64,000 nt of DNA from a bacterium (GTDB taxonomy: Bacteria > Patescibacteriota > Gracilibacteria > UBA1369 > GCA-2718715). Below are positions 1 through 64,000 of this stretch, one piece after another (within the stretch, counting starts at the first letter, position 1; each line of letters begins with the position of its first letter). The stretch is taken from the NCBI GenBank assembly GCA_002718715.1, contig PBFJ01000009.1, positions 723 to 64,722 of the forward strand. Reading direction: 5' to 3'. Below the pieces are notes generated by a model. The model did not search any database and had not been told where the DNA came from. It saw only the letters and a list, made by a program, of their open reading frames with translations. Both the position numbers and the translations under genes were made by a program.

Positions 1-1223
1 TTTTCAGGTCCTAGAGCAACTTTTTCAAGTGCATTTTCAAGTTCAGGCTGACCAATTTTCTTAAGATTTTTAGAAGCAGACATAATTGCAGCTTCATTCA
101 TTACATTTTCTAAATCGGCACCCGTAAATCCTGGAGACCTTTTAGCAATAGCAGATAAATCTACATTTTTCTTAAGTGGTTTTTTTCGTGCATGAACTTC
201 TAAAATAGCCTCTCTATCTTTAATATCAGGTCTATCAACCACTACTCTTCTGTCGAATCTACCAGGACGCAAAAGAGCAGGATCTAAAACATCAGGTCTA
301 TTTGTAGCAGCAATCACAATTACATTTGCTCCAGTTTCAAAACCATCCATTTCTGTTAATATTTGATTTAAGGTTTGCTCTCTTTCATCATGTCCTCCAC
401 CAAGACCAGTACCTCTTTGTCTACCAACAGCATCAATCTCATCAATAAAGATAATACATGGAGCGGTTTTTTTAGCATTTTTAAACAAATCTCTAACTCT
501 GGAAGCTCCCACACCTACAAACATTTCTACAAATTCAGAACCAGAAATAGAGAAAAAAGGTACGCCAGCTTCACCGGACACTGCTCTAGCTAAGAGAGTT
601 TTACCAGTTCCAGGAGGTCCTACCAAAATCACACCTTTTGGAATTTTGGCTCCCATTTTTATATATTTTGAAGGAGACTTTAAAAAGTCTACTACCTCTT
701 TAAGTTCTTCCTTTGCTTCTTTAGCTCCTGCCACATCTGCAAATTTAGTTTTAGAAGTTGTACCATTTGAAAGTCGGGCTTTTGTTTTACCAAAATTTAA
801 TGCTTGAGAATTAGAACTCTGAGCTGATTTCATCATAAAAAAGAAAAAGAAAAGAATTAAAACAGCTGGAAAAGCTGAAATTAAAAATTCTAACCAAAAA
901 GTATCTTCTTGTTTGATTTGAATATCTAAATCTTGGTACTCATTATCTTTTAAAATTTGACTTAAAGCTGCCTGTGGCTCTTTAAAAGTCTTTTTATTAA
1001 TGTTTTCAGATGTTTCATAAGTTATAGTCGATCCAGATAAAGTTACTTTCGAGTCTAAAATATTCTCTTGATTAATATCTTTTCTAAACTCAGAAAAGCT
1101 AACATTTTCAACATTTCCATTTAAGTCATTATTGTTATAAAAATAACCAGAAATAAATAAAACTAGGATTAAAAACCATACAAAACTTGTTTTCGAAGGG
1201 GGTCTTTTGATTGCTCTTGCCAT
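1..1223 (-). CDS. ftsH: ATP-dependent zinc metalloprotease FtsH. The N-terminal part is present; the C-terminus lies beyond the window start.
   Basis: My reverse-strand translation gives [22 protein letters not shown] (TM), then the AAA+ module [62 protein letters not shown] and [22 protein letters not shown]. The start codon CAT is at 1221-1223. It sits downstream of tilS, as in many bacteria. Confidence 0.95.
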
Positions 1224-1286
1224 GAATAATATAAAATTAAAACTTAAAACAACCTTAGCAAATTTTGCAATAATTGAAAAGCCATT

Positions 1287-2414
1287 TTAAATATTTTTTA
1301 CAATATATTTAATTATTTTTTCACCCTCAACAACAACAGGTATGCCTGATCTAAAATAAAATGGTAAAGATTTAACCTGCTTAGATTTCATAAATGACTT
1401 ATCATTAAATTTTAACCCAGAAGAAAATTGCTTAATCTGCAAAAAAGACTCCTCTTTAACTGATTCAAAATAATAATCAGCAAGCTCATCTAAGCTTAGT
1501 TCAGAAAATAAAAAATGATCACTTGATATATAAAGATTAAACTTCTTAAAATTCAATTGAAACCCAGATGACTCAAATGATTTCCTAAGCTCTAAGAAAT
1601 GATTAAATGATTTTAAATTTAAACCAAGCCTCTTTAATAGATCATATTGCATAAAGGAAGGTAAAGTTAAAAAATCACTTTTTAAAAGTTTTCTACCGAA
1701 TCCAGTATCAACTATTTTATAAGATATAAAATCTTCTAAATTTTTATTTAAATAATCTGATAACTCAGAGAAAATCTGTGTTTTTTGAAAAATTTGCTTT
1801 GAAAAATTAAAAAACTTAGATTGAATTAGTGGTATGACTTCCAGTCTTAAAAAATTTCTGGAGTATTTACTATCTGTATTAGATTCGTCTTCTAAATAGG
1901 TGATTTTATTATCTAAGGCATATTTATAAATTTGCTTTTTAGAAAAACTCATCAGAGGTCGATATATGTTCAAAGACAAATTTCTTTCTTTTAGACTAGA
2001 TAAACCATCTAAAAAAGAACCTTTAAATAAATTATATAAAAAGGTTTCAACCGCATCATCTTGATGATGTCCAAGTAAAACTCCATCTAATTTAAATCTA
2101 TCAATATATTCTTTATATATAGAGTGTCTAATATTTCTAGCATTTTCTTCAAAATTAACCTCTGGAACATTAATAGACTCTGAGTAAAATTCCAAATTAT
2201 TAGAATTGCAAAAATCTTTCACCAAATTAGCCTCTGCTATATTTTGTTCACGAGTATTGTGGTTTATATTAAGAACAATAAGATTATTTGATTTCAAAAT
2301 ATTCGATGCTATGTAAAGCATCACCATTGAATCAACTCCCCCGCTAACAGAAATCAGAAGCTTTGAATCACTCAACATATACTTTTCAATAAAATTTTTA
2401 AAGATTTCGATCAT
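1287..2414 (-). CDS. tilS: tRNA(Ile)-lysidine synthase
   Basis: PP-loop motif LLISVSGGVDSMVM near the N-terminus, then GHHQDDAVETFL. Conserved position upstream of ftsH. Confidence 0.9.
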   Translation of the reverse strand: MIEIFKNFIEKYMLSDSKLLISVSGGVDSMVMLYIASNILKSNNLIVLNINHNTREQNIAEANLVKDFCNSNNLEFYSESINVPEVNFEENARNIRHSIYKEYIDRFKLDGVLLGHHQDDAVETFLYNLFKGSFLDGLSSLKERNLSLNIYRPLMSFSKKQIYKYALDNKITYLEDESNTDSKYSRNFLRLEVIPLIQSKFFNFSKQIFQKTQIFSELSDYLNKNLEDFISYKIVDTGFGRKLLKSDFLTLPSFMQYDLLKRLGLNLKSFNHFLELRKSFESSGFQLNFKKFNLYISSDHFLFSELSLDELADYYFESVKEESFLQIKQFSSGLKFNDKSFMKSKQVKSLPFYFRSGIPVVVEGEKIIKYIVKNI

Positions 2415-2423
2415 TTTCTAATA

Positions 2424-2786
2424 TCATTTAATTAAATAAAGATTTGGATCATTTTCTAATGTCATTTTATTGTATTTTGCAACAAGATCGATAATTAAAT
2501 CAAAATTATCATCGCTTAAAGTTTGGTTTCGTCTTCTAAAGCCACATTTTGTGCATTCATGAGTGATCATATAGCCTCTTTTTTTATCAATTTCAACAAA
2601 AATAGGTAACATTAACCCCTCACAGTCAGACTTCCTATCACCCGGAAGATCATCTAAATGCTTAGAACATAAACAATGTTTACAGTGATTTCTAATCTTA
2701 GAACCTTTAGGATTTAAAGTTCCACAATGCTCACAAATAAATTCTTCGTTTTTATAAATAAAATTCTTTCTTTTTGCTTTAGCCAT
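2424..2786 (-). CDS. RNHCP-domain zinc-ribbon protein
   Basis: FICEHCG...IRNHCKHCLCSKHLDDLPGDRKSDCEGLM...THECTKCGFRRRN matches my recollection of the RNHCP domain signature (RNHCPxCLxSxHxD plus a second CxxC). It ends in TGA. Confidence 0.7.
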   Translation of the reverse strand: MAKAKRKNFIYKNEEFICEHCGTLNPKGSKIRNHCKHCLCSKHLDDLPGDRKSDCEGLMLPIFVEIDKKRGYMITHECTKCGFRRRNQTLSDDNFDLIIDLVAKYNKMTLENDPNLYLIK

Positions 2787-2907
2787 AAATATTTATTATC
2801 ACTTAATTTATGGCATAATTTTCAGATTAAAACAAGCTAAAAACAAATAAAGTATGCATTTAAAGGTAAATTTGCTAGAATAGATTAAAGAATAATTACA
2901 CTCAAAA

Positions 2908-5100
2908 ATGCCAAAAAGACGTAAAAAAAAACCTGAATCACTATTATTGTTTTTATTTAAAAAATTTAAAAAGAAAAAAAGAAGAACCAAAAAATCAGAT
3001 GAACTTCCTATTGAAGTTAAAAGAGAAATATCTGGAATACTTGTAATTCTGGCTGGGATTTTAATTTTACTTTCAAACTTTAATCACCTTGGAGTTCCAG
3101 GAGAAGTTCTAAATAGACTCCTAAAACCCGTTCTTGGTTTAGGAGTAAACATCTTACCTATTTTACTTGGAGTTACAGCAATGATTTTATTTAAAAATGA
3201 AGATCCAAAACCAACTTTTCACAAAATTACAGGTATCTTTTTATTCTTTGTATCATTTCTAAGCTTAGTTCACATTTCACTACCAATGGAACAAATGTAT
3301 GTAGAAGCTTCTAAAGGTAATTTCGGAGGATTTTTAGGATATGTTCCAAATCTTTTACTTGGAGAAATGTTAGGTTTAACAAAAATTTCAAACGTTATAA
3401 TCTACAGTACTGGAATTTTAATTTCCATGATCCTAAGTTTAGATATTTCAATCAAATCATTATTTCAAAATTTATATGCTAGAACAGAAGTCGAAACTAA
3501 AAAAAACAAATCTAAAACTAAAGAAAAAGAAAGCAAAAAACAAAGCTTGGATTTATTTAATGATACTCAAATCAACATTATTAAACCTGAATTTGAAACT
3601 CAATCGGTTAAAAAAGAGAAAAAACCTCAACCAAAGAAAATTCCAAACGAACAAGTCGATCAAATTGATCAAAACACTCTTCAAGAAGCTATTACATGGG
3701 AATACCCATCGGTGGACTTGTTGGAAAATGAAAGTAGCAAAATTCAAATCAAAGATTCAGAACTTCGTAAAAAAGCAGATGAAATCAGAAGAAAACTTGA
3801 ACAGTTTGATATTAAAGTTGGAATGCAAAACGTTCACGTAGGTCCAACAGTGATCCAATACACATTAAAACCAGATGCTGGAGTAAAGTTATCAAAAATC
3901 ACAAATCTTAAAAATGATATAGCTTTAGCCTTAGCTGCAAAATCATTAAGAATCGAGGCTCCCATTCCAGGAAAAAGTTTAGTAGGAATCGAAGTTCCTT
4001 CCGAAAAAAGAGTAACAGTAAAATTAAAAGAAATTATTCTTTCTCAGGATTATCAAAGTATAAGCGAAAAATCAAAATTGGTTTTACCACTTGGAAGAGA
4101 TGTTTCAGGAAGCCCAGTAATAGCTGATCTTCATGACATGCCACACCTTTTAATTGCAGGTGCTACGAATTCAGGTAAATCAGTTTGTATCAATACATTT
4201 TTATTATCCTTAATAATGCAAAACTCCCCTGCTGAACTAAAGATGATCTTAGTGGATCCTAAACAAGTAGAGTTAAGAGACTATAACGATATTCCTCACT
4301 TACTTACTCCAGTGATTGTAGATCCAAATAAAGCTGCTAACGCTCTAAAATGGAGTGTCTCTGAAATGAATAGAAGATACGCAATTTTATCGGAAGCAGG
4401 ATGCAGAAATATTAAAGAATACAATTCTTCAAGAAAAGAAGATGAAAAACAAATGCCAAGTATTTTAATTTTAATCGACGAACTTGCAGATTTAATGATG
4501 GCTAACGGGAAAGAAATAGAAGGATACATTTGTAGACTTGCCCAAATGGCCAGAGCGGTTGGAATGCACTTAATCTTAGCCACTCAAAGACCATCTGTAG
4601 ATGTTATTACAGGTTTAATTAAAGCTAATGTTCCAAGTCGTATTTCATTTTCGGTTTCATCATCAATTGACTCTAGAACTATTTTAGATACAGTTGGAGC
4701 CGAGGACTTACTTGGTAAAGGTGATATGCTTTATTTACAAAAAGATTACTCTAAACCAAGAAGAATCCAAGGTATTTACGCTTCCCCTCTGGAAATTAAA
4801 AAAGTAACAAATTTCCTGAAAATGTCAGACTCTCCAGAATATAGAGATGACATTACAGATAAAAATGCAGGAATCAATAAATCTGACAACCCTTCAATGG
4901 CGGGAATGTCTGAAGATGAACTCTACAAAGATGCCTACGAATGTATTTTACAACATCAAAAAGCATCAGCATCTCTACTTCAAAGAAGATTAAAAGTGGG
5001 ATACGCAAGAGCCGCAAGACTTTTAGATATTTTGGAAGAAAACGGCGTTGTAGGACCCGTAAACGGTGCTAAACCAAGAGAAATTTACATAAAAGAATAA
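2908..5100 (+). CDS. ftsK: DNA translocase FtsK/SpoIIIE
   Basis: N-terminal polytopic membrane domain and a K/E/Q-rich linker. Motor domain with Walker A LIAGATNSGKSVCIN and Walker B ILILIDELADLMM. C-terminal gamma winged-helix ASASLLQRRLKVGYARAARLLDILEENGVVGP. Confidence 0.93.
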   Translation: MPKRRKKKPESLLLFLFKKFKKKKRRTKKSDELPIEVKREISGILVILAGILILLSNFNHLGVPGEVLNRLLKPVLGLGVNILPILLGVTAMILFKNEDPKPTFHKITGIFLFFVSFLSLVHISLPMEQMYVEASKGNFGGFLGYVPNLLLGEMLGLTKISNVIIYSTGILISMILSLDISIKSLFQNLYARTEVETKKNKSKTKEKESKKQSLDLFNDTQINIIKPEFETQSVKKEKKPQPKKIPNEQVDQIDQNTLQEAITWEYPSVDLLENESSKIQIKDSELRKKADEIRRKLEQFDIKVGMQNVHVGPTVIQYTLKPDAGVKLSKITNLKNDIALALAAKSLRIEAPIPGKSLVGIEVPSEKRVTVKLKEIILSQDYQSISEKSKLVLPLGRDVSGSPVIADLHDMPHLLIAGATNSGKSVCINTFLLSLIMQNSPAELKMILVDPKQVELRDYNDIPHLLTPVIVDPNKAANALKWSVSEMNRRYAILSEAGCRNIKEYNSSRKEDEKQMPSILILIDELADLMMANGKEIEGYICRLAQMARAVGMHLILATQRPSVDVITGLIKANVPSRISFSVSSSIDSRTILDTVGAEDLLGKGDMLYLQKDYSKPRRIQGIYASPLEIKKVTNFLKMSDSPEYRDDITDKNAGINKSDNPSMAGMSEDELYKDAYECILQHQKASASLLQRRLKVGYARAARLLDILEENGVVGPVNGAKPREIYIKE

Positions 5101-5106
5101 ACAAAT

Positions 5107-5928
5107 ATGAAAAAAATTTTTATACTTTTACAAATACTATTTATATCAACTTTTGCATCAATTGCATTTGCATCAGAATTAGATGAATTCACTCCAGACG
5201 AGGAATTTTGTAAAACTATTAAAGAAGAAAGATTGCTACAAGGAAGTGATCAAGAAATAATAAAAAGCTGTAAATGTTTTAACATTGAAGATCTAAGAGA
5301 ACATATTCCTGCAAGTGAAAGAAGTGAAGCAGTATTCAGCGAAGTTTGTAGAGATGTAAACATAAAATACAACTGTATATACAAAAACGAGTCAGACAGT
5401 ATTATCACAATTGATAAAATAAAAACTTTAGATCAAAATAACAATTGTTTATTAGATACAAACAGAGAAAAATGTTTAGCAAAATTAGCAAATCTAATGA
5501 AAACATCCCCGGAACGAACAAATAACGCAAGAAGAGATTCATTATTTGGATGCTACGGAAATAGCCTAGAGCCTAAAAATTTAATAGATTATCAAGGAGA
5601 AGACAGAAACATCAACAATTTTGAAGTTTTTGACGAAGAAAAGGGTCTCATAGCAAATACTCAACAAAAAACTCAACTAAAAAAGCTTACCGAAAATCAA
5701 GCTGGACCAGTCATAAGTTTTATCAATATAATAATTGATTATTTGGTTGGAATTATTTTCGTAATTTGTCTAAGTTCATTAATCTACGGAGGTTATAACC
5801 TAATTTTTGCTGGATTTGACTCAGATATGACGGAGAAAGGAAAAAATGCTATCAAATACGCAATAACAGGATTCTTTTTTGTTATGCTTTCATATACAAT
5901 TGTACTTTTAGTTCAAAGTATATTCTAA
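5107..5928 (+). CDS. Secreted Cys-rich protein with a C-terminal two-TM pilin-like (VirB2/TrbC/T4SS-pilin-type) module, paralog 1
   Basis: Signal peptide MKKIFILLQILFISTFASIAFA. Eight Cys in the ectodomain. C-terminus is VGIIFVICLSSLIYGGYNLIFAGFDSDMTEKGKNAIKYAITGFFFVMLSYTIV (helix-loop-helix). It starts 7 nt after the ftsK stop. Confidence 0.6.
   Translation: MKKIFILLQILFISTFASIAFASELDEFTPDEEFCKTIKEERLLQGSDQEIIKSCKCFNIEDLREHIPASERSEAVFSEVCRDVNIKYNCIYKNESDSIITIDKIKTLDQNNNCLLDTNREKCLAKLANLMKTSPERTNNARRDSLFGCYGNSLEPKNLIDYQGEDRNINNFEVFDEEKGLIANTQQKTQLKKLTENQAGPVISFINIIIDYLVGIIFVICLSSLIYGGYNLIFAGFDSDMTEKGKNAIKYAITGFFFVMLSYTIVLLVQSIF
5617..5928 (+). repeat. 312-nt 3' cassette of pilin-like paralog 1. 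It is a near-identical direct repeat of 6624..6935.
   Basis: My direct nucleotide comparison shows both copies start aattttgaagttttt and end caaagtat(a/c)ttctaa. They are collinear with no indels and show scattered substitutions. Confidence 0.85.
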
Positions 5929-5950
5929 AAAAATATATAATTTACAAAAC

Positions 5951-5980
5951 TTGCAAAATACAAGTAAAATATGTTAAAAT
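5951..5980 (+). promoter_or_regulatory. Candidate sigma70-type promoter for pilin-like paralog 2 (TTGCAA-N18-TAAAAT)
   Basis: TTGCAA at 5951-5956 and TAAAAT at 5975-5980, in the 74-nt gap between paralogs 1 and 2. Confidence 0.35.
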
Positions 5981-6002
5981 AATATGAATTAATACACAAA
6001 AC

Positions 6003-6935
6003 TTGCAAAAAAAATTTTTAAAATCACTACTATCAATTCTAATAGTTTTCCTAACATTCGGATTAAAATTTAATCATTCCCATGCAACGGTAGCTGAGAT
6101 ACCAATTGAAAGATGCAACTATCAATTTCCTAGATACGAAGATCTAATTCAAACAATTCAAGATAAAGATTTAATAACAAATAAAGATTTATTTATATGC
6201 CTAGCATTCATCGAAACAAAAGCATTATTAATTATGGACTCCACTCCACAAACACTAGAAGATTTGAACTCAGATCCAAGAATTAAATTATTTAAAGACT
6301 CTTACAATAAAGTATCAGATTGTTTTTATCTATTAGACATACCTACAAACCAAGATGCTAGAAGTATTCAAGAATCAAAATTAATAAACAGTCCGAGTGG
6401 AAAAGTTACTTTAGAAACATTTAAATCAATAGACTCTAAAGGTAACAATAACTGTCAAATAGATACACCTCATGAAATATGTCTTAGCAGACTAGAAAAA
6501 GAAAAAAGAGACGATCCAAGAGGAGTAGATTTTAAAATACAGAATGAGCTATATGGATGCTATGGAAATAGTGAAGCACCTAGAAATTTAATGGATTTAA
6601 GTTCAAACGAAAGAGGAATCAATAATTTTGAAGTTTTTAGCGAAGAAAAAGGGCTTGTCGCCAATACTCAACAAAAAACACAATTGAAAGAACTTACCGA
6701 AAATCAGGCTGGACCAGTCATAGGATTTATAAATATGATAATTGATTATTTAGTAGGAATAGTTTTTGTTTTATGTATGGCCTCGCTAATTTACGGAGGA
6801 TATAATCTAATTTTTGCTGGATTTGATTCAGATATGACCGAAAGAGGAAAAAACTCAATTAAATATGCTATCACAGGATTCTTCTTTATAATGCTTTCTT
6901 ACACAATAGTTATCCTAGTCCAAAGTATCTTCTAA
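6003..6935 (+). CDS. Secreted Cys-rich protein with a C-terminal two-TM pilin-like module, paralog 2 (TTG start)
   Basis: Signal peptide MQKKFLKSLLSILIVFLTFGL. The last ~104 aa are nearly identical to paralog 1 (NNFEVFSEEKGLVANTQQKTQLKELTENQAGPVIGFINMIIDYLVG...LIYGGYNLIFAGFDSDMTERGKNSIKYAITGFFFIMLSY). Confidence 0.6.
   Translation: MQKKFLKSLLSILIVFLTFGLKFNHSHATVAEIPIERCNYQFPRYEDLIQTIQDKDLITNKDLFICLAFIETKALLIMDSTPQTLEDLNSDPRIKLFKDSYNKVSDCFYLLDIPTNQDARSIQESKLINSPSGKVTLETFKSIDSKGNNNCQIDTPHEICLSRLEKEKRDDPRGVDFKIQNELYGCYGNSEAPRNLMDLSSNERGINNFEVFSEEKGLVANTQQKTQLKELTENQAGPVIGFINMIIDYLVGIVFVLCMASLIYGGYNLIFAGFDSDMTERGKNSIKYAITGFFFIMLSYTIVILVQSIF
6624..6935 (+). repeat. 312-nt 3' cassette of pilin-like paralog 2, the partner of 5617..5928
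   Basis: Same as the partner repeat. The upstream halves of the two genes are far more divergent. Confidence 0.85.
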
Positions 6936-6943
6936 TAATTACC

Positions 6944-7690
6944 ATGAAACCTAAAATAAATTTTTTCAAAAAATTACTAAAAACAATAACACTACTTACT
7001 GTAATCATTAGTTTAAATTTTTCTATAATAAAAAACGTAGCTGGAGCAAGGGAGCAAACCGCAAGAGAATCAGAATCAAGAATAGAAATTGAAGAATGGA
7101 GGTCCGAATGTAATAATATCAATATAAATAAACCTGAATACGAAGAGATGAAAACAGTTATTCAAACCTACGAAGATAGCTTAGAGAATTTTATTACATT
7201 TTTAGATCAACCTTTAAGTACAAAAAATAACGTATTTATAAAGCAAACATGTGTCCCTGAAACAACTGTTACTAGTTCAAAGTACAAGTGTAAATCCAAA
7301 GTAACATGTACATGTACCCCGCAATTTCCTAAGATAAGAGGATCAGATCAAGAAAAAAAAGGGATAAGCTGCAGAAGAGTACAATTTATAATTTATAAAT
7401 CAGGACAAGAATTAGCTGCAAAATATGTAAATTTAATATACAGATGGGTAAGTTCTATAGTGGGTATAGTTGCAGTGATTTATATAATAGTAAATGCTAT
7501 AATTATTTCGAGTGCTCAAAATGATTCAGGACAAGTAACTGCTGCAAAAGATAGAATAATGCAATCCTTAATAGCACTAGTCGTACTTTTAAGCGCAAGT
7601 ATTATCTTATATGCAATAAACCCAACTTTCTTTACAGTAGACAGAGAGCTCCAATCCCCAGCTACTCAAACACAAAATAATCAAAGATAA
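6944..7690 (+). CDS. Secreted protein with a C-terminal two-TM pilin-like module, paralog 3
   Basis: N-terminal hydrophobic signal/anchor LLKTITLLTVIISLNF. Cys cluster CVPETTVTSSKYKCKSKVTCTC. C-terminus is SSIVGIVAVIYIIVNAIIISSAQNDSGQVTAAKDRIMQSLIALVVLLSASIILYAI. Confidence 0.55.
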   Translation: MKPKINFFKKLLKTITLLTVIISLNFSIIKNVAGAREQTARESESRIEIEEWRSECNNININKPEYEEMKTVIQTYEDSLENFITFLDQPLSTKNNVFIKQTCVPETTVTSSKYKCKSKVTCTCTPQFPKIRGSDQEKKGISCRRVQFIIYKSGQELAAKYVNLIYRWVSSIVGIVAVIYIIVNAIIISSAQNDSGQVTAAKDRIMQSLIALVVLLSASIILYAINPTFFTVDRELQSPATQTQNNQR

Positions 7691-7736
7691 AATACTCAAC
7701 AATAAACTAATAAATAAATTAATCTAAAATTAAAAA

Positions 7737-8162
7737 ATGAAATCTGTATTTAAAAAATTTTTAATCGTAATACTCATTTGCACAAGTCTAACTTTTGGCA
7801 CAGTAATTGCTAGTGCAGAAGAGAAAGTAAATCAAAATACGCAAAGTTTCGGAATATATAAACCCAGAAAACTACCCGGACCAAGATTTACACAAGACAA
7901 TCCAACAACTAAAGAAAAACAAAGAACAATCTTAAATCAATTTCTACCAAAATTCAGTATTAGATTACTAGTATTTATCACAATAGCATCCCTACTTGGT
8001 TTAATCTATGGAGGATTCTTATATATTTCAGATCTTGGAGAGGAGCAAAATTTAGAACAAGCTAAAAAAGCCATAACGTTTTCAATAGTCGGTTTAATAT
8101 TAGCATTTTTAAGCTTTGCTATTGTTCAAATTATCAATGTAATTCCATTAGACTTCGTCTAG
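7737..8162 (+). CDS. Small secreted two-TM pilin-like protein, paralog 4
   Basis: Signal peptide MKSVFKKFLIVILICTSLTFGTVIASA. C-terminus is LLVFITIASLLGLIYGGFLYISDLGEEQNLEQAKKAITFSIVGLILAFLSFAIV. Confidence 0.6.
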   Translation: MKSVFKKFLIVILICTSLTFGTVIASAEEKVNQNTQSFGIYKPRKLPGPRFTQDNPTTKEKQRTILNQFLPKFSIRLLVFITIASLLGLIYGGFLYISDLGEEQNLEQAKKAITFSIVGLILAFLSFAIVQIINVIPLDFV

Positions 8163-8180
8163 TTTTTAAAATAAAAAAAA

Positions 8181-8723
8181 ATGAAAAAAATGAAAAAATT
8201 AATCTTACTTTTATCTTTAGTATACTTACTAAGCGTAAACATCATCACATTTGCCAGAACAACTGCTACTCAAGGTTCACCTCAACAATCAGCATCTGAA
8301 TCAAGTACCCGAGAAACATCCGCAGATAGATTCAACGAGCAAAATAGACAAAGCTATCAAGATTTAAGAAACTCACTAATACCAAAACAAACAGATTTTA
8401 TTCAAAAATCTAAGAATTTAGACATAGACAGCAATACTAAAATTTCAGAAAGTGAACAAAAACAAATTCAATTCACTGAAGGAAATCTTGAAACTCAAAT
8501 CCTACCAAGAATCCTTAAAATATTAATCTACAGTTCTATTTTAATTTTTACGGGTTTATTCATCTACGCAGGTATTATTTTAATCATTTCAAATGGGGAT
8601 GAAGCCTCTTACACAGAAGTAAAAAATCTTATAGTCAATACACTTATTGGTGTAGGAGTAATCCTAGGATCATATGCAATTATCTATGGACTTGTTACTA
8701 TATTACAAAATTTAAGACCTTAA
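8181..8723 (+). CDS. Small secreted two-TM pilin-like protein, paralog 5
   Basis: Signal peptide MKKMKKLILLLSLVYLLSVNIITFA. C-terminus is ILIYSSILIFTGLFIYAGIILIISNGDEASYTEVKNLIVNTLIGVGVILGSYAII. Confidence 0.6.
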   Translation: MKKMKKLILLLSLVYLLSVNIITFARTTATQGSPQQSASESSTRETSADRFNEQNRQSYQDLRNSLIPKQTDFIQKSKNLDIDSNTKISESEQKQIQFTEGNLETQILPRILKILIYSSILIFTGLFIYAGIILIISNGDEASYTEVKNLIVNTLIGVGVILGSYAIIYGLVTILQNLRP

Positions 8724-8725
8724 AT

Positions 8726-9253
8726 ATGTTAAAAAAAATAATATTCAGCTTTCTAGCTATCAATCTAATTTTCCTATCTCAAATCAGTCTAAATAATAAC
8801 GTATATGCCAGCACACCTGACAGCGTAGACTTCTTAGAAGACGAGTTAAAACCAAGATACCTTCCTGAAATCACTGATCCTAAAATATCAACACAAGAAA
8901 CAAGATCAGGATCTGGAGAAGATAGTCAAAAGGCTGTTAAAAAAACTGAAAGATTTGTGGGTGACTTAATTGTTACAGCCCTACAATTTTTAGGGGGAAC
9001 AATTGTACTATTAATCATTATCTACGCTTTTAAAATGGTTATTGCATTTGGTAACGAAGAAGAAATCACTAACTCTAAAAAAGCTCTAGGAAACCTAGCC
9101 CTAGGCCTTCTAATTATAATGCTATCTTACTCAATTACACTTTTCATATTAGACCTTACATTAATTCCTCAAGAACTCGAAGGAGAAGCTCAAAACCAAG
9201 AAGCACAAAGCTCTGAAACAACACAGGACACGTCAGAAAGTCAATCAAGCTAA
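8726..9253 (+). CDS. Small secreted two-TM pilin-like protein, paralog 6
   Basis: Signal peptide MLKKIIFSFLAINLIFLSQISL. C-terminus is LQFLGGTIVLLIIIYAFKMVIAFGNEEEITNSKKALGNLALGLLIIMLSYSITLF, followed by an acidic Q/E/S tail. Confidence 0.6.
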   Translation: MLKKIIFSFLAINLIFLSQISLNNNVYASTPDSVDFLEDELKPRYLPEITDPKISTQETRSGSGEDSQKAVKKTERFVGDLIVTALQFLGGTIVLLIIIYAFKMVIAFGNEEEITNSKKALGNLALGLLIIMLSYSITLFILDLTLIPQELEGEAQNQEAQSSETTQDTSESQSS

Positions 9254-9256
9254 AAT

Positions 9257-9280
9257 AAAAAAGCCCCTCAGGGCTTTTTT
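9257..9280. terminator. Bidirectional intrinsic terminator between the pilin-like array and metG
   Basis: The sequence aaaaagccc-ctca-gggcttttt forms a GC stem flanked by an A-run and a T-run, between convergent genes. Confidence 0.75.
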
Positions 9281-10771
9281 TTAATCCGTTAAATTTGGAA
9301 ACAAGGGAGAAATTGTATTTACTTTATCCCCTACTTTGTAGGTCAAAGCCAAATTAAAATTTTCTAAATTTAAAATTTGCTGCATTTCTTGAGATTTTTT
9401 AGTTAGAATTGGACTTAAAAAACAAGCTAAAAAGCGAATACCTTCAAGTAAGTTAGATAAAACTACATTTAATCTATCAAGATTCCCCTCTTTATTTAAA
9501 GACCAAGGTTTATTTTCCTCGACATATTTGTTTAAAAAACTAGAAAATTCCAAAATACTTTCATTCATTTTTCTAACCTCAAAATTTTCCAAGTATTTAA
9601 AAACATCTGACTCTAACTTATCTTTTGCATCTTTAATTTCAGTAAAATCATCAGACTTAATTTCTCCATCACAAAACTTATGACTCATAGTTACTACTCT
9701 TGAAAATAAATTTCCTATGTTGGACTGTAAATCCGAAGCATAAATTTCTTGTAATCTATCTTCAGAAAAATCTCCGTCTGATCCCATTGGCATTTCTCGG
9801 TTAATAGAAAATCTTACAACATCTGATCCATATTTTTCAATTACAGCAATTGGATCAATTACATTTCCAATAGATTTACTCATTTTTTGACCATCAACTA
9901 AAATCATTCCATGAGCATAGATTTTACTAACCGGTTTAATTCCTAAACTCAAACACATTGCTGGAAAATAAATAGCATGAAATTTTAAAATATCTTTCCC
10001 AATAATATTTTCAACGCTAGGCCAAAAATTCTCAAATTCTTGCATGTTTTCAGGATATCCAAGCACAGTCAAATAATTACTCAAAGCATCAATCCAAACG
10101 TACATCACATGATCAGCATCATTTGGAACCTCAACTCCCCACTCTAACGAACTTTTAGGTCGAGAAACGGAAAAATCTCCTAAATGTTCAATCATATTTA
10201 AAACCTCTTTGGCTCTAAATTCTGGCTGTATATCGATTTCTTTCTTTTCAATCATCTCTTTAATTCTTGGTAAATATTTTGAAAGTCTAAAAAAATAATT
10301 ACTCTCATTCATTTTAACTGGTGGGACTCCAAAACCAGGACAATTACCATCAATTAAATCTGATTCTTTAATAAAACTTTCTGATCCAACACAGTAAAGA
10401 CCTTCATAATCTTTAAGATAAAAATCATCATTTTCCGAAATTTTCATCCAAATATCCTTAACTAATTTTTCGTGACTTCCATCTGAAGTCCTTACAAATC
10501 GATGTTCAGATAAATCTAATAAATCATTTAAACCATAAAAATTCTGAACTAATTGATCCACCCAAGCTTGCGGACTCAGTCCGTTACTTTCTGCTTTTTG
10601 CTGAACTTTAGTTCCATGCTCATCAACTCCTGTTGAAAACAAAGTTTCGTATCCATACAAATTGTACATTCTAACCATGATATCCGTTTGCATGTTAGTA
10701 AATGCATGCCCCATATGTGGCTTACCATTTGGATAATAAATTGGTGTAGTTAGAAATTTGTACTTCGACAT
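9281..10771 (-). CDS. metG: Methionyl-tRNA synthetase
   Basis: Class I signatures TTPIYYPNGKPHMGHAFT (HIGH region) and GQKMSKSIGNVIDP (KMSKS). Confidence 0.93.
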   Translation of the reverse strand: MSKYKFLTTPIYYPNGKPHMGHAFTNMQTDIMVRMYNLYGYETLFSTGVDEHGTKVQQKAESNGLSPQAWVDQLVQNFYGLNDLLDLSEHRFVRTSDGSHEKLVKDIWMKISENDDFYLKDYEGLYCVGSESFIKESDLIDGNCPGFGVPPVKMNESNYFFRLSKYLPRIKEMIEKKEIDIQPEFRAKEVLNMIEHLGDFSVSRPKSSLEWGVEVPNDADHVMYVWIDALSNYLTVLGYPENMQEFENFWPSVENIIGKDILKFHAIYFPAMCLSLGIKPVSKIYAHGMILVDGQKMSKSIGNVIDPIAVIEKYGSDVVRFSINREMPMGSDGDFSEDRLQEIYASDLQSNIGNLFSRVVTMSHKFCDGEIKSDDFTEIKDAKDKLESDVFKYLENFEVRKMNESILEFSSFLNKYVEENKPWSLNKEGNLDRLNVVLSNLLEGIRFLACFLSPILTKKSQEMQQILNLENFNLALTYKVGDKVNTISPLFPNLTD

Positions 10772-10835
10772 TTGCTTTTCAATTAAAGAATAAATTGCAA
10801 ATTAATTCTAACAAACCCCTACCAAAATTCAAGCA

Positions 10836-10863
10836 CCAAAAAAGGCTCCCTTCCAGAAGCCTT
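10836..10863 (-). terminator. Intrinsic terminator after the 374-aa orphan gene
   Basis: The minus strand reads aaggcttctggaagggagcctt followed by TTTTT, immediately downstream of the stop at 10874. Confidence 0.5.
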
Positions 10864-10873
10864 AAAATTTAAA

Positions 10874-11998
10874 CTAGTAATTAATATCTAAACATTCAAA
10901 TTGATATCCAGTAAATGGAACAAAATCTTCTAATTCACCTTCATCATCTTCAATAATAAAATGTAACTCTGTTAAAGCTAAATTATTTACAGAAATATGA
11001 GTAGGAACTGCATTTGCCGGAAGTGAAAGTAAAGCTGATTCAATACATGGAGTTACTTGTCTTTCAACATGGTTAGCGTATGAAATTGAAAAATCTGATT
11101 CAAAAACAAATGGAATATTTTCACCAAAATCATAATTATTTTCTCTTTTATTATTAAAATCTTCTAACGTAAGAAATATAAAATTATAAACATTATTACT
11201 TTCTGTTTCTTCAAGAACTGGAGCAGGATTAACCGTAGTTTGTTTTGAATTATCAATAAGATTTACATCAAAGAAAAATAAAAGTTTAATCGTTAACGCT
11301 AGAGTTAGCATGCTTAAAAGTGGAGAATCATCTATTACATTTAAAATATTTTTAGCTAAATCTACAAAGTCTTTTATAGAAACTTTAGATTTTGAATCAA
11401 CTGAATCAAGATTTTCTTCAGATTGTACTTCTTCTGAAACAGTTAAATCTTCTAACAATCTATCAGGTCTATCAGCAAGATTTCTTGGTTTTAAAGCTTC
11501 TGCTTCTCTGTCTGCATAAAGTTTAGCTAAATCTAAATTAGCTTTTACACCATTTGAAATAGTCATCATTTTTGAATCAAATTCATATTGAGCAATTTGC
11601 TCTTTCAATTGACCTGTAGATTGAAGTGTAGAGAAAGCAGCTTCAGAGATTTCAGTTTTACCATCAATCAAATGGGTATATAACTTTTCACCAGCTTCTA
11701 ATTCAAATTTAAGAGATTCAATAGCTTTTTTATACTCTTTTACAGTAGATAAAGACGGGAATCTTGAACTTAGTTTAGCCAAATGATTTTCTCCTGTTTC
11801 TGGAGAAATAGAAGCCAAATAAGCTTGCTCTTGCAAAGAAAGAGGCTTCGCAATTTCTCTAGCTAAATCAGCAGAATTCATCACTCCTTGTTGTCTTCTA
11901 TTCAGTCTATTCAAGGCTTCTGCGAGTTGTTCAGAAGATGGTCTTTTTTTATTAAGAATAAATGGTGATACTAGGTTTTTTCCAATTTGCTTTAACAT
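10874..11998 (-). CDS. Hypothetical protein with one central hydrophobic segment; no recognisable domain
   Basis: Long ORF with normal composition. Central hydrophobic stretch LLSMLTLALTIKLLFFF. It has its own terminator. I recognise no family. Confidence 0.55.
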   Translation of the reverse strand: MLKQIGKNLVSPFILNKKRPSSEQLAEALNRLNRRQQGVMNSADLAREIAKPLSLQEQAYLASISPETGENHLAKLSSRFPSLSTVKEYKKAIESLKFELEAGEKLYTHLIDGKTEISEAAFSTLQSTGQLKEQIAQYEFDSKMMTISNGVKANLDLAKLYADREAEALKPRNLADRPDRLLEDLTVSEEVQSEENLDSVDSKSKVSIKDFVDLAKNILNVIDDSPLLSMLTLALTIKLLFFFDVNLIDNSKQTTVNPAPVLEETESNNVYNFIFLTLEDFNNKRENNYDFGENIPFVFESDFSISYANHVERQVTPCIESALLSLPANAVPTHISVNNLALTELHFIIEDDEGELEDFVPFTGYQFECLDINY

Positions 11999-12067
11999 TT
12001 TTTTTGGATTAAATTATTATTTTTAATTATATCAGTTTTATAAAAAATGTCAAGTAAATTATAGTAC

Positions 12068-12096
12068 TTGCAAATAAAAGAACAAAGATTTAGACT
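12068..12096 (+). promoter_or_regulatory. Candidate promoter of gltX (TTGCAA-N17-TAGACT)
   Basis: TTGCAA at 12068-12073 and TAGACT at 12091-12096, 27 nt upstream of the gltX ATG. Confidence 0.45.
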
Positions 12097-12122
12097 TACT
12101 TAAAACAAATAATCAAATTAAA

Positions 12123-13715
12123 ATGACTGAAATCAGAACTAGATTTGCACCCTCCCCTACTGGATTTTTACACATTGGTTCCCTACGAACTGTACTTTTT
12201 GCATATTTATTTGCTAAGAAAAACCAAGGAAAATTTCTTTTAAGAGTTGAAGACACAGATCAAAGCCGTGAAGTAGAAGGAGCAACAGAAAACTTAATTA
12301 AAATTTTAGATTGGTTTGGATTAAAAATAGACGAAGGACCAACCCAAGGCGGAAACTTTGGACCTTACATTCAGTCTCAAAGATTACATATTTACAAAGA
12401 AAAATTAAAAGATTTATTCGCAAAAGATGGCTGCTATCACTGTTTCTGCACTAAAGAAAGGCTTGATAAAGTTAGAGAAACTCAAATTGCAAACAAACAA
12501 GCTCCAAAATACGATGGCCATTGTAGAAATCTTTCAAAAGAAGAAATACAAGCAAAATTAGATGCAAATACACCTTATGTAATTCGACAAAAAATTCCAA
12601 AAGATAGAATTGTAGAATTTAAAGACCTAGTTAAAGGTAAAATGCGCTTTGACTCAAATACTCTAGACGATCAAGTCTTAATAAAATCCGACGGATTTCC
12701 AACTTATCACTTCGCACAAGCTGTAGACGATAACCACATGCAAATTAGCCATGTAATTCGTGCAGACGAATGGCTTCCATCTACTCCAAAACACATCTTG
12801 CTTTTTGAAGCTTTTGGTTATAAAGTTCCAGAATTTGTACATGTTCCACCTGTATTAGGACCAGAAGGGACAAAAAAAATGGGAAAAAGAGACGGAAACG
12901 TGTCAGTTGAAGACTATATTAAAAATGGATATACCAAAGCAGCTTTAATCAATTTCCTATCATTACTTGGATGGAATCCAGGAACCAAACAAGAGTTATT
13001 TACTCAAAGTGAACTTGAAGAAATTTTCGATTTAAATAGAGTTCAAAAATCTGGAGCAGCTTTTGATATCCAAAAATTAGATTGGTTTAACTGGCAACAT
13101 AAAAGATTAAAATACTTAGAAGATGCAAGCGACATTGCTATGCAAATCAATCCTCAAGTCGAAATTCAAGAACCTAAAAAGGGCCAAAAGAAATTTAACT
13201 TCCAAAACTCTGAAGAATTCAAAGAGTTTAATATTAAAAAAGGAAATCTACTAGAGAATTACCTACCAGTAGAAGTTTTTACCAAACTTGAAAATGAATT
13301 TGAATCAAAAGAATATCTTTATAAAGCACTAACTTCTTTAGAGGAACTAATACTAAGAGATCCAAGTAAACTAGATGAACAAATTAGAATTTTCAGTCAA
13401 GAAATAAAGAGTTACGACAAAGAATTATTTCCGCATGAAAAAATGAAAGTAGATTTAGAACTTTCTATTAAAGTAATTGAAAAATGTATACAAGAATTAA
13501 AAGCAGAAGATTTTAATACTAATTTAACTTTACTTGCTAAATTTAAACAGATTATTGCTAATATGGAATTAAAAAATGGACAAGTTTTATGGCCAATTAG
13601 AGTTGCTCTTTCCAATAAATCAGAATCACCGGGAGTTTTTGAACTTTCTTACGCTTTAGGATTTGATAGAACTATAAAAAGACTTAAAGACTGTTTGGAA
13701 AATTTAAGTAACTAG
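12123..13715 (+). CDS. gltX: Glutamyl-tRNA synthetase
   Basis: RTRFAPSPTGFLHIGSLRTVLF (HIGH), LRVEDTDQSR and the KMSKS-equivalent TKKMGKRDG. Confidence 0.93.
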   Translation: MTEIRTRFAPSPTGFLHIGSLRTVLFAYLFAKKNQGKFLLRVEDTDQSREVEGATENLIKILDWFGLKIDEGPTQGGNFGPYIQSQRLHIYKEKLKDLFAKDGCYHCFCTKERLDKVRETQIANKQAPKYDGHCRNLSKEEIQAKLDANTPYVIRQKIPKDRIVEFKDLVKGKMRFDSNTLDDQVLIKSDGFPTYHFAQAVDDNHMQISHVIRADEWLPSTPKHILLFEAFGYKVPEFVHVPPVLGPEGTKKMGKRDGNVSVEDYIKNGYTKAALINFLSLLGWNPGTKQELFTQSELEEIFDLNRVQKSGAAFDIQKLDWFNWQHKRLKYLEDASDIAMQINPQVEIQEPKKGQKKFNFQNSEEFKEFNIKKGNLLENYLPVEVFTKLENEFESKEYLYKALTSLEELILRDPSKLDEQIRIFSQEIKSYDKELFPHEKMKVDLELSIKVIEKCIQELKAEDFNTNLTLLAKFKQIIANMELKNGQVLWPIRVALSNKSESPGVFELSYALGFDRTIKRLKDCLENLSN

Positions 13716-13768
13716 ATCTTTACAATCAACTAAAAAGGCTTTAAAATAATAATAAATAATCAAAAAGC

Positions 13769-14065
13769 ATGAATATCAAGCTTTTAAAGACATTAATTGT
13801 AAATATAAAAAACAGTTTTAAATGTCCAAAATGCAATAAAAAAATATCTGACAACGAATTATCTCTTTTAAAATTTACAAATAAAACAGCACTTTTTAAA
13901 AACTCATGTAAAAAGTGTAAACATAAAGTTAAATTTGAAATTCAAGTATTAGAAAGAAAAGCTAAAGGACTAGGACCAAAAGTAACTGCCGACGATGTAT
14001 TGGATGTAAAAAACTTTCTAGATAATTTTAAGGGGGACTTAAGAGATTTATTTAAAAAGAAATAA
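13769..14065 (+). CDS. Small zinc-ribbon protein (CxxC...CxxC), function unknown
   Basis: CPKCNKK and CKKCKHK pairs. The next gene starts 1 nt after its stop. Confidence 0.5.
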   Translation: MNIKLLKTLIVNIKNSFKCPKCNKKISDNELSLLKFTNKTALFKNSCKKCKHKVKFEIQVLERKAKGLGPKVTADDVLDVKNFLDNFKGDLRDLFKKK

Positions 14066-14066
14066 A

Positions 14067-14390
14067 ATGTTAAAAAAAATATTAATTTCACTATTAGCAA
14101 TAGTCTTAATGGGCTGTACTCTTTTTCAATCAGCAAAAGACGATGCGAAATATACATATGATAAAACAAAGGAAGCCGTAGAAAGTACAAAAAAACAAAT
14201 AAAGGATAAATATGATCAAACAGTAAAAGAAATTACGGAAACCAAAGATGAAATTCAAAAAAATTTAGAAGAAACAAAAAAAGAAACTGAAAAAATAATT
14301 GAGGAAACTAAACAAACCGTAGAAGAAGTTGAAAATGCAGTAAAGGAAGTTCAAGAAGCCAAAGAAGCTATTAATAACCTTACAAAATAA
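14067..14390 (+). CDS. Small K/E-rich coiled-coil lipoprotein
   Basis: Signal peptide with lipobox LAIVLMGC. The remainder is a charged helical repeat. Its stop overlaps the start of the TrmB-like gene (TAATG). Confidence 0.55.
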   Translation: MLKKILISLLAIVLMGCTLFQSAKDDAKYTYDKTKEAVESTKKQIKDKYDQTVKEITETKDEIQKNLEETKKETEKIIEETKQTVEEVENAVKEVQEAKEAINNLTK

Positions 14391-15142
14391 TGATTAATAT
14401 ATCACAAAAAGTAATCGAAATCTTTAAAACTTTAGAATTAAACGAAGTCGAAATAAAAATTTATTTAGCATTACTTGAAAATGACAAATTAGGAATCACG
14501 GGAATTTCTGAATCAATCAATTTATCAAGAACTAATGTATATAACTACGTTGAAAGAATTGAAGAAATGGGATTAATCTCGAAAGTACCAGATTCAGCTA
14601 CCCTAAAGTATCAAGCAGTAAGTCCAGATAAGATAATTGAAGTTTTAAAAGAAAAGGAAGAAAATATTAAAAGTAAAATTTCACAATTCAAAAAACTACT
14701 TCCTGAATTAAAAAATTTAGAGAGTGAAAAAAATCCTACTCAAGTAAAAATGTATGAAGGAGAAGAAGGATTACAACGAATAATTGAGAAATTACTAAAA
14801 GATGAATCTTTAAAAATTATTTTTCATTCAAACATAAAAAAACCTTTTTTTCCTGAATCACTAAAAGAATTCACTAAACAATCAGCCGAAAAACAACAAC
14901 ATATTCAAGAAATTAGATCATCTTTAAACAAAGGAACAGATTATAATCCAACAAAAAACAATCCTAATCACTTGTTGAAAATTGCACCAGAATCATTATC
15001 TCTAAAGAGTGATATGATTATAACTCCAAACAGAGTTCTACTAGTTTCTTATCAAGGTAGATTTTTAGGTGTTGAAATAAGCAATAAATTTATGACTGAA
15101 ACTCAAAATTCAATCTTTGATATGATTTGGGAAAACATTTAG
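14390..15142 (+). CDS. TrmB-family (archaeal-type sugar regulator-like) HTH transcriptional regulator
   Basis: N-terminal winged helix LELNEVEIKIYLALLENDKLGITGISESINLSRTNVYNYVERIEEMGLISKV plus a C-terminal effector-like domain. A second paralog is at 50144..50977. Confidence 0.7.
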   Translation: MINISQKVIEIFKTLELNEVEIKIYLALLENDKLGITGISESINLSRTNVYNYVERIEEMGLISKVPDSATLKYQAVSPDKIIEVLKEKEENIKSKISQFKKLLPELKNLESEKNPTQVKMYEGEEGLQRIIEKLLKDESLKIIFHSNIKKPFFPESLKEFTKQSAEKQQHIQEIRSSLNKGTDYNPTKNNPNHLLKIAPESLSLKSDMIITPNRVLLVSYQGRFLGVEISNKFMTETQNSIFDMIWENI

Positions 15143-15168
15143 AATTTATAACAATACTTTAAAACATA

Positions 15169-15198
15169 CAACTCTTTCAAGATTGAAAGGGTTGTTTT
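15169..15198 (+). terminator. Intrinsic terminator after the TrmB-like gene
   Basis: The sequence caactctttcaa-ga-ttgaaagggttg forms a 12-bp stem followed by TTTT. Confidence 0.65.
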
Positions 15199-15212
15199 AT
15201 TATATATAAAAA

Positions 15213-16217
15213 ATGAAAAGTAAACTTCATCTCTTAGAAAAGATATATCAAATCGCTAAAAACAATCCTCAAAACATTCTTCTTCCCGAAGCAGATATAG
15301 ACCAGAGAGTTTTTGAAGCTTCAATCAAGCTAGCTAATCTTGAAATTTGCAATGTATGCGTAATAGGAAAAAGCAAATCATTATTAGAAAAATATAAAAA
15401 AGCAAACTTTAATAAATTAGAAAGAATTCAAATTTTTGACATGGATGCAATGAATCAAGATATTATAAGGTATGCAAATGATTTATATCTTAAAAGAAAG
15501 AAAAAAGGCATGACACAAAAAGAAGCTTTTAATTTAATGCACAACATAAATTATTTTGCTTGCAGTCTTTTAAAAGACAATAAGGTAGATGGGGTTGTAA
15601 CAGGAGCAACATTTACAACTAAAGAAGTTTTTATTCCTGCAATTCAAATAATTGGTGCAAGAGAAAAAGATCATAAAATATCAAGCTATTTTATAATGCT
15701 TCTAAACCAAGAAGTATATTACTTTGCAGATTGTGCGGTAAATATAAATCCAGATCCCAAAACTCTAGCAAATATAGCAATAGACACAGCCAACTCTGCA
15801 AAGTTAGCTGGACTAGAACCACAGATTGCATTTTTATCATTTTCTACAAATAATTCTGCAAGTCATGAATCAATTGAAAAAATTCAAAAAGCAGTAAAAT
15901 TTGCACAAAAGAAAGCTCCCAAATTAATTATAGATGGTGAAATGCAGGTAGACTCAGCATTGATTCCTGAAATAAGAAATCGAAAATATCCAAATTCCAA
16001 AATAAAAAATTCAGCAAATATTTTAATATTTCCAGACTTAAATTCAGGAAACATAGCTTATAAACTAGTAGAAAGGTTGGCAAAGTCAAAAGCAGCAGGC
16101 CCAATCCTCCAAGGCTTAAAAAAACCGTTAAATGATTTATCAAGAGGCTGTTCAACTCAAGATATAATTGAAATAAGTGCACTTACTGCCTTTGAAAGCA
16201 TTAATAAATTAGGATAA
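15213..16217 (+). CDS. pta: Phosphate acetyltransferase
   Basis: PTA_PTB-type sequence: ILLPEADIDQRV, DGVVTGATFTT, FADCAVNINPD, DGEMQVDSAL and PDLNSGNIAYKLV. Confidence 0.9.
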   Translation: MKSKLHLLEKIYQIAKNNPQNILLPEADIDQRVFEASIKLANLEICNVCVIGKSKSLLEKYKKANFNKLERIQIFDMDAMNQDIIRYANDLYLKRKKKGMTQKEAFNLMHNINYFACSLLKDNKVDGVVTGATFTTKEVFIPAIQIIGAREKDHKISSYFIMLLNQEVYYFADCAVNINPDPKTLANIAIDTANSAKLAGLEPQIAFLSFSTNNSASHESIEKIQKAVKFAQKKAPKLIIDGEMQVDSALIPEIRNRKYPNSKIKNSANILIFPDLNSGNIAYKLVERLAKSKAAGPILQGLKKPLNDLSRGCSTQDIIEISALTAFESINKLG

Positions 16218-17236
16218 TGAATAAAAAACTAGCAATTATTTTTAATATAGGCTCATCCTCAATTAAAACTGAAATATTTGAAGTAGATTCTATAAAAAGC
16301 ATTTATTTTAAAAACACTCAATCTTCCAACATAAAATCTGATTTAGATAAAGAAATAGATGAGATACTTAAAAAATATAAATTAGAAGAATTTATTATCA
16401 CAGGTCACAGGGTAGTACACGGTGGACCCAACCTAGAAGAATGTCATGAAATTAATTCTAAAATAATCAAAGAAATTCAAAGAAATATTCCGAAAGCAAA
16501 AATTCACAACCCTGTGAATTTAATTGGAATAGAATCAGCACAAAAAAGATTCAAGCACTGTATACATTATGCTTGTTTTGACACCGGTTTTTTTAAAAAA
16601 ATTCCAGAAAAAATTAAAACACTTGCAATTCCAAAGGAATGGAGAGACAAATACGAATTTCAAAAATATGGTTTTCATGGACTAGATCACCAGTATTTTA
16701 CAGAAAAATTTAAAAACCTAAACAAACTTGTTATATGTCATTTAGGAAACGGGTGTTCTATTAGCTTAATAGAAAATCAAAAAGCCAAAGATATTACTAT
16801 GTCTTACTCCCCTATCTCAGGCCTAATAATGTCTACAAGATGTGGAGATTTAGATGCAAATATAATTTGCGAGCTATACAAAAACAAAGAAAAAAACATT
16901 TCTGAAAAATTAAATTTTCAATCCGGACTCTTAGCTTTAACTCAAGAAACATCATCAATGAAGGATATATTTAAAGAGAAAAAAATTAAAGAAAATTATC
17001 TTCTAGCCTATGAATCATTTATTTATGAAACTTCAAAAAAAATAGCTAGTTTTATTGGACAATCACCCATCACTGAAAAAATAATTTTTAGTGGAGGAAT
17101 ATGTGAAAATAATCCTCAAGTTGTTAAAGATTTGTTAAAAAATTTAAATAAAGAATGCTATAATGATCATGAAATCTTAACAAGTAATGAAAACTTACAA
17201 ATTCTAAAAAATATAATAAATATAAATGTTAGTTAA
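16217..17236 (+). CDS. ackA: Acetate kinase (compact, 339 aa)
   Basis: FNIGSSSIK, GHRVVHGG, HNP, FDTGFF, YGFHGLDHQY, CHLGNGCSIS, MSTRCGD, SGGICEN and TSNENL align with the catalytic motifs of E. coli AckA as I recall them. Its start overlaps the pta stop by 1 nt. Confidence 0.87.
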   Translation: MNKKLAIIFNIGSSSIKTEIFEVDSIKSIYFKNTQSSNIKSDLDKEIDEILKKYKLEEFIITGHRVVHGGPNLEECHEINSKIIKEIQRNIPKAKIHNPVNLIGIESAQKRFKHCIHYACFDTGFFKKIPEKIKTLAIPKEWRDKYEFQKYGFHGLDHQYFTEKFKNLNKLVICHLGNGCSISLIENQKAKDITMSYSPISGLIMSTRCGDLDANIICELYKNKEKNISEKLNFQSGLLALTQETSSMKDIFKEKKIKENYLLAYESFIYETSKKIASFIGQSPITEKIIFSGGICENNPQVVKDLLKNLNKECYNDHEILTSNENLQILKNIININVS

Positions 17237-18710
17237 TAAATATATACTACCTATAAATTCAGGTTCATATGATTATCTTGTAATTGGTAAAAATATAGCC
17301 AAAGAATTAGGTCTAAAAGCTCAAGACAGAGTAATGCTTCAAAATCCAAAATATCCAGAAAAGCAAACATTATGCTTTGCAGAAATTAATGAGGGGAAAT
17401 TAAAAAAGAATTCTATCGGGATACCATTAAGAACGTATGAAAAAGTAAAAAAAGGCTTAAATCTTAAATTTAAAATACAAAAAGAGGGAAATATAAAATC
17501 AATTGATTTTATAAAAGAAAAACTTGATGGTAAAAAACTCAAAGAGCCTCAATTTCAAGCAATCTGTAAAGATATTGTGGATGGAAATCTTAACGATGCA
17601 GAATTAGCATTTTTTGTAGCTGGATGCTACACAAATAAACTATCTTTTAAGGAGGCAGCAGGCTTAACAAAAGCAATTGCTGACAATGGATTTAAGTTAA
17701 AATTTAGAGAAAATCAAATTGTAGCCGACAAACATTGTATTGGAGGAGTACCTGGAAACAGAACAACAATGATTGTAATACCCATAATTGCAAGCTTAGG
17801 AATCAAAATCCCAAAAACTTCCTCAAGATCGATTTCGTCTCCATCAGGAACAGCAGATACCATGGAAGTACTTGCAGAAGTAGACTTAAAACAAGAAAAG
17901 CTTGAAAATCTTGTAAAAGAATACAATGGATTTATAGCCTGGGGAGGAGGATGTAATTTAGCAGCATCTGACGATGAATTAATCAGAATCAGAAGAAAAC
18001 TTGGTCTGGACCCACAAGGATTAGTTTTAGCTTCTGTTATGGCTAAAAAGTACGCAGCTGGTGCAACACATGTTCTTATTGATATTCCATATGGAAAATT
18101 TGCAAAAGTTCAAAGCCTTCACAAAGCTGAAGAATTAAAAGAAAAATTTGAAAAAATAGCCAAAGAGTTAAACGTAAAAATAAAAGTAATTATTACCAAA
18201 GGAAATCAAACAATTGGAAGAGGTATTGGACCAAGACTAGAAGCAATAGATGTTCTAAAAGTACTTAATAATGAAAAAGACGCACCTAAAGATTTATTAG
18301 AAAAATCACTAAAGTTAGCTGGAGACATATTAGAAATGATAGGTAAAGCAAAATTAAATGAAGGATACAGTATCGCAAAGAAACAAATTGAAAACAAAAA
18401 AGCTTATATGAAATTTCAAGAATTAATCCAAGCACAAGGAGAAAAGAAATTACTTCAAAAAGCAAAACACCAATACGAAATAAAAGCTTGGAAAGATGGA
18501 AAAATAAAAGAGTTTAATATTAAATTAATATCTAAAATTGCTAAAATTGCAGGTTCTCCAAAAAGTGCAAACTCAGGAATAGAAGTTCTGGTAAGTTTGA
18601 AAGAAAAAATCAAAAAAAATCAGACAATTTATATTATTCACAGTAATCAACCAAATCTTTTAAATCAAAAGATCAAACAATATATTAAAGACAGCATATT
18701 AATTAGCTAG
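17226..18710 (+). CDS. deoA: AMP phosphorylase / thymidine-phosphorylase-family enzyme with an N-terminal extension
   Basis: ADKHCIGGVPGNRTTMIVIPIIASLG and SSRSISSPSGTADTMEVLA are thymidine-phosphorylase family motifs. The ~490 aa length and extra N-terminal domain resemble archaeal AMP phosphorylase. It overlaps ackA by 11 nt. Confidence 0.78.
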   Translation: MLVNKYILPINSGSYDYLVIGKNIAKELGLKAQDRVMLQNPKYPEKQTLCFAEINEGKLKKNSIGIPLRTYEKVKKGLNLKFKIQKEGNIKSIDFIKEKLDGKKLKEPQFQAICKDIVDGNLNDAELAFFVAGCYTNKLSFKEAAGLTKAIADNGFKLKFRENQIVADKHCIGGVPGNRTTMIVIPIIASLGIKIPKTSSRSISSPSGTADTMEVLAEVDLKQEKLENLVKEYNGFIAWGGGCNLAASDDELIRIRRKLGLDPQGLVLASVMAKKYAAGATHVLIDIPYGKFAKVQSLHKAEELKEKFEKIAKELNVKIKVIITKGNQTIGRGIGPRLEAIDVLKVLNNEKDAPKDLLEKSLKLAGDILEMIGKAKLNEGYSIAKKQIENKKAYMKFQELIQAQGEKKLLQKAKHQYEIKAWKDGKIKEFNIKLISKIAKIAGSPKSANSGIEVLVSLKEKIKKNQTIYIIHSNQPNLLNQKIKQYIKDSILIS

Positions 18711-18731
18711 TAATTAAAAAATCTAAGAATC

Positions 18732-18769
18732 AAAGTCTTTAGTTTAAAGAAAACTTAAAGACTTTTTTT
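18732..18769 (+). terminator. Intrinsic terminator after the pta-ackA-deoA operon
   Basis: A hairpin aagtcttta...taaagactt is followed by a T7 run. It overlaps the 3' end of the convergent gene. Confidence 0.5.
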
Positions 18770-20589
18770 GAATTAGAAATATATATTTCTTCATTGTTAT
18801 AATCTACAATAAAATTTTCAACATTATCAATGTTTGGAAAACTATAAACCTTATTATAATCTAAAATATTTGATTCAACATCTTTATAATACCTAAATAT
18901 CTTATTAGATTTTGAATCAAGAGCATAAATAAAAGAATGATCAAAATCAGCAAAAACATCTTTAAGAGATTCTATTTTAACATATGGTTGATTTTGTAAA
19001 ACAAAACTTGAATCAATATCACCTTTAAAATACTTATTGAATTGGAATTTATCTGTGAATGCATACACTGCACCGTCAATTGCAATTTGAGTGGCACTTT
19101 CTAAAAAGTCCTGAGATTGCGTAAAATAATTACTTTTGGAATAGTAACCATTATTAACTCTTTGAAGTTTAAATATATTTTTATCCTGGTTATCTAAGAA
19201 GTATAATCTTTTACCATAAGCAAAAATATCTACAATAGAATCAGAAAATTCATTACTAACATTTAAACTTCTAATTCCTGAAATATTTAGTTCTTTTAGT
19301 TTGTTTTCATTATCTAAATAAATTATAGATTCATAGTCTGCACTGAATGTTTTTACTCTAGGGTTAAAATTTTCATCAAAACCTAAAATTTTCTGACTTT
19401 GGGTAGAAGCTAGATTTTGATAAAGTGATTTATTAGATGCAACCATTAAATCACCACCAGATAAAAACATTGTTTTTATTTCATGGCTTGGGTTTAAGCT
19501 TTCCATATCAAAAATTTCAAGTGGTTCATCTATTACAGAAACATTATCTAAAGTTAACATAACTTCCTGAATCTCATCCTTAAGATCATTTAAAACTTTG
19601 CTCTTTTGATTTAAACTCTCTAATTTATTAATTTTATCATTAGCTAAATTCAATGTGTAAAAGGCTCTATCAAGTGAAACTTCACTTTTAGCATTTATAA
19701 TTGTATTTTTTATGTTTTGGATTTCAGTAGCAACATCGATTCCCTCTTGGGTTTTTACATTTTTATTAAAAGTAAATACTAAACCGGAAATCAAAACAAT
19801 AATTAACAATAAAGTAATAAAAATCAAAAATATTCGTGAACTATGAGCACTTAAATTTAAATTTTTTATTGAAAATTTTGAACCTGTATTAGTAATTGAA
19901 TCTTCACTATCGTTAGTTTCTTTTAATTCAGAAATATAAGAAGACATTATACCAACTAAATGTTCTAAATTAGGATTCAAAGTCTCAAGTAAGCCTTCCT
20001 TAAAAGTATCAATATTTCTACTATACTTTAAAAAGTCATTAAAAGAAATATAACGAAGTATTCTATCTGATGAAATTATAAAATGATCACCAACTTGAAA
20101 TTCACCAGAAGCTACATTTGAAAAGAATTCATCTTGTGAAGCATCGACAAGAGCGTCAGAAATTTGATTTATCTGACCAGTTCTTAGCAAATACATATCT
20201 ATATCACCACGTTTAGTAAAAAATATCTTATTATTTACTAACAAAATTGCACCAACATCTATCTTTGGTAAATCTTCTTCTTTTAAATCAGTTCCATCAA
20301 AAAATTCCTCATAAAAAGTATTAACTTTTCGTAATCCTGATTCAAATCCAGCATAAGGATCTTTTTGTAATAATTTTAATAATTCAATTCTAAAATTATC
20401 AACTAATAAATCTGAAAACTCTGAAGCCTTTTCCATGTCTAAATTTTGAATTTTAATAAGAAATAAAACTTCAGCATTAAAATTCTCATCAGATAAATCT
20501 AATTCATATCCTTCTATATAGGTTTTCTCAGAAATTTCTTGATTATTGTTTGAAGTAAAAAATTCAACTTTTGAGTCAAAAAAATACAT
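18739..20589 (-). CDS. Large bitopic membrane protein, function unknown. It has a cytoplasmic N-domain, one TM and a ~350-aa external domain.
   Basis: TM IFLIFITLLLIIVLISGLVFTF at about residues 255-276. I am not confident of any family assignment. Confidence 0.55.
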   Translation of the reverse strand: MYFFDSKVEFFTSNNNQEISEKTYIEGYELDLSDENFNAEVLFLIKIQNLDMEKASEFSDLLVDNFRIELLKLLQKDPYAGFESGLRKVNTFYEEFFDGTDLKEEDLPKIDVGAILLVNNKIFFTKRGDIDMYLLRTGQINQISDALVDASQDEFFSNVASGEFQVGDHFIISSDRILRYISFNDFLKYSRNIDTFKEGLLETLNPNLEHLVGIMSSYISELKETNDSEDSITNTGSKFSIKNLNLSAHSSRIFLIFITLLLIIVLISGLVFTFNKNVKTQEGIDVATEIQNIKNTIINAKSEVSLDRAFYTLNLANDKINKLESLNQKSKVLNDLKDEIQEVMLTLDNVSVIDEPLEIFDMESLNPSHEIKTMFLSGGDLMVASNKSLYQNLASTQSQKILGFDENFNPRVKTFSADYESIIYLDNENKLKELNISGIRSLNVSNEFSDSIVDIFAYGKRLYFLDNQDKNIFKLQRVNNGYYSKSNYFTQSQDFLESATQIAIDGAVYAFTDKFQFNKYFKGDIDSSFVLQNQPYVKIESLKDVFADFDHSFIYALDSKSNKIFRYYKDVESNILDYNKVYSFPNIDNVENFIVDYNNEEIYISNSKKVFKFSLN

Positions 20590-20658
20590 AAATTTTGTTT
20601 ATTTGAATTATAATAACTAACTTTCGTTGATTTGATAATATTTTTTTCAAAAAATACT

Positions 20659-20687
20659 TTGACTTATTCAAAGTTTATCGATATTAT
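20659..20687 (+). promoter_or_regulatory. Candidate promoter of the rpmH operon (TTGACT-N17-TATTAT)
   Basis: TTGACT at 20659-20664 and TATTAT at 20682-20687, 24 nt upstream of the rpmH ATG. Confidence 0.5.
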
Positions 20688-20710
20688 GCGTTTACTTTAG
20701 TAGAAATCCC

Positions 20711-20839
20711 ATGTTATCTAAATTAAAACAAAGAAAAAGAAGAAGAACTCACGGTTTCTTAAGAAAAAGCCTATCTAACGGTGGAAGAAATGTTCTTAAA
20801 AGAAGAAGACAAAAAGGAAGAAAAACTCTTGCTCTTTAG
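20711..20839 (+). CDS. rpmH: 50S ribosomal protein L34 (42 aa). It is absent from the supplied ORF track because of its size.
   Basis: My translation is MLSKLKQRKRRRTHGFLRKSLSNGGRNVLKRRRQKGRKTLAL. It contains the L34 hallmarks RTHGF and GRxVLxxRRxKGRKxL, and it sits upstream of rnpA-yidC-jag. Confidence 0.9.
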   Translation: MLSKLKQRKRRRTHGFLRKSLSNGGRNVLKRRRQKGRKTLAL

Positions 20840-21167
20840 TTCTCTTAAATCTCAAGAAATAAACCAAGTTTTTCTAAGTAAAAACTCCTTTAAAAATGGG
20901 GTTTTTATTGTTAAATATTTAAAATCTAGTGGAGAGAAAATTTTAGTTACCTTTTCAAAGAAACTTAAATTAAATAAACCACAAAAAAATAAAGTCAAAA
21001 GACAAATACAACACATTCTAAGAGATGAATATAAAGAGTTAGAATTAAAAAATTTTCATATTGTATTTATTTTGATAAAATTACCTCAAGAAAATATTTT
21101 TCAATTACTAAAACAAAATATTAAATCTATATTAATTCAATTAAAAGATGTCGAAAAAACTATTTAA
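20781..21167 (+). CDS. rnpA: Ribonuclease P protein component. The true start is probably internal, for example TTG at 20829.
   Basis: Position between rpmH and yidC. Basic motif KNKVKRQIQHILRD (RNR-motif-like). The 5' part of the track ORF overlaps rpmH in another frame. Confidence 0.72.
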   Translation: MEEMFLKEEDKKEEKLLLFSSLKSQEINQVFLSKNSFKNGVFIVKYLKSSGEKILVTFSKKLKLNKPQKNKVKRQIQHILRDEYKELELKNFHIVFILIKLPQENIFQLLKQNIKSILIQLKDVEKTI

Positions 21168-22323
21168 CCTAGCTCTTATATTCCTTGTAATATCTTTGCT
21201 ACTGGGAAATTCATCACAGCCAAACAAAATAATTGAGAATCAAGAAAATCCAATTGTTTTTCAAACTAGTAGAACTCAATACAAACAAGGAAAAGCTCTT
21301 GAGCTTGAAATCATCAATCAAAGTCAAAAACAAATGAACTTTGACTTCAAATGTCCAAATCTACCATTTAATGTATACAAAATTCAAAATGGTAAAAAAC
21401 AAGAAGTTCTAGCTGGAAACAATCTTGATTGTAACGACAGTAAAATTAAAAATTTATTTAAATTTTCAATTAAACCTCTTTCAAAACATGTTTTCTCTGT
21501 TCAAAACTGGTCTAATCAATTATTTAGTAATCTTGGAACATTTGTAATCGAGAAAGATTTTATAATTGAAGGACAAACATATAAATCAGAATCTAATCAA
21601 TTTCAATATACTCAAAGAGGATTTTTTAGTAAAATCTGGAATGATTTAATCTACCAACCTCTTTTTAATATTCTAATATTAATTATTTCATTTTCACCTA
21701 ATCTAAATTTAGGTATTGCAATAATTATTTTAACTCTAGTTTTAAGAGCCATACTTCATAAGCAAAATAAGAAAGCTATGGTTGCTCAAAAAAAGCTTAG
21801 TAAAATTCAACCTAAATTGAATGAAATAAGAAAAAAATACAAAGATGATCAACAAAAAATGGCTCAAGAAACATTAAAAATTTGGAGCCAAGAAAAAATA
21901 AACCCTCTAAGTTCCCTTACTCCAATGCTAGTACAATTCCCAATTTTAATTGGATTATTCTATGTAATACAGGGAGTATTAAATTTAGACAATCAATATT
22001 TAATTTATGAAGTTCTTTCTCATATAAGACTTGAAGACATTGGAACTCAATTTACAAACTTAATAGATCTTAAGAAAACAAATAAGATTGTTTTACCGAT
22101 AATTGTAGCAGGTTTACAATTCACTCAAATGTATATGACGCTTCCAAAAACAGATGATAAAACTGATAGCACACAAAAAGGAATTCAAAATGGAATGCTT
22201 TACTTTATGCCAGCATTAATAGCAGTAGTTACGGCAACTCTACCATCAGGTGTAGGTTTATACTGGGGAACATCGACTTTAGTTGGAATTTGCCAACAAT
22301 ACTTTATAAACAAAGAAAACTAA
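21148..22323 (+). CDS. yidC: Membrane protein insertase YidC/Oxa1 family
   Basis: GIAIIILTLVLRAILHKQNKKAMVAQKKLSKIQPKLNEIRKKYKDDQQKMAQETLKIW...INPLSS..P.LVQFPILIGLFYV is the typical YidC core. It sits in the rnpA-yidC-jag context. Confidence 0.88.
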   Translation: MSKKLFNLALIFLVISLLLGNSSQPNKIIENQENPIVFQTSRTQYKQGKALELEIINQSQKQMNFDFKCPNLPFNVYKIQNGKKQEVLAGNNLDCNDSKIKNLFKFSIKPLSKHVFSVQNWSNQLFSNLGTFVIEKDFIIEGQTYKSESNQFQYTQRGFFSKIWNDLIYQPLFNILILIISFSPNLNLGIAIIILTLVLRAILHKQNKKAMVAQKKLSKIQPKLNEIRKKYKDDQQKMAQETLKIWSQEKINPLSSLTPMLVQFPILIGLFYVIQGVLNLDNQYLIYEVLSHIRLEDIGTQFTNLIDLKKTNKIVLPIIVAGLQFTQMYMTLPKTDDKTDSTQKGIQNGMLYFMPALIAVVTATLPSGVGLYWGTSTLVGICQQYFINKEN

Positions 22324-22340
22324 TTTAATTATTTTAAAAA

Positions 22341-22802
22341 ATGGAAGAATACATACAAGAGATTTTAGAGAATCTTTTAGAATCTCTAGGCGTAGATTAT
22401 CAAGATATACACATTGAAACTATTACAGGACTTGATGAACAAGAAGAATATTACTGTAATATCAATACAAGTAATGCGAGTCTATTAATTGGAAAAGGTG
22501 GTCAAAATTTAATGGCTTTTCAAGTTTTGGCAAAGCTAATTTTGAAAAAAAGATTGAATCAAAATCCCCCATCTCTTAGAATAGATGTAGACAGCTATCG
22601 CCAAAGACAAATTGAAAACTGTCTTGGATTAGCTGAAAAATATGTTGATAAACTCAATAAAACTAAAACCCCACAAAATCTACCACCAATGAAACCTTTC
22701 TATAGAAGAATTGTTCACATGCACATTGCAGAACATTATCCTGATATACAAACAGAAAGTCATGGTAGGGGTGAACATCGACATATAGTAATCAAACTCT
22801 AA
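22341..22802 (+). CDS. jag: Jag/KhpB-like RNA-binding protein (KH + R3H)
   Basis: KH-like LLIGKGGQNLMAFQVL and R3H-like PMKPFYRRIVHMHIAEH...GEHRHIVI. It is downstream of yidC. Confidence 0.8.
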   Translation: MEEYIQEILENLLESLGVDYQDIHIETITGLDEQEEYYCNINTSNASLLIGKGGQNLMAFQVLAKLILKKRLNQNPPSLRIDVDSYRQRQIENCLGLAEKYVDKLNKTKTPQNLPPMKPFYRRIVHMHIAEHYPDIQTESHGRGEHRHIVIKL

Positions 22803-22811
22803 AGATTTATT

Positions 22812-23987
22812 ATGAAGTCAATATATCCAAAAATCATCAGTCTTAGTATCCTATCTATACTAGGACTTTCTTTATTTCTAACCAACATTGCAGTAGCTCA
22901 ATTAAGTGATGTTCCAAATCATTTATACAAAAGAGAAATTCAAGGTTTATTAGATTCTGGTTGTATTAAAGGTTACCCAGATAATACCTTTAAACCAGAT
23001 AAACTTGTAAGCAGAGTAGAAACACTAAAATTCATTTTAGAATGTATGCAAATGCCTGAAATTTATAGTGAAGAAAAATTTAAACTACCAAAAAATGCAG
23101 TTGTTCTTGTAAATAATCAAGAAATAAAATTAGACCAGGAAAGTGAAGTAACATTTAAATTACCTTTTAATCCAAATCTATACTCAGATGTATCATTTTT
23201 AGATATAGACACAAACTCTTGGTATATTCCATACTTAAAAGAAGCTGTTATAAGAAAACTTATATCTGGATATGTAGACAACACATTCAAACCACTGAAT
23301 AATGTTAAAAAGAAAGAATTTTTCACGATCCTATACAGAGCTGTACCAGAAAACCTAAAAACTGGACTCACACAAGAAGCAATTGCTTTAGACGTGAATG
23401 AAAAAGATTGGTCATACGAAGCTATACAGTTTTTCCTAGAAAATAAAATATTAGACCTAGGTGAAAAAAGAATATTCAATCCTGATAAAGAATTAAACAG
23501 AGGTCACATAGCTAAATTTATTTTTGATTATTTAAGATGGGAAGAAACAAAACTTAATCCTATTAAAGAGGTGGTAAAAGAAGTTATTAAAGAGGTACCA
23601 AATCCAGAAATAAAACCTGAAGAAGACAACACTCCTGAACAAGTAGATACTAATACTCTTACTCCAACCAAAGATGAAAACCAAGTTGGATTTAAAACAA
23701 GTGGAAAAGCTAGTTTTTATGCTGATTCATTAGCAGGAAATAAGACAGCATCAGGAGATATTTATGATCCAGAAAGATTTATGGCAGCTCATAAGACCCT
23801 TGCATTTGGAACTATTGTAAAAGTTACCAATGTGAGCAACGGAAAATGGGTAAAAGTTGTTATTCAAGATAGAGGTCCATACGCCAAAAACAGATTAATA
23901 GACCTATCAAAAAGTTCATTTCAAGCACTTGACGACTTAAGCAAAGGTCTCATTAATGTAGAAATTGAAATACTAGAAACTCCTTAA
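22812..23987 (+). CDS. SLH-domain cell-wall-anchored RlpA-like (double-psi beta-barrel) lytic transglycosylase
   Basis: Signal peptide. SLH-like repeats (SDVPNHLYKREIQGLLDSGCIKGYPDNTFKPDKLVSRVE and SGYVDNTFKP). C-terminal GKASFYADSLAGNKTASGDIYDPERFMAAHKTLAFGTIVKVTN...VVIQDRGPY is RlpA/DPBB. Confidence 0.8.
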   Translation: MKSIYPKIISLSILSILGLSLFLTNIAVAQLSDVPNHLYKREIQGLLDSGCIKGYPDNTFKPDKLVSRVETLKFILECMQMPEIYSEEKFKLPKNAVVLVNNQEIKLDQESEVTFKLPFNPNLYSDVSFLDIDTNSWYIPYLKEAVIRKLISGYVDNTFKPLNNVKKKEFFTILYRAVPENLKTGLTQEAIALDVNEKDWSYEAIQFFLENKILDLGEKRIFNPDKELNRGHIAKFIFDYLRWEETKLNPIKEVVKEVIKEVPNPEIKPEEDNTPEQVDTNTLTPTKDENQVGFKTSGKASFYADSLAGNKTASGDIYDPERFMAAHKTLAFGTIVKVTNVSNGKWVKVVIQDRGPYAKNRLIDLSKSSFQALDDLSKGLINVEIEILETP

Positions 23988-23996
23988 CCAATTCTC

Positions 23997-24314
23997 ATGA
24001 ATAAAAAAACCACATTATCAAATTTAGTAAAAGAAACAATTTTTCTTCTTCAAGTTTTTTTGTGTGTGTTTATTTTATCTACAGGGATATTAATTATTAA
24101 AAATAATTCTAAAACGCAAAGCCTAGGATATAAAATCCAAGAAAATAAAATTGCCCAAAGTAATTTACTTAAAGTTCAAGAAGAGATCCAAAATCAAATT
24201 TTAAAAAATAAATCTATTGGAAACTTGAAAAACAAAGTTCAAATTATTAAGATGCAAAAAAATACAAACATAAAATTTTTAGAAGGAAGATACGAGAAAT
24301 TATCAAAAAAATAG
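23997..24314 (+). CDS. Small bitopic coiled-coil protein, FtsL/DivIC-like
   Basis: One TM (IFLLQVFLCVFILSTGILII) followed by LGYKIQENKIAQSNLLKVQEEIQNQILKNKSIGNL, an FtsL-like pattern. The call rests on topology and pattern only. Confidence 0.4.
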   Translation: MNKKTTLSNLVKETIFLLQVFLCVFILSTGILIIKNNSKTQSLGYKIQENKIAQSNLLKVQEEIQNQILKNKSIGNLKNKVQIIKMQKNTNIKFLEGRYEKLSKK

Positions 24315-24361
24315 TCTTGCAATTTAAATAAATTTTGATAAAATTTAATTACCTTAGAAAT

Positions 24362-24436
24362 GGTCCCATCGTCTAGTGGTTAGGACGCCAGGTTTTCATC
24401 CTGGAAACAGGGGTTCGATTCCCCTTGGGACTACCA
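24362..24436 (+). tRNA. tRNA-Glu (anticodon UUC), CCA encoded
   Basis: I hand-folded a 75-nt cloverleaf. Acceptor GGTCCCA/TGGGACT, D-arm GTCT-AGTGGTTA-GGAC, anticodon arm CCAGG-TTTTCAT-CCTGG, T-arm AGGGG-TTCGATT-CCCCT, discriminator A, then CCA. Confidence 0.93.
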
Positions 24437-24438
24437 AG

Positions 24439-24468
24439 AAACTTTTCTTTAGAAAAAGTTTTTTTTTA
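24439..24468 (+). terminator. Intrinsic terminator after tRNA-Glu
   Basis: The sequence aaacttttc-ttta-gaaaaagttt forms a hairpin followed by a T-run. Confidence 0.6.
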
Positions 24469-24508
24469 TACTTAAAAATTGTAAAATAAGGAAAAATAAC
24501 TAAGTAAA

Positions 24509-25270
24509 ATGAAAATAATATCTTGGAATCTAAATGGAATTAGAGCATGTATAACAAAAGGTTTACTTCAATTCATAAATCAAGAAAATGCAGAAATTTA
24601 CTGCTTTCAAGAAATTAAAGCATGTAAAGATAAAGTACCAGACTTAATAAATAACCTTGAAAATTATCACAAATATACTAATTCAGCTGAAAAAAAAGGT
24701 TACAGTGGGACAATGGTCTTATCAAAAGAAAAAGCCTTAGACGTAAAATTTGGAATTAAAAACCAAGAAAATCTAAATGAAGGTAGAGTTATTACCTTAG
24801 AATATAAAGATTTCTTTTTAGTAAATGTATACACTCCAAATTCAAAACAACAATTACTAAGACTAGACTTCAGACAACAATGGGATTTAGACTTTGCAAA
24901 TCATATTTTAGATCTAGACGAAATTAAACCTGTAATAATAACTGGAGATTTAAATGTTGCACACAAAGAAATTGATTTAGCTAATCCAAAAAGCAATTTA
25001 AGAAATCCAGGATTTACAATCGAAGAAAGAAATGGATTTCAAAGATTTATTGATTCACAATTCATTGATTGCTTTCGAATATTTAATCAAGAACCAAATA
25101 ATTATACATGGTGGAGCTATAGAACCAACGCAAGAAGCAGAAATGTAGGATGGAGAATAGACTACTTTTTAGCATCTGAAAATCTAAAAGAAAAAATCAC
25201 AAATTCTAAAATTCACGCAGACATACATGGTTCAGATCACTGTCCTATCTCGCTTGAGATTAAAATTTAA
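24509..25270 (+). CDS. xth: Exodeoxyribonuclease III (AP endonuclease)
   Basis: MKIISWNLNGIRA, CFQEIK, NVYTPN, GDLNVAH, WWSYR and SDHCPI are the canonical ExoIII/APE1 motifs. Confidence 0.92.
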   Translation: MKIISWNLNGIRACITKGLLQFINQENAEIYCFQEIKACKDKVPDLINNLENYHKYTNSAEKKGYSGTMVLSKEKALDVKFGIKNQENLNEGRVITLEYKDFFLVNVYTPNSKQQLLRLDFRQQWDLDFANHILDLDEIKPVIITGDLNVAHKEIDLANPKSNLRNPGFTIEERNGFQRFIDSQFIDCFRIFNQEPNNYTWWSYRTNARSRNVGWRIDYFLASENLKEKITNSKIHADIHGSDHCPISLEIKI

Positions 25271-28200
25271 AATCAGGATTTGATAAATCAACAAAAAATT
25301 CTTGAATTCCTGCAAAGTTTTTTTCGTACTTTGATGTATCAACTGATACATTTTTAGATATAAGCTTATGAACATTAATAATCACATTCTTTAACATTTC
25401 ATAAAATTGCGGATCAAAATCGAGTTTTACTTCCATTAAATTAATATTTTTAGCTTCAATAAAAATCAAAGAAGCAGATTTTTGAAAAGCAGCAAAAGAT
25501 TTTCCATACCATAAATTAATCAGTAAAACATAAAAATGAAGTTGGACTTTATATCTAAAAGCTTTTAACTTTTTATTTTCATTTCCTTTTAAAGTATCTA
25601 AATCTTCAATTGCCTTCCCTGTTTTAAAATCAACAATTTTTAAAACATTAGAGGTTTTATCAATATCTAGTAAATCAATTGCACCAATTAAGTTAATAAA
25701 AGTATCATCTACAGGCATTTTGGGGCTCAAAAATGACTCTACTAGGGGACTTTTATAATTTTGCATAGCAAAAAACTTAAAAATTCTTGGAAACAATATC
25801 AAAGCCTTTTTAATCATATCTTCTTTTTCCTCTTTAAAAACTGGAAGTCTTAATAATCGACCTTCCAAAAGTTCTATAACTACTTTTTCATCATACTTAT
25901 CAAAATTAACATTTTGTGAAAATAAATCTTCAATAACACCATGGACTAAAGAACCAAATATCAAAAATTTATTTGTTTGACTTGGAATCTTTAAAATATG
26001 TCTTTGAATAAAATCTTGATAATTAAAATCCACAATATTAATAAAATCAGTTATAGCTGTGGCAGAAAGTCTCCAATTTTTAAATAATCCATGAAAGTAC
26101 TCACTCTCCTTTTTGTTCAACACAAAATCTTCAAAAATATCTAATTCAAATGCCTCTACGTTGTCCTCTATATTTACTTCTATATCAACATGGTTTTCTT
26201 TAAGTTCTAAGGGAGACATAAAACTCAATTCATTTTTTTCTCTACCAGAATCTTTTAAAATATGTCTGGTAAATACCAAATTATTCTTTGCTCTTGTCAT
26301 TGCAACAAAAAACAATCTTAGAAAATCTTCTCGATTTTCTTTCTCTCTAACAAAATTCCAAGTCTCTGGTAATCTAATTTTAGAAATTTTTCCTTTATTC
26401 CATTTATCTTCATTACAATCAATAATAAAAACCGTTTCAAATTCAAGTCCCTTTGAACTATGTGCAGTAATTAAGTTAACCTTTTTTTCATGTTTTTGAA
26501 ATAATACAGGCAATTTCATATTATAATTAAGATCTTTAACCAATTCTAAAAATATTGAAAGATTCAAAATTGTATAATTTTGATTATTAAAATAATCATT
26601 TAAATTAGAATCTAATAATTTTAACGATTGAAAATTCTCCAAAACTTGATTCGATGAAAAATCTGCAAAGTAATTTCTGAAAACGGATTCAAAAAAACTA
26701 TTCTTTTTAGAATCAAGATACTTATAAAAAACTCTTAAAAAAGGAGTATCCTTAAACTTACCAGCTAATTCTATAAAGGAAATTATTAAAGCTTTTAAAT
26801 CTAAATCATCACTTTCTAAAAACACATCTACTAATTTACTCTTAGATTTCCTAACTTTATGTCCAAGCTCCCAAATCTTAATTCTTTCCACCTCACTAGC
26901 ATTCTGTAGAATAAAATTTAAAAATATTGCTTCAAAATTTCTATCCCCTTTATTATAAAGAACTACTAATTCAACAAATTCAACTAAAGTTTCAATAAAT
27001 TCTATTTCAAAAATATTTTTTGACAAACTTAATTCATATGGGATTTCAGCCTTCGAAAAATATTCAGAAAGTTTTTTTAAATCTCTATTATTTCTTGCGA
27101 TTACTGCAATTTCCGAAAGATCATGGTTTTGATTTATAAGCTTTTGAATAGAATTTTTTAAATATATACATTCCGCATCAAAAGTAGTAGTAGTAAAATA
27201 TGAAACATGTCCTTTTTTTTCTTTAAAAAAAGCGTCTAAATTTTTATTTACATCTTTAAAAATTGAAGTGACCCTTTTTTCTAAGGAATTAACTAGTTTC
27301 TGAGAGTAATCTACAACTTGAGAAGTTGATCTATAGTTTGTGTTTAACACTACAGTTTTTACATTAGAGAATAAATTTTTAAATTCTAAAATATTTGAAA
27401 TGCTTGCTCCTTGAAATTTATAAATAGCTTGATCATCATCCCCTACTACCATTAAATTAGGATCAAAATCATTGGAATTAGAAAGTAAAAGCTTTAAAAT
27501 TTTCATTTGTGCCAAATTTGTATCTTGAAACTCATCAACCATTATAAAATTAAATTTCTCTGAAACTTCCATTAAAAAATCATTATCAGTAGATAATAAT
27601 TCTAAGAAATCTAAAATTAAATCATCAAAAGAAGCTAAATTCTCTTCCTTAATCTTAATTTGAAAATCATCGTATAAACTAATTAAAGACTCTACTTTTT
27701 CAATACTTAAGTAACTCTTTAAAACTAATTCACCTTGATCTTTCGTTAGATACTCGGCTTTAAATTTAGATAAAGGCTTTGTTTCCTCATTCTCAACAGC
27801 TGTTCTTAAGGCAATTAAAAGTTGAGACTTTATATACTGACTATATTCATCATCTAAAAATTTAAAATTGCTAACTTGATTATAAATAAAATCAATTTTC
27901 TTCTTAGAAAGTCTATCCTTAAAAATTTGATTAAATAGTGAATTTAATGAATCATAAGAAGTTTTTAAATCACTAATATACCGATTTAATTCACTAGGTG
28001 TTAAAGCAGACTTTTTAAAATCATTTATATAACTAAAAACAGATGAAAAATAAATAAAAGATCCTTCGTTTTTAACACATAATTTATTAGACAAGGTTTG
28101 AGCGCTCATTAAATCATATAAAACTTGTTGGGCCTTTAAATCATTTAAGGTTTTTAAATTTTCAAATTTATGATTAAAAGAATTTAAAATATGATTAACA

Positions 28201-28478
28201 AAGCCATGGAAAGTATAAATACTAACATCCAAAGCTGAGGCACCAATTAATTTGTATAATCTTTTTTGAAGATTTTTAGTAGCTGCATCTGTGAAAGTTA
28301 AACATAGAATATTTTGAGGAAGTGTATCAGTTTTTTTTAGTAAATTAGCAATTCTTAAACTTAATAATTCAGTTTTACCAGATCCAGGACCAGCAACTAC
28401 CATACATGGCCCATAAATATGGTCACAAGCTTCTTTTTGAGCATTATTCAAACGAGCATATCTTTCAGTAAACTTCAT
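25260..28478 (-). CDS. UvrD/PcrA/AddA-type superfamily 1 helicase fused to a C-terminal PD-(D/E)XK nuclease. I placed the start at MKFTERY.
   Basis: Walker A VVAGPGSGKTELL, DEFQDTN, VGDDDQAIYKFQGA, TAHSSKGLEFETVFI and VAMTRAK. C-terminal nuclease-like GSLVHGV...IDLLDI...KIVDFKTGK. The first 32 codons of the track ORF look like a spurious extension. Confidence 0.85.
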   Translation of the reverse strand: MKFTERYARLNNAQKEACDHIYGPCMVVAGPGSGKTELLSLRIANLLKKTDTLPQNILCLTFTDAATKNLQKRLYKLIGASALDVSIYTFHGFVNHILNSFNHKFENLKTLNDLKAQQVLYDLMSAQTLSNKLCVKNEGSFIYFSSVFSYINDFKKSALTPSELNRYISDLKTSYDSLNSLFNQIFKDRLSKKKIDFIYNQVSNFKFLDDEYSQYIKSQLLIALRTAVENEETKPLSKFKAEYLTKDQGELVLKSYLSIEKVESLISLYDDFQIKIKEENLASFDDLILDFLELLSTDNDFLMEVSEKFNFIMVDEFQDTNLAQMKILKLLLSNSNDFDPNLMVVGDDDQAIYKFQGASISNILEFKNLFSNVKTVVLNTNYRSTSQVVDYSQKLVNSLEKRVTSIFKDVNKNLDAFFKEKKGHVSYFTTTTFDAECIYLKNSIQKLINQNHDLSEIAVIARNNRDLKKLSEYFSKAEIPYELSLSKNIFEIEFIETLVEFVELVVLYNKGDRNFEAIFLNFILQNASEVERIKIWELGHKVRKSKSKLVDVFLESDDLDLKALIISFIELAGKFKDTPFLRVFYKYLDSKKNSFFESVFRNYFADFSSNQVLENFQSLKLLDSNLNDYFNNQNYTILNLSIFLELVKDLNYNMKLPVLFQKHEKKVNLITAHSSKGLEFETVFIIDCNEDKWNKGKISKIRLPETWNFVREKENREDFLRLFFVAMTRAKNNLVFTRHILKDSGREKNELSFMSPLELKENHVDIEVNIEDNVEAFELDIFEDFVLNKKESEYFHGLFKNWRLSATAITDFINIVDFNYQDFIQRHILKIPSQTNKFLIFGSLVHGVIEDLFSQNVNFDKYDEKVVIELLEGRLLRLPVFKEEKEDMIKKALILFPRIFKFFAMQNYKSPLVESFLSPKMPVDDTFINLIGAIDLLDIDKTSNVLKIVDFKTGKAIEDLDTLKGNENKKLKAFRYKVQLHFYVLLINLWYGKSFAAFQKSASLIFIEAKNINLMEVKLDFDPQFYEMLKNVIINVHKLISKNVSVDTSKYEKNFAGIQEFFVDLSNPDFKF

Positions 28479-28528
28479 AAAAATTATATATATATCATTA
28501 GAATTATACACAAAAAAATAAAATAAAA

Positions 28529-29842
28529 TTAAAAAATAAATTTTTTTCTTAAGAAGATATAAAAAATTGTACAAAAAAATAAAAATAAAATAATTCTAAA
28601 CATAAAATTATCTATAAAAAGAGTCATCACAGGAAATTTTTTAGTAAAATCAACAATCCAAAAAAAGTAAGTTGTAAATAAATCAATTAGAAAAAATATT
28701 ACGAAAGATAACAATTCAAAATTTAAAAGGTAAGAAACCAACAATAAAAGACCAAGATATAAAATTAAAGTTGCAGGAATCATTACAAGTAAATTGGAAA
28801 ATACAGTTAAGATTGGTAAAGATTTAAATGCAAAAAGTATAACAGGTAAAGTAAACCAAAAACTAACTAGATTGGCTTGTATTTCAAGCTTAAAATTATT
28901 AACAATTTTTTCAGTTTTTTTAACAGATATAAGTGCAAAAGTAGCTAAAAAACTTAAAGCGTAAGACAAATCGTAAACAATAAAATATGGATTGATTAAA
29001 AGCAAAGCATATGCAGAAAAATACAAGACCTTTAATGAATCTAATCGCAAAAAATTATATTCACCCCACAAATTTAACAAAGCCATCAAGCAAGCCCGTA
29101 AAACGCTTGTAGTTAAAGATGTGAAATACGCAAAAAATATTATAAAAATAGCATTTAAGTAAAAAGCAAAACGTCTACCAAAAATCCAAGTTATTTTTTT
29201 TAAAATCTCTAAAACTAACAAAACATTCATTCCCGAAACAGCAACTAAATGAGTTAAACCAACATATCTTAAATCTTCAGTTAAAAACTTAGAATAACCA
29301 GATCTATCCCCTATTAAAATACCTAAGAAAAGATTCGAAAGTGGATCATTTAAATTTCTTTGAACAAAATTCTTAAAATTAGCTTTAAAGTTATAAATTT
29401 CACCTAAAAAAGTTAGTTTTGAAGTTAAAACCTTATAATCATTAAATTCTAAAACTCCATTAACATTTAAAGATTTATAATAAGGCTTCCTTTCTGGATC
29501 AAATTTATACTTCCCTCCAATTAAATAAACTTCATCAGAATACTTAACTTCAGAATTCTTCGGAAAATAACTAATGAAAGAATCTTTGGAGTTACATAGA
29601 AAAACTAAATTATAATTTCGATAGTTAAAGACTTCTCTACATACATCAAATTGACTACCTATAATTAAATTCTGAGTATCCAAAAACATAAAACACCTTA
29701 TAAGCAAGAGTAAAATCAAAAATAATTCAAGATTAAATTTTTTGTTTACAATTAAAAAAATTAAAACCCAAACTATAGCAAGTGTTAAACTCAAGTTAAA
29801 AAAAATTGGAAGCAATAATGCAGAGATATAAAACATATACAC
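28529..29842 (-). CDS. comEC: ComEC/Rec2-family DNA internalisation channel, competence domain only
   Basis: Polytopic membrane protein with LFLGILIGDRSGYSKFLTEDLRYVGLTHLVAVSGMNV, the ComEC competence-domain signature. At 437 aa there is no room for a metallo-beta-lactamase domain. Confidence 0.8.
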   Translation of the reverse strand: MYMFYISALLLPIFFNLSLTLAIVWVLIFLIVNKKFNLELFLILLLLIRCFMFLDTQNLIIGSQFDVCREVFNYRNYNLVFLCNSKDSFISYFPKNSEVKYSDEVYLIGGKYKFDPERKPYYKSLNVNGVLEFNDYKVLTSKLTFLGEIYNFKANFKNFVQRNLNDPLSNLFLGILIGDRSGYSKFLTEDLRYVGLTHLVAVSGMNVLLVLEILKKITWIFGRRFAFYLNAIFIIFFAYFTSLTTSVLRACLMALLNLWGEYNFLRLDSLKVLYFSAYALLLINPYFIVYDLSYALSFLATFALISVKKTEKIVNNFKLEIQANLVSFWFTLPVILFAFKSLPILTVFSNLLVMIPATLILYLGLLLLVSYLLNFELLSFVIFFLIDLFTTYFFWIVDFTKKFPVMTLFIDNFMFRIILFLFFCTIFYIFLRKKFIF

Positions 29843-29935
29843 AATTTAAATTAAGCATTTAACAACTTGTTAAAAACTCTAAAAGAATTGAATTTTAATA
29901 AAAAAAAGCTAAAATAATTAAAAATAAAAAATAAA

Positions 29936-31513
29936 ATGGATTTTAAAGTAAAGAAAATCTCAAAAACTAAAAAAAACAAGAAAGTAGATTGGAAATTTTT
30001 TAAGAATAAATTAGAAACATTAATTAAAAAAAATTATAAATTATCAATTCTATTATTATTGATACTAATATCAATTGGACTATTTAGAAGCTTTAATGCA
30101 ACTGAAAAAATTACGGAATTTGTGGCCAGTTCAATTACTGAAAAAATTGAAAAAAACAAATTTAACTATACTAATATTTTAGTAACAGGAATTGGAGGTG
30201 AAAAACATGATGGAGCTTATTTAACAGATAGTTTAATTTTAGCAAGTGTAAACCCTTCTAAAGAGCATGTTATTTTGACATCAATACCAAGAGATGTATT
30301 TATTGAATCTGAAGATTTTACAAACCAAAGAGTCAACAGTATATACGCAAACCACCAAAAGCTTGGACATGAAATTGCAATGGGACACCTATCTAAAAGC
30401 CTTGAAGATTTATTAGGACAAGAGATACATTATTCTATAATGATTGATTTTAACGCTGTTATAGATATAATTAATATTTTAGACGGGATTCAAATTTATA
30501 ATCCAGAAACAATATACGATCCATTTTATCCAGGTCCAAACTTCACATTTCAAACCTTCACTCTTCCTCCAGGTTATCAAAACTTAGATGGTCAAACTAC
30601 ACTAAAGTTTATAAGAACAAGAAAAACAAGTTCAGACTTTGCAAGATCTAAAAGACAACAACAAGTTATGATTGCCATGAAAGAAAAAGCTACTTCTTTA
30701 AACCTTTTTGCAACACCCAATAAAATTATAGATATTATCTCAGCTGTAGAAAAAAATATTCAAACTGACTTAAGTAAAACTCAAATTTTAAGTCTTGCTC
30801 AAAAATTTAAAGATGTAAATTATAGAAAGTTTACAAATTTAGTTCTAAATGACAATCAAAATACAGAAGGAAGCTTTATTTACTCTCCTCCTTTAAGTGA
30901 ATATAATAATGCATATGTACTAGTTCCATTGGATGAAACTAACCAAGAAATAAAAACATATATTCAACTTAACCAAGAATTTAATAAAGCAATGAAATTT
31001 AATGGAAAGTTGGTAGTTAAAAATGGTACGAAAATACCAGGACTAGCATTAAAGTTTTCACAAATTCTTAAAAGATACGGATTTGAAGTTAACAGTATTG
31101 AAAACGCAGATTCAAAAAACTATGTTTCTACAGTTATTTCAAACTACGACTTAGCAGGAAGCAATACCTTAAACGCACTTATGAAAATAATTCCAGAATC
31201 TATAGAAAAAACAATATCCGTAACCGATCCAGACATACCTATTTACACAGAAATCATTCTAGGAGAAGACATTGGTTTAAAAATAAATGAAATTGACTCA
31301 TACAATCAAAAAGTTCCAATAATTATAAAAGCTCAAAATGAATTTGAAGAGTTTAAAAACAAGAACTATTCACAAGAACTTACAGGCAGCAAAACAGATG
31401 AATTGAAAAGCGCAAATCAAGTCGAAACTATAAATCAATCAAATTTAGAAGAAAATACTAACCCTGAAAATAATATTCAAGAGAATAAAAACTTAACCAA
31501 TCAAGATGCTTGA
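29936..31513 (+). CDS. LytR-CpsA-Psr (LCP) family cell-wall polymer transferase
   Basis: N-terminal TM, NILVTGIGGEKHDGAYLTDSLILASVNP...LTSIPRDV, RTRKTSSDFARSKRQQQV, plus a C-terminal LytR_C-like domain. It ends in TGA. Confidence 0.85.
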   Translation: MDFKVKKISKTKKNKKVDWKFFKNKLETLIKKNYKLSILLLLILISIGLFRSFNATEKITEFVASSITEKIEKNKFNYTNILVTGIGGEKHDGAYLTDSLILASVNPSKEHVILTSIPRDVFIESEDFTNQRVNSIYANHQKLGHEIAMGHLSKSLEDLLGQEIHYSIMIDFNAVIDIINILDGIQIYNPETIYDPFYPGPNFTFQTFTLPPGYQNLDGQTTLKFIRTRKTSSDFARSKRQQQVMIAMKEKATSLNLFATPNKIIDIISAVEKNIQTDLSKTQILSLAQKFKDVNYRKFTNLVLNDNQNTEGSFIYSPPLSEYNNAYVLVPLDETNQEIKTYIQLNQEFNKAMKFNGKLVVKNGTKIPGLALKFSQILKRYGFEVNSIENADSKNYVSTVISNYDLAGSNTLNALMKIIPESIEKTISVTDPDIPIYTEIILGEDIGLKINEIDSYNQKVPIIIKAQNEFEEFKNKNYSQELTGSKTDELKSANQVETINQSNLEENTNPENNIQENKNLTNQDA

Positions 31514-32315
31514 TATATCAAATATCGATTGGATTGAATATCTTCAAGCCAACTCATTTAAAATTCCATTTTTAACAAAGCAAGAAATTTATGTACACCC
31601 CAACATAAATGCGAAAAGTGCTCTAATTTATGATATTAAAAAAGATAAAATTGTTTATTCTAAACAAGAAAATCTTAAACTTCCTATAGCAAGTCTTACA
31701 AAGTTAATGACAGCTTTAATAATTGCAGAAGAAAATTTAGATTATGAAATTTTTAAAGTATCGCAAAACTCTTCAGAAATTGTTGGATCTAAAATGAATC
31801 TGAATAAAGGAGATCAAATAAGTGTTAATGATCTTTTACATGGACTTTTAATTAACTCAGGAAATGATGCAGCATATACTTTAGCCGAAGGAAATGCAGG
31901 AGATGTTAAAAAATTTGTTAAGAAGATGAATAAAAAAGCTGAATTGCTAGGGATGAAAAACACAAACTTCACAAATCCAGCCGGATTAGATTTCAAAGAA
32001 AACTTTTCTACAAGCCAGGACCTACTTATTCTTAGCAAGGAATTGTTAAAATACAATAAAATATTAGAAATAAGTTCTAAAAAGAAATTTAAAGCAAAAA
32101 ACTTTCAACAAAATAAAACTTATAATTTAATAAATACCAATTCAGAACTTAATAACTTTTTAAAGATAAAAGGTCTTAAAACAGGAAAAACTCCCATTGC
32201 AAAAGAATGCTTTATAGGAGTAACCGATTCAAAAAACCCGCAACTTTCAATAGTAATAGGATCAAATAACAGATTCTTAGATACAAAAACTCTACTTTAT
32301 ATTTATAACAAATAA
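31506..32315 (+). CDS. D-alanyl-D-alanine carboxypeptidase (S11 penicillin-binding protein)
   Basis: SxxK (ASLTKLMT), SxN (NSGNDAA) and KTG (LKTGKT) motifs in the correct order. It overlaps the LCP gene by 8 nt. Confidence 0.85.
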   Translation: MLDISNIDWIEYLQANSFKIPFLTKQEIYVHPNINAKSALIYDIKKDKIVYSKQENLKLPIASLTKLMTALIIAEENLDYEIFKVSQNSSEIVGSKMNLNKGDQISVNDLLHGLLINSGNDAAYTLAEGNAGDVKKFVKKMNKKAELLGMKNTNFTNPAGLDFKENFSTSQDLLILSKELLKYNKILEISSKKKFKAKNFQQNKTYNLINTNSELNNFLKIKGLKTGKTPIAKECFIGVTDSKNPQLSIVIGSNNRFLDTKTLLYIYNK

Positions 32316-32317
32316 AA

Positions 32318-33361
32318 ATGAACCTTATATTTTCTAAATTTGGATTAATATTTATCTCGTCTTTCTTAAGCTTTTCATTATCAGCTTTGTTAGCTCCAAC
32401 CTTAATTAAAATTCTAAAAAAATATCAATTTGGAGCAGTAATCAAAGAAGAAACAATAATGAATCAAAAAACTCCTCTATTTAATAAACTCCATAAAAAA
32501 AAGACGGGAACACCAACTATGGGTGGCTTATTAATTTGGACAATTACAGCTTTAATTTGTTTTGCCTCTATACTACTTGTGAAATTTGATATAACCAGCT
32601 TCTCATTAATTAACAGAAAAGAAACTTATATTGCACTATTTACTTTAGTATCACTAGGAATACTTGGAGCAGTAGATGATATATTCAACGTAAAAAAAAT
32701 AGGGAAGGTAAAAGGATTATCAGCAAAGGTAAAAATGATATTTTTATTACTTATAAGCTTTATTGGTGGTCTTTGGTTCTATTTCAAGTTGGATGCGAGC
32801 AGTATATTAGTTTTCGGTCATACGATCGAATTAGGAGTATTATATATTCCTCTTTTTATGTTTGTTATTACCGGAAGTGCAAATGCAGTAAATTTTACAG
32901 ATGGATTAGATGGACTTGCCGGAGGACTATCAATTCTATCATTTATATCATATGCAATTGTTGCTTACTTCCAAGGACTATTTCTACTTGCAACTCTTTG
33001 TATTATAATCGCTTCAACAACATTAGGATTTTTATGGCATAACATTCCACCCGCTAAATTTTTTATGGGTGACACCGGATCTTTAGCTCTTGGTGGAACT
33101 TTAGGAGTAATAGCAATGCTTACAAATACAGTAGCGCTACTTCCTTTTGTAGCATTTATATCGGTTGTTGAGACATTAAGCGTGATCATTCAATTAACTT
33201 CAAAAAAACTATTTGGTAAAAAAGTATTTTTAATAGCTCCAATACACCATCACTTTGAAGCTAAAGGATGGCCAGAGTTCAAGGTAACCATGAGATTTTG
33301 GATCATTGGTACTTATTTCGCAGGACTTGGAATTTTACTGCACTTTTATAAATTAATTTAA
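32318..33361 (+). CDS. mraY: Phospho-N-acetylmuramoyl-pentapeptide transferase
   Basis: KKKTGTPTMGG, VDDIFNV, NAVNFTDGLDGLA, FMGDTGSLALGG and PIHHHFE. Confidence 0.94.
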   Translation: MNLIFSKFGLIFISSFLSFSLSALLAPTLIKILKKYQFGAVIKEETIMNQKTPLFNKLHKKKTGTPTMGGLLIWTITALICFASILLVKFDITSFSLINRKETYIALFTLVSLGILGAVDDIFNVKKIGKVKGLSAKVKMIFLLLISFIGGLWFYFKLDASSILVFGHTIELGVLYIPLFMFVITGSANAVNFTDGLDGLAGGLSILSFISYAIVAYFQGLFLLATLCIIIASTTLGFLWHNIPPAKFFMGDTGSLALGGTLGVIAMLTNTVALLPFVAFISVVETLSVIIQLTSKKLFGKKVFLIAPIHHHFEAKGWPEFKVTMRFWIIGTYFAGLGILLHFYKLI

Positions 33362-34906
33362 CTAGAAGTTAATCGAATCCAATAGTAAGTTTTTATCAAC
33401 AGAAGATATTTCTAAATTAATACCTGAATCTTGGTCTAAACTTAAAACAGATGTTGAGGTTAATTTATTAAAAGTATCTAATGAAAAATTATTAATCTGA
33501 TTTTCAATCTTAAGTATAAGGTCTGTTTTTTCTTCAGGAATAAAATTTCGTAACAAATAAAGAGTTTTTAAAACAGTAAATTTATTTTTAGAATATTTTA
33601 AGTTAATAACATCAATATTATTTTCTAAAATGTGAAGGTATGAATTTATAATATCAACATCAATAATATCTGAATAATAAACAAATAAAACTTCTAGAAA
33701 ATCAGATTTCAAAGGCAGTAAAAACTCTAACTCTAACACATTGGAATTAATATCAATATTAGTAGTTACCCATTTAATAAAGAATGAATACAAATTAGTT
33801 TTAGATAAATCATCTAAAGAGGATTTATTTAATTCATCTCTAAAATCAATAATTTCTGCTTTTAATTTATCTAAACTATCATTAAAAGAATCTAAATCTT
33901 TCTTAAGACCATAATTCACAACCTTATTATAAACAAGCTTTATAATATCTAATTGATTATTAAATCTATCAAATTCTGAAATTTCAATCATGTTCGATAA
34001 TTTTAAAGAAATTAACATTTTATTAATCTCATACAAAGAAAGATCTCTAGAAGCTAAATATTTATCCACAGTTGACTTTCTTAACTGTTTATCTAAGTCT
34101 ATATTTTTAAGAATAAAAAGATTATTAGATTTTATAAGCTGATCATTAAAAAGTGAGATTTTGAAAGAATCACCGGCTTTTAAATTGTAAGTATTTGAAT
34201 TAAAATTATTACAATCTAAAGTTAAATCATTCTTAAAATTTTTGATATAAAGAGCCGAATTAGCAACCTTAATATAAAAAACTGAGTCGTTCAAGGATTG
34301 AACATCACAAATAGGAGTCTTAATTTTAAAATCAAGCGAAGAATTAAAATTAGAGGTAAAGTTAACCCAATATTCACCATCTAAGGCAGTAAGCTCAAAA
34401 TTAGTTTGTTCATTAGAATGATGAAATTGATCAAATACAAAATAAGAATCATTAGAAGTTCTAAATTCTGAAAAATCAGATAATTTCAAATTAGAAAAAG
34501 ATGTAGTACTTATTTTATCACCTTCAAGCAAATTAGCCTTTTGAAAAACAGATTTATTTTTAAGTCTATTAATCGTAAAGTCAGAATTAGATTCTAAAAA
34601 AGGAGAAAAGTCAGCTTGAGAGGTTGATATAAAAACGGGCAAAGCTAAATTAGCAAAAATTACAACAAGCATCATAAAAGAAGCATACTGTAATTTTTGT
34701 AACTTAAAACCTTCAATAAAAGCATTAACTTTTATTTTAAATAAAATTAAGAACTTCTTAAACAAGCTCAATTTAACAGATTGAATAGAATCCTTAATTT
34801 GATTTTTAAAATGAATATTCGAAAGCATTTGATTTTTATCATCAAATTTCACATTTTGGATAGCGATCTTTAATTCTTTTTCAAAATTTTTCATAAAAAT
34901 ATTCAT
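33362..34906 (-). CDS. Bitopic membrane protein downstream of the ECF sigma factor. It is a candidate anti-sigma/sensor, otherwise unknown.
   Basis: TM ASFMMLVVIFANLALPVFIS at about residues 75-95, with a large external domain. Its start is 28 nt after the sigma gene stop. No zf-HC2 motif is visible. Confidence 0.45.
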   Translation of the reverse strand: MNIFMKNFEKELKIAIQNVKFDDKNQMLSNIHFKNQIKDSIQSVKLSLFKKFLILFKIKVNAFIEGFKLQKLQYASFMMLVVIFANLALPVFISTSQADFSPFLESNSDFTINRLKNKSVFQKANLLEGDKISTTSFSNLKLSDFSEFRTSNDSYFVFDQFHHSNEQTNFELTALDGEYWVNFTSNFNSSLDFKIKTPICDVQSLNDSVFYIKVANSALYIKNFKNDLTLDCNNFNSNTYNLKAGDSFKISLFNDQLIKSNNLFILKNIDLDKQLRKSTVDKYLASRDLSLYEINKMLISLKLSNMIEISEFDRFNNQLDIIKLVYNKVVNYGLKKDLDSFNDSLDKLKAEIIDFRDELNKSSLDDLSKTNLYSFFIKWVTTNIDINSNVLELEFLLPLKSDFLEVLFVYYSDIIDVDIINSYLHILENNIDVINLKYSKNKFTVLKTLYLLRNFIPEEKTDLILKIENQINNFSLDTFNKLTSTSVLSLDQDSGINLEISSVDKNLLLDSINF

Positions 34907-34934
34907 TTTTCATATATATATACGATAAAAATAA

Positions 34935-35486
34935 CTAAATGTTACTTTCGTTTATTCCCATATCCTTAAAAATCTGTTTTAACTTACTTAGAGTTCTAGT
35001 CATTGATACTCTTAATGCACCTGAATTTTTACCCATCACCTGCGAAATCTCATCATAAGACATATCTGAAATAAAACGCATTTCAACCAATTGTCTTTCA
35101 GATTCATTTAACTTTTGAAAAGCTAACTTTAAAGTTTGAGCATTCATCGCTAAGTTGGCTTCCAAATTAATATTAATCTGATCATCTTCAATATGATCAG
35201 TTAACTCTAAATTTTGATCTTTTTTTGTGCGGATAAAATCAATAAGACTATTTCTAGCAATAGAATAAATCCAAGTTTTAATTGAAGACTTGGAATCATC
35301 AAAGTTACACATGTTCTTAAAGATCTTAGTAAAAATTTCCTCTACTAAATCCTCTGCATCCTCTTTTGAATTTAAACGAAAATAGCAAAATTGATATAAT
35401 GGATCTATAAAATCTTTAAAAACTTGATTAAATGACTCTACATTACCGTTTTTAAAAGTATCAATAAAATCTTTTGTGTATTTCAA
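34935..35486 (-). CDS. ECF-type RNA polymerase sigma-70 family factor
   Basis: Region 2 (FKDFIDPLYQFCYFRL...AEDLVEEIFTKIF...WIYSIARNSLIDFIR) and region 4 (LNESERQLVEMRFISDMSYDEISQVMGKNSGALRVSMTRTLSKLK). Confidence 0.85.
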   Translation of the reverse strand: MKYTKDFIDTFKNGNVESFNQVFKDFIDPLYQFCYFRLNSKEDAEDLVEEIFTKIFKNMCNFDDSKSSIKTWIYSIARNSLIDFIRTKKDQNLELTDHIEDDQININLEANLAMNAQTLKLAFQKLNESERQLVEMRFISDMSYDEISQVMGKNSGALRVSMTRTLSKLKQIFKDMGINESNI

Positions 35487-35495
35487 AAATCAATA

Positions 35496-36392
35496 TTATT
35501 TTTTAACATTTAACACCAATTCCGCAAATAAGTCAACCTCCACTGACGATCCGATAACTAATGAGGAATTTTGGTGTATATTAGTAGGAACTAAATCTAA
35601 AATATTCTGTCCATAATGATTAATACTCTTTGCGTTTAATGAGCATAAAATATGAGAAACAGGAGCAACTTCATACAATAAGCGTAGTTTTCCATCAATA
35701 TACTTATCATCATTTAAATAAATAAAAATACCTCCAGCTTTTGATAATATAAAATGAACATCTGAAATTAAACAAGCAAAGTATCTTAACTTTAAACCAT
35801 TATCCAAACGAGATAATAGATAATCTTTGTATGCAGAATTACTAGATAATAATTTTAAATTTCCCGGTGCAATATTTTTCGCAAGTTCTAAAATCGTATC
35901 AACATCTTTAATATGAAATTCATTATCTAAATATTCTAGGTGGGTAACATTATCATTATAATTTATAAGCAAAGAATTGTTTTTTCCAATGTGAAAATAA
36001 AAAGACATGACTAAAGAATCCTTCAAAGGTGAATCAAAAACTTTGTCATTGTCATAAACAGCGAAAACCATACCAACAGCCTGGTTAGTACTAATCAAAG
36101 ACGAACCATCTAAAGGATCAAAACAAACCAAATACTTACCATCATCATTCATTTTAATTAATTCATCTTCTTCTTCAGATGCTATAGAATGAATAAATTC
36201 TAGATCAAATAAAGCTTCCTTTACTAATTCATTTGCAAAAAGATCTAATTGCATACTTTGCTCACCATGAACATTAACAGTATCTGATTCATCTAGATAC
36301 TTAGAAGTGGCAGATCTTAAATTATTAGGAATATCAATTAACTTTTCAAGAATTCTTTGAAGGTCAATTGGCAAATTGATATTTGAGAGCAT
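35496..36392 (-). CDS. fbp: Fructose-1,6-bisphosphatase class 1 (compact)
   Basis: GEQSMQLDLFANE, the metal site FDPLDGSSLISTN, and GKLRLLYEVAP, all typical of FBPase I. Confidence 0.82.
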   Translation of the reverse strand: MLSNINLPIDLQRILEKLIDIPNNLRSATSKYLDESDTVNVHGEQSMQLDLFANELVKEALFDLEFIHSIASEEEDELIKMNDDGKYLVCFDPLDGSSLISTNQAVGMVFAVYDNDKVFDSPLKDSLVMSFYFHIGKNNSLLINYNDNVTHLEYLDNEFHIKDVDTILELAKNIAPGNLKLLSSNSAYKDYLLSRLDNGLKLRYFACLISDVHFILSKAGGIFIYLNDDKYIDGKLRLLYEVAPVSHILCSLNAKSINHYGQNILDLVPTNIHQNSSLVIGSSVEVDLFAELVLNVKK

Positions 36393-36668
36393 TTACTTTA
36401 AAGCTAAACGATTACTTACTGAAATAAATTGTACATTTGAAGCTGGTACCATATTTTGAATCCGACTTGAATCTATTATGTAATCTAAACTTTGCGAACG
36501 AGAAATGTCTAAATTTATTTTTTCCTGCTCAGAATACACTAATTCAGAATTAACTGAAAGGTTTGTTATATTCGAACCAAAATTAATTGATTCATGAAAA
36601 TTTTGAATATAAGAGAACAACAAGAAGGTAATTGATACTAGTCCCAATAAAAAGAACTTATGAAACAT
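36393..36668 (-). CDS. Small bitopic membrane protein in the ftsL position downstream of rsmH
   Basis: N-terminal TM FFLLGLVSITFLLFSYI. The call rests on position only. Confidence 0.35.
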   Translation of the reverse strand: MFHKFFLLGLVSITFLLFSYIQNFHESINFGSNITNLSVNSELVYSEQEKINLDISRSQSLDYIIDSSRIQNMVPASNVQFISVSNRLALK

Positions 36669-36676
36669 TTTTGAAA

Positions 36677-37621
36677 TTAAATTTTTCTGATTACTCTTAA
36701 TTTCGCACTTCTTGCTCTTGGATTAACCTCTACCTCTTTATCACCTGGCTTAACAGGTTTTTTAGTAATCATTTCTACTAAAGGATCAGCATAAATTGAT
36801 TTCAAACTTTTCTCAGGATCAGTCTCAAGTGGCTTTTCAAGCTTCCTGAAAAAGTTCTTCACAATTCTATCCTCTAGTGAGTGATATGATATCACAGCTA
36901 TCCTACCATTGGAAGATAAATGATTATAAAGACTTTCCAAACCTTTTGATAAGGTCCGTAATTCATCATTTACAGCAATTCTAATTGCTTGGAAAACACA
37001 GGTTAAACCTTTAACTCTGTCTTTAGGATGAAAACAAACTTCAATTCTTGTAGCAAATTCATCTGTGTATTTAAAAGGAGAAACAGCTCTTTCTTCAACG
37101 ATTTTTCTAGCAATTAATTTTGCATTCGAAAGCTCTCCAAAAGATTTTAAAATCATAGCTAACTGATCAGATGGCAATTTATTAATTAAAGTTGCAGCAG
37201 TTATCTTTTGTTTTCTAGAATATCTCATATCTAATGGTCCTCTTCTTTTAAAACTAAATCCATGTTCAGCTATATCTAAGTGAGGAGATGAGAGACCTAA
37301 ATCTAAAACTACTTTATCAATTCCATCCATTTTCATAACTTTATAATAATGATCAAAACTAGAGAAACTATCATTAATATAACTTACTCTTCCATCAAAA
37401 CCTTTTAATCTATTTCGAGCTATTTGTAAATTTCTGGAATCTAAATCAAATCCATAAGCTCTTGCCTGACCTTCAGTCCGCTTTAAAAGTTCTTTTGTGT
37501 GACCTCCTAAACCTAAAGTACCATCAACAATAATATCTGTTTCTTTGGGATCTAAAAAATCACAAATCTCATCTAAAAGTACCGAAACATGCTCGAATTT
37601 AAAGTCTTCCATATAAATCAA
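36677..37621 (-). CDS. rsmH: 16S rRNA (cytosine1402-N4)-methyltransferase
   Basis: HVSVLLDEICDFL, VDGTLGLGGHT, DLGLSSPHLD, SYHSLEDRIVKNFF and RARSAKLRV. Confidence 0.93.
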   Translation of the reverse strand: MIYMEDFKFEHVSVLLDEICDFLDPKETDIIVDGTLGLGGHTKELLKRTEGQARAYGFDLDSRNLQIARNRLKGFDGRVSYINDSFSSFDHYYKVMKMDGIDKVVLDLGLSSPHLDIAEHGFSFKRRGPLDMRYSRKQKITAATLINKLPSDQLAMILKSFGELSNAKLIARKIVEERAVSPFKYTDEFATRIEVCFHPKDRVKGLTCVFQAIRIAVNDELRTLSKGLESLYNHLSSNGRIAVISYHSLEDRIVKNFFRKLEKPLETDPEKSLKSIYADPLVEMITKKPVKPGDKEVEVNPRARSAKLRVIRKI

Positions 37622-37703
37622 TTAATTTTTTTAACAGGTCATTTATAATCTATTTCACTTAAAAAGTCAAGAAAAACAAGATTTATTGGCTTTAAAAAGC
37701 CAT

Positions 37704-38309
37704 TTAAAACCTTTGACTAATCGAACCCCATGCATCACCTTCTCGAATTAACTCTAATTTTTCTCCAACTATTTTTAAAATAGTCGAAGGACGATTAAAA
37801 TCTAAAATCCCATTATCTAAAATAAAATCTACTCCATCTAATTTTCCTTCGAATTGTTGACTTAATTCATCTATCGAATAAGCTTCTTTTTGCCCAGTTA
37901 AATTAGCAGAAGTTGAAAATATTGGCTTATCTAATTTAGACACCAAAGTCTGTAAAAAACTATGATCTGGAAGCCTTACTCCAATATATCCATCTGAAAA
38001 TTTAGATGGTAACAAAAGCGTTAAAGGTCCAGGCCAATATTCTTCAATTAATTGAGCTGCTAAAGATGAAACTTCACAATACTTATAAAGCATCTGGACA
38101 CTAGAAACTATCATAGTTAAAGGTTTGTCTTTTGAAGTTCTTTTAAAGCTGGCAATCTGCTCTTTTGCTTTCCCAGAATCAAATACACAAGAAAGACCAT
38201 AACAAGTATCAGTTGGAATACAAATCACCTTTTCAAGCTCAAGCAAATCAACACATTCTTTAAGAACAGAATCGAAGTCTAAAACTTCATCAAATTTTAC
38301 TAATTTCAT
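37704..38309 (-). CDS. tsaC: L-threonylcarbamoyladenylate synthase (YrdC/Sua5 domain)
   Basis: ICIPTDTCYGLSC, KDKPLTMIV, WPGPLTLLL, STSANLTGQ and PSTILK. Confidence 0.85.
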   Translation of the reverse strand: MKLVKFDEVLDFDSVLKECVDLLELEKVICIPTDTCYGLSCVFDSGKAKEQIASFKRTSKDKPLTMIVSSVQMLYKYCEVSSLAAQLIEEYWPGPLTLLLPSKFSDGYIGVRLPDHSFLQTLVSKLDKPIFSTSANLTGQKEAYSIDELSQQFEGKLDGVDFILDNGILDFNRPSTILKIVGEKLELIREGDAWGSISQRF

Positions 38310-38359
38310 TTAATTTTTAAATTAAGTATGATATAATAAATAGAATGTAACAAAAAAAC

Positions 38360-39370
38360 ATGTCAAAAATCAATGTTGCAATTAATGGATTTGGAAGAAT
38401 AGGTCGAACTACCTTAAGAGCCTTTCTTGAAAATCCAAAATTTAACTTGGTAGCAATTAACAACCCTGGAGATCCAGTTCAGCTTACACATCTTTATAAT
38501 TACGATACTAATTATAAAAAAGCTCACTACCCAGCAAAATTAGATGGAGACTATTTAATTATAGATAATCATAAAATTAGATTTTGCCATGAAAGAGATC
38601 CAGAACTACTACCCTGGAAAGAACTCGAAGTAGATATTGTCTTAGAGTGTACCGGAATCTTCAAAGATCAAGCAGGCTGCGGTAAACATATAAAAGCTGG
38701 ATGTAAAAAAGTTATCATTTCTGCACCAGGTAAAGATGAAGATTTAACAGTAGTGATGGGGATTAACGATAAAGATTACGACCCACAAAATCACAATATT
38801 ATTTCAAATGCATCGTGTACAACAAATTGTTTTGCACCACTTTTAAAAGTAATTGATGAAAATTTTGGAATTGAAAACTGTATGATGACAACAGTTCACT
38901 CCTATACAAATAGTCAAAATATACAAGATTCAACACATAGAAAAGATTCAAGAAGAGCAAGGGCTGCTGCTTCAAATATTATTCCAACCTCAACCGGGGC
39001 TGCAAAGGCAATTAAAAAAGTAATGCCACATTTAGCATCCAAAGTTTCGGCTTGTGCAATGAGAGTTCCAACTCCTACGGTTTCTATCGTTGATAGTAAA
39101 ATCATTCTAAGCAAAGATGTAACAAAAGAAGAAGTTTTAGCCGCATTTGAAAAAGCCAGTCAAAATGAACTAAGAGGTATTTTAGAAGTTAATCATGAAC
39201 CATTAGTTTCATCAGACTATATTGGAAGCCCATACTCAAGCTCAATTGATGCAGAATTCATAGAAGTTTTAAACGGAAATATGATTCAAATTCTAAGTTG
39301 GTATGACAACGAATACGGATACTGTTGTAGATTAGTAGATTTATGTAATTTAGTAGCAAGCAAATTATAA
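38360..39370 (+). CDS. gap: Type I glyceraldehyde-3-phosphate dehydrogenase
   Basis: INGFGRIGR, the active site SNASCTTNC, IIPTSTGAAKA and WYDNEYGY. Confidence 0.94.
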   Translation: MSKINVAINGFGRIGRTTLRAFLENPKFNLVAINNPGDPVQLTHLYNYDTNYKKAHYPAKLDGDYLIIDNHKIRFCHERDPELLPWKELEVDIVLECTGIFKDQAGCGKHIKAGCKKVIISAPGKDEDLTVVMGINDKDYDPQNHNIISNASCTTNCFAPLLKVIDENFGIENCMMTTVHSYTNSQNIQDSTHRKDSRRARAAASNIIPTSTGAAKAIKKVMPHLASKVSACAMRVPTPTVSIVDSKIILSKDVTKEEVLAAFEKASQNELRGILEVNHEPLVSSDYIGSPYSSSIDAEFIEVLNGNMIQILSWYDNEYGYCCRLVDLCNLVASKL

Positions 39371-39381
39371 AATAAAAAAAA

Positions 39382-39402
39382 GAGCCAGATTACGCTTGGC
39401 TC
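39382..39402. terminator. Bidirectional hairpin shared by gap and the convergent small basic ORF
   Basis: The hairpin is gagcca-N9-tggctc. On the plus strand it is followed by a T-rich tract. On the minus strand it is followed by T8, the complement of the A8 run at 39374-39381. Confidence 0.55.
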
Positions 39403-39518
39403 ATTCTTTCTTCTCTTCTCAGTCTTGCTTTGAATTTATTTCTCTTTTTACTTTTCTTAGCAATTGGTCTCTTGTTACCAACTAGCCCATGTTGCTTAGA
39501 AGATGATCTGTTACTCAT
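39390..39518 (-). CDS. Unannotated 42-aa highly basic small protein
   Basis: My translation is MSNRSSSKQHGLVGNKRPIAKKSKKRNKFKARLRREERMSQA. It has ATG and TAA, sits in an otherwise empty 250-nt gap, and has a hairpin plus T8 terminator right at its stop. Confidence 0.4.
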   Translation of the reverse strand: MSNRSSSKQHGLVGNKRPIAKKSKKRNKFKARLRREERMSQA

Positions 39519-39622
39519 GCTATATATTTAAAAAACTACACCAAACTTATCAAACAAAAGAATTAAGTGCAAGCAAAAAAACTTGAAATTAAATCAAAAA
39601 TTCACAATTATAAGAAAAAAAC

Positions 39623-40354
39623 ATGCAAGAACGTAAAAAAAACATACTAAAAGCAATTATCCAAGAATATTTAAAATCAGCTGAACCAATTGGCTCCAAA
39701 AGTTTAATGCTGGCTTATAATTTTGAAGTATCCCCTGCTACGATTCGTTTAGACATGGCAAACCTAGAAAAAGAAGGTTTTTTAGTTCAACCTCACACAA
39801 GCGCCGGAAGAATCCCAACCGACAAAGCTTATCGAATGTTTGTTGATGATTTAGTAGATATTCAAAAAGTCAAAAATCAACATGCTGAAGTTTTACAACA
39901 GATAAAAAAACAATTTGAGTCAAAAAAAATTAAAAGAGAAATCTACGATGCTATCTCAATTCTTGCGGCAAACACTCCAAACATTGCATTTGCGACCTTA
40001 CCTGACTCTAGAACTTTTTATCTAGGAGTATCGAAAATACTTAAAAGTCCAGAATTTCTAAAAGATCCAATGCAAGCCTCACAAGTTATGGAAACATTTG
40101 AAAAAGATGATAAATTTTTAAGGTTTTTAGAAAAACTAAACACTCCTTTTGATAAAACTGAAATTTTAATTGGAAAAGAAAATTTACTACAGGAAATTCA
40201 ATCTTGCTCAATAATTGTAAAAAGATACAAAGCATTGAACTACACTGGCTTTATTGGTATACTTGGCCCAACTAGAATGAACTATGGATTAAATAGTATA
40301 ATTCTAGAACAAATATGTGAATTTCTTAACTTTAACCTAAATGACAGAAACTAA
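39623..40354 (+). CDS. hrcA: Heat-inducible transcription repressor HrcA (short form, 243 aa)
   Basis: ERKKNILKAIIQEYLKSAEPIGSKSL...VSPATIRLDMANLEKEGFLVQPHTSAGRIPTDKAYRMFVD is the HrcA winged-helix N-terminus. It sits upstream of grpE-dnaK and a CIRCE element. Confidence 0.85.
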   Translation: MQERKKNILKAIIQEYLKSAEPIGSKSLMLAYNFEVSPATIRLDMANLEKEGFLVQPHTSAGRIPTDKAYRMFVDDLVDIQKVKNQHAEVLQQIKKQFESKKIKREIYDAISILAANTPNIAFATLPDSRTFYLGVSKILKSPEFLKDPMQASQVMETFEKDDKFLRFLEKLNTPFDKTEILIGKENLLQEIQSCSIIVKRYKALNYTGFIGILGPTRMNYGLNSIILEQICEFLNFNLNDRN

Positions 40355-40844
40355 TTCAAACCTAGAACCAAACACTCAAGAAGAAACAAACCAAAACAAT
40401 GATTCTACTCAAGAAAAATCTCTGGAGGAACAATTAAGCGAAATGACAAACATTGCCAAAAGAGCAATGGCTGATTTGCAAAACTTCAAAACCCAAATGG
40501 CTAAAGAAAAACAAGAATATGCAAAGTTTGCAAGAGTTCAAGTTTTAGACAGCTTTTTGCCTATTTTAGACAATCTAAATTTAGCTTTAAAACAAACCCC
40601 AGAAGAATTAAAAGATCACAACTTCATTAAAGGAATTAATCAAATTCAAAAACAACTAGTTAAAATCACTGAAAACTTTGGATTAACTCCAATCTCACAC
40701 GAAATTCTAAACCCTCACATTCATGAAATAATTTCATCAATTCCAGGCGAACAAGATAAAATCATTGAAGTAATTGAGCAAGGTTATATGCTAGAAGACA
40801 GAGTTTTAAAACCTTCTAAAGTAGTAGTTGGAAACGGAAACTAA
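40341..40844 (+). CDS. grpE: Nucleotide exchange factor GrpE
   Basis: RAMADLQNFKTQMAKEKQE, LDNLNLAL and a C-terminal beta domain GYMLEDRVLKPSKVVV. It overlaps hrcA by 14 nt. Confidence 0.9.
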   Translation: MTETNSNLEPNTQEETNQNNDSTQEKSLEEQLSEMTNIAKRAMADLQNFKTQMAKEKQEYAKFARVQVLDSFLPILDNLNLALKQTPEELKDHNFIKGINQIQKQLVKITENFGLTPISHEILNPHIHEIISSIPGEQDKIIEVIEQGYMLEDRVLKPSKVVVGNGN

Positions 40845-40851
40845 AAAAAAC

Positions 40852-40880
40852 TTGCATTTTCATCATTAGCACTCTATAAT
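40852..40880 (+). promoter_or_regulatory. dnaK promoter (TTGCAT-N17-TATAAT)
   Basis: TTGCAT at 40852-40857 and a consensus TATAAT at 40875-40880. The -10 box lies inside the CIRCE spacer. Confidence 0.65.
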
Positions 40881-40892
40881 TCAGAGTGCTAA
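40866..40892. promoter_or_regulatory. CIRCE operator (HrcA binding site), a perfect consensus
   Basis: TTAGCACTC-N9-GAGTGCTAA read directly at 40866-40874 and 40884-40892, 26 nt upstream of the dnaK ATG. Confidence 0.92.
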
Positions 40893-40917
40893 TTTAATAT
40901 ATAATTAATTTTATTTT

Positions 40918-42837
40918 ATGAGTAAAGTAATTGGAATCGATTTAGGTACCACAAACTCATGTGTAGCTGTAATGCAAGGTGGAGAAGCCGTAGTAATTTC
41001 TTCACAAGAAGGATTACGTACTACACCAAGTATGGTTGCCTATAAAAATGATGAAAGATTAGTAGGGGTTGCAGCCAAAAGACAAGCTGTTACAAATGCC
41101 CAAAATACTATTTTTTCAGCAAAAAGATTAATCGGTCACTCTTTTGATGAAATCAAAGGAATTATTGAAAACCTACCTTATAAAGTTGTAAAAGGTTCAA
41201 AAGGTGAAGCCGAAATTGAACTTAACGGAAAACAACACAGACCAGCTGAAATTTCAGCAATGGTTCTACAAAAACTTAAAGCTGACGCTGAAAGTTTCTT
41301 AGGACACGAAGTAACGCAAGCTGTAATTACTGTTCCAGCTTACTTTAATGATTCTCAAAGACAAGCCACTAAAGATGCAGGTAAAATTGCAGGACTTGAA
41401 GTTTTAAGAATCATCAACGAACCAACTGCTGCTTCCCTAGCCTATGGAATCGACAAAAAAGGTGGCGATAAAAAAGTTGCTGTTTACGATCTAGGTGGAG
41501 GTACTTTTGATGTATCTATCTTAGAAATATCTGACATTGACGGAGAAAAACAAATCGAAGTATTAGCTACAAATGGTAATACTACTCTAGGTGGTGATGA
41601 TTTTGATAATGCAATTTTAGAATACTTACTTGAAGAATTCAGAAAACAAGAAGGAATTGATCTTTCAAAAGATAAAGCTGCTCTTCAAAGACTTAAAGAA
41701 GCTGCCGAAAAAGCTAAAATCGAGCTTTCTTCAGCTGCCGAAACTGAAATAAACCTACCATTTATTACAGCTGACGCTGATGGTGCTAAACACTTAAACT
41801 TAAATCTTAAAAGATCAAAACTTGAAGAATTAGTTTCAGGGATCATTGATAGATCTTTAGAACCATGTAGAACAGCTCTTAAAGATTCTAAAATTTTTGA
41901 ATCAGATATCGATGAAGTTATTTTAGTAGGTGGTATGACAAGAATGCCACTGGTAAGAGAAAAAGTTAAAAACTTCTTTGGAAAAGAACCACACCAAGGA
42001 ATCAACCCAGATGAAGTAGTAGCTCTGGGAGCTGCAATTCAAGGTGGTGTATTACAAGGTGACGTAAAAGACGTACTTTTACTAGATGTAATTCCATTAA
42101 CTCTTGGAATTGAAACTTTAGGCGGTGTATCGACTCCATTAATCGAAAAAAATTCAACTATTCCAACTTCTAAATCTCAAGTTTTCTCAACTGCAGCCGA
42201 CAATCAACCATCAGTAGAAATTCATGTTCTACAAGGTGAAAGATCTATGGCCTCAGATAACAAATCTCTTGGTAGATTTATTCTTGATGGAATCGCTCCA
42301 GCACCAAGAGGAGTACCTCAAGTTGAAGTAACTTTTGATGTGGATGCTAACGGTATTTTAAATGTAAAAGCCGTAGACAAAGCAACTAACAAAGAACAAA
42401 AAATTACAATCACAGGTTCAAGCGGACTTACGGATGATGAAATCCAAAAAATGCAAGAAGAAGCCGAAAAATTTGCAGAAGAAGACAAAAAGAAAAAAGA
42501 ATCTATTGAAGTTGTAAATCAAGCCGAAAGCTTAGTTTACCAAACTGAAAAAACTTTAGAAGAACACAAAGAAAAAATCACTGAAGATATTTCAAAACCA
42601 GTTACCGAAAAAGTTGAAAGCATTAAAGAATTGCTAAAAGCCGAAAGCAAAGATGTAGACGCACTTAAAACTGCAATCGAAGAACTTAATCAAGAAGTTC
42701 AAAAAATTGGTCAAGCTATGTACTCTCAACCACAAGAAGGTGTAAACGTAGACGATCAAAACCAAACTGAATCAAACGAAGAAAGTACAGATAAAAAAGA
42801 TTCCAAAGACGACGAAGGCGAAGTAATTGATCAATAA
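40918..42837 (+). CDS. dnaK: Molecular chaperone DnaK (Hsp70)
   Basis: [32 protein letters not shown] and [13 protein letters not shown], plus an acidic C-terminal tail. Confidence 0.98.
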
Positions 42838-42896
42838 TCACTTACAAGTCCCCCTTCAAAACAACAAAAAAAGCCCCTTAACTCAAAGGGGCTTTT
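42769..42896 (+). repeat. Direct repeat copy A: the last 22 dnaK codons, the stop and the terminator
   Basis: It aligns to 43947..44069. I counted 8 mismatches in the 69-nt coding part, an identical tcacttacaagtccc, a small indel zone, and an identical terminator hairpin. Confidence 0.9.
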
Positions 42897-42898
42897 TT
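42872..42898 (+). terminator. Intrinsic terminator of dnaK
   Basis: The sequence agcccctt-aactca-aaggggct forms an 8-bp stem followed by T5. Confidence 0.8.
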
Positions 42899-43946
42899 AT
42901 AATCTAGATATAATGATTAACAACCAACATCTAATGTTTGATAATCCTCTTCATTTGTAATGTGAAATAGTATTAGATCATTTAAAAAAAATAAAAGTCG
43001 AATAGAATAATGTTGATTATAAGACTCGATTGTATAAACAAGTTCCAATACTTAATCATTAGGTATATCTCTAAACTCGCGTTCAAAACCAACACTAAAA
43101 TTATCTGAAACTGGAAAAGAATTTAAAAATCACGATCAAATTAAACTTCCATAGTGGTTTTCAATAAATTAATTTGCAATTCTGTATATGTTGTGGCATA
43201 ATAAGAAGATTTAATAAATTTAACACAAAAAACATGTCAATTATGAAACCAGGGCAAATGATTTGCCAACTACATGACAAACTCCAATCTGGAGATTATA
43301 AATTAGAAACGGTCTACGATGGAAATGATATTAATGCGCTTAATGATATAGTAAATCGTGAGAATGAACAAAAAAGAGAAAATACAATAAATGCAATAAT
43401 TGAAGAAATTAGTACTGGAAACTACAATCCAAAACAAATAAACGATATCGCTATAAAACACCTTATAATTAAACAAGGATTAATAGAAAACGGTATAATA
43501 CTATTTTCACCGATTACTCTAAACATTCATACATCACAAAAAACATTTAACATTCAAATAAATCCACAAGATATACCAAGTAAAAAAACTAGAGAAAATC
43601 AAAGTTTCGATGGAATTCATACCTATAAAGTAACTGGTTACTATCCTAAAAGTATAAAGACAGGTTCAATGAGTGATATAATTGGACATAAATTAAAAGA
43701 AGCCATGGAAACAAAAAACAAAGAAGAAATCAAAGCTCAATTAATAAAAGAATTCAAAAAATTTGCATACAATCAAAATCTTCAGAACTTACTATTTTTC
43801 AAAGTGATATATTCAAAATATGGTAATCCTGAAGAAATGGAATTTTCAATCAATCCAGAAGAAATTTATCCACCAAAGGTAGATGAAACCAGACAAGGAA
43901 TAACAAGAAAAATACTTAATATCTTTAAAAGATAGAAAAAGAAAAA
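42899..43946 (+). mobile_element. A ~1.05 kb insertion bracketed by the duplicated dnaK 3' end. It may be a remnant of an integrated element; no integrase is present.
   Basis: It lies between direct repeat copies A and B. It carries a 335-nt non-coding leader and one orphan ORF. Confidence 0.35.
43234..43935 (+). CDS. Orphan protein inside the dnaK-end-flanked insertion (233 aa counted from the ATG)
   Basis: Clean ORF starting MSIMKPGQMICQLHDKL. The track extension from TTG at 43174 (MQFCICCGIIRRF) looks spurious. I recognise no family. Confidence 0.5.
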   Translation: MSIMKPGQMICQLHDKLQSGDYKLETVYDGNDINALNDIVNRENEQKRENTINAIIEEISTGNYNPKQINDIAIKHLIIKQGLIENGIILFSPITLNIHTSQKTFNIQINPQDIPSKKTRENQSFDGIHTYKVTGYYPKSIKTGSMSDIIGHKLKEAMETKNKEEIKAQLIKEFKKFAYNQNLQNLLFFKVIYSKYGNPEEMEFSINPEEIYPPKVDETRQGITRKILNIFKR

Positions 43947-44069
43947 GAATCAAACAACGAAAGCACTGAAAAAAAAGATTCAAAAGATGACGAAGGCGAA
44001 GTAATTGAGCAATAATCACTTACAAGTCCCCTTTAAATCAAAAAAGCCCCTTAACTCAAAGGGGCTTTT
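43947..44069 (+). repeat. Direct repeat copy B: a relic dnaK 3' end ([22 protein letters not shown]) plus a terminator copy
   Basis: See copy A. The relic keeps the reading frame and the stop codon. Confidence 0.9.
44045..44069. terminator. Second copy of the dnaK terminator hairpin, placed between convergent genes
   Basis: The sequence agcccctt-aactca-aaggggct is flanked by an A-run upstream and TTT downstream. Confidence 0.6.
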
Positions 44070-44075
44070 AATTTG

Positions 44076-44885
44076 CTAATTTTTATTAACTAACAAAAAA
44101 CATTCTTGATTTTTCTGGGATTGATTAACAGAAAACAAAATATAGTAATCTTTTTCAAAACTAATAGGTTTTTCCCCATCAAATCCAATCACGGTACCTT
44201 GAGGAACGAAATCAAAATCCGTAAATTTTTTGACTAATTTAAAATCATTTGTTTTAGATTTATATATAAGTTTAGAGGCAAAAATCTGCTTACTTTTTCT
44301 AGACTTCAAAATTTCCCCATCTAACATATCTAATCCAATCAAAAAATCTATAACAGCCTGTATTGCAACATTGCTAGAATTTTTATCTCGCATATATCCA
44401 CATTCAATACAGATTCCAACTTTACCCTTGTTATACATATAACCATCAGTGGAACCAGGATGAAAAGCATCAATTCCAGTTAAAACTAAATCAAAATTCA
44501 AATTTTGAATATATTTGATTCCATTTTGTTCAGCAATAACAAAAGGCTGACTATCTGGTCCACTAGAGTGAATGTCTAATAAAATATCTGAATCATCTAA
44601 AAACTTTCGTATTTCTAGAGATCTTTGGTATTCATAAGTATCCTTAATTTGAGAATCAATTTCATCTAAAAAAATTCGATTCATATTAACATTGACTGCA
44701 CGTACATCCTTTTGAATCGCAAGTGGGTTAGCAATAATCAAATTCAATTTTCCTCTTTTTATCTTTAAATCAGAAACCAAAGATTGAATGGCCTCAACTC
44801 CACAAAATTCATTCCCATGGATTCCACCCATAATTGTTACTGTAGGACCTTTTAACTGTCCTTTAATTTCATAAATTGTTTGCAT
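44076..44885 (-). CDS. Succinylglutamate desuccinylase/aspartoacylase (AstE/AspA, M14-like zinc hydrolase) family protein
   Basis: GPTVTIMGGIHGNEFCGVEA (HxxE zinc site) and LLDIHSS (second His). Confidence 0.72.
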   Translation of the reverse strand: MQTIYEIKGQLKGPTVTIMGGIHGNEFCGVEAIQSLVSDLKIKRGKLNLIIANPLAIQKDVRAVNVNMNRIFLDEIDSQIKDTYEYQRSLEIRKFLDDSDILLDIHSSGPDSQPFVIAEQNGIKYIQNLNFDLVLTGIDAFHPGSTDGYMYNKGKVGICIECGYMRDKNSSNVAIQAVIDFLIGLDMLDGEILKSRKSKQIFASKLIYKSKTNDFKLVKKFTDFDFVPQGTVIGFDGEKPISFEKDYYILFSVNQSQKNQECFLLVNKN

Positions 44886-44898
44886 AAAGAAAAATTAA

Positions 44899-45642
44899 TT
44901 AATTATTTTTTAACATAAACACATAACCATCTCTATCAAATAAATTCGGACCATTTAAAACTTCAAATCCAAAAGATGAAAAAAGTTTAAAAGCTGGTGA
45001 TTTCAAACTAGTATTTAAAGTTACTACTCCTGACAAAGACTCTAATAAAGTTGAAACTAAAACTCTTCCCATTCCCTGATTTCTTAAAGCATCAATCACA
45101 CCCAATTCAGATAAATAATATATCTGACTATCAAGATCAAATTGACCTATTATATCTTCAGTTTCCAAATCATTAAAATCCCCTCTTTTTTGCAAGACAT
45201 CTAAAGTTGAAACTTTTTTAGCCCAGCAAAAACCAGCTACATAATTAAGCTCACCATTTAAGTAAAAAGGAGCAGTATTAGATGGAAATTCTCCAGCGGG
45301 AACTGTAAACTGTTGAAAATCATCGTTTATGTTAGAAGATTCCTCAGTTACTAACAAAACCATTTCAGATTCCGATGTAAAAGCTGATTGGAGTTCTAAT
45401 AAAAACTGATCTGAAATTTTAGAGATTGGAAAATAGGCCTCATCAATAATCCCACCATTTTCTCTAATTTTATTTATTCCAATTGCTTGTCCAGCTTTAT
45501 CCCTACCGGCTTCATTCCAAATTCGACCCGCAAAAATAGATTGATAAGCAACAGCTAAAGATTTTGCTACCTCAGCAAGATCAAGGTCATTAATAGCAAC
45601 CCCTTGATTAATATTACTAGTATTATTTTTTAAAATATTCAT
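44899..45642 (-). CDS. GNAT-family N-acetyltransferase with an extended N-terminal region
   Basis: The C-terminal motif A is YLSELGVIDALRNQGMGRVLVSTLLE, followed by AFKLFSSFGFEV. Confidence 0.6.
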   Translation of the reverse strand: MNILKNNTSNINQGVAINDLDLAEVAKSLAVAYQSIFAGRIWNEAGRDKAGQAIGINKIRENGGIIDEAYFPISKISDQFLLELQSAFTSESEMVLLVTEESSNINDDFQQFTVPAGEFPSNTAPFYLNGELNYVAGFCWAKKVSTLDVLQKRGDFNDLETEDIIGQFDLDSQIYYLSELGVIDALRNQGMGRVLVSTLLESLSGVVTLNTSLKSPAFKLFSSFGFEVLNGPNLFDRDGYVFMLKNN

Positions 45643-45728
45643 ATATTAAAAGTTAAATTATTATTTTGTGTTATAAAAAAATAAACAATGAAAATATGTA
45701 GAACGTGATTTATAAAGAAATTTCATAA

Positions 45729-46709
45729 TTAAAATACATTAAATAATATTTCTAGATTGGGGCTCATATTAACATCTACATTTCCACCAACAGGCAAAGT
45801 GCAAATAGGAAAAGTATGCCCAAAATCTGCATTAATAATTAAAAGTTTATTTTTAAGTTTAAGATTATTTAGTAAAATTTTCTTCAAAAAACTAAGAGAG
45901 ACTTTTGATTTTTTTTGAAATTTACCAAATACAAAACCAGAAATTGAATCAGCATCTTTTTGCTGTAACAAAGACTCTAAGTTACGTTCAAATTCAAATC
46001 CAGTGTATTTTCCACATAAACAATCTTCCTCTATAAACAAAATTTTATTTTTTAAACTTGGCATATAATCTGTCCCCTGCAACAAATTAAAAGAACATAA
46101 ATTACCTCCTAAAACTTGACCCTTAACAGGTACAAAATTTAAAATTTGGTTAGACTTTGTATTTCTCGCTATCAGTTTTTTTTGTGCATTTTTTTCAATA
46201 ATTAAATTCGAAGATATCAGATTGAAACTTGAATCTTTCATCAAACAATCTCGAAAAGATTTCAAGGTAAACTCATCAAGATCACTAGCGAAATAACTTA
46301 AATTTGGACCCAAATATGTAACTAAACCAGTTTTACTAAAAATTGAATTTAATAAAACAGTAATATCAGAATTTCCAATTAAAATCTTTGGATTTTCTTT
46401 TATTAAATTATAATCTAAGTAATCCAATAATTCATTGGCTACAAACCCACCTGAAACACACATAACCGCCTTAACACTTTTATCAGTAAACGCTTGCATA
46501 AAATCCTTGACTCTAGATTCACAAGAAGAAGAATTACGGTAATCAACTTCATAAAAATTGTCAGATAAAGTCACTTTAAAACCCAAATTAGACAGAGTAA
46601 GTATTGAGTTATCAATAATATCTTTCGAGAAGTAAGCAGCACTAAATGATGGAGATATAATTCTTATCTCATCACCAATTTTTAATTTAGCTGGAATAAT
46701 AGTTTTCAT
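45729..46709 (-). CDS. S66-family LD-carboxypeptidase (LdcA / MccF-like serine peptidase)
   Basis: LKIGDEIRIISPS, VKAVMCVSGG, a nucleophile elbow ILIGNSDITVL, and C-terminal DFGH. Confidence 0.8.
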   Translation of the reverse strand: MKTIIPAKLKIGDEIRIISPSFSAAYFSKDIIDNSILTLSNLGFKVTLSDNFYEVDYRNSSSCESRVKDFMQAFTDKSVKAVMCVSGGFVANELLDYLDYNLIKENPKILIGNSDITVLLNSIFSKTGLVTYLGPNLSYFASDLDEFTLKSFRDCLMKDSSFNLISSNLIIEKNAQKKLIARNTKSNQILNFVPVKGQVLGGNLCSFNLLQGTDYMPSLKNKILFIEEDCLCGKYTGFEFERNLESLLQQKDADSISGFVFGKFQKKSKVSLSFLKKILLNNLKLKNKLLIINADFGHTFPICTLPVGGNVDVNMSPNLEILFNVF

Positions 46710-46890
46710 AATTTAAAAGTTAAAAATAAAAAAAGCTCTTGATACAAAAGCTAAAAAAACAGAACAAAATTTATTTAAAAATTTGCTCCTAGAAAATATG
46801 ATGATGTGAAATAATAATAAACAACATAAAGTGTTTTAATTAATTAACACGTTAATGTTACCACAAAACATTTGAAAGTGTCAAATAAAA

Positions 46891-47217
46891 ATGTTACAAT
46901 TAAATAAAACACTCTGGAATATGCGTAAAAATCACAATCAAAACTTTCAAAAAAACCTAAATCAACTCTGCCAAGCATTATTAAAAATAGATTCAAAAAA
47001 AGATATAAAAAATTTTCTTATAGACCTGTGTACCGCTACTGAACTCCAGGCCATGAGCGAGAGACTAGAAGTTGCAAAGCTAATAAGTGAAAAAATACCA
47101 TACCGTAAAATTTCAGAAACTACAGGTTTAAGCACAACCACAATTACAAGGATTGCTAATTGGATGAAAGATGGCAAGCAGGGTTACAATAAAGTACTTA
47201 AAAACTTAGAATCCTAA
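46891..47217 (+). CDS. YerC/YecD (TrpR-like) DNA-binding protein
   Basis: LCQALLKIDSKKDIKNFLIDLCTATELQAMSERLEVAKLISEKIPYRKISETTGLSTTTITRIANWMKDGKQGY closely parallels B. subtilis YerC as I recall it. Confidence 0.8.
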   Translation: MLQLNKTLWNMRKNHNQNFQKNLNQLCQALLKIDSKKDIKNFLIDLCTATELQAMSERLEVAKLISEKIPYRKISETTGLSTTTITRIANWMKDGKQGYNKVLKNLES

Positions 47218-47643
47218 AGTCGAAAATATTTCTCCTTTAAAAATATCTTCCAATGCTTTTTTAACCTCTGGAACAATATTTTCAGGCAAATTATCAAATT
47301 CAAACCAAGTCAAATCAGAGCATTTATGAGGCTCTAAATTCTCTATTTCTCCTGAAAATTTTGAAGCTTTCAAATAAACATCAATATACTCACGTTCTCC
47401 CCTATTAGAGTTTCTATGGCTTACATGTACAACTTTCATATCTTCGGCAATGATATCAATGTTAACTTCTTCTTTGGTTTCACGCAGCATAGCCTGATAA
47501 ACAGTTTCATTACCATCTACATGGCCCGCTACCAAACTATACATTCCATCCATATAACCTGTGTTAAAGCGTTTTGCCATTAGTAACTTTCCATCTACTT
47601 CCAAAATAAGGTAAACTGCAAAGTAAGGTCTAAATCTATCCAT
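47206..47643 (-). CDS. NUDIX hydrolase
   Basis: Nudix box GHVDGNETVYQAMLRETKEEVNI. Confidence 0.85.
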   Translation of the reverse strand: MDRFRPYFAVYLILEVDGKLLMAKRFNTGYMDGMYSLVAGHVDGNETVYQAMLRETKEEVNIDIIAEDMKVVHVSHRNSNRGEREYIDVYLKASKFSGEIENLEPHKCSDLTWFEFDNLPENIVPEVKKALEDIFKGEIFSTLGF

Positions 47644-47704
47644 ATTAAAAATTAACTTATCCTATTTAAAGTCTAACAAAATAAAAATAATTTAAAAGAA
47701 TAAA

Positions 47705-48220
47705 ATGAAAAACATAAGAGATATAATGAGCAATACGATTCAAGAATATAAAGAACAAAAAATTTATCTTGAAGCAAATCTAATCCTTACTTCACTCCTA
47801 ACTCAGATATCAGAAGAAACAATTAGCATTATAACAAATGATGCTCAAAATAGAATTAATAAATTAATCAATTATGGAGTTCAAAATCCGGACCCTAAAA
47901 CACAAACAGAAAAAGCATTAAAAGAATACTTGTTTTATTCATCAAAACAAATTACATATTCTAAATATATCGATCTCTGTAAAGAATCAGGCAACACACC
48001 AAAAATACCTTATCATTTTAACAATAAAAGAGCCATCCACTCAAGAACCTATTATTTTATAGAAAAAGATCTCGAAATAGGAGGAAGTATATTATATGCA
48101 AGCAACCCAGCTACAATTATAAGATTCGAAAATTCTGCAGCAATCTATATAAAAATGGATAAAGACAACAAAAATTACACTATAAAAGATTATAAATTTA
48201 GCTCAGTCGAAAAAGTATAA
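47705..48220 (+). CDS. Hypothetical protein (171 aa) between the two Nudix genes
   Basis: Clean ORF with ATG and TAA. It has no signal peptide and no recognisable motif. Confidence 0.45.
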   Translation: MKNIRDIMSNTIQEYKEQKIYLEANLILTSLLTQISEETISIITNDAQNRINKLINYGVQNPDPKTQTEKALKEYLFYSSKQITYSKYIDLCKESGNTPKIPYHFNNKRAIHSRTYYFIEKDLEIGGSILYASNPATIIRFENSAAIYIKMDKDNKNYTIKDYKFSSVEKV

Positions 48221-48222
48221 AC

Positions 48223-48762
48223 TTAAACCCGAGTTAAATAACAAGCAAAAGCAGACAGAGTAACCCCACAAGTTATTTTCTTATTTCGAATTAAGTCTTT
48301 AATCTCTTCTAAAGTATACCAAAAAGTCTCACTGACTTCATCTTTATCATACTCTTGCCTTTCTATTGGGTGATCTAATTCACCACTAAAAACATATATT
48401 TTTTGAGTCATCATAGAATTTGTTGGATAAAACTCACCCAAAAAAGATAAATTATAAGCTTCAAATCCGGTTTCTTCTCTAAACTCTCTTTTCGCGGCAA
48501 TCATTGGCTCTTCATTTGGATCAATGCCACCAGCTGGTAATTCAAGAGAATCTTCAGTCCCCTGTACATAACGAATACATGAAACTAAAGCTATCTGAGC
48601 TTGAGCATTTTTTATTATACTAACAACCGAATCAGACGGAGTCTGTAAAACATGATGCTCATATGTATTACCGGAATGAGTTGTAATTTTATCTCTATGA
48701 ACATTAATAAACTTAGATTCATAAACAGTTTTTCGTTCAATAAATTTAGGTAATTTATTCAT
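48223..48762 (-). CDS. NUDIX hydrolase, ADP-ribose/NDP-sugar pyrophosphatase-like
   Basis: LELPAGGIDPNEEPMIAAKREFREETGFEA (Nudix box). The overall layout is NudF-like. Confidence 0.83.
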   Translation of the reverse strand: MNKLPKFIERKTVYESKFINVHRDKITTHSGNTYEHHVLQTPSDSVVSIIKNAQAQIALVSCIRYVQGTEDSLELPAGGIDPNEEPMIAAKREFREETGFEAYNLSFLGEFYPTNSMMTQKIYVFSGELDHPIERQEYDKDEVSETFWYTLEEIKDLIRNKKITCGVTLSAFACYLTRV

Positions 48763-48763
48763 A

Positions 48764-49099
48764 TTAGCTATTATTAGTTTTATTTTCTATTATCTCTTGC
48801 AGATCCTTCATATTTTTAGGAAATTCTTGATTTAAATCAACATTTAATTTTTGAGATAAAACCAAAACCACCCATAAAACATCGCAAAGTTCATGTGCAA
48901 TTTTATCATCTAAATTGTCAGTAGTTTTTGGCCTATTTCCTTGCTTTTCTTGAACCAATCTTATTAAATCACCTACATCAACCGATAAACCAAGCATTAA
49001 TTGATTAACATCCCACTTTTGACCATAATTTTGTTCTTCAAATCTCTCAAAAGATTCTCTTGTTGAAATAGCCATTTTATATAAATCCTTAAAATTCAT
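48764..49099 (-). CDS. MazG-like all-alpha nucleotide pyrophosphohydrolase (small form)
   Basis: A 111-aa helical protein with LGLSVDVGDLIRLV and AHELCDVLWVVLVLSQKLNVDL, resembling the MazG/YpjD-type metal-binding helices. It starts 1 nt after the Nudix gene. Confidence 0.55.
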   Translation of the reverse strand: MNFKDLYKMAISTRESFERFEEQNYGQKWDVNQLMLGLSVDVGDLIRLVQEKQGNRPKTTDNLDDKIAHELCDVLWVVLVLSQKLNVDLNQEFPKNMKDLQEIIENKTNNS

Positions 49100-49151
49100 G
49101 CATATTGATTAAACACAAACATAAGGTATACAAAGCAAAAAAAAAGTCAAA

Positions 49152-49985
49152 TCAGCGAATTCTTTTATCTATTCTATACAAACGTGTCTTCTTTAAAAAA
49201 CCTTCTTTTAAAATAGTAAAAAAAGCAAAAATTAAATCTTTAAAATTTCCATTACTAGACACCAAAGGTTTACCCTCAATTGTTGTAATAATATTAAAAT
49301 CATAATCTAAATCACCAGTTTTAGTCTGTTTAATAAGTGTGCAATTACCGATATCTGAAAAAACATGAGCATCTGATGCAAAAACTTTAATATATTTTTC
49401 TAAATAACCTTTATGCTCAAAATCAAGAGTGTTTTCAATCAAAAAATTTAACCTTTTTAATAAAAAATTAAAACGCAATTTTTTTAAAATAAAATTTAAA
49501 TATAAAAAGGAATAATTTGAACTTTCTAGCATAATCCCATCAAAATATAATTCATCTAATTTTTCTAAATCCATTACTCGCAAAATACCCGTAGATGATG
49601 GAGTAGAAGGATGTGGAACAATTAACTTTAAATCGCTATCACTTTTTACCAAATTAAAAACTTCCTCAACAGATAATAAAAAAGGGTTCAAAAGATCTTG
49701 TCTACCAAATACGCTAGAAGGATTCTTCGAAAAAACAATCAGATCAATGCCCTCAGACGTTATATACTCAAGACCTGGTAATAAAATAGTATTATGATTT
49801 GCTGGTCTATATTTAATCATATTTTGATAAGCCTTAACAGGACGCCTAAAAACATGTTCCGTACAAACTACAAAATCTAATGCTTCTAAAGTGAATTTAT
49901 CCCATAACTTTAAAGCTCTTTTCTTAGTTAAAAAACTCGAAATATAAGTAAAATTAGGATGAAAATGATAATCTACTTTAATCAT
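49152..49985 (-). CDS. PHP-domain (polymerase/histidinol-phosphatase-like) metal-dependent phosphoesterase
   Basis: The N-terminus has VDYHFHPN, then CTEHVF, later PHPS and SDAHV. These His-rich motifs have PHP-like spacing. It ends in TGA. Confidence 0.5.
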   Translation of the reverse strand: MIKVDYHFHPNFTYISSFLTKKRALKLWDKFTLEALDFVVCTEHVFRRPVKAYQNMIKYRPANHNTILLPGLEYITSEGIDLIVFSKNPSSVFGRQDLLNPFLLSVEEVFNLVKSDSDLKLIVPHPSTPSSTGILRVMDLEKLDELYFDGIMLESSNYSFLYLNFILKKLRFNFLLKRLNFLIENTLDFEHKGYLEKYIKVFASDAHVFSDIGNCTLIKQTKTGDLDYDFNIITTIEGKPLVSSNGNFKDLIFAFFTILKEGFLKKTRLYRIDKRIR

Positions 49986-50143
49986 AAAATTTAAATTACA
50001 AAATTATACTATCAAATAAACAAAAAAAGTATAGTTTTTAAAAAATTTGTAATAAAAAGAAAACAAAAAACACGTTCAAAGTACTAAAATTTATCGCAAC
50101 TCATGCAGCCAAAGTAGAAACATACAACTTCATAATGGGATAG

Positions 50144-50977
50144 TTAAAAACTCTCCCAAATAAAATTATGCAATAATTCCAAAGATTTTACCAAGTTAAT
50201 ATCTTGAATTAAAACACCCGAAGAATTTTTATAATTAACAAACAAAACCTTATCATCATAAATAATAATATCAGACTTAAAAGGCAACTGAGAATAATTT
50301 AACGCCTTATATTCATAATTTGGATTTGAAATTTCACTTAAAGCTTTTAACAAAACCTTACTTTTACAATTTACCAAAATCTCTCGCACATTTTGCGTAG
50401 ATTTTTGTAAATTATCCAAAAAAGACTTATAAAAATCTAAGTGATTCTTGCTAACTTCATAAGGATTATAAAATGCTAAATATGATTTATTCAAAACAAT
50501 ATCAGCTACTACTTTATCAATTTCTGTATTAAAATAATATCTTACGTTAACTTTAGATGAATCTATTTTATAAATTTTATCAAGATCAGGAACTATAGAA
50601 ACAAAATCGTCTTTTAATTTCAATAACTTATCTTTCTTTTTATCTAAAATATTCTGCAATTCATAAGGCGAAACAGCATAAAATTTATTTACCTTCGAAT
50701 CTAAATCTAAATACAACAATCTTTTAGAAACCAAGTCATCCACAATCTTATAACAATTAACTCTAGGAATTCCAGATCTTTCAGAAATCTCAGAAATTTT
50801 CAATCCATTACTGGAAATCACTTTAAAAAACACATCAATCTCTTGCTCATTACAAGATAAGTCTTTAAGAACTTGGCTCAGAATTTTTCTATGTTTCACT
50901 TTCGTGTAATTTAAAAATAAATAAATATCCTTAGTTAAAATTAGTATCGAGAGTAAAATTACAAAACACAATTTCAA
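50144..50977 (-). CDS. TrmB-like HTH transcriptional regulator, second paralog
   Basis: LSCNEQEIDVFFKVISSNGLKISEISERSGIPRVNCYKIVDDLVSKRLLY. It has the same architecture as 14390..15142. The N-terminal hydrophobic stretch may mean the start is internal. Confidence 0.62.
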   Translation of the reverse strand: MKLCFVILLSILILTKDIYLFLNYTKVKHRKILSQVLKDLSCNEQEIDVFFKVISSNGLKISEISERSGIPRVNCYKIVDDLVSKRLLYLDLDSKVNKFYAVSPYELQNILDKKKDKLLKLKDDFVSIVPDLDKIYKIDSSKVNVRYYFNTEIDKVVADIVLNKSYLAFYNPYEVSKNHLDFYKSFLDNLQKSTQNVREILVNCKSKVLLKALSEISNPNYEYKALNYSQLPFKSDIIIYDDKVLFVNYKNSSGVLIQDINLVKSLELLHNFIWESF

Positions 50978-51109
50978 CTTAGATCATTATATTATAACAC
51001 ACTTTCTAAGTTTTTAAAACCGTGACAAAAATTTATAAAATAAAAAAAGAAATTTGTTTAATTCTCAAAAAAATAGTGATAAAATATTAACAACATTTAA
51101 CTAATCAAA

Positions 51110-51682
51110 ATGAAAACTTTTAAAAATCTTTTAATTATATTTGTCCTGGTTATAGCTGGAAGCTATATAGGTGGGACTTATAACACTCTGAAAACTCAAG
51201 AAAACGAAATCGAAAGAACTTTAGCCGAAATTGAAAACAATCTTCAATCAAGATTTGATACTCTTTCTGGTTCCGCAGAATCAGCAAAACTTTCTGCTGA
51301 TCTAGAAAAAGAAATTTTCACCCAAATTGCTAAATACAGATCAGGAATCAAAGAGGCAGATTCTAAAAACGAAATGGTTCAAGCTCTAAGTAGAGCTAAT
51401 ACAGGATTTAGAGGAATTTTAGCTACCTTTGAAAATTATCCACAAGTAAAATCAACTCAACTTTTTGCTCAACTTCAAACCGATGTTTCAGGGTCTGAAA
51501 ACAGATTAAGAATAGCCAGAAAAGATTTTAATGATGCATCAAACCAATTCAACAATATTATTGATACGATACCTACAAACTTGATTGCAATGATATTTGG
51601 ATTTACAAATGTTGAACTTTTTGAAGCCGATCAAGAAGCTAGCAAAAGACCAAGCTTAACTGATATAGTAGATGAAAATTAA
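51110..51682 (+). CDS. LemA family membrane protein
   Basis: N-terminal TM, then YNTLKTQENEIERTLAEIENNLQSRFD and FENYPQVKS...LQ....GSENR, which are LemA patterns. It is followed by a TPM gene, as is typical. Confidence 0.82.
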   Translation: MKTFKNLLIIFVLVIAGSYIGGTYNTLKTQENEIERTLAEIENNLQSRFDTLSGSAESAKLSADLEKEIFTQIAKYRSGIKEADSKNEMVQALSRANTGFRGILATFENYPQVKSTQLFAQLQTDVSGSENRLRIARKDFNDASNQFNNIIDTIPTNLIAMIFGFTNVELFEADQEASKRPSLTDIVDEN

Positions 51683-52550
51683 AAAATTATTTATTACATT
51701 CCTATGCTGCATTAGCTTTAGTATTCCAACCTTTGCAGCTTTAGAAATCCCAAATCCAAGTGGGTATATAAATGATTATGCAAATATAATAGATAATCAA
51801 ACACAGGAAAAATTAGAATCTGCACTTCAAAGCATAAAAATTAATCAAGGAATAGAAATTTCAGTTCTAACTATAGATTCACTGCAAGACTATCCAATTG
51901 ATACGTATGCGAATCAAACCTTTAGACAATGGGGTATTGGAAATAAAGAAAACGATTCAGGAATTTTATATTTAATTGCACCCTTTCAAAGACAATCAAG
52001 AATTGAACTAGGATATGGAATTGAAAAAATCCTAACTGACTACGAAACAAAATTAATCCAAGAACTTGCAAATCCTTATTTTCAAGAAGAAAAATACAGC
52101 TACGGAATTGCACTAGTATTAGATGAATTAATTCTATCTATAGAAGGTGAAAACTATATCCCTAAATACAAAAGAAGCTCAACAGAGAATTTTATTTTTG
52201 CGGGGATAATTTGGTTTACTATGATCTTCATTCCAATGCTTTTTTTTACAAACAAAAAAGAAGCTAGATACCGCTCATCAATTCTCACAACTCAAACATT
52301 TGCAATACCAATAAGCTATCTTACATATTCCGAAAATATTTTTTGGGCCTTTCCCCTCCTATATTTAATTGGAGTAACGACGTATTACATTCACATGGCA
52401 ATCAAAAAAGGCTACATTAAACCTGGAAACACTAATGGAAGTTCATCAAATAACTCATCAGGTCCATTTTCTGGTGGATCATCTGGAAGCTCTTTTGGAG
52501 GATTTTCTGGAGGTTCTTCTGGTGGTGGTGGATCATCAAACAGCTGGTAA
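51672..52550 (+). CDS. TPM-domain (YgcG-like) membrane protein with a Gly/Ser-rich tail
   Basis: GYINDYANIID...LES.L......GIEISVLTIDSL, GILYLIAPFQRQSRIELGYG, TM helices, and a C-terminal GGSSGSSFGGFSGGSSGGGGSS. It overlaps lemA by 11 nt. Confidence 0.8.
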   Translation: MKIKKLFITFLCCISFSIPTFAALEIPNPSGYINDYANIIDNQTQEKLESALQSIKINQGIEISVLTIDSLQDYPIDTYANQTFRQWGIGNKENDSGILYLIAPFQRQSRIELGYGIEKILTDYETKLIQELANPYFQEEKYSYGIALVLDELILSIEGENYIPKYKRSSTENFIFAGIIWFTMIFIPMLFFTNKKEARYRSSILTTQTFAIPISYLTYSENIFWAFPLLYLIGVTTYYIHMAIKKGYIKPGNTNGSSSNNSSGPFSGGSSGSSFGGFSGGSSGGGGSSNSW

Positions 52551-52558
52551 ACAAAAAA

Positions 52559-53497
52559 CTATTGAACTTCATCAGAAGTATTAGTTAAAAAAGGAAATCT
52601 TGAAAAATATTCTCCACCAGCATTTAATCTTACCTTATTTACACTAGGTAAATAAGCATTATTTATATTCAAAACTCTAGGCGTAACATCATAACCTAAA
52701 ACCACATCACCAACCCAATTCAAATCTACTCTGTCTTGAAGAGTTACATCCTGGCCATCCAGTCTTAAACTTAATGAATTAAAATCCATAGTAATTATTT
52801 CAGATTCACCTAAAGTTCCCAATAAAACAGAATCCACATCATAACATTTAACTGACGCAAAATTACTTCCACAAGAAAGCTTCTTAACATTTCTAAATGT
52901 TCCATAATTAAATTGATCAGCTTCAATCTCACAAGGTGATACAAAGTTATCATCACTCATTTCAAAATGTACTCTACGACCAGCATAAGAACATCTATCA
53001 GAGCTTTTAACATTTAAACTATCAATATTCCCAGGAGCCTTATAATTTCCACCTTCAAATCCATAAGGACACAACAATTCAATAAAAACTGCATTCGAAC
53101 TATCAGAAAAAAAACGTTTTTCTCCCTTATACATAGTTAACATGCTTAAATCAAATGGGTTAAAAAAACCACTAACCTCTAAATTTTGTAAAAGCTTAAT
53201 ATCCTTTAAAGAATCTATCAAAAAAACTGGGAAATCCACAGAACATTCTAAAGATGAGTTAAATACAAATAACTTATTTTTATTATTAGTTTCAGATAAA
53301 ACCTTTAATATTTTAGATATAATCGCAGATTTATTCTCTTCAGTAATTAAAATATCACCAGGATATTCAATACCATTTATAAAACCTTCTTCAAATGGAG
53401 CTTTAGTTCTTTTATAAATTAAGTTTAAATGAGTACCTCCCAATTGATGAGATTTATTAAAGTACCAACTATTTTTATTTGTATTATTCATATACAT
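52559..53497 (-). CDS. Hypothetical cytoplasmic protein (312 aa)
   Basis: Clean ORF with no signal peptide or TM. I recognise no motif. Confidence 0.45.
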   Translation of the reverse strand: MYMNNTNKNSWYFNKSHQLGGTHLNLIYKRTKAPFEEGFINGIEYPGDILITEENKSAIISKILKVLSETNNKNKLFVFNSSLECSVDFPVFLIDSLKDIKLLQNLEVSGFFNPFDLSMLTMYKGEKRFFSDSSNAVFIELLCPYGFEGGNYKAPGNIDSLNVKSSDRCSYAGRRVHFEMSDDNFVSPCEIEADQFNYGTFRNVKKLSCGSNFASVKCYDVDSVLLGTLGESEIITMDFNSLSLRLDGQDVTLQDRVDLNWVGDVVLGYDVTPRVLNINNAYLPSVNKVRLNAGGEYFSRFPFLTNTSDEVQ

Positions 53498-53631
53498 ATC
53501 AATTAAATCATGTCTTAATTATACTCGGTTAAGTAAATAAATAAACAAATCACATTGAACAATAAATTAACATGTTTTATTAAGCATTTTTTGTAGTAAA
53601 AAAATTACAAATAAAAACAAAAACATCTTAA

Positions 53632-53660
53632 TTGACAAAAATCAAAGCACAAACTAAACT
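53632..53660 (+). promoter_or_regulatory. Candidate promoter of serS (TTGACA-N17-TAAACT)
   Basis: A consensus -35 TTGACA at 53632-53637 and TAAACT at 53655-53660. Confidence 0.45.
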
Positions 53661-53686
53661 TTATACATATTTAACTAGCTTCTACA

Positions 53687-54943
53687 ATGCTTGATATAAA
53701 ATTTATTCGTGAAAACACGGATTTAATAATTAAAAATTGCGAAGATCGTAGAACAAAAGTAGACATTCATGGTTTACTTAAACTAGACGATCAAAGAAAA
53801 ACACATCAACAATTATTAGACTCTAAAAGATCCGAATTAAAATCAAGCTCCAAATCCAAACCAACTCCAGAAAAAATTGCTAAACTTAAACAACTAAGCC
53901 AGTCAATTAAAAAGCTAGAGGAAGAAGAAAGACAAATTCTAGAAAAATTCCACGAAGAACTATCAAAAGTTCCAAACTTAACCCATAAGGATTCTCCGAT
54001 TGGTGAAGAAGCAGACTTTAAGGTTTTACATAAAAACATGGAACCTAAAGAATTCGATTTTACTCCTAAAGACCACTTAGAACTTTTTGAAAACAAAGGT
54101 CTGGTTGACTTTGAAAGAGGTTCAAAAGTAGCAGGTCACAAAACCTACTTTTCAAAAAATCAATTAGTTCATTTAAACAACGCCTTAATCCAATACGGAA
54201 TCTCTATCTTAGAAAAAAATGGGATCACCGATATTTACGAAACTCCAGATTTTGCATATAAATCAATGCTCCAAAACGCAGGATTCAACCCACGTGGAGA
54301 CTCAGATGAAATCTACAACATAGAAGGAGAAGAACTTTCACTTATCGCAACCTCAGAAATCACAATGTTAGGTTACTACTCAAACGAAGTAGTAGATTTA
54401 TCCAAAGGACCAAAAATCTTTGCAGCTATTTCAAAATGCTTCCGTAAAGAAGCTGGATCTTACGGTAGAACTTCTAAAGGTCTTTACAGAGTTCACCAAT
54501 TTTCTAAACTTGAAATCTTTGCAATCTGCAAACCACAAGACTCTGAAAAAGTGCATGAACAAATCAAAAACATTGAACTTGAAATAGTCGATGGTCTTGA
54601 AATCCCTTATCAATTAATTGACATTGCTTCAGCCGATCTTGGTGGGTCAGCATACAGAAAATATGATATTGAAAGCTACATGATCATGAAAGGTGACGAG
54701 CAAAAACAAGGAGACTACGGAGAAATAACTTCAACTTCAAATTGCTTAGATTATCAAGCACGCCGTGCAAACATTAAATATGTAGATGAGAATGGCAAAA
54801 AACAATTCGCACATACCTTAAACGGAACTGCAATTGTTACTTCTAGGCTTCCTATTGCCTTAGCTGAAAACCACCAAGATAAGGATGGAAATATTCATAT
54901 ACCAAAAGCCTTACAACCATTCTTAAACTTCACACAAATCTAA
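53687..54943 (+). CDS. serS: Seryl-tRNA synthetase
   Basis: MLDIKFIREN, an N-terminal coiled coil, and class II motifs (FRKEAGSYGRTSKGLYRVHQFSKLE, GDYGEITSTSNCLDYQARR, TLNGTAIVTSR). Confidence 0.95.
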   Translation: MLDIKFIRENTDLIIKNCEDRRTKVDIHGLLKLDDQRKTHQQLLDSKRSELKSSSKSKPTPEKIAKLKQLSQSIKKLEEEERQILEKFHEELSKVPNLTHKDSPIGEEADFKVLHKNMEPKEFDFTPKDHLELFENKGLVDFERGSKVAGHKTYFSKNQLVHLNNALIQYGISILEKNGITDIYETPDFAYKSMLQNAGFNPRGDSDEIYNIEGEELSLIATSEITMLGYYSNEVVDLSKGPKIFAAISKCFRKEAGSYGRTSKGLYRVHQFSKLEIFAICKPQDSEKVHEQIKNIELEIVDGLEIPYQLIDIASADLGGSAYRKYDIESYMIMKGDEQKQGDYGEITSTSNCLDYQARRANIKYVDENGKKQFAHTLNGTAIVTSRLPIALAENHQDKDGNIHIPKALQPFLNFTQI

Positions 54944-54947
54944 AAAA

Positions 54948-54975
54948 AGCCCTCATACAAAGAGGGCTTTCTTAT
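54948..54975. terminator. Bidirectional intrinsic terminator between serS and the convergent lipoprotein gene
   Basis: The hairpin agccctc-N7-gagggct is flanked by A7 upstream and a T-rich tract downstream. Confidence 0.7.
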
Positions 54976-54983
54976 TAAAAAAA

Positions 54984-56186
54984 CTATTGATTAAAACCAA
55001 TCACAAAAGGTCTATTAGATTGATAATTAGGCAACTTAATCTCTTGCCCATTAGCACCAATAACATTTAAATAACCAGGAAGTATAGCACATGAATTCTC
55101 AGCTAATTCATTCAAATTATTTACAGTCACAAACTCACTTAAAAATCTTTCTGCTTGAAAGTCCAATCCACCAATAAATCCAAAAGAAAAAGAATAATCA
55201 GTTTGAACTGGCGAACTAAACTCAAGTTGCCCATTTACATATCCAGCAATAGCAGATACTGACACAATATTAAATGCACAATATTTACTTGTACTACCAA
55301 ATTGTCCATTATTAATAATTAAAGAAGAACTTTCCAAAGCTCTAAATTCATCTAAAGTTTCATCAAACTGGAATAAATTAGCAAAAAGATTAAAATCAAT
55401 ATCAGTATATAAAATAATACTATAAATTAACCTATCTACATCTACAGTTCTAAGATCAGGTAGAAAAATTTCATATATTGAAAATTTAGGTTCAAATGGT
55501 TCATATATAAAATGATTTGAAGTCCCATCAATAGCTAAATTTAAATCTAAAGGTCCTAAAATTTTTATTGAATTAGGTAAATCAACATGATCAACTATTC
55601 CATTTTCATCTGTATCAAGGTAAATCGCATCGTGTAAATGTCTACCTTTAAGATAAATAGATACTCTATCCCCATCACCTACAAAAGAAGAACCCCTAAA
55701 TTCAAGTTCATATTTAAAACCAACGGATTGCTCAAATCTTCTTTTAAAATCACTAAAGTTTAACTCAAATTTTTGATCACAATCTGCACTTACAAACAAA
55801 TTCATAACATGAGTAAATTCATTTTTAAAATAAAAATACCTAGCATTCGACAATCTCTCAAATGAAAGTGAAAAATCAGAACAAACCTCAGGTGTTACAT
55901 AAATATCAGATTCAACTTCAATAGTTCCAAAATCAACTCCTGCATAATCAGAGTCCAAAACCATAGAGTCAACAATCAGACCAAAATCAAGATTCACCTC
56001 TTGATCAACTACAAATTCATCATCGGAATTTAAAATTAAGGAATCTGAAATTTCATTCCCCATATCCTGGGCCATAATAACAACAGTATTATCAGAATTC
56101 AAAGACTTAGAATCATCACAAGCTCCAAATAAAAATGGTAATGATAAAGAAGATACCATTAAGCTTCTTTTAATTTTTTTAAACAT
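54984..56186 (-). CDS. Hypothetical acidic secreted/lipoprotein (400 aa)
   Basis: Signal peptide with a lipobox-like LPFLFGAC. The mature part is D/E/N/S-rich and beta-rich. I recognise no family. Confidence 0.5.
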   Translation of the reverse strand: MFKKIKRSLMVSSLSLPFLFGACDDSKSLNSDNTVVIMAQDMGNEISDSLILNSDDEFVVDQEVNLDFGLIVDSMVLDSDYAGVDFGTIEVESDIYVTPEVCSDFSLSFERLSNARYFYFKNEFTHVMNLFVSADCDQKFELNFSDFKRRFEQSVGFKYELEFRGSSFVGDGDRVSIYLKGRHLHDAIYLDTDENGIVDHVDLPNSIKILGPLDLNLAIDGTSNHFIYEPFEPKFSIYEIFLPDLRTVDVDRLIYSIILYTDIDFNLFANLFQFDETLDEFRALESSSLIINNGQFGSTSKYCAFNIVSVSAIAGYVNGQLEFSSPVQTDYSFSFGFIGGLDFQAERFLSEFVTVNNLNELAENSCAILPGYLNVIGANGQEIKLPNYQSNRPFVIGFNQ

Positions 56187-56244
56187 AATATTAAGTTATC
56201 TTACAAAGATACTTAACATTTTTACAAATTCTGTCAATATAACT

Positions 56245-56478
56245 TCACAAATTTATAATCTTAGACCGAATATAAGTAGCAACTTTATTTATATCATATA
56301 CTTCAATTCTAGAATCATTAACTGAAGCAATTCTCTTATAAGTACTATGAACAATATTTCCCCAAATAAAACATCCAGAGGAATCTTCAAGTAAAAAAGG
56401 ACAGTCATAAAAAGAAGACATATTTATCAGAAAATCTTTTTCCTTCTTCTTTAAAAAAATTTCAACACCTTCCTTCAT
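56245..56478 (-). CDS. Hypothetical small protein (77 aa)
   Basis: ORF only. It is co-oriented with the lipoprotein gene and ends in TGA. Confidence 0.3.
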   Translation of the reverse strand: MKEGVEIFLKKKEKDFLINMSSFYDCPFLLEDSSGCFIWGNIVHSTYKRIASVNDSRIEVYDINKVATYIRSKIINL

Positions 56479-56531
56479 ATAATAAAATTAAATCTATTAA
56501 AATTATAGCAAAAATGAATCAGAAAAAAAGA

Positions 56532-56559
56532 TTGACTTTTTGTCTATATCAACTAAAAT
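56532..56559 (+). promoter_or_regulatory. Candidate promoter of rpoBC (TTGACT-N16-TAAAAT)
   Basis: TTGACT at 56532-56537 and TAAAAT at 56554-56559, about 90 nt upstream of the rpoB ATG. Confidence 0.4.
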
Positions 56560-56645
56560 AGTCTTGCTAAAATTACCAACAAACGAGTCTTAGTTGAGAA
56601 TAGACGTTGCAGGTTTTAGGTTAATAAAAACAATAACCCTTAACC

Positions 56646-59600
56646 ATGAGCGCGACTTCGCCAAAAAAATCGAAGCAAATACTCGACGAATCAATCTTTT
56701 GTCCATCCAAAGATGGTCTAGGGCAAAGACGGTTTTTTACCGAAAATGATTTAGACAGTCATCCGCTTCCAAATCTGATTGAAAATCAAATTCAATCTTT
56801 TGAGTGGTTCATTTCAGAAGGTCTTAAAGAACTTCTAGATGAAATCAACCCAATTAGTGATTTTTCAGGGAAAAAACTGGAAATTCAATTCACTTCTCAT
56901 GAAATGGGAGAACCAAAATACGACCCAAAAACATGTAGAAGAAAAAATTTAACATATGAAGCACCACTTAAAGTGCACGTACAGTTAATTAATAAAGAAA
57001 CAGGTGAAATCAAAGAACAAGATGTTTTCTTAGGTTCAATACCTTTAATGACAGATAAAGCTACTTTTATCGTTAACGGTATCGAAAGAGTTGTTGTAAC
57101 TCAAATCGTAAGATCACCAGGGGTATTCTTTTCTCAAACCATGAATTCTCCATACTATGGAGCTAAAATCATCCCAAAAAGAGGTGCATGGCTTGAAATC
57201 GAAACTGACAAAAAAGGTATCCTGAATGTAAAAATAGATAGAAAAAGAAAAATTCCAGTAACATCTTTATTAAGAGTTATGGGATGGGAAACCGATGAAG
57301 ATATTATGAAAACTTTTGCAGGTGAAATTGCAGATGATAAAGTAAACTTCATTTTAAACACATTAGAAAAAGATCCTGCTAAAACAGTAGACCAAGCTTA
57401 CCAGCTTATTTACAAAAGAATTAGACCAGGAGATTTAGCAACTGTTGAAAATGCTAAAACAGCTATCCAAGAAATGTTTTTTGATTCTAAAAAATACGAT
57501 ATGGGTAATGTTGCTAGATATAAAATAAATAACAAATTTGGAATTGATGTTGAAAACATCAAAGCTAACCATACTTTTCAAAAATCTGATTTAGAACTTA
57601 TTATCAAAGAAATTTTTGAATTAAATTATGAAAATTCAGAACCAGATGATATTGATGATCTTTCAAACAGAAGAATCAGAGCCGTTGGAGAACAAGTAAT
57701 TAATAAATTCAGAGTTGGTTTACTTAGAACTGAAAGAATTGCAAAAGACAGAATGACAGTAATGGATGCAGAGACTGTTACCCCAACTCAACTTGTAAAC
57801 TCAAGACCAATTACTGCTGCTTTAAGAGAATTTTTTGCAAGTTCACAACTTTCACAGTTCATGGACCAAACTAATCCTCTTTCTGAGCTTGCTCATAAAA
57901 GAAGAATTTCAGCAATGGGTCCAGGTGGTTTAACCAGAGAAAGAGCCTCATTTGATGTTCGGGATGTGCATGCAACTCACTACGGAAGAATTTGCCCAAT
58001 TACTACTCCAGAAGGACCAAATATTGGTCTAGTAGTACAACTTGCAACTCATGCAAAAATCGATGAATATGGATTTTTAAATTCTCCTTATCAAGTTGTT
58101 AAACAAACTGTGAACAATAAAAAAGAAGATCTAATAGGAAGAACTACTTCTATAGATATTCTTGATGATAAAGGTAAAGTTGTAGCTAAAAAAGGTAAGA
58201 TAATTGACACGAAAATAGCAAGCAAAATAACTAAATTGAAAGCAAAAGAAATTACAGTTAAAGCTTACGTTACTGAAGAAATAGAAAGAATCTCAGCTGA
58301 TAGAGATAAAAAAGTTGTAATTGCACAAGCTGGAATTCAAACTAATACACTAGGAGAATTTGAATTCAAAAATGTTCCAGCTAGAAAGCATGGAGAACCA
58401 GTAATGGCACATATTAGAGATGTTACCCACATTGATATTGCTCCAAAACAAATTATTTCTGTATCAACAAGTTTGATTCCATTTGTAGAGCATAACGATT
58501 CAACTCGTGCATCTATGGGTTCAAACATGCTGCGGCAAGCAGTACCTCTTGTTACACCTCAAAGACCAGTAGTTGGTACTGGTATGGAAGGTGTAGCTGG
58601 TAGAAATTCTTCTCACGTTTTATTAGCTGAACAAGATGGACAAGTTTCATTTGTTGACGCTTCTAAAATTGAAGTGATTTATAAAAACGGTAAAAAAATC
58701 ACTTATGAACTTCAAAACTTTGGAAGATCAAATGAAGGTACTTGCTTACACCAAAGACCAAAAGTTAAATCAGGACAAAAAATCACTAAAGGTGATATCT
58801 TAGCAGATGGATCATCGATCGATGAAGGAGATTTAGCTTTAGGTGCTAACTTAGTTACAGCTTATATCCCATGGGAAGGTTATAACTTTGAGGATGCGGT
58901 AGTTATTTCAGATAGACTTGTTAAAGACGGTGTATTTGATTCAATCCACATCGAAAATTACTCAATTGATATTAGAGATACAAAATTAGGACCTGAATTA
59001 GTTACAAAGGACATCCCTAATGTAGGTGAAACTAAATTAAAAGACTTAGATGAAAATGGTATTATCAGATTAGGGGCTTCTGTTAAAGAAGGGGCTATCT
59101 TAGTTGGTAAAATTACTCCAAAAGGAGAAACCGAACTAACTGCTGAAGAAAGACTTCTAAGAGCAATTTTTGGAGATAAAGCTCGAGATGTAAAAGACAC
59201 ATCACTTAAAATGCCAGGAGGATCATATGGTAAAGTTGTAGATATTCAAATCTTTGATAGAAAAGAAGGTGATGAGCTTCCAACGGGAGTATTAAGACAA
59301 ATTCAAGTATCTATTGCGCAAACAAGAAAAATCCAAATTGGTGATAAAGTTGCTGGACGACATGGTAACAAAGGGGTAATTTCACTTATTGTTCCTCAAG
59401 AGGATATGCCTTACCTACCAGACGGAACTCCTGTAGATATTTGTCTTAACCCACTTGGTGTAGTATCTCGTATGAACATCGGACAAATTTTAGAAACTCA
59501 TATTGGATTTGCAGCTCATAAACTTGGTATTCATGTAGCAACTCCTGCCCTTAATGGAATTGAATACTCTAAAATTCAAGAATTATACAAAAAAGCTGGA

Positions 59601-60224
59601 ATGGACAATGATGGAAAAGTACAACTTTTTGATGGTAAAACTGGTGAAGCCTACCAACACAGAACAACAGTTGGTATTTCATACATCTTAAAACTTTACC
59701 ACTTAGTAGAAGATAAGATCCATGCTAGATCAATCGGACCATACTCTCTAGTTACTCAACAGCCACTTGGAGGTAAAGCTCAACATGGTGGACAAAGGTT
59801 TGGGGAAATGGAAGTTTGGGCTCTTGAAGCATACGGAGCAGCTCACACTCTACAAGAAATGATTACAATCAAATCAGATGATATCTACGGAAGATCTAAA
59901 GCATATGAAGCGATTATTAAAGATGAAAGAATTAAAAGACCAAGAACTCCAGAATCTTTCAATGTATTATTAAAAGAACTTCAAGGTCTAGGACTTAATG
60001 TAGAATTAATCAATGATTCATTAGCGGTAGATGAAAGCGCTGAAGATTTCTATACAGAAACTGATGAAGATATATCAAGCGATGTAGCTAAAGAAATCGA
60101 ATCTGAAACACACGAAACACAAGAAGAACTTCAAATTGATGGACAAGTAGAACAGGATTTAGAAAGTCAATTAGCTGAAGAAATTCAAAATCAACTTACT
60201 GATCTAGACGATCAACTAAACTAA
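56646..60224 (+). CDS. rpoB: DNA-directed RNA polymerase subunit beta
   Basis: Unmistakable RpoB blocks: FMDQTNPLSELAHKRRISAMGPGGL, RDVHATHYGRICPITTPEGPNIGLV, GRHGNKGVIS, NPLGVVSRMNIGQ and GGQRFGEMEVWALEAYGAAHTLQE. Confidence 0.98.
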   Translation: MSATSPKKSKQILDESIFCPSKDGLGQRRFFTENDLDSHPLPNLIENQIQSFEWFISEGLKELLDEINPISDFSGKKLEIQFTSHEMGEPKYDPKTCRRKNLTYEAPLKVHVQLINKETGEIKEQDVFLGSIPLMTDKATFIVNGIERVVVTQIVRSPGVFFSQTMNSPYYGAKIIPKRGAWLEIETDKKGILNVKIDRKRKIPVTSLLRVMGWETDEDIMKTFAGEIADDKVNFILNTLEKDPAKTVDQAYQLIYKRIRPGDLATVENAKTAIQEMFFDSKKYDMGNVARYKINNKFGIDVENIKANHTFQKSDLELIIKEIFELNYENSEPDDIDDLSNRRIRAVGEQVINKFRVGLLRTERIAKDRMTVMDAETVTPTQLVNSRPITAALREFFASSQLSQFMDQTNPLSELAHKRRISAMGPGGLTRERASFDVRDVHATHYGRICPITTPEGPNIGLVVQLATHAKIDEYGFLNSPYQVVKQTVNNKKEDLIGRTTSIDILDDKGKVVAKKGKIIDTKIASKITKLKAKEITVKAYVTEEIERISADRDKKVVIAQAGIQTNTLGEFEFKNVPARKHGEPVMAHIRDVTHIDIAPKQIISVSTSLIPFVEHNDSTRASMGSNMLRQAVPLVTPQRPVVGTGMEGVAGRNSSHVLLAEQDGQVSFVDASKIEVIYKNGKKITYELQNFGRSNEGTCLHQRPKVKSGQKITKGDILADGSSIDEGDLALGANLVTAYIPWEGYNFEDAVVISDRLVKDGVFDSIHIENYSIDIRDTKLGPELVTKDIPNVGETKLKDLDENGIIRLGASVKEGAILVGKITPKGETELTAEERLLRAIFGDKARDVKDTSLKMPGGSYGKVVDIQIFDRKEGDELPTGVLRQIQVSIAQTRKIQIGDKVAGRHGNKGVISLIVPQEDMPYLPDGTPVDICLNPLGVVSRMNIGQILETHIGFAAHKLGIHVATPALNGIEYSKIQELYKKAGMDNDGKVQLFDGKTGEAYQHRTTVGISYILKLYHLVEDKIHARSIGPYSLVTQQPLGGKAQHGGQRFGEMEVWALEAYGAAHTLQEMITIKSDDIYGRSKAYEAIIKDERIKRPRTPESFNVLLKELQGLGLNVELINDSLAVDESAEDFYTETDEDISSDVAKEIESETHETQEELQIDGQVEQDLESQLAEEIQNQLTDLDDQLN

Positions 60225-60244
60225 AAATTAAAAATTTATTTATA

Positions 60245-63200
60245 TGGTTAATAAAATTGAACACTTAAACGATTTTGACGCAATTTCTCTTGCTGTGGCT
60301 TCACCTGAACAAATTCTATCATGGTCACACGGAGAAATTCGTAAACCGGAAACAATCAACTATAGAACACAAAAACCTGAAAGAGACGGTTTGTTCTGTG
60401 AAAAGATTTTTGGTCCAACCAAAAATTATGAATGTTACTGTGGAAAATACAAAAGAATCAGATACAAAGGTGTAATCTGTGAAAAATGTGGTGTAGAAGT
60501 TACAAAATCAAGCGTTAGACGTGAAAGAATGGGACACATTAAATTAGCGGTTCCTGTAACTCACATTTGGTTTTTAAGATCAACTCCATCAAGAATTGGA
60601 TTGATTTTAAATCAACCAGTAAAACAAATAGAGCAAGTAGTATACTTTGCATCATACTTGGTTACTCAAGTTAATATAGAAAATATTGATGAAGCTTTAA
60701 AAACTTTAGAGCAAGAACACAAAGCTCTTAAAGAAAAAATCCAAAGTGATTATCAAAAAGAACTACAAAGCTTAGTAGAAGCTAAAGGTTCAAAGCAAGA
60801 TGAATTAAGAATTGAATCAGAACTTGCTATGAAACTTGAAAATCTAGAAAAACAAACTTCTCAAACTAAAAACAATCTTCAAAACTTAGAAAAAGGAATC
60901 ATCCTTTCAGAGTTAGAATACAGAGAAATGTCTCTACAATTTGGACACTTATTTAAAGCCCAAACTGGTGCAGAAGCAATTAATGATTATATTGCTAGCT
61001 TAGACTTTGATGAAGAAATTAAATTAATTCATTCGCAATTAGAAACAGCGACTGCTATAAAAGAAACTAAACTTCTAAAAAGATTAAAACTTTTTGAAAG
61101 TCTGAAAAAATCAGGAATTCAAGCTGAATGGATGGTTTTAAAAATCTTACCAGTTATCCCACCAGATTTAAGACCAATGGTACAACTTGACGGTGGAAGG
61201 TTTGCAGCTTCAGATCTTAATGATTTATATAGAAGAGTTATCAATAGAAATAATCGTCTTAAAAAACTTCTTTCAATTGGTGCTCCAGAAGTAATATGCA
61301 GAAATGAAAAAAGAATGCTTCAAGAAGCAGTAGATACATTAATTAATATATCTGCAAGACAATCTAGAAGTTCATACTCTGCAAACAACAAAAGAAAATT
61401 AAAATCTCTATCAGATTTCCTTAAAGGTAAACAAGGACGTTTCCGTCAAAACCTTTTAGGTAAACGTGTAGACTACTCTGGACGTTCTGTAATTGTTGGG
61501 GGGCCTACTCTTAAATTAAATGAATGTGGTTTACCTAAGAAAATGGCGTTAACTTTATTTAAACCATTTGTACTTGGTAAATTAATTAGAGATGGATACG
61601 CTCACAACATCAAATCAGCAGAAAAATTAATTCAAGCTGGAAATAAAGAGGTTTGGGATATCCTAGATCACGTAACACAAGGTAAATTTGTATTACTTAA
61701 TCGTGCTCCAACCCTTCATAGACTTGGTATTCAAGCCTTCCAGCCTAAATTAATTGAAGGTAACGCAATTAGAATTCATCCATTAGTTTGTGCAGCCTTT
61801 AATGCCGATTTCGATGGGGATCAAATGGCAGTTCACTTACCACTAAGTGTACCTGCTCAAAAAGAAGCTGCGGAATTAATCCAATCTTCTAGAAACCTTC
61901 TAAAACCATCAAGTGGTGCTCCTATTATTTCTCCATCTCAAGATATTATTCTAGGATGTTACTTCTTAACTAAAGTAACTACTGGAAAAGCTGGACAAGG
62001 AATGTTATTTGGTGACGTTAACGAAGTATTAGCAGCAGTTGAACTAGGAAAATTAGATATTCAATCCCCTATTAAAATTAATTACATGGGAGAGTTAAGA
62101 GAATCTACAGCTGGTAAAATTATTTTTAATGAAAGCATTCCAGAAGGTTTAAGATATATCGATACTGTAATGTCATCAAAAAACTTAGAAAAACTAATTG
62201 CAGACTGTTTTGAAAAATTCGGAATCGAACAAACTGCTGAATTAGCAGATACTTTAAAAGAAATTGGGTACAAATATGTATCTAAATCAGGTCTTTCAAT
62301 TGCAGCTTCAGATCTTCAAATTCCAGATGCTAAAAACAAACAACTTGAAGACGCTACCCAAGAAGTAAAACAAGTTTATAAATATTATCAAAAAGGTCTA
62401 ATTACAGATGAAGAAAGATATCACCAAACCTGTGAAATTTGGTCTCAATGTAAAAGCCAAATTACAGAAATGTTAATTAAACAATACGATGATGAAAACC
62501 ATATTCACTATATGGTGGAATCAGGAGCCAGAGGTAAATGGGGTAACGTTACTCAGCTAGCTGGGATGAAAGGACTTGTAATTAATCCATCTGGTAAAAC
62601 AATTGAACTTCCAATTAAATCAAACCTTAAAGAAGGGTTTACAATTCTAGAATACTTTATTGCTACACATGGTGGACGTAAAGGTAAATCAGATACAGCC
62701 CTTAAAACTGCTGAAGCGGGTCACTTAACAAGAAGACTTGTAGATGCTACACAAGATTTGATTGTAAATATGAACGACTGTGGAACAGAAAAATTCCATA
62801 TTATTAGATACTCAGAAACTGAAAAAATTGGTATGAAATTACCAATCAGAATCTTTGGTAGAGTTGCTGCTCAAAATATAGTTGATCAAAATGGTGAAAT
62901 AATTGTTGCTAAAGACGAAATCATCACAACTAAAAAAGCAAATCTAATCAACGAACTTAAAATTGAAGAAATTCCAGTAAGATCCCCATTAACATGTGAA
63001 TCTGTAGGTGGAGTTTGTCAAAAATGTTATGGATATGATCTTGGTGACAACCAACTAGTTAAAATTGGTGCAGCTGCAGGTATTATTGCAGCACAATCAA
63101 TTGGTGAACCAGCAACACAGCTTACAATGCGTACATTCCACATGGGTGGTGTAGCCGGTGAATCAGATATGACGCAAGGTCTAACTAGAATTGAAGAAAT

Positions 63201-64000
63201 ATTTGAAGCCAGAAATCCAAAGTCACCTGCAATTTTATCAGGAATTGACGGTGAAGTTGAAATTACTTCGGAAGATCAATCTACAAAAATTATTGTTACT
63301 TCAAACGGTCCAGTAGAATCAGTATACGACCTTCCGGAAAACTTCTTACCTGAAGTTAAAGCTGGAGATAAAGTTAAAAACAAACAAATTCTAGCAAAAA
63401 CAACTTCAACAGGAAGAGTTGTAAGAAGTGAAGACGAAGGTGAAGTAACATATGCAGACAACTACGTTATAAAAGTTCAAACTTTTGATAGCGTTGAAAA
63501 AACTTACTTAGTTTCCAAAGGTAAAACGGTTTACGTTAAAAACGGAGAATCAGTTACTAAAGGACAGGTTCTAACATCTGGATCTTCAAACCTTAAAGAA
63601 CTTAGAAATCTATCAGGAACTTATACAACTCTAAAATATATTATTGAAGAAATTCAAAAAATATATTCCTCACAGGGTCAATCTATAAATGATAAACATG
63701 TAGAAATTGTTGCAAGACAAATGTTATCTAAAGTAAGAATCACCGATCCAGGAGAATCTAAATTAGTAACTGGTCAAATCATGGATAGAATCCTGGTAGA
63801 AAATATGAAAAAACAACTTAAAGCTGAAGGCAAAAAACCAATAATGTTCGAAAAATTATTACTTGGACTTACTAAAACTGCACTTCATACAAGTTCATGG
63901 CTATCTGCAGCGTCATTCCAAGAAACAATTAAGATTCTTGTGGAAGCTGCTACAACTAAACAAGTAGACCACCTTAAAGGTCTTAAAGAGAATGTAATCA
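60245..64000 (+). CDS. rpoC: DNA-directed RNA polymerase subunit beta' (partial; the C-terminus is beyond the window end)
   Basis: My translation from ATG 60245 is MVNKIEHLNDFDAISLAVASPEQILSWSHGEIRKPETINYRTQKPERDGLFCEKIFGPTKNYECYCGKYKRIRYKGVICEKCGVEV (zinc finger). Later come NADFDGDQMAVH and, at the window end, GLKENVI. The frame is open for 1252 codons to position 64000. Confidence 0.97.

What the first reader, a model, noticed from the sequence alone, without database searches (positions are those of the whole stretch)
5107..9253. Six-gene tandem array of secreted proteins sharing a pilin-like C-terminal helix-loop-helix membrane module, directly behind ftsK
- Six consecutive same-strand ORFs have gaps of 2-75 nt, and the first starts 7 nt after the ftsK stop.
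- All six share one architecture: a cleavable-looking signal peptide, a variable ectodomain of roughly 60-230 aa, then TM helix, a short polar loop containing G/S-D/E/N...K, and a second TM helix. Examples are LIYGGYNLIFAGFDSDMTEKGKNAIKYAITGFFFVMLSY, LIYGGFLYISDLGEEQNLEQAKKAITFSIVGLILAFLSF, FIYAGIILIISNGDEASYTEVKNLIVNTLIGVGVILGSY and IIYAFKMVIAFGNEEEITNSKKALGNLALGLLIIMLSY.
- This topology and loop pattern match what I remember of VirB2/TrbC and the 'T4SS pilin' family common in CPR and Gram-positive conjugation loci.
- No VirB4, VirB6, VirD4 or relaxase gene is visible anywhere in the window.
- The array could therefore encode subunits or adhesins of a surface filament whose assembly machinery is elsewhere or unknown. 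The ectodomains would be the diversified, host- or partner-facing part.
Basis: partly seen in the sequence, partly recalled or inferred. Interest (0 to 1): 0.72.

Follow-up and report, generated by a model that had tools for sequence, protein, structure and literature searches.

The report
VirB2-like pilin gene array, Patescibacteria
Six neighbouring genes in an uncultured marine ultrasmall (CPR/Patescibacteria) bacterium encode VirB2-like type IV secretion pilins, a kind of tandem array already described in this phylum; the new detail here is that their outward-facing domains differ sharply between closely related strains while the membrane or pilus core stays conserved.

Summary
Six co-oriented genes (5107-9253) follow ftsK. 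Each encodes a signal-peptide-like N-terminus, a variable ectodomain and a C-terminal two-helix hairpin.

All six belong to Pfam PF18895 (T4SS_pilin). Four pass the gathering score. All six are the top hits of a profile built only from external family members (E 6e-22 to 3e-10).

RpoB places the genome among Peregrinibacteria, Gracilibacteria and other Patescibacteria. Tandem arrays of 2-11 divergent VirB2-like pilins are already published for this phylum: 441 arrays in Quinonero-Coronel 2025, and an essential six-pilin array in Southlakia epibionticum (Wang 2023).

No VirB4, VirB6, VirD4 or relaxase lies in the window or within 10 kb on either side. That is common for such arrays.

Findings added here:
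- The order ftsK, P1-P6, metG is fixed across every contig recovered from this lineage. Distant CPR arrays are not ftsK-linked.
- Three members carry unusually large ectodomains (about 134-216 aa).
- The array is a sharply bounded allelic island. Ectodomains are 34-66% identical, against 76-100% for the modules and 86-99% for FtsK, MetG and GltX.
- Synonymous divergence in the array is 2-10 times that of the flanks in three of four strain comparisons.

Pilus formation and the assembly machinery remain untested.

The parts
2908..5100 (+). ftsK (context): a bona fide chromosomal DNA translocase. Its stop codon lies 6 nt before P1, so it is probably co-transcribed with the array.
   Evidence: Pfam FtsK_4TM, FtsK_alpha, FtsK_SpoIIIE (212.6 bits) and FtsK_gamma. 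No terminator-like site on the + strand between ftsK and P6. The tight ftsK-P1 junction is conserved in L001, L022, L023, L024 and L029.
5107..5928 (+). P1: 273-aa pilin with a large, mostly helical, Cys-containing ectodomain. The pilin hairpin module is aa 196-273 (nt 5692-5925).
   Evidence: PF18895 36.7 bits (gathering score 26.6). Hydrophobic segments at aa 4-22, 208-226 and 251-269. AF2 model: ectodomain aa 30-165 at pLDDT about 80; hairpin H201-236 and H239-272. External profile E 1.7e-17.
6003..6935 (+). P2: 310-aa paralog of P1 (TTG start). The two share 65% identity over the C-terminal 182 aa. Module aa 233-310 (nt 6699-6932).
   Evidence: PF18895 38 bits. blastp P1/P2 65% over 182 aa; modules 87% identical. 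Orthologs use the same start.
6944..7690 (+). P3: 248-aa pilin with a Cys-rich ectodomain of about 134 aa and a 16-aa C-terminal tail. Module aa 156-232 (nt 7409-7639).
   Evidence: PF18895 36.1 bits. TM segments at aa 170-188 and 205-223. External profile E 3.2e-10.
7737..8162 (+). P4: 141-aa pilin of canonical size, and a candidate major subunit. Module aa 65-141 (nt 7929-8159).
   Evidence: PF18895 26.9 bits. Best match to the external family profile, E 6e-22. AF2 hairpin H58-98 and H103-135 at pLDDT above 90. Module 100% conserved against L001 despite dS 0.53.
8181..8723 (+). P5: 180-aa pilin with a low-complexity ectodomain rich in Q, S, E and T. Module aa 101-180 (nt 8481-8720).
   Evidence: PF18895 21.2 bits, E 3.1e-4, below the gathering score. 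External profile E 2.9e-14. TM segments at aa 118-136 and 150-168.
8726..9253 (+). P6: 175-aa pilin with a 27-aa acidic C-terminal tail. Module aa 69-148 (nt 8930-9169).
   Evidence: PF18895 24.1 bits, E 3.8e-5, below the gathering score. External profile E 9.1e-17. TM segments at aa 81-99 and 124-142.
9257..9282 (.). Bidirectional intrinsic-terminator-like hairpin between the convergent P6 and metG stops. It closes the array's transcription unit.
   Evidence: AAAAAAGCCC-CTCA-GGGCTTTTTTTT: 10 pairs on the - strand, with a T-run after the stem on the + strand as well.

Best explanation
The six genes encode paralogous VirB2-like pilins of the Patescibacteria type IV secretion system (Pfam T4SS_pilin, PF18895).

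Proposed mechanism, step by step:
1. Each precursor is exported by Sec and its signal peptide is removed (inferred).
2. This leaves a helical hairpin in the cytoplasmic membrane. The N-terminal ectodomain and the C-terminus are outside, and the short polar loop with its invariant Lys faces the cytoplasm (inferred from the topology logic of VirB2/TraA pilins).
3. A VirB4-powered, monoderm-type T4SS encoded elsewhere in the genome extracts the hairpins and assembles them into a pilus or a short cell-wall-spanning conduit (inferred, not shown).
4. In that structure the strongly conserved hairpins form the shaft.
5. The ectodomains are displayed on the outside, where they contact the host or partner cell. 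They are small in P4-P6 and large globular domains in P1-P3.

Shown here:
- Family membership.
- The architecture.
- A stable six-position synteny (ftsK, P1-P6, metG) across the lineage.
- Strong purifying selection on the modules.
- The array behaves as a sharply bounded allelic island whose ectodomains differ greatly between otherwise similar strains. This fits recombinational exchange or long-term maintenance of alleles under host-driven diversifying selection.
For: Family membership:
- PF18895 hits on all six proteins.
- An external-only family profile gives E 6e-22 to 3e-10 for the six, and 0.007 for the next ORF.
- The family bridges to classical pilins: 11 of 45 aligned relatives also hit PF04956 TrbC/VirB2 (best 2.6e-8) and one hits CagC.

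Architecture:
- Signal-like segment plus two C-terminal TM helices.
- Confident AF2 hairpin in P4 (pLDDT above 90) and a hairpin in P1 at pLDDT 72-76.

Taxonomy:
- RpoB's nearest named relatives are Ca. Peregrinibacteria, Ca. Gracilibacteria and Patescibacteria group bacteria, at 65-69% identity.

Precedent:
- 441 arrays of 2-11 VirB2-like pilins with mean identity 25% in Patescibacteria (PMC12102498).
- The six-pilin array of S. epibionticum is essential (PMC10633639; PMC12857230).
- Module identity among the non-duplicate paralogs here is 15-33%, matching that description.

Real, selected genes:
- omega is 0.04-0.05 for the modules, 0.23-0.36 for the ectodomains and 0.07-0.12 for the flanks.

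Synteny:
- The same gene order is found in L001, L017, L022, L023 and L024-L031.

Allelic island:
- L023 flanks are 95-99% identical at the protein level, against 54-63% for P1-P3. Ectodomains are 34-50% identical and modules 85-91%.
- dS is 0.20 in the flanks, against 1.3 and about 2.1 in the array.
- The identity drop starts at the ftsK stop and not at the scaffold gap. In L028, a gap-free contig, it ends at the metG stop.

Machinery elsewhere is normal:
- Three of five sampled distant loci also lack T4SS genes within about 10 kb.
- The pilin gene is near virB4 in only 1135 of 1948 assemblies.
Against: - No VirB4, VirB3, TrsD or VirB6 was seen in 84 kb around the array. The rest of the genome could not be inspected, so T4SS dependence is an inference.
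- No T4SS pilus has yet been visualised in any Patescibacterium.
- Foldseek and sequence searches against the PDB give no significant match to solved conjugative pilins. The best is the A. pernix conjugation pilus 8dfu, at E 2.2 and 7.3.
- None of the six proteins hits PF04956 directly. NCBIfam NF045849 scores are below its cut-off.
- Globular N-terminal domains of 134-216 aa are far larger than in any characterised VirB2 or TraA pilin and might be sterically incompatible with a tightly packed helical filament.
- The same module occurs as 2-16 tandem repeats inside single polypeptides elsewhere. That is hard to reconcile with a simple filament subunit.
- dS values in the array are near saturation, so their magnitudes are rough.
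Confidence: 0.6

Rival explanations
1. The proteins are membrane-anchored surface proteins or adhesins. The T4SS_pilin hairpin serves only as a C-terminal two-helix membrane anchor, or as a membrane-embedded part of a translocon. The proteins are not polymerised into an extracellular filament, and the ectodomains act at the cell surface directly.
For: - P1-P3 have large globular ectodomains.
- Poly-pilin proteins with 2-16 hairpins in one chain exist, suggesting the module can be a permanent membrane element.
- No machinery is nearby.
- No pilus has been observed in Patescibacteria so far.
Against: - The hairpin is conserved far more strongly than a mere anchor would require. Modules of P2 and P4 are 100% identical at dS 0.2-0.5, and omega is 0.04-0.05.
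- Specific motifs (IYGG, an invariant Lys, LSY/LSF) are shared across a family of more than 58,000 clusters.
- The family is homologous to TrbC/VirB2.
- It clusters with VirB6-like genes in other CPR genomes.
Confidence: 0.25
2. The array functions with FtsK. The conserved 6-nt ftsK-P1 junction would reflect a functional couple in which the FtsK-family translocase powers DNA movement through a pilin-lined conduit, as FtsK-like TcpA and TraB do in Gram-positive conjugation. Alternatively, pilin production is tied to cell division.
For: - The ftsK-to-P1 adjacency, with a gap of about 4-7 nt, is conserved in every contig of the lineage that covers the junction.
- There is no terminator between the two genes.
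Against: - This FtsK has the full chromosomal architecture, including the KOPS-reading gamma domain.
- It evolves like a housekeeping gene, with omega 0.03.
- None of five sampled pilin loci in other CPR genomes is next to ftsK.
- The allelic island begins exactly after the ftsK stop, so ftsK does not co-vary with the array.
Confidence: 0.05
3. The proteins are unrelated small membrane proteins that resemble pilins only through hydrophobic composition. Examples would be holin-like proteins, bacteriocin or immunity proteins, or DctQ-like TRAP subunits (the name some JGI records give to relatives).
For: - Weak Pfam hits to DctQ, DUF350 and similar families.
- JGI names two relatives 'TRAP-type transporter small permease'.
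- Helical hairpins are structurally non-specific.
Against: - All those hits are far below their gathering scores. PF18895 is the top hit for all six proteins and for 45 of 45 relatives.
- Other TM-rich proteins in the window (YidC, ComEC, MraY, FtsK) do not match the family profile.
- There are no TRAP partner genes nearby.
Confidence: 0.04

Closest known systems
Patescibacteria VirB2-like pilin arrays. Examples: the six essential pilins in the T4SS locus SEML1_0006-0019 of Ca. Southlakia epibionticum ML1, the 'Sec secreted array' of Ca. Nanosynbacter lyticus TM7x, and the 441 arrays surveyed by Quinonero-Coronel et al. 2025.
   Same: - Same Pfam family (PF18895).
- Same phylum.
- Tandem, co-oriented arrays of 2-11 genes (six here).
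- Paralogs structurally alike but only about 25% identical.
- Signal peptide plus two-helix hairpin.
- No relaxase or coupling protein nearby.

   Different: - Here the array is not inside a T4SS cluster. It is wedged between ftsK and metG.
- The organism is a marine relative of Peregrinibacteria and Gracilibacteria, not a Saccharimonadia.
- Three members carry ectodomains of 134-216 aa, whereas typical family members are 90-140 aa in total.
- P1 and P2 are a recent duplicate pair, with modules 87% identical. That is above the 54% maximum quoted for arrays.
- Essentiality is unknown.
Classical conjugative pilins of Gram-negative T4SSs: VirB2 and TrbC (PF04956), and F-pilin TraA.
   Same: - A small Sec-dependent precursor.
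- A two-helix hydrophobic hairpin with a short polar or basic loop.
- Sequence-level bridging through intermediate family members that hit both PF18895 and PF04956.
   Different: - None of the six proteins hits PF04956 directly.
- No significant structural or sequence match to solved pilus structures.
- Monoderm host.
- Long N-terminal ectodomains.
- No evidence for cyclisation or acetylation-type processing.
- No linked VirB5, VirB6 or VirB4.
VirB2 paralog arrays of intracellular pathogens (Bartonella, Anaplasma phagocytophilum), as cited in PMC12102498.
   Same: Tandem amplification and sequence variation of T4SS pilin genes, interpreted as surface variation for interacting with hosts.
   Different: - Those are diderm pathogens of eukaryotes, and their arrays are linked to virB operons.
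- Here the six positions are orthologously stable.
- Variation here is allelic between strains, not copy-number or expression switching.
Mycoplasma ICE pilin-like conjugal transfer protein (NCBIfam NF045849, Mbov_0395 / MMCAP2_0565 family).
   Same: It is the top NCBIfam hit for five of the six proteins (not P5), over the same hairpin region (E 4e-8 to 2.4e-4). It is a monoderm-type conjugation context.
   Different: - All scores (20.7-32.8 bits) are below the 40-bit cut-off, and P5 has no hit to this family.
- There is no ICE context here; the neighbours are housekeeping genes.
Archaeal Ced/Ted-type conjugation pili (Aeropyrum pernix pilus, PDB 8dfu).
   Same: It is the only pilin that appears in both fold searches of the hairpin (rank 4, TM 0.60 on the target; rank 7, TM 0.64).
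   Different: E-values of 2.2 and 7.3 are not significant. Any helical hairpin can give such scores.

Membership tests
Pfam PF18895 T4SS_pilin | HMM score at or above the gathering score (26.6 bits) | tested here: met
   P1 scores 36.7, P2 38.0, P3 36.1 and P4 26.9 bits, so all four pass. P5 (21.2 bits, E 3.1e-4) and P6 (24.1 bits, E 3.8e-5) fall just below. An external-only family profile recovers P5 and P6 at E 2.9e-14 and 9.1e-17.
Pfam PF18895 T4SS_pilin | Architecture: N-terminal signal peptide followed by two hydrophobic helices joined by a short polar loop | tested here: met
   Hydropathy segments. AF2 hairpins H58-98/H103-135 in P4 and H201-236/H239-272 in P1. Signal-peptide cleavage itself is inferred from AxA-like motifs, because SignalP was not available.
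Patescibacteria VirB2-like pilin array (Quinonero-Coronel 2025; Wang 2023) | Two or more pilin genes in tandem, or separated by at most one gene, with low mutual identity (mean about 25%) | tested here: met
   Six consecutive genes with gaps of 2-74 nt. Module identity is 15-33%, except 87% for P1/P2.
Patescibacteria VirB2-like pilin array (Quinonero-Coronel 2025; Wang 2023) | The host genome belongs to Patescibacteria/CPR | tested here: met
   RpoB's best named relatives are Ca. Peregrinibacteria, Ca. Gracilibacteria and Patescibacteria group bacteria at 65-69% identity. No formal phylogeny was made.
Patescibacteria VirB2-like pilin array (Quinonero-Coronel 2025; Wang 2023) | A VirB4-type T4SS is present in the same genome. 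Linkage is not required: only 1135 of 1948 assemblies have the pilin gene near virB4. | not testable with these tools
   None in the 64 kb window or within 10 kb on either side. The other contigs of the MAG could not be retrieved.
Patescibacteria VirB2-like pilin array (Quinonero-Coronel 2025; Wang 2023) | Assembly into a T4SS-dependent extracellular pilus, and a requirement for epibiotic growth | not testable with these tools
   This needs microscopy and genetics. It has not yet been shown for any Patescibacterium beyond the essentiality of the genes in S. epibionticum.
Pfam PF04956 TrbC/VirB2 pilin | HMM match to PF04956 | tested here: not met
   None of the six proteins hits PF04956 at E up to 1. 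However, 11 of 45 aligned family relatives do (best 2.6e-8), which indicates superfamily-level homology.
Conjugative pilin fold (F, T and pED208 pili; archaeal Ced pili) | Significant structural similarity to a solved pilin subunit | tested here: inconclusive
   Foldseek against the PDB gave no match at E <= 0.001. Entry 8dfu ranked 4 and 7, with E 2.2 and 7.3. A two-helix hairpin is too simple to discriminate. The profile search of PDB sequences found nothing.
NCBIfam NF045849 Mbov_0395 pilin-like conjugal transfer protein | Score at or above the 40-bit cut-off | tested here: not met
   Scores are 20.7-32.8 bits for five proteins, and there is no hit for P5.

The most novel reading that the evidence does not exclude
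The array may be a six-position, recombining host-recognition system.
- Large ectodomains with a conserved cysteine framework are fused to VirB2-like hairpins and decorate a heteropolymeric T4SS pilus.
- Whole-array alleles with deep coalescence are swapped or maintained among strains.
- This would be a CPR counterpart of variable pilin or O-antigen loci, and it would set which host strains the epibiont can attach to.
- In this marine clade the array has been uncoupled from the T4SS locus and hard-wired downstream of ftsK. That might couple pilus production to cell division or swarmer-cell formation.
Probability: 0.15. Interest if true: 0.7.

Novelty: new member of a known kind. Interest (0 to 1): 0.4.

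Why it matters
The role of the Patescibacteria T4SS and its pilin arrays is an open question. The genes are essential in the one species tested, but their function is described as 'completely unknown' (PMC11665869), and no pilus has been seen.

This locus does not change that picture. It does add concrete, testable support for the published guess that pilin diversity serves host adaptation:
- The hairpin modules are under very strong purifying selection.
- The ectodomains form a sharply bounded, deeply diverged allelic island between strains that are otherwise similar.

It also shows three further things:
- Pilin arrays occur in a marine Peregrinibacteria/Gracilibacteria-like lineage, remote from any T4SS genes.
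- Some family members carry large globular ectodomains.
- All six proteins are still annotated only as 'hypothetical protein' in the public records.

Tried and rejected
1. Foldseek of the P4 and P1 models against the PDB gave no significant hits. Helical hairpins match Mediator subunits, efflux adaptors and the like equally well. The P1 ectodomain has no detectable fold relative.
2. A profile search of PDB sequences found only chance TM matches.
3. NCBIfam hits were all below their cut-offs.
4. The genome-contig scan with FtsK, meant to survey ftsK-linked arrays, returned only one true relative (L001). The other 11 loci were unrelated Firmicutes, Bacteroidota and similar, and were not used.
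5. The supplement of PMC12102498 was searched for this MAG's identifiers to learn its T4SS content. They were not listed.
6. The promoter scan gave 27 promoter-like sites against 33.3 expected by chance, so no promoter can be claimed. The hits in the 74-nt P1-P2 gap are uninformative in 29% GC DNA.
7. I suspected that the L023 contrast (near-identical flanks, divergent array) was a chimeric scaffold, because of a 100-N gap inside ftsK. This was rejected. Identity stays at 95% (DNA) and 99% (protein) beyond the gap and drops only at the ftsK stop. The gap-free contig L028 shows the same contrast at the metG end.
8. I suspected that the multi-module hits were stop-codon read-through of tandem genes. 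This was rejected, because they have a single signal peptide and no internal Met or signal segments.
9. I considered a lipoprotein or sortase anchor. No lipobox or LPXTG motif was seen in the sequences (by eye).
10. I could not locate VirB4 in this genome. No tool allowed access to the MAG's other contigs or to walk more than 10 kb beyond the window.

Full report
OBSERVATION.

The six ORFs exist exactly as described: P1 5107-5928 (273 aa), P2 6003-6935 (310 aa, TTG start), P3 6944-7690 (248), P4 7737-8162 (141), P5 8181-8723 (180) and P6 8726-9253 (175). All are on the + strand. The stop-to-start gaps are 6, 74, 8, 46, 18 and 2 nt.

The upstream gene (2908-5100) is a complete FtsK with the 4TM, alpha, SpoIIIE and gamma domains. 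The downstream gene is a convergent methionyl-tRNA synthetase-like gene.

Each protein starts with a Lys-rich n-region, then a hydrophobic stretch and a small-x-small motif (AFA|SE, SHA|TV, AGA|RE, ASA|EE, TFA|RT, VYA|ST). Each ends with two hydrophobic helices separated by a short polar loop. Signal-peptide cleavage is inferred, because no SignalP-type tool was available.

A palindromic hairpin with flanking A and T runs (9257-9282) lies between the P6 and metG stops. It is the only convincing terminator. None lies between ftsK and P6 on the + strand. Promoter-like hits are not above the shuffled expectation.

WHAT THE PROTEINS ARE.

- Pfam PF18895 (T4SS_pilin) is the top hit for all six, over the hairpin. 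P1-P4 pass the gathering score. P5 and P6 fall just below it, at E 3e-4 and 4e-5.
- As an independent test, I built a profile from 40 family members from other organisms and searched all six-frame ORFs of the window. The six proteins are the six best hits (E 6e-22 to 3e-10). The next ORF scores 0.007, and the window's other multi-TM proteins do not match.
- A profile of the six modules finds no further copy in the window.
- The same profile finds 58,450 representative clusters at E <= 1e-3 among 1.84 billion proteins, so the family is very large.
- None of the six hits classical TrbC/VirB2 (PF04956) directly. However, 11 of 45 aligned relatives hit both families (best 2.6e-8) and one hits CagC. 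This supports superfamily-level homology with VirB2.
- AlphaFold2 models give a confident hairpin for P4 (H58-98, a 4-residue loop, H103-135, pLDDT above 90).
- For P1 the model shows a mostly alpha-helical globular ectodomain (aa 30-165, pLDDT about 80), a flexible linker and the hairpin.
- Foldseek and PDB sequence searches give nothing significant. The archaeal A. pernix conjugation pilus appears in both lists, but at E 2.2 and 7.3. The structural test is therefore inconclusive, as expected for a two-helix hairpin.

ORGANISM AND CONTEXT.

The window has about 29% GC and is dense in housekeeping genes. It comes from a marine Tara MAG labelled only 'bacterium', in which all six proteins are annotated 'hypothetical protein'.

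RpoB's nearest named relatives are Candidatus Peregrinibacteria, Candidatus Gracilibacteria and 'Patescibacteria group' bacteria, at 65-69% identity. Long ORFs read through with table 11, so the genome uses the standard code.

No VirB4, VirB6, VirD4 or relaxase is present. Pfam on the ten unassigned or large ORFs finds none. The 10 kb beyond each window end holds FtsH, HSP20, SecA and others on one side, and rpoC, rpsL, rpsG, fusA and tuf on the other.

WHAT IS ALREADY KNOWN.

- Quinonero-Coronel et al. 2025 (PMC12102498) searched 3,035 Patescibacteria genomes with PF18895 and PF04956. They report VirB2-like pilins in 1,948 VirB4-containing assemblies, near virB4 in only 1,135 of them.
[quoted passage not shown] They speculate that the diversity helps adaptation to different host strains.
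- In the class Gracilibacteria they found TrsD and VirB3 mostly unlinked from virB4, and VirB6 undetectable.
- Wang et al. 2023 (PMC10633639) showed that the pilin series inside the T4SS cluster of S. epibionticum is essential.
- A 2025 review describes six structurally conserved, sequence-divergent VirB2-like pilins there, and notes that pili are only a possibility so far (PMC12857230).
- The role of the system is called 'completely unknown' (PMC11665869).

The finding is thus a new member of a known kind.

WHAT IS SPECIFIC TO THIS LOCUS.

(i) Position.
- The order ftsK, P1-P6, metG is preserved in every contig of this lineage that I could retrieve: L001, L017, L022, L023 and L024-L031.
- Five pilin loci from distant CPR genomes are never next to ftsK. 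Two sit beside giant TrbL_3/VirB6-like genes (L016, L020). Three have no T4SS gene within about 10 kb (L021, L032, L033).
- The ftsK linkage is therefore a lineage-specific location, not a general functional coupling.

(ii) Size.
- Typical family members are 90-140 aa, and P4 is canonical.
- P1-P3 carry ectodomains of about 134-216 aa.
- The P1/P2 type has only 17 detectable relatives, all in this lineage.
- Long members do exist elsewhere, for example a 462-aa protein at the head of the L021 array.

(iii) Evolution.
- In the alignment of the P1/P2 subfamily, almost all invariant columns lie in the stalk and hairpin. The N-terminal half keeps little more than a cysteine framework.
- Against the sister genome L001, the modules of P2 and P4 are 100% identical despite dS of 0.2-0.5. 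omega is about 0.05 for modules, 0.36 for ectodomains and 0.07 for flanks.
- Against L023, the flanking TilS, RNHCP protein and FtsK are 95-99% identical, but P1-P3 are 54-63% identical. Their ectodomains are 34-50% identical and their modules 85-91%.
- L022 and L028 show the same contrast. FtsK, MetG and GltX are 90-94% identical, against 49-75% for the pilins.
- Synonymous divergence inside the array is far above the flanks in three of four comparisons. For L023 it is 0.20 (flanks) against 1.3 (modules) and about 2.1 (ectodomains). For L028 it is 0.52 against 1.8 and 1.6. For L022 it is 0.82 against 2.1 and 1.6. Values near saturation are rough, but the raw pS difference (0.17 against 0.62-0.71 for L023) is robust.
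- Against L001 the array's dS (0.28-0.37) is no higher than the flanks (0.45), so those two genomes appear to share one allele class.
- The boundaries are sharp and coincide with the ftsK stop (L023, L022) and the metG stop (L028). They are not explained by the N-gap in the L023 scaffold.
- The array is therefore an allelic island with a much deeper coalescence than its surroundings. This points to recombinational exchange or long-term maintenance of alleles. Strong purifying selection acts on the hairpins, and relaxed or diversifying selection acts on the ectodomains.
- The number and order of the six positions are stable, which argues that the paralogs are not redundant.

MECHANISM (best-supported; steps marked).

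- Shown: family membership, architecture, selection pattern and synteny.
- Inferred from established VirB2/TraA biology: Sec export and signal-peptide removal leave a membrane hairpin with the N-terminus and C-terminus outside and the loop inside. A VirB4-driven T4SS extracts and polymerises the subunits. The termini, and so the ectodomains, are exposed on the filament surface.
- Hypothesis: P4 is canonical in size, matches the family best and has an invariant module, so it may be the major subunit. The large-ectodomain P1-P3 may be minor or tip, host-binding subunits.

Overall confidence is about 0.6. The main rival, at about 0.25, is that the hairpin is a permanent membrane element and that the proteins act as anchored surface proteins. 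The existence of single polypeptides with 2-16 tandem hairpin modules elsewhere keeps that rival alive. A functional couple with FtsK is unlikely, at about 0.05.

VERDICT.

This is a new member of a known kind, with some extra population-genetic and architectural detail. Interest is moderate (0.4). A specialist would not be surprised by the array itself. The sharply bounded allelic island and the large-ectodomain pilins give a concrete handle on the open question of what the Patescibacteria T4SS pilins do.

Noticed in passing
proteins P0109, P0116, P0144, P0178 and others (not in the window): Many proteins in public data carry 2-16 tandem T4SS_pilin hairpin modules in one polypeptide, for example 6 modules in 552 aa and 16 in 1775 aa. 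They have a single N-terminal signal peptide and no internal start or signal segments. They therefore look like genuine 'poly-pilin' fusions and not read-through of tandem genes. This is hard to reconcile with a simple filament subunit.
   Followed up: partly
L016 9183-9650; L020 10648-11085; L013 13003-13353: A small heat-shock protein gene (HSP20) lies directly beside pilin arrays in two unrelated CPR loci. In this lineage it lies three genes upstream of ftsK. This may be coincidence, or it may be a recurrent neighbour.
   Followed up: no
window 10874-11998 (-): A 374-aa acidic orphan protein with no Pfam match lies next to metG. It evolves fast (omega 0.52 against L001; 53% identical in L028, where MetG is 94%) and gives no hit in L022. 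It may be another variable surface protein bordering the array.
   Followed up: partly
window 22812-23987 (+): A protein with two S-layer homology (SLH) domains plus a C-terminal DPBB_1 (RlpA-like lytic transglycosylase) domain. This is an SLH-anchored cell-wall enzyme in a Patescibacteria genome.
   Followed up: no
window 18739-20589 (-), 33362-34906 (-), 52559-53497 (-), 54984-56186 (-), 43174-43935 (+), 47705-48220 (+): Six sizeable ORFs (171-616 aa) have no Pfam family at E <= 0.01, apart from one spurious Med9 hit. They are lineage-specific proteins of unknown function.
   Followed up: no
window 5610-5928 vs 6617-6935: The 3' parts of P1 and P2 are a recent duplication. They are about 83% identical at the DNA level against each other's orthologs, and the modules are 87% identical at the protein level. 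In several other strains the module of the P1 ortholog looks more like the P2 type (alignment A3). This hints at gene conversion between the two positions.
   Followed up: no
L017 (ENA contig north_1__contig_41054_pilon): In this long-read assembly of a related strain, ftsK, ftsH, the pilins and gltX are all split into fragments. This is almost certainly frameshift error in the assembly and not pseudogenisation.
   Followed up: no

Follow-up and report, generated by a model that had tools for sequence, protein, structure and literature searches.

Just downstream of dnaK, the stretch of DNA that we analyzed (64,000 nucleotides, referred to here as the window) carries a 1.2-kb bracketed insert consisting of a 335-nt leader and a gene for a protein of 233 amino acids. 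The structure is probably a recombination scar left by the strain-specific gain of this orphan gene, in which homologous recombination within dnaK was combined with an illegitimate join at the far end. Depending on the strain, the site downstream of dnaK holds the 233-aa gene, a gene encoding 265 to 267 aa, or nothing. Judged by these comparisons, the zone appears to be hypervariable in this marine genus of the candidate phyla radiation (Peregrinibacteria/Gracilibacteria-like). The features of the window to which the text refers are as follows; related loci are designated by L numbers.

40838 to 40850, plus strand: scar of the clean loss of gene X, between AAAYTAAAAA micro-repeats (alignment with L004, L005, and L011)
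40918 to 42837, plus strand: dnaK, 639 aa, the conserved anchor gene (Pfam HSP70, E = 4e-260); its 3' end is copy A
42758 to 42909, plus strand: copy A, comprising the last 22 codons of dnaK (42769 to 42834), stop codon, spacer, hairpin, and a few bases beyond
42867 to 42898, either strand: bidirectional terminator A, stem GCCCCTT/AAGGGGC with A/T runs, loop AACTCA
42899 to 43233, plus strand: noncoding leader of the insert, 335 nt, without an Rfam family
43085 to 43153, minus strand: probable 5' remnant of a 1350-aa gene, 72% identity over 75 nt to positions 6718 to 6791 of L006 (E = 8e-6)
43174 to 43202, plus strand: promoter-like site for the orphan gene, TTGCAA, 17 nt, TG-n-CATAAT (9 of 12 matches, extended -10 TG; a consensus match only)
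43234 to 43935, plus strand: orphan gene (cargo), 233 aa, or 230 aa from the second ATG at 43243
43936 to 44079, plus strand: copy B, comprising the displaced dnaK tail (43947 to 44015), spacer, terminator, and native AstE-side flank
44040 to 44069, either strand: bidirectional terminator B, -16.7 kcal/mol on the plus strand and -17.5 kcal/mol on the minus strand
44076 to 44885, minus strand: convergent AstE/AspA-like gene (Pfam AstE_AspA_cat, E = 1e-20), adjoining dnaK in L004

Direct duplication of the dnaK tail and terminator

An initial annotation, made from the sequence alone, had described a direct duplication of the dnaK 3' end plus its terminator, and this was confirmed by repeat search, by alignment, and by at least nine independent assemblies. 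The repeat search of the window returned a direct repeat of 102 nt (42758 to 42859 and 43936 to 44037, 86% identity) and a 30-nt terminator that is identical in both copies (42867 to 42896 and 44040 to 44069). Pairwise alignment showed that the spacer start, TCACTTACAAGTCCCC (16 nt), is identical in copies A and B as well. Comparison with relatives indicates that the repeat is probably a few bases longer at both ends, spanning about 42758 to 42909 and 43936 to 44079. Exactly two matches to the hairpin pattern are present in the 64 kb, compared to zero expected from shuffled sequences. Folding yielded -18.5 kcal/mol (z = -4.6) for the hairpin of terminator A and -16.7 kcal/mol (z = -3.7) for that of terminator B, and both hairpins score as intrinsic terminators on either strand.

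Since at least nine independent assemblies show the duplicated arrangement, with one variable site (43254, G/A) over positions 42600 to 44200, it is not an assembly artifact. The 13 contigs that encode an identical AstE-like protein are all occupied or end at the repeat. No empty site was found among them, and the window's own population, being occupied throughout, gives no direct sign of present mobility.

Copy B is a nonfunctional, displaced dnaK tail. It lacks a start codon, an in-frame stop can be read at 43926 to 43928, and none of the sampled DnaK proteins ends in its tail. Alignments showed that the flank following its hairpin matches both the flank of the empty site in L004 and that of copy B in L011. 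Terminator B appears now to serve the orphan gene on the plus strand and the AstE-like gene on the minus strand.

Content of the insert

The orphan open reading frame (ORF) and the noncoding leader preceding it were confirmed as initially annotated, the leader containing no ORF of 50 aa or more. The frame of the orphan gene stays open for 700 nt in DNA of 27% GC. A database search, one of the checks proposed at the outset, retrieved only the protein itself from 5.8 billion clustered proteins and no credible homologue from 1.84 billion representative proteins, where a single, repeat-inflated match was obtained. This match, to a 901-aa SLH-domain surface protein (P0126), was rejected: its library E value of 6e-13 sums six near-identical repeats of about 36 bits each, and it is unreliable because a single match of this size is not significant against 1.84 billion proteins. 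Pfam, PHROGs, and PADLOC yielded nothing solid. A defense role was discarded, the PADLOC match being marginal (PD-T4-2_B, E = 0.003), as was a phage role, for which PHROGs gave no match. The AlphaFold2 model, predicted without an alignment, has a pLDDT of 41.

No second copy of the leader was detected in either the window or those related loci with which it was compared. An Rfam scan of positions 42600 to 44300 gave sub-threshold terminator-like matches only, and an RNA element in the leader was rejected. A grpE remnant was likewise rejected, the forward strand showing nothing convincing. On the minus strand, the leader encodes NSFPVSDNFS, which matches NSFPSSDNFN at the N terminus of the 1350-aa protein whose gene lies downstream of dnaK in sister strains. 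With moderate confidence, the leader segment from 43085 to 43153 can be considered a probable derivative of the 5' end of that gene.

Empty sites and a second cassette in related strains

In L004, dnaK is followed directly by the AstE-like gene, and the flank of this empty site aligns with the flank after copy B. The AstE-like gene would accordingly represent the ancestral convergent neighbor of dnaK, and the comparison supports reading the window insert as an insertion relative to an ancestral dnaK-terminator-AstE order. Empty sites, which the initial annotation had proposed to look for, exist in L004 and, for a second cassette, in L009. The opposite outcome that it had named, every relative carrying the duplication, was not seen.

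The second cassette carries an unrelated orphan gene of 265 to 267 aa on the opposite strand and was found at the same site in L011, L012, L013, L016, and L028. It is bracketed by a dnaK-tail-plus-terminator repeat of only 105 nt. Two unrelated cargos support repeated use of the site downstream of dnaK. L009 represents the exact empty site of the second cassette, corresponding to L028 minus 983 nt with 99.7 to 99.9% identity on either side. It should be noted that L009 is a short metagenome contig, in which an assembler could in principle skip across a 61-nt exact repeat. Against such an artifact, L009 differs from L028 at six positions in the dnaK region, compared to one for L010, and three independent L005-type assemblies are likewise empty.

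The downstream copy in L028 has spacer, hairpin, and flank exactly as in the resident L009, whereas the spacer and hairpin of the upstream copy are of a different type. This pattern agrees with displacement of the resident tail, because displacement predicts the resident type downstream. A single left junction of the second cassette occurs in three backgrounds, namely, AstE (L011) and two types of 1350-aa gene (L013 and L028), so this cassette moved by homologous recombination. In copy B of L013, half a hairpin is joined to a complete one of another strain type, which makes a clear nonhomologous, illegitimate joint inside the hairpin. Alignment of the related loci showed the hairpin loop in both orientations. 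The repeat starts about 66 to 80 nt before the dnaK stop in the window and 41 nt before it in the second cassette. The repeats of the two cargos measure about 140 and 105 nt, respectively, and the insert ends have no sequence in common.

Beyond these loci, a search of reference genomes with the AstE-like protein gave no match, and a DNA-pattern scan identified one representative genome with a related locus, L028. The 265-aa cargo has no match in viral contigs. A search of 2.9 million viral contigs gave no match to the core 27-mer of the repeat, and the only metagenome contigs with this 27-mer show the same chromosomal context.

The same observations bear on a decayed or trans-mobilized site-specific element, with its recombinase encoded elsewhere, an att site mimicking the dnaK tail, and the repeats representing attL and attR. 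We regard such an element as unlikely. It would explain an insert flanked by direct repeats, the existence of an empty site, and at least two occupations of the site, and the left part of copy B does resemble a foreign yet functional dnaK end. The L013 breakpoint within the hairpin, together with the loop in both orientations, could also hint at a hairpin-acting enzyme. However, Pfam revealed no integrase or transposase in the insert, its neighbors (20 kb with Pfam listings), or 10 further ORFs of the window and no integrase in the cargo genes of relatives or the genes called in the retrieved parts of the related loci, and the repeat search detected no terminal inverted repeats of the insert. 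The initial annotation had noted the absence of all three, and our searches of the insert and surroundings bear this out. The left boundary of the repeat differs between cargos whose ends are unrelated, the cargo is one orphan gene, and the core is missing from the viral contigs. Copies A and B differ in their left part and are identical in their right part, the reverse of what would be left by an element whose replacement gene end lies right of a core. Finally, the downstream repeat of the second cassette carries the recipient's own spacer and hairpin. The insertion had been suggested to bring its own dnaK end, and the inserted DNA does carry one. The analogy with tRNA-targeting islands drawn at the same time, decayed or mobilized in trans, found no support, given the variable boundaries, the lack of common ends, and the recipient-specific downstream repeat. 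On these sequence features, homologous plus illegitimate recombination appears to fit better than site-specific recombination. An insertion sequence or transposon finds no transposase, no terminal inverted repeats, and a duplication as long as 105 to 140 nt, and a group II (class C) intron finds no Rfam intron match in 42600 to 44300 and an ORF without a reverse-transcriptase domain.

Coding signature of copy B

The 69-nt coding parts of copies A and B were recounted and, in agreement with the first count, differ by eight mismatches, comprising four synonymous changes, two D/E changes, and one E/N codon. Seven of the eight are located at third codon positions (binomial P of about 0.003), and the probability of four or more synonymous changes among eight is about 0.03. 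Polarization with the L004 and L005 sequences showed six of the eight to be derived in copy B, and five of these six copy-B-specific changes affect third positions (P of about 0.018). The proposal that the second copy evolved like coding sequence was therefore borne out, with a third-position bias stronger than originally stated. Because seven of eight mismatches are at third positions, copy B would formerly have finished a working dnaK. Its coding part appears to have diverged as such in another lineage and not by neutral local decay.

The divergence is uneven along the repeat. The coding parts differ at 30% of third positions, whereas both copies have window-specific states in common, namely, ACAAGT in the spacer and the loop AACTCA. 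This unevenness may require an extra assumption, e.g., gene conversion between the repeats or heteroduplex repair at the crossover. Copy A has a AAAACAACAAAAAA-type spacer, also present in L009, L005, and L004, and this spacer matches the type of the 1350-gene background, while the flank of copy B matches the AstE-background type.

Lineage-specific spacer states and an identical hairpin loop present in both copies, as well as the predominance of changes derived in copy B, are what a purely local event would leave. Here, the tail and terminator would have been duplicated by slippage, unequal crossing-over, or staggered-break fill-in, cargo would have been captured, and copy B would have decayed neutrally. 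We consider this very unlikely, since neutral decay does not predict the excess of third-position changes, and the A and B types match different strain backgrounds. In the second cassette, the two copies are clearly of different background origin. A local event also leaves the cargo without a source.

Gene X upstream of dnaK

In every close relative sampled, a genus-specific orphan, gene X (239 to 242 aa), separates grpE from dnaK. Its family comprises only four clusters, and its matches to PADLOC (PD-Lambda-2_A, E = 9e-4) and PHROGs (phrog_4123, E = 0.032) are marginal. Only in the window is X missing upstream of dnaK, and only there is the 233-aa gene present downstream. This raises the idea that the orphan gene is a strongly diverged gene X that reached its place either through a tandem [X-dnaK] duplication followed by reciprocal losses or on a rearranged grpE-X-dnaK segment imported from a distant relative. 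The two proteins are similar in size and have similar C-terminal motifs (QGITRKILNIFKR and EGIAGRIKRLFS), and the foreign-like left part of copy B would fit an import. Upstream of gene X, the end of grpE, the terminator, the -35 and extended -10 elements, and the leader can be aligned colinearly with the 160 nt that precede the orphan gene (61% identity), and the upstream regions of gene X rank second to fourth among 115. However, one unrelated upstream region outscores them, and this similarity is suggestive but not unique. Profile comparison gave a P value of 0.25 and a probability of 0.2%, the orphan gene is not among the best-scoring window ORFs listed in the X profile search, and pairwise z-scores reach only 1.2 to 2.5. 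Divergence beyond recognition is implausible among lineages that are 90 to 97% identical, and relocation would leave the second cassette unexplained, as the strains with that cassette retain X. Relocation of gene X is kept only as a very unlikely origin, the least likely of those considered.

Proposed course of recombination

Recombination anchored in dnaK, the reading that we prefer, would have proceeded as follows. A donor fragment containing a dnaK 3' part, terminator, leader, and orphan gene would enter a cell with the order dnaK-terminator-AstE, and its left side would cross over homologously within the highly conserved dnaK. The right end would then join illegitimately inside the resident dnaK tail, thereby pushing the last 22 resident codons, spacer, and terminator downstream as the dead copy B; the gene itself would be completed by the dnaK end of the donor (copy A). 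Single-crossover (Campbell-type) insertion of a circularized fragment would give the same product. Once formed, the cassette would spread by double-crossover homologous recombination into any downstream context, as the sister cassette shows and as we infer for that of the window. Such transfer would be independent of the downstream context because dnaK bodies and tail-plus-terminator arms occur in every genome. Copy B would be retained because its bidirectional terminator now insulates the orphan gene against the AstE-like gene that converges on it. A recombinase encoded by the insert would play no part.

Third-position differences in dnaK are mosaic, the nearest relative switching along the gene in 240-nt windows. 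The third-position divergence between the window and L011 falls from 0.18 to 0.22 upstream of dnaK to 0.07 to 0.09 downstream. Homologous exchange in the dnaK anchor thus appears, visibly in these comparisons, to be frequent among lineages. The spacer type of copy A and the leader remnant point to a probable donor background of the 1350-gene type. No donor lineage with the orphan gene after dnaK but without copy B was found. Because neither this donor nor a DnaK with the tail of copy B was found, formation of the window cassette is proposed by analogy with the sister cassette. The joint in the window (about 43928 to 43947) lies in an A-rich stretch of low complexity, where microhomology is not delimitable. 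It is an established model that homologous recombination on one side, combined with an illegitimate event, leaves displaced 3' ends behind (PMC5361080 and references therein). Within the candidate phyla radiation, only Saccharibacteria have been shown to be naturally competent, with homologous integration (PMC10633639).

Comparison with known systems

The structure can be seen as a variant of known recombination scars. C-terminal displacement arrays have been described for rhs loci and for the type VI secretion effector-immunity arrays of Vibrio cholerae (PMC5361080, PMC122324, PMC122325, PMC2935791). As in those systems, where repeated events build arrays, the conserved anchor is upstream and the resident 3' end survives downstream, and the far end would likewise have been joined illegitimately and without a recombinase; in L028, copy B is of the resident L009 type and copy A of another. 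In contrast, a housekeeping chaperone gene serves here as the anchor in place of a polymorphic toxin gene, one orphan gene and not an effector-immunity pair makes up the cargo, and the displaced piece includes a bidirectional terminator that is still in use. The new and old 3' ends are also homologous, and for this reason the scar resembles a direct duplication.

In Neisseria, minimal mobile elements (Saunders and Snyder 2002, cited in PMC1797815) are, in that account, alternative small gene sets without mobility genes at one syntenic site flanked by conserved sequences, thought to move by transformation and homologous recombination, as likewise proposed here. The locus downstream of dnaK similarly has strain-variable content at one syntenic site and no mobility genes. 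The Neisseria elements use two different conserved flanking genes as arms and leave no duplication, whereas here both arms, the dnaK body and the duplicated dnaK tail, come from one gene, so that insertion would be independent of downstream content.

A pattern like that of integron cassettes can be recognized, in that single-gene units, each followed by a palindrome-bearing repeat, are stacked beside a fixed point, as are cassettes with attC. Unlike in integrons, no IntI integrase was found, and part of the repeat is coding sequence of dnaK. Its palindrome has the canonical form of a terminator, with a plain, perfect stem of 11 to 13 bp and a 6-nt loop, whereas attC has paired R/L boxes and extrahelical bases.

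Tyrosine or serine recombinases insert genomic islands and cis-mobilizable elements at the 3' ends of tRNA, tmRNA, and housekeeping genes. Direct repeats that include a conserved gene 3' end, an intact gene, and both empty and occupied sites are features in common with such islands. In contrast to them, no integrase was found among the window ORFs tested or in the retrieved parts of the related loci, repeat boundaries are variable, element ends are not shared, the downstream repeat is recipient specific, and the cargo is about 1 kb. A directly repeated gene 3' end, taken alone, is no evidence of an integrase-driven island.

Implications

Gene gain is poorly understood in the streamlined, uncultivated bacteria of the candidate phyla radiation, which are rich in genes without relatives. 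The locus provides a clean natural series in which the site is empty, is filled by either of two different occupants, or contains a hybrid joint, and in which one cassette recurs in three backgrounds. This series shows orphan genes being added and passed among strains without mobile-element machinery, and recombination would be anchored in a gene that ranks among the most conserved in biology. As a tentative extension, the dnaK-tail repeat might make the cassettes a recombinase-free mobile unit, or, alternatively, an unknown hairpin-acting enzyme might target the dnaK terminator. If the former is true, each cassette would bring its own right homology arm, a tail-plus-terminator copy of a near-universal, highly conserved gene. 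Uptake and plain homologous recombination would then insert it into any relative, regardless of the gene downstream, giving candidate-phyla-radiation bacteria a general route by which to trade lineage-specific orphan genes.

Duplication of the dnaK 3' end and terminator

The locus comprises the following features:

40918-42837, + strand: dnaK; after its 3' end (copy A) come a spacer and a strong hairpin at 42867-42898
335 nt between copy A and the orphan gene: leader without an ORF of 50 aa or more
43234-43935: orphan gene encoding 233 aa
43947-44069: copy B, repeating the last 22 dnaK codons, the stop, the start of the spacer (TCACTTACAAGTCCCC) and an identical 30-nt hairpin

Exactly two instances of the hairpin pattern are present in the 64-kb window, where none is expected, and the folding energies of the two hairpins are -18.5 and -16.7 kcal/mol. 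Each hairpin scores as a terminator on both the + and the - strand, which suits its location between convergent genes. The same arrangement was present in at least nine independent ocean-metagenome assemblies, with a single variable site (43254, G/A) over 42600-44200; the arrangement is therefore real and the population nearly clonal. The duplicated dnaK end and terminator around an insert, as described in the initial annotation, were thus confirmed by repeat detection, by alignment and by these assemblies.

Copies A and B have window-specific states in common, namely, the spacer motif ACAAGT and the loop AACTCA, despite a 30% difference at the third codon positions of their coding parts. Gene conversion between the repeats or crossover repair may explain these common states. 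Across strains and copies, the 6-nt hairpin loop was found in both orientations (window 42880-42885 and 44053-44058; terminators of the related loci L005, L011, and L013). For instance, reverse complementation of the L005 loop, TGAATT, gives exactly the loop in copy B of L011, AATTCA, and from its sequence this two-way orientation looks like flip-flop inversion inside a perfect palindromic stem. A 15-nt identity between grpE (40767-40781, GAAGTAATTGAGCAA, encoding EVIEQ) and the tail of copy B (43998-44012) is probably due to chance; the working dnaK has GAT here (EVIDQ).

Organization of the locus in relatives

The best DnaK matches derive from Peregrinibacteria, Gracilibacteria, and other Patescibacteria, and the genome has a GC content of about 30%. 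Related loci were obtained by looking up the contigs of the closest DnaK variants. In one of them, L004 (about 85% nucleotide identity), dnaK and its terminator are followed directly by the AstE-like gene, and the sequence after the hairpin aligns with the window sequence after copy B. L004 is an empty site. In L005, L006, L007, and L009, dnaK and the terminator precede a 1350-aa orphan gene on the - strand. Three loci with 90 to 97% identity to the window (L011, L012, and L016) contain dnaK, the terminator, a 265-aa orphan gene on the - strand, a second dnaK tail with spacer and hairpin, and the AstE gene. In L013 and in the reference genome bin L028 (JABJGM010000012.1), the same orphan gene (265 to 267 aa) and a second dnaK tail are followed by the 1350-aa gene.

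Comparison with L006, L017, and L028 shows that everything between dnaK and the TrmB-like regulator (window 44076-50977) varies among relatives. In some strains, the single 1350-aa orphan gene stands in place of the AstE, GNAT-like, LD-carboxypeptidase, and TrpR genes, and a neighboring genus lacks the stretch, with TrmB directly after dnaK.

The gene dnaK itself is mosaic among lineages. Comparing the window with L011, divergence at third positions is about 0.2 on the upstream side of the gene and drops to about 0.08 beyond it, which marks dnaK as a recombination boundary. A canonical CIRCE operator (TTAGCACTC-N9-GAGTGCTAA, 40866-40892) overlaps the dnaK promoter (-10 TATAAT, 40875-40880) and is kept in all relatives, with hrcA just upstream; these features are consistent with HrcA control of dnaK.

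The 233-aa orphan gene

The frame of the orphan gene is open over 700 nt in DNA of 27% GC, and it is preceded by a reasonable promoter-like site, a consensus match (TTGCAA, 17 nt, TG-n-CATAAT). A homology search of 5.8 billion clustered proteins returned the 233-aa protein itself only. When 1.84 billion representatives were searched exhaustively with HMMER, one further match, P0126, appeared. This candidate consists of one stretch of about 36 bits recurring over six near-identical repeats, and it was set aside because the repeats inflate the summed E-value, making it too favorable. Pfam, PHROGs, and PADLOC gave nothing solid, and AlphaFold2 without an alignment reached a pLDDT of 41. The ORF is probably a real, lineage-specific gene. 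Gene callers place its start differently by assembly (L023, L026, and L027; window 43234-43245), the first ATG yielding 233 aa and the second, at 43243, yielding 230 aa. The change at 43254, the sole population variant in 1.6 kb, is synonymous.

An attractive though unlikely alternative origin for this gene is relocation of gene X, an orphan situated between grpE and dnaK that encodes 239 to 242 aa and has its own terminator and promoter:

L004, 5095-5922: gene X
L005, 5100-5927: gene X
L011, 5086-5922: gene X

Gene X is genus restricted, with four protein clusters known. It is present in all sampled close relatives and lost in the window only, where the scar at 40838-40850 is a clean deletion between AAAYTAAAAA micro-repeats, and its upstream region resembles that of the orphan gene. 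Protein comparisons, however, lend no support to relocation. In more distant relatives, grpE adjoins dnaK (L017) or another gene lies between them (L008).

Copy B as former coding sequence

The coding parts of copies A and B differ at eight positions, seven of which are third codon positions (P of about 0.003); among the six changes seen in copy B only, five are at third positions as well (P of about 0.018). The earlier proposal that copy B evolved like coding sequence is borne out by these counts. Local duplication of the dnaK tail would have left a duplicate under neutral decay, which is not what the third-position excess fits; the differing spacer types of the two copies also argue against it. 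The codon pattern instead indicates that the coding part of copy B diverged while it still completed a functional dnaK, in a lineage outside those sampled. Copy B is now a dead fragment: it lacks a start codon, and a stop in the same frame lies just upstream (43926-43928).

A sister cassette at the same site

The cargo encoding 265 to 267 aa has no sequence relation to the window cargo and lies on the opposite strand, yet it too has the dnaK-tail repeat on both sides. The repeat here spans just 105 nt, starting 41 nt before the dnaK stop. L009 corresponds to L028 with 983 nt removed (99.7% identity to the left, 99.9% to the right), and the 105 nt of overlap align with each of the two copies. 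The downstream copy in L028 matches the spacer (CCCCCTTTAAAACAACAAAAAA), hairpin (loop GGAATT), and flank of L009 exactly, whereas the upstream copy has a different spacer and hairpin type, that of L010 and L011. Such a pattern would arise if donor DNA with its own dnaK end had pushed the recipient's dnaK end downstream, making it the second copy. The junction between cargo and downstream copy is identical in L011, L013, and L028, and the sequence to its right tracks the local background; the sister cassette thus arose once and then entered three backgrounds by homologous recombination. In L013, half a hairpin is fused to the complete hairpin of another strain type, a plain illegitimate joint.

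An integrase-driven element is not supported, since no integrase was found in the window ORFs tested or among genes called in the retrieved parts of related loci, repeat boundaries are unequal between the two cargos, the insert ends have no common sequence, and the core was not found in viral contigs. Of the integrating element initially envisaged, the insertion, the reuse of the site, the delivery of its own dnaK end, and the coding past of copy B are upheld by the empty sites L004 and L009, the second cargo, and the codon bias; the integrative mechanism is not, given the missing integrase and the differing boundaries.

Proposed mechanism and known parallels

Donor DNA would have undergone homologous recombination in dnaK, its far end joining illegitimately within the resident dnaK tail, so that the resident tail and terminator were pushed downstream to become copy B. 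Campbell-type insertion of a circularized fragment would give the same product. The spacer of copy A belongs to the type that accompanies a downstream 1350-aa gene in other strains, and a 75-nt stretch of the leader has 72% identity to the 5' end of that gene, its translation retaining NSFPxSDNF. Together, these suggest a donor that once had the 1350-aa gene beside dnaK, later mostly lost. Once formed, the cassette has both of the homology arms it needs, the dnaK body and the dnaK tail with terminator, and could therefore enter any relative. The second terminator has been kept and lies between the AstE-like gene and the convergent new gene, and such insulation may be the reason that these insertions survive.

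Among published processes, homology-facilitated illegitimate recombination fits this model, as does the "C-terminal displacement" known from rhs loci and from type VI secretion effector-immunity arrays (PMC5361080). The minimal mobile elements of Neisseria are a further parallel (PMC1797815). In candidate-phyla-radiation bacteria, natural competence accompanied by homologous integration has been demonstrated (PMC10633639). Two other products of the window may be relevant to the cell envelope and to DNA exchange: an SLH-domain protein that also has a lytic transglycosylase-like DPBB domain (22812-23987) and a protein containing a type IV secretion pilin domain (6003-6935). The locus is a variant of known recombination-scar and cassette-exchange phenomena, and it illustrates clearly how candidate-phyla-radiation bacteria gain genes in nature without a recombinase.
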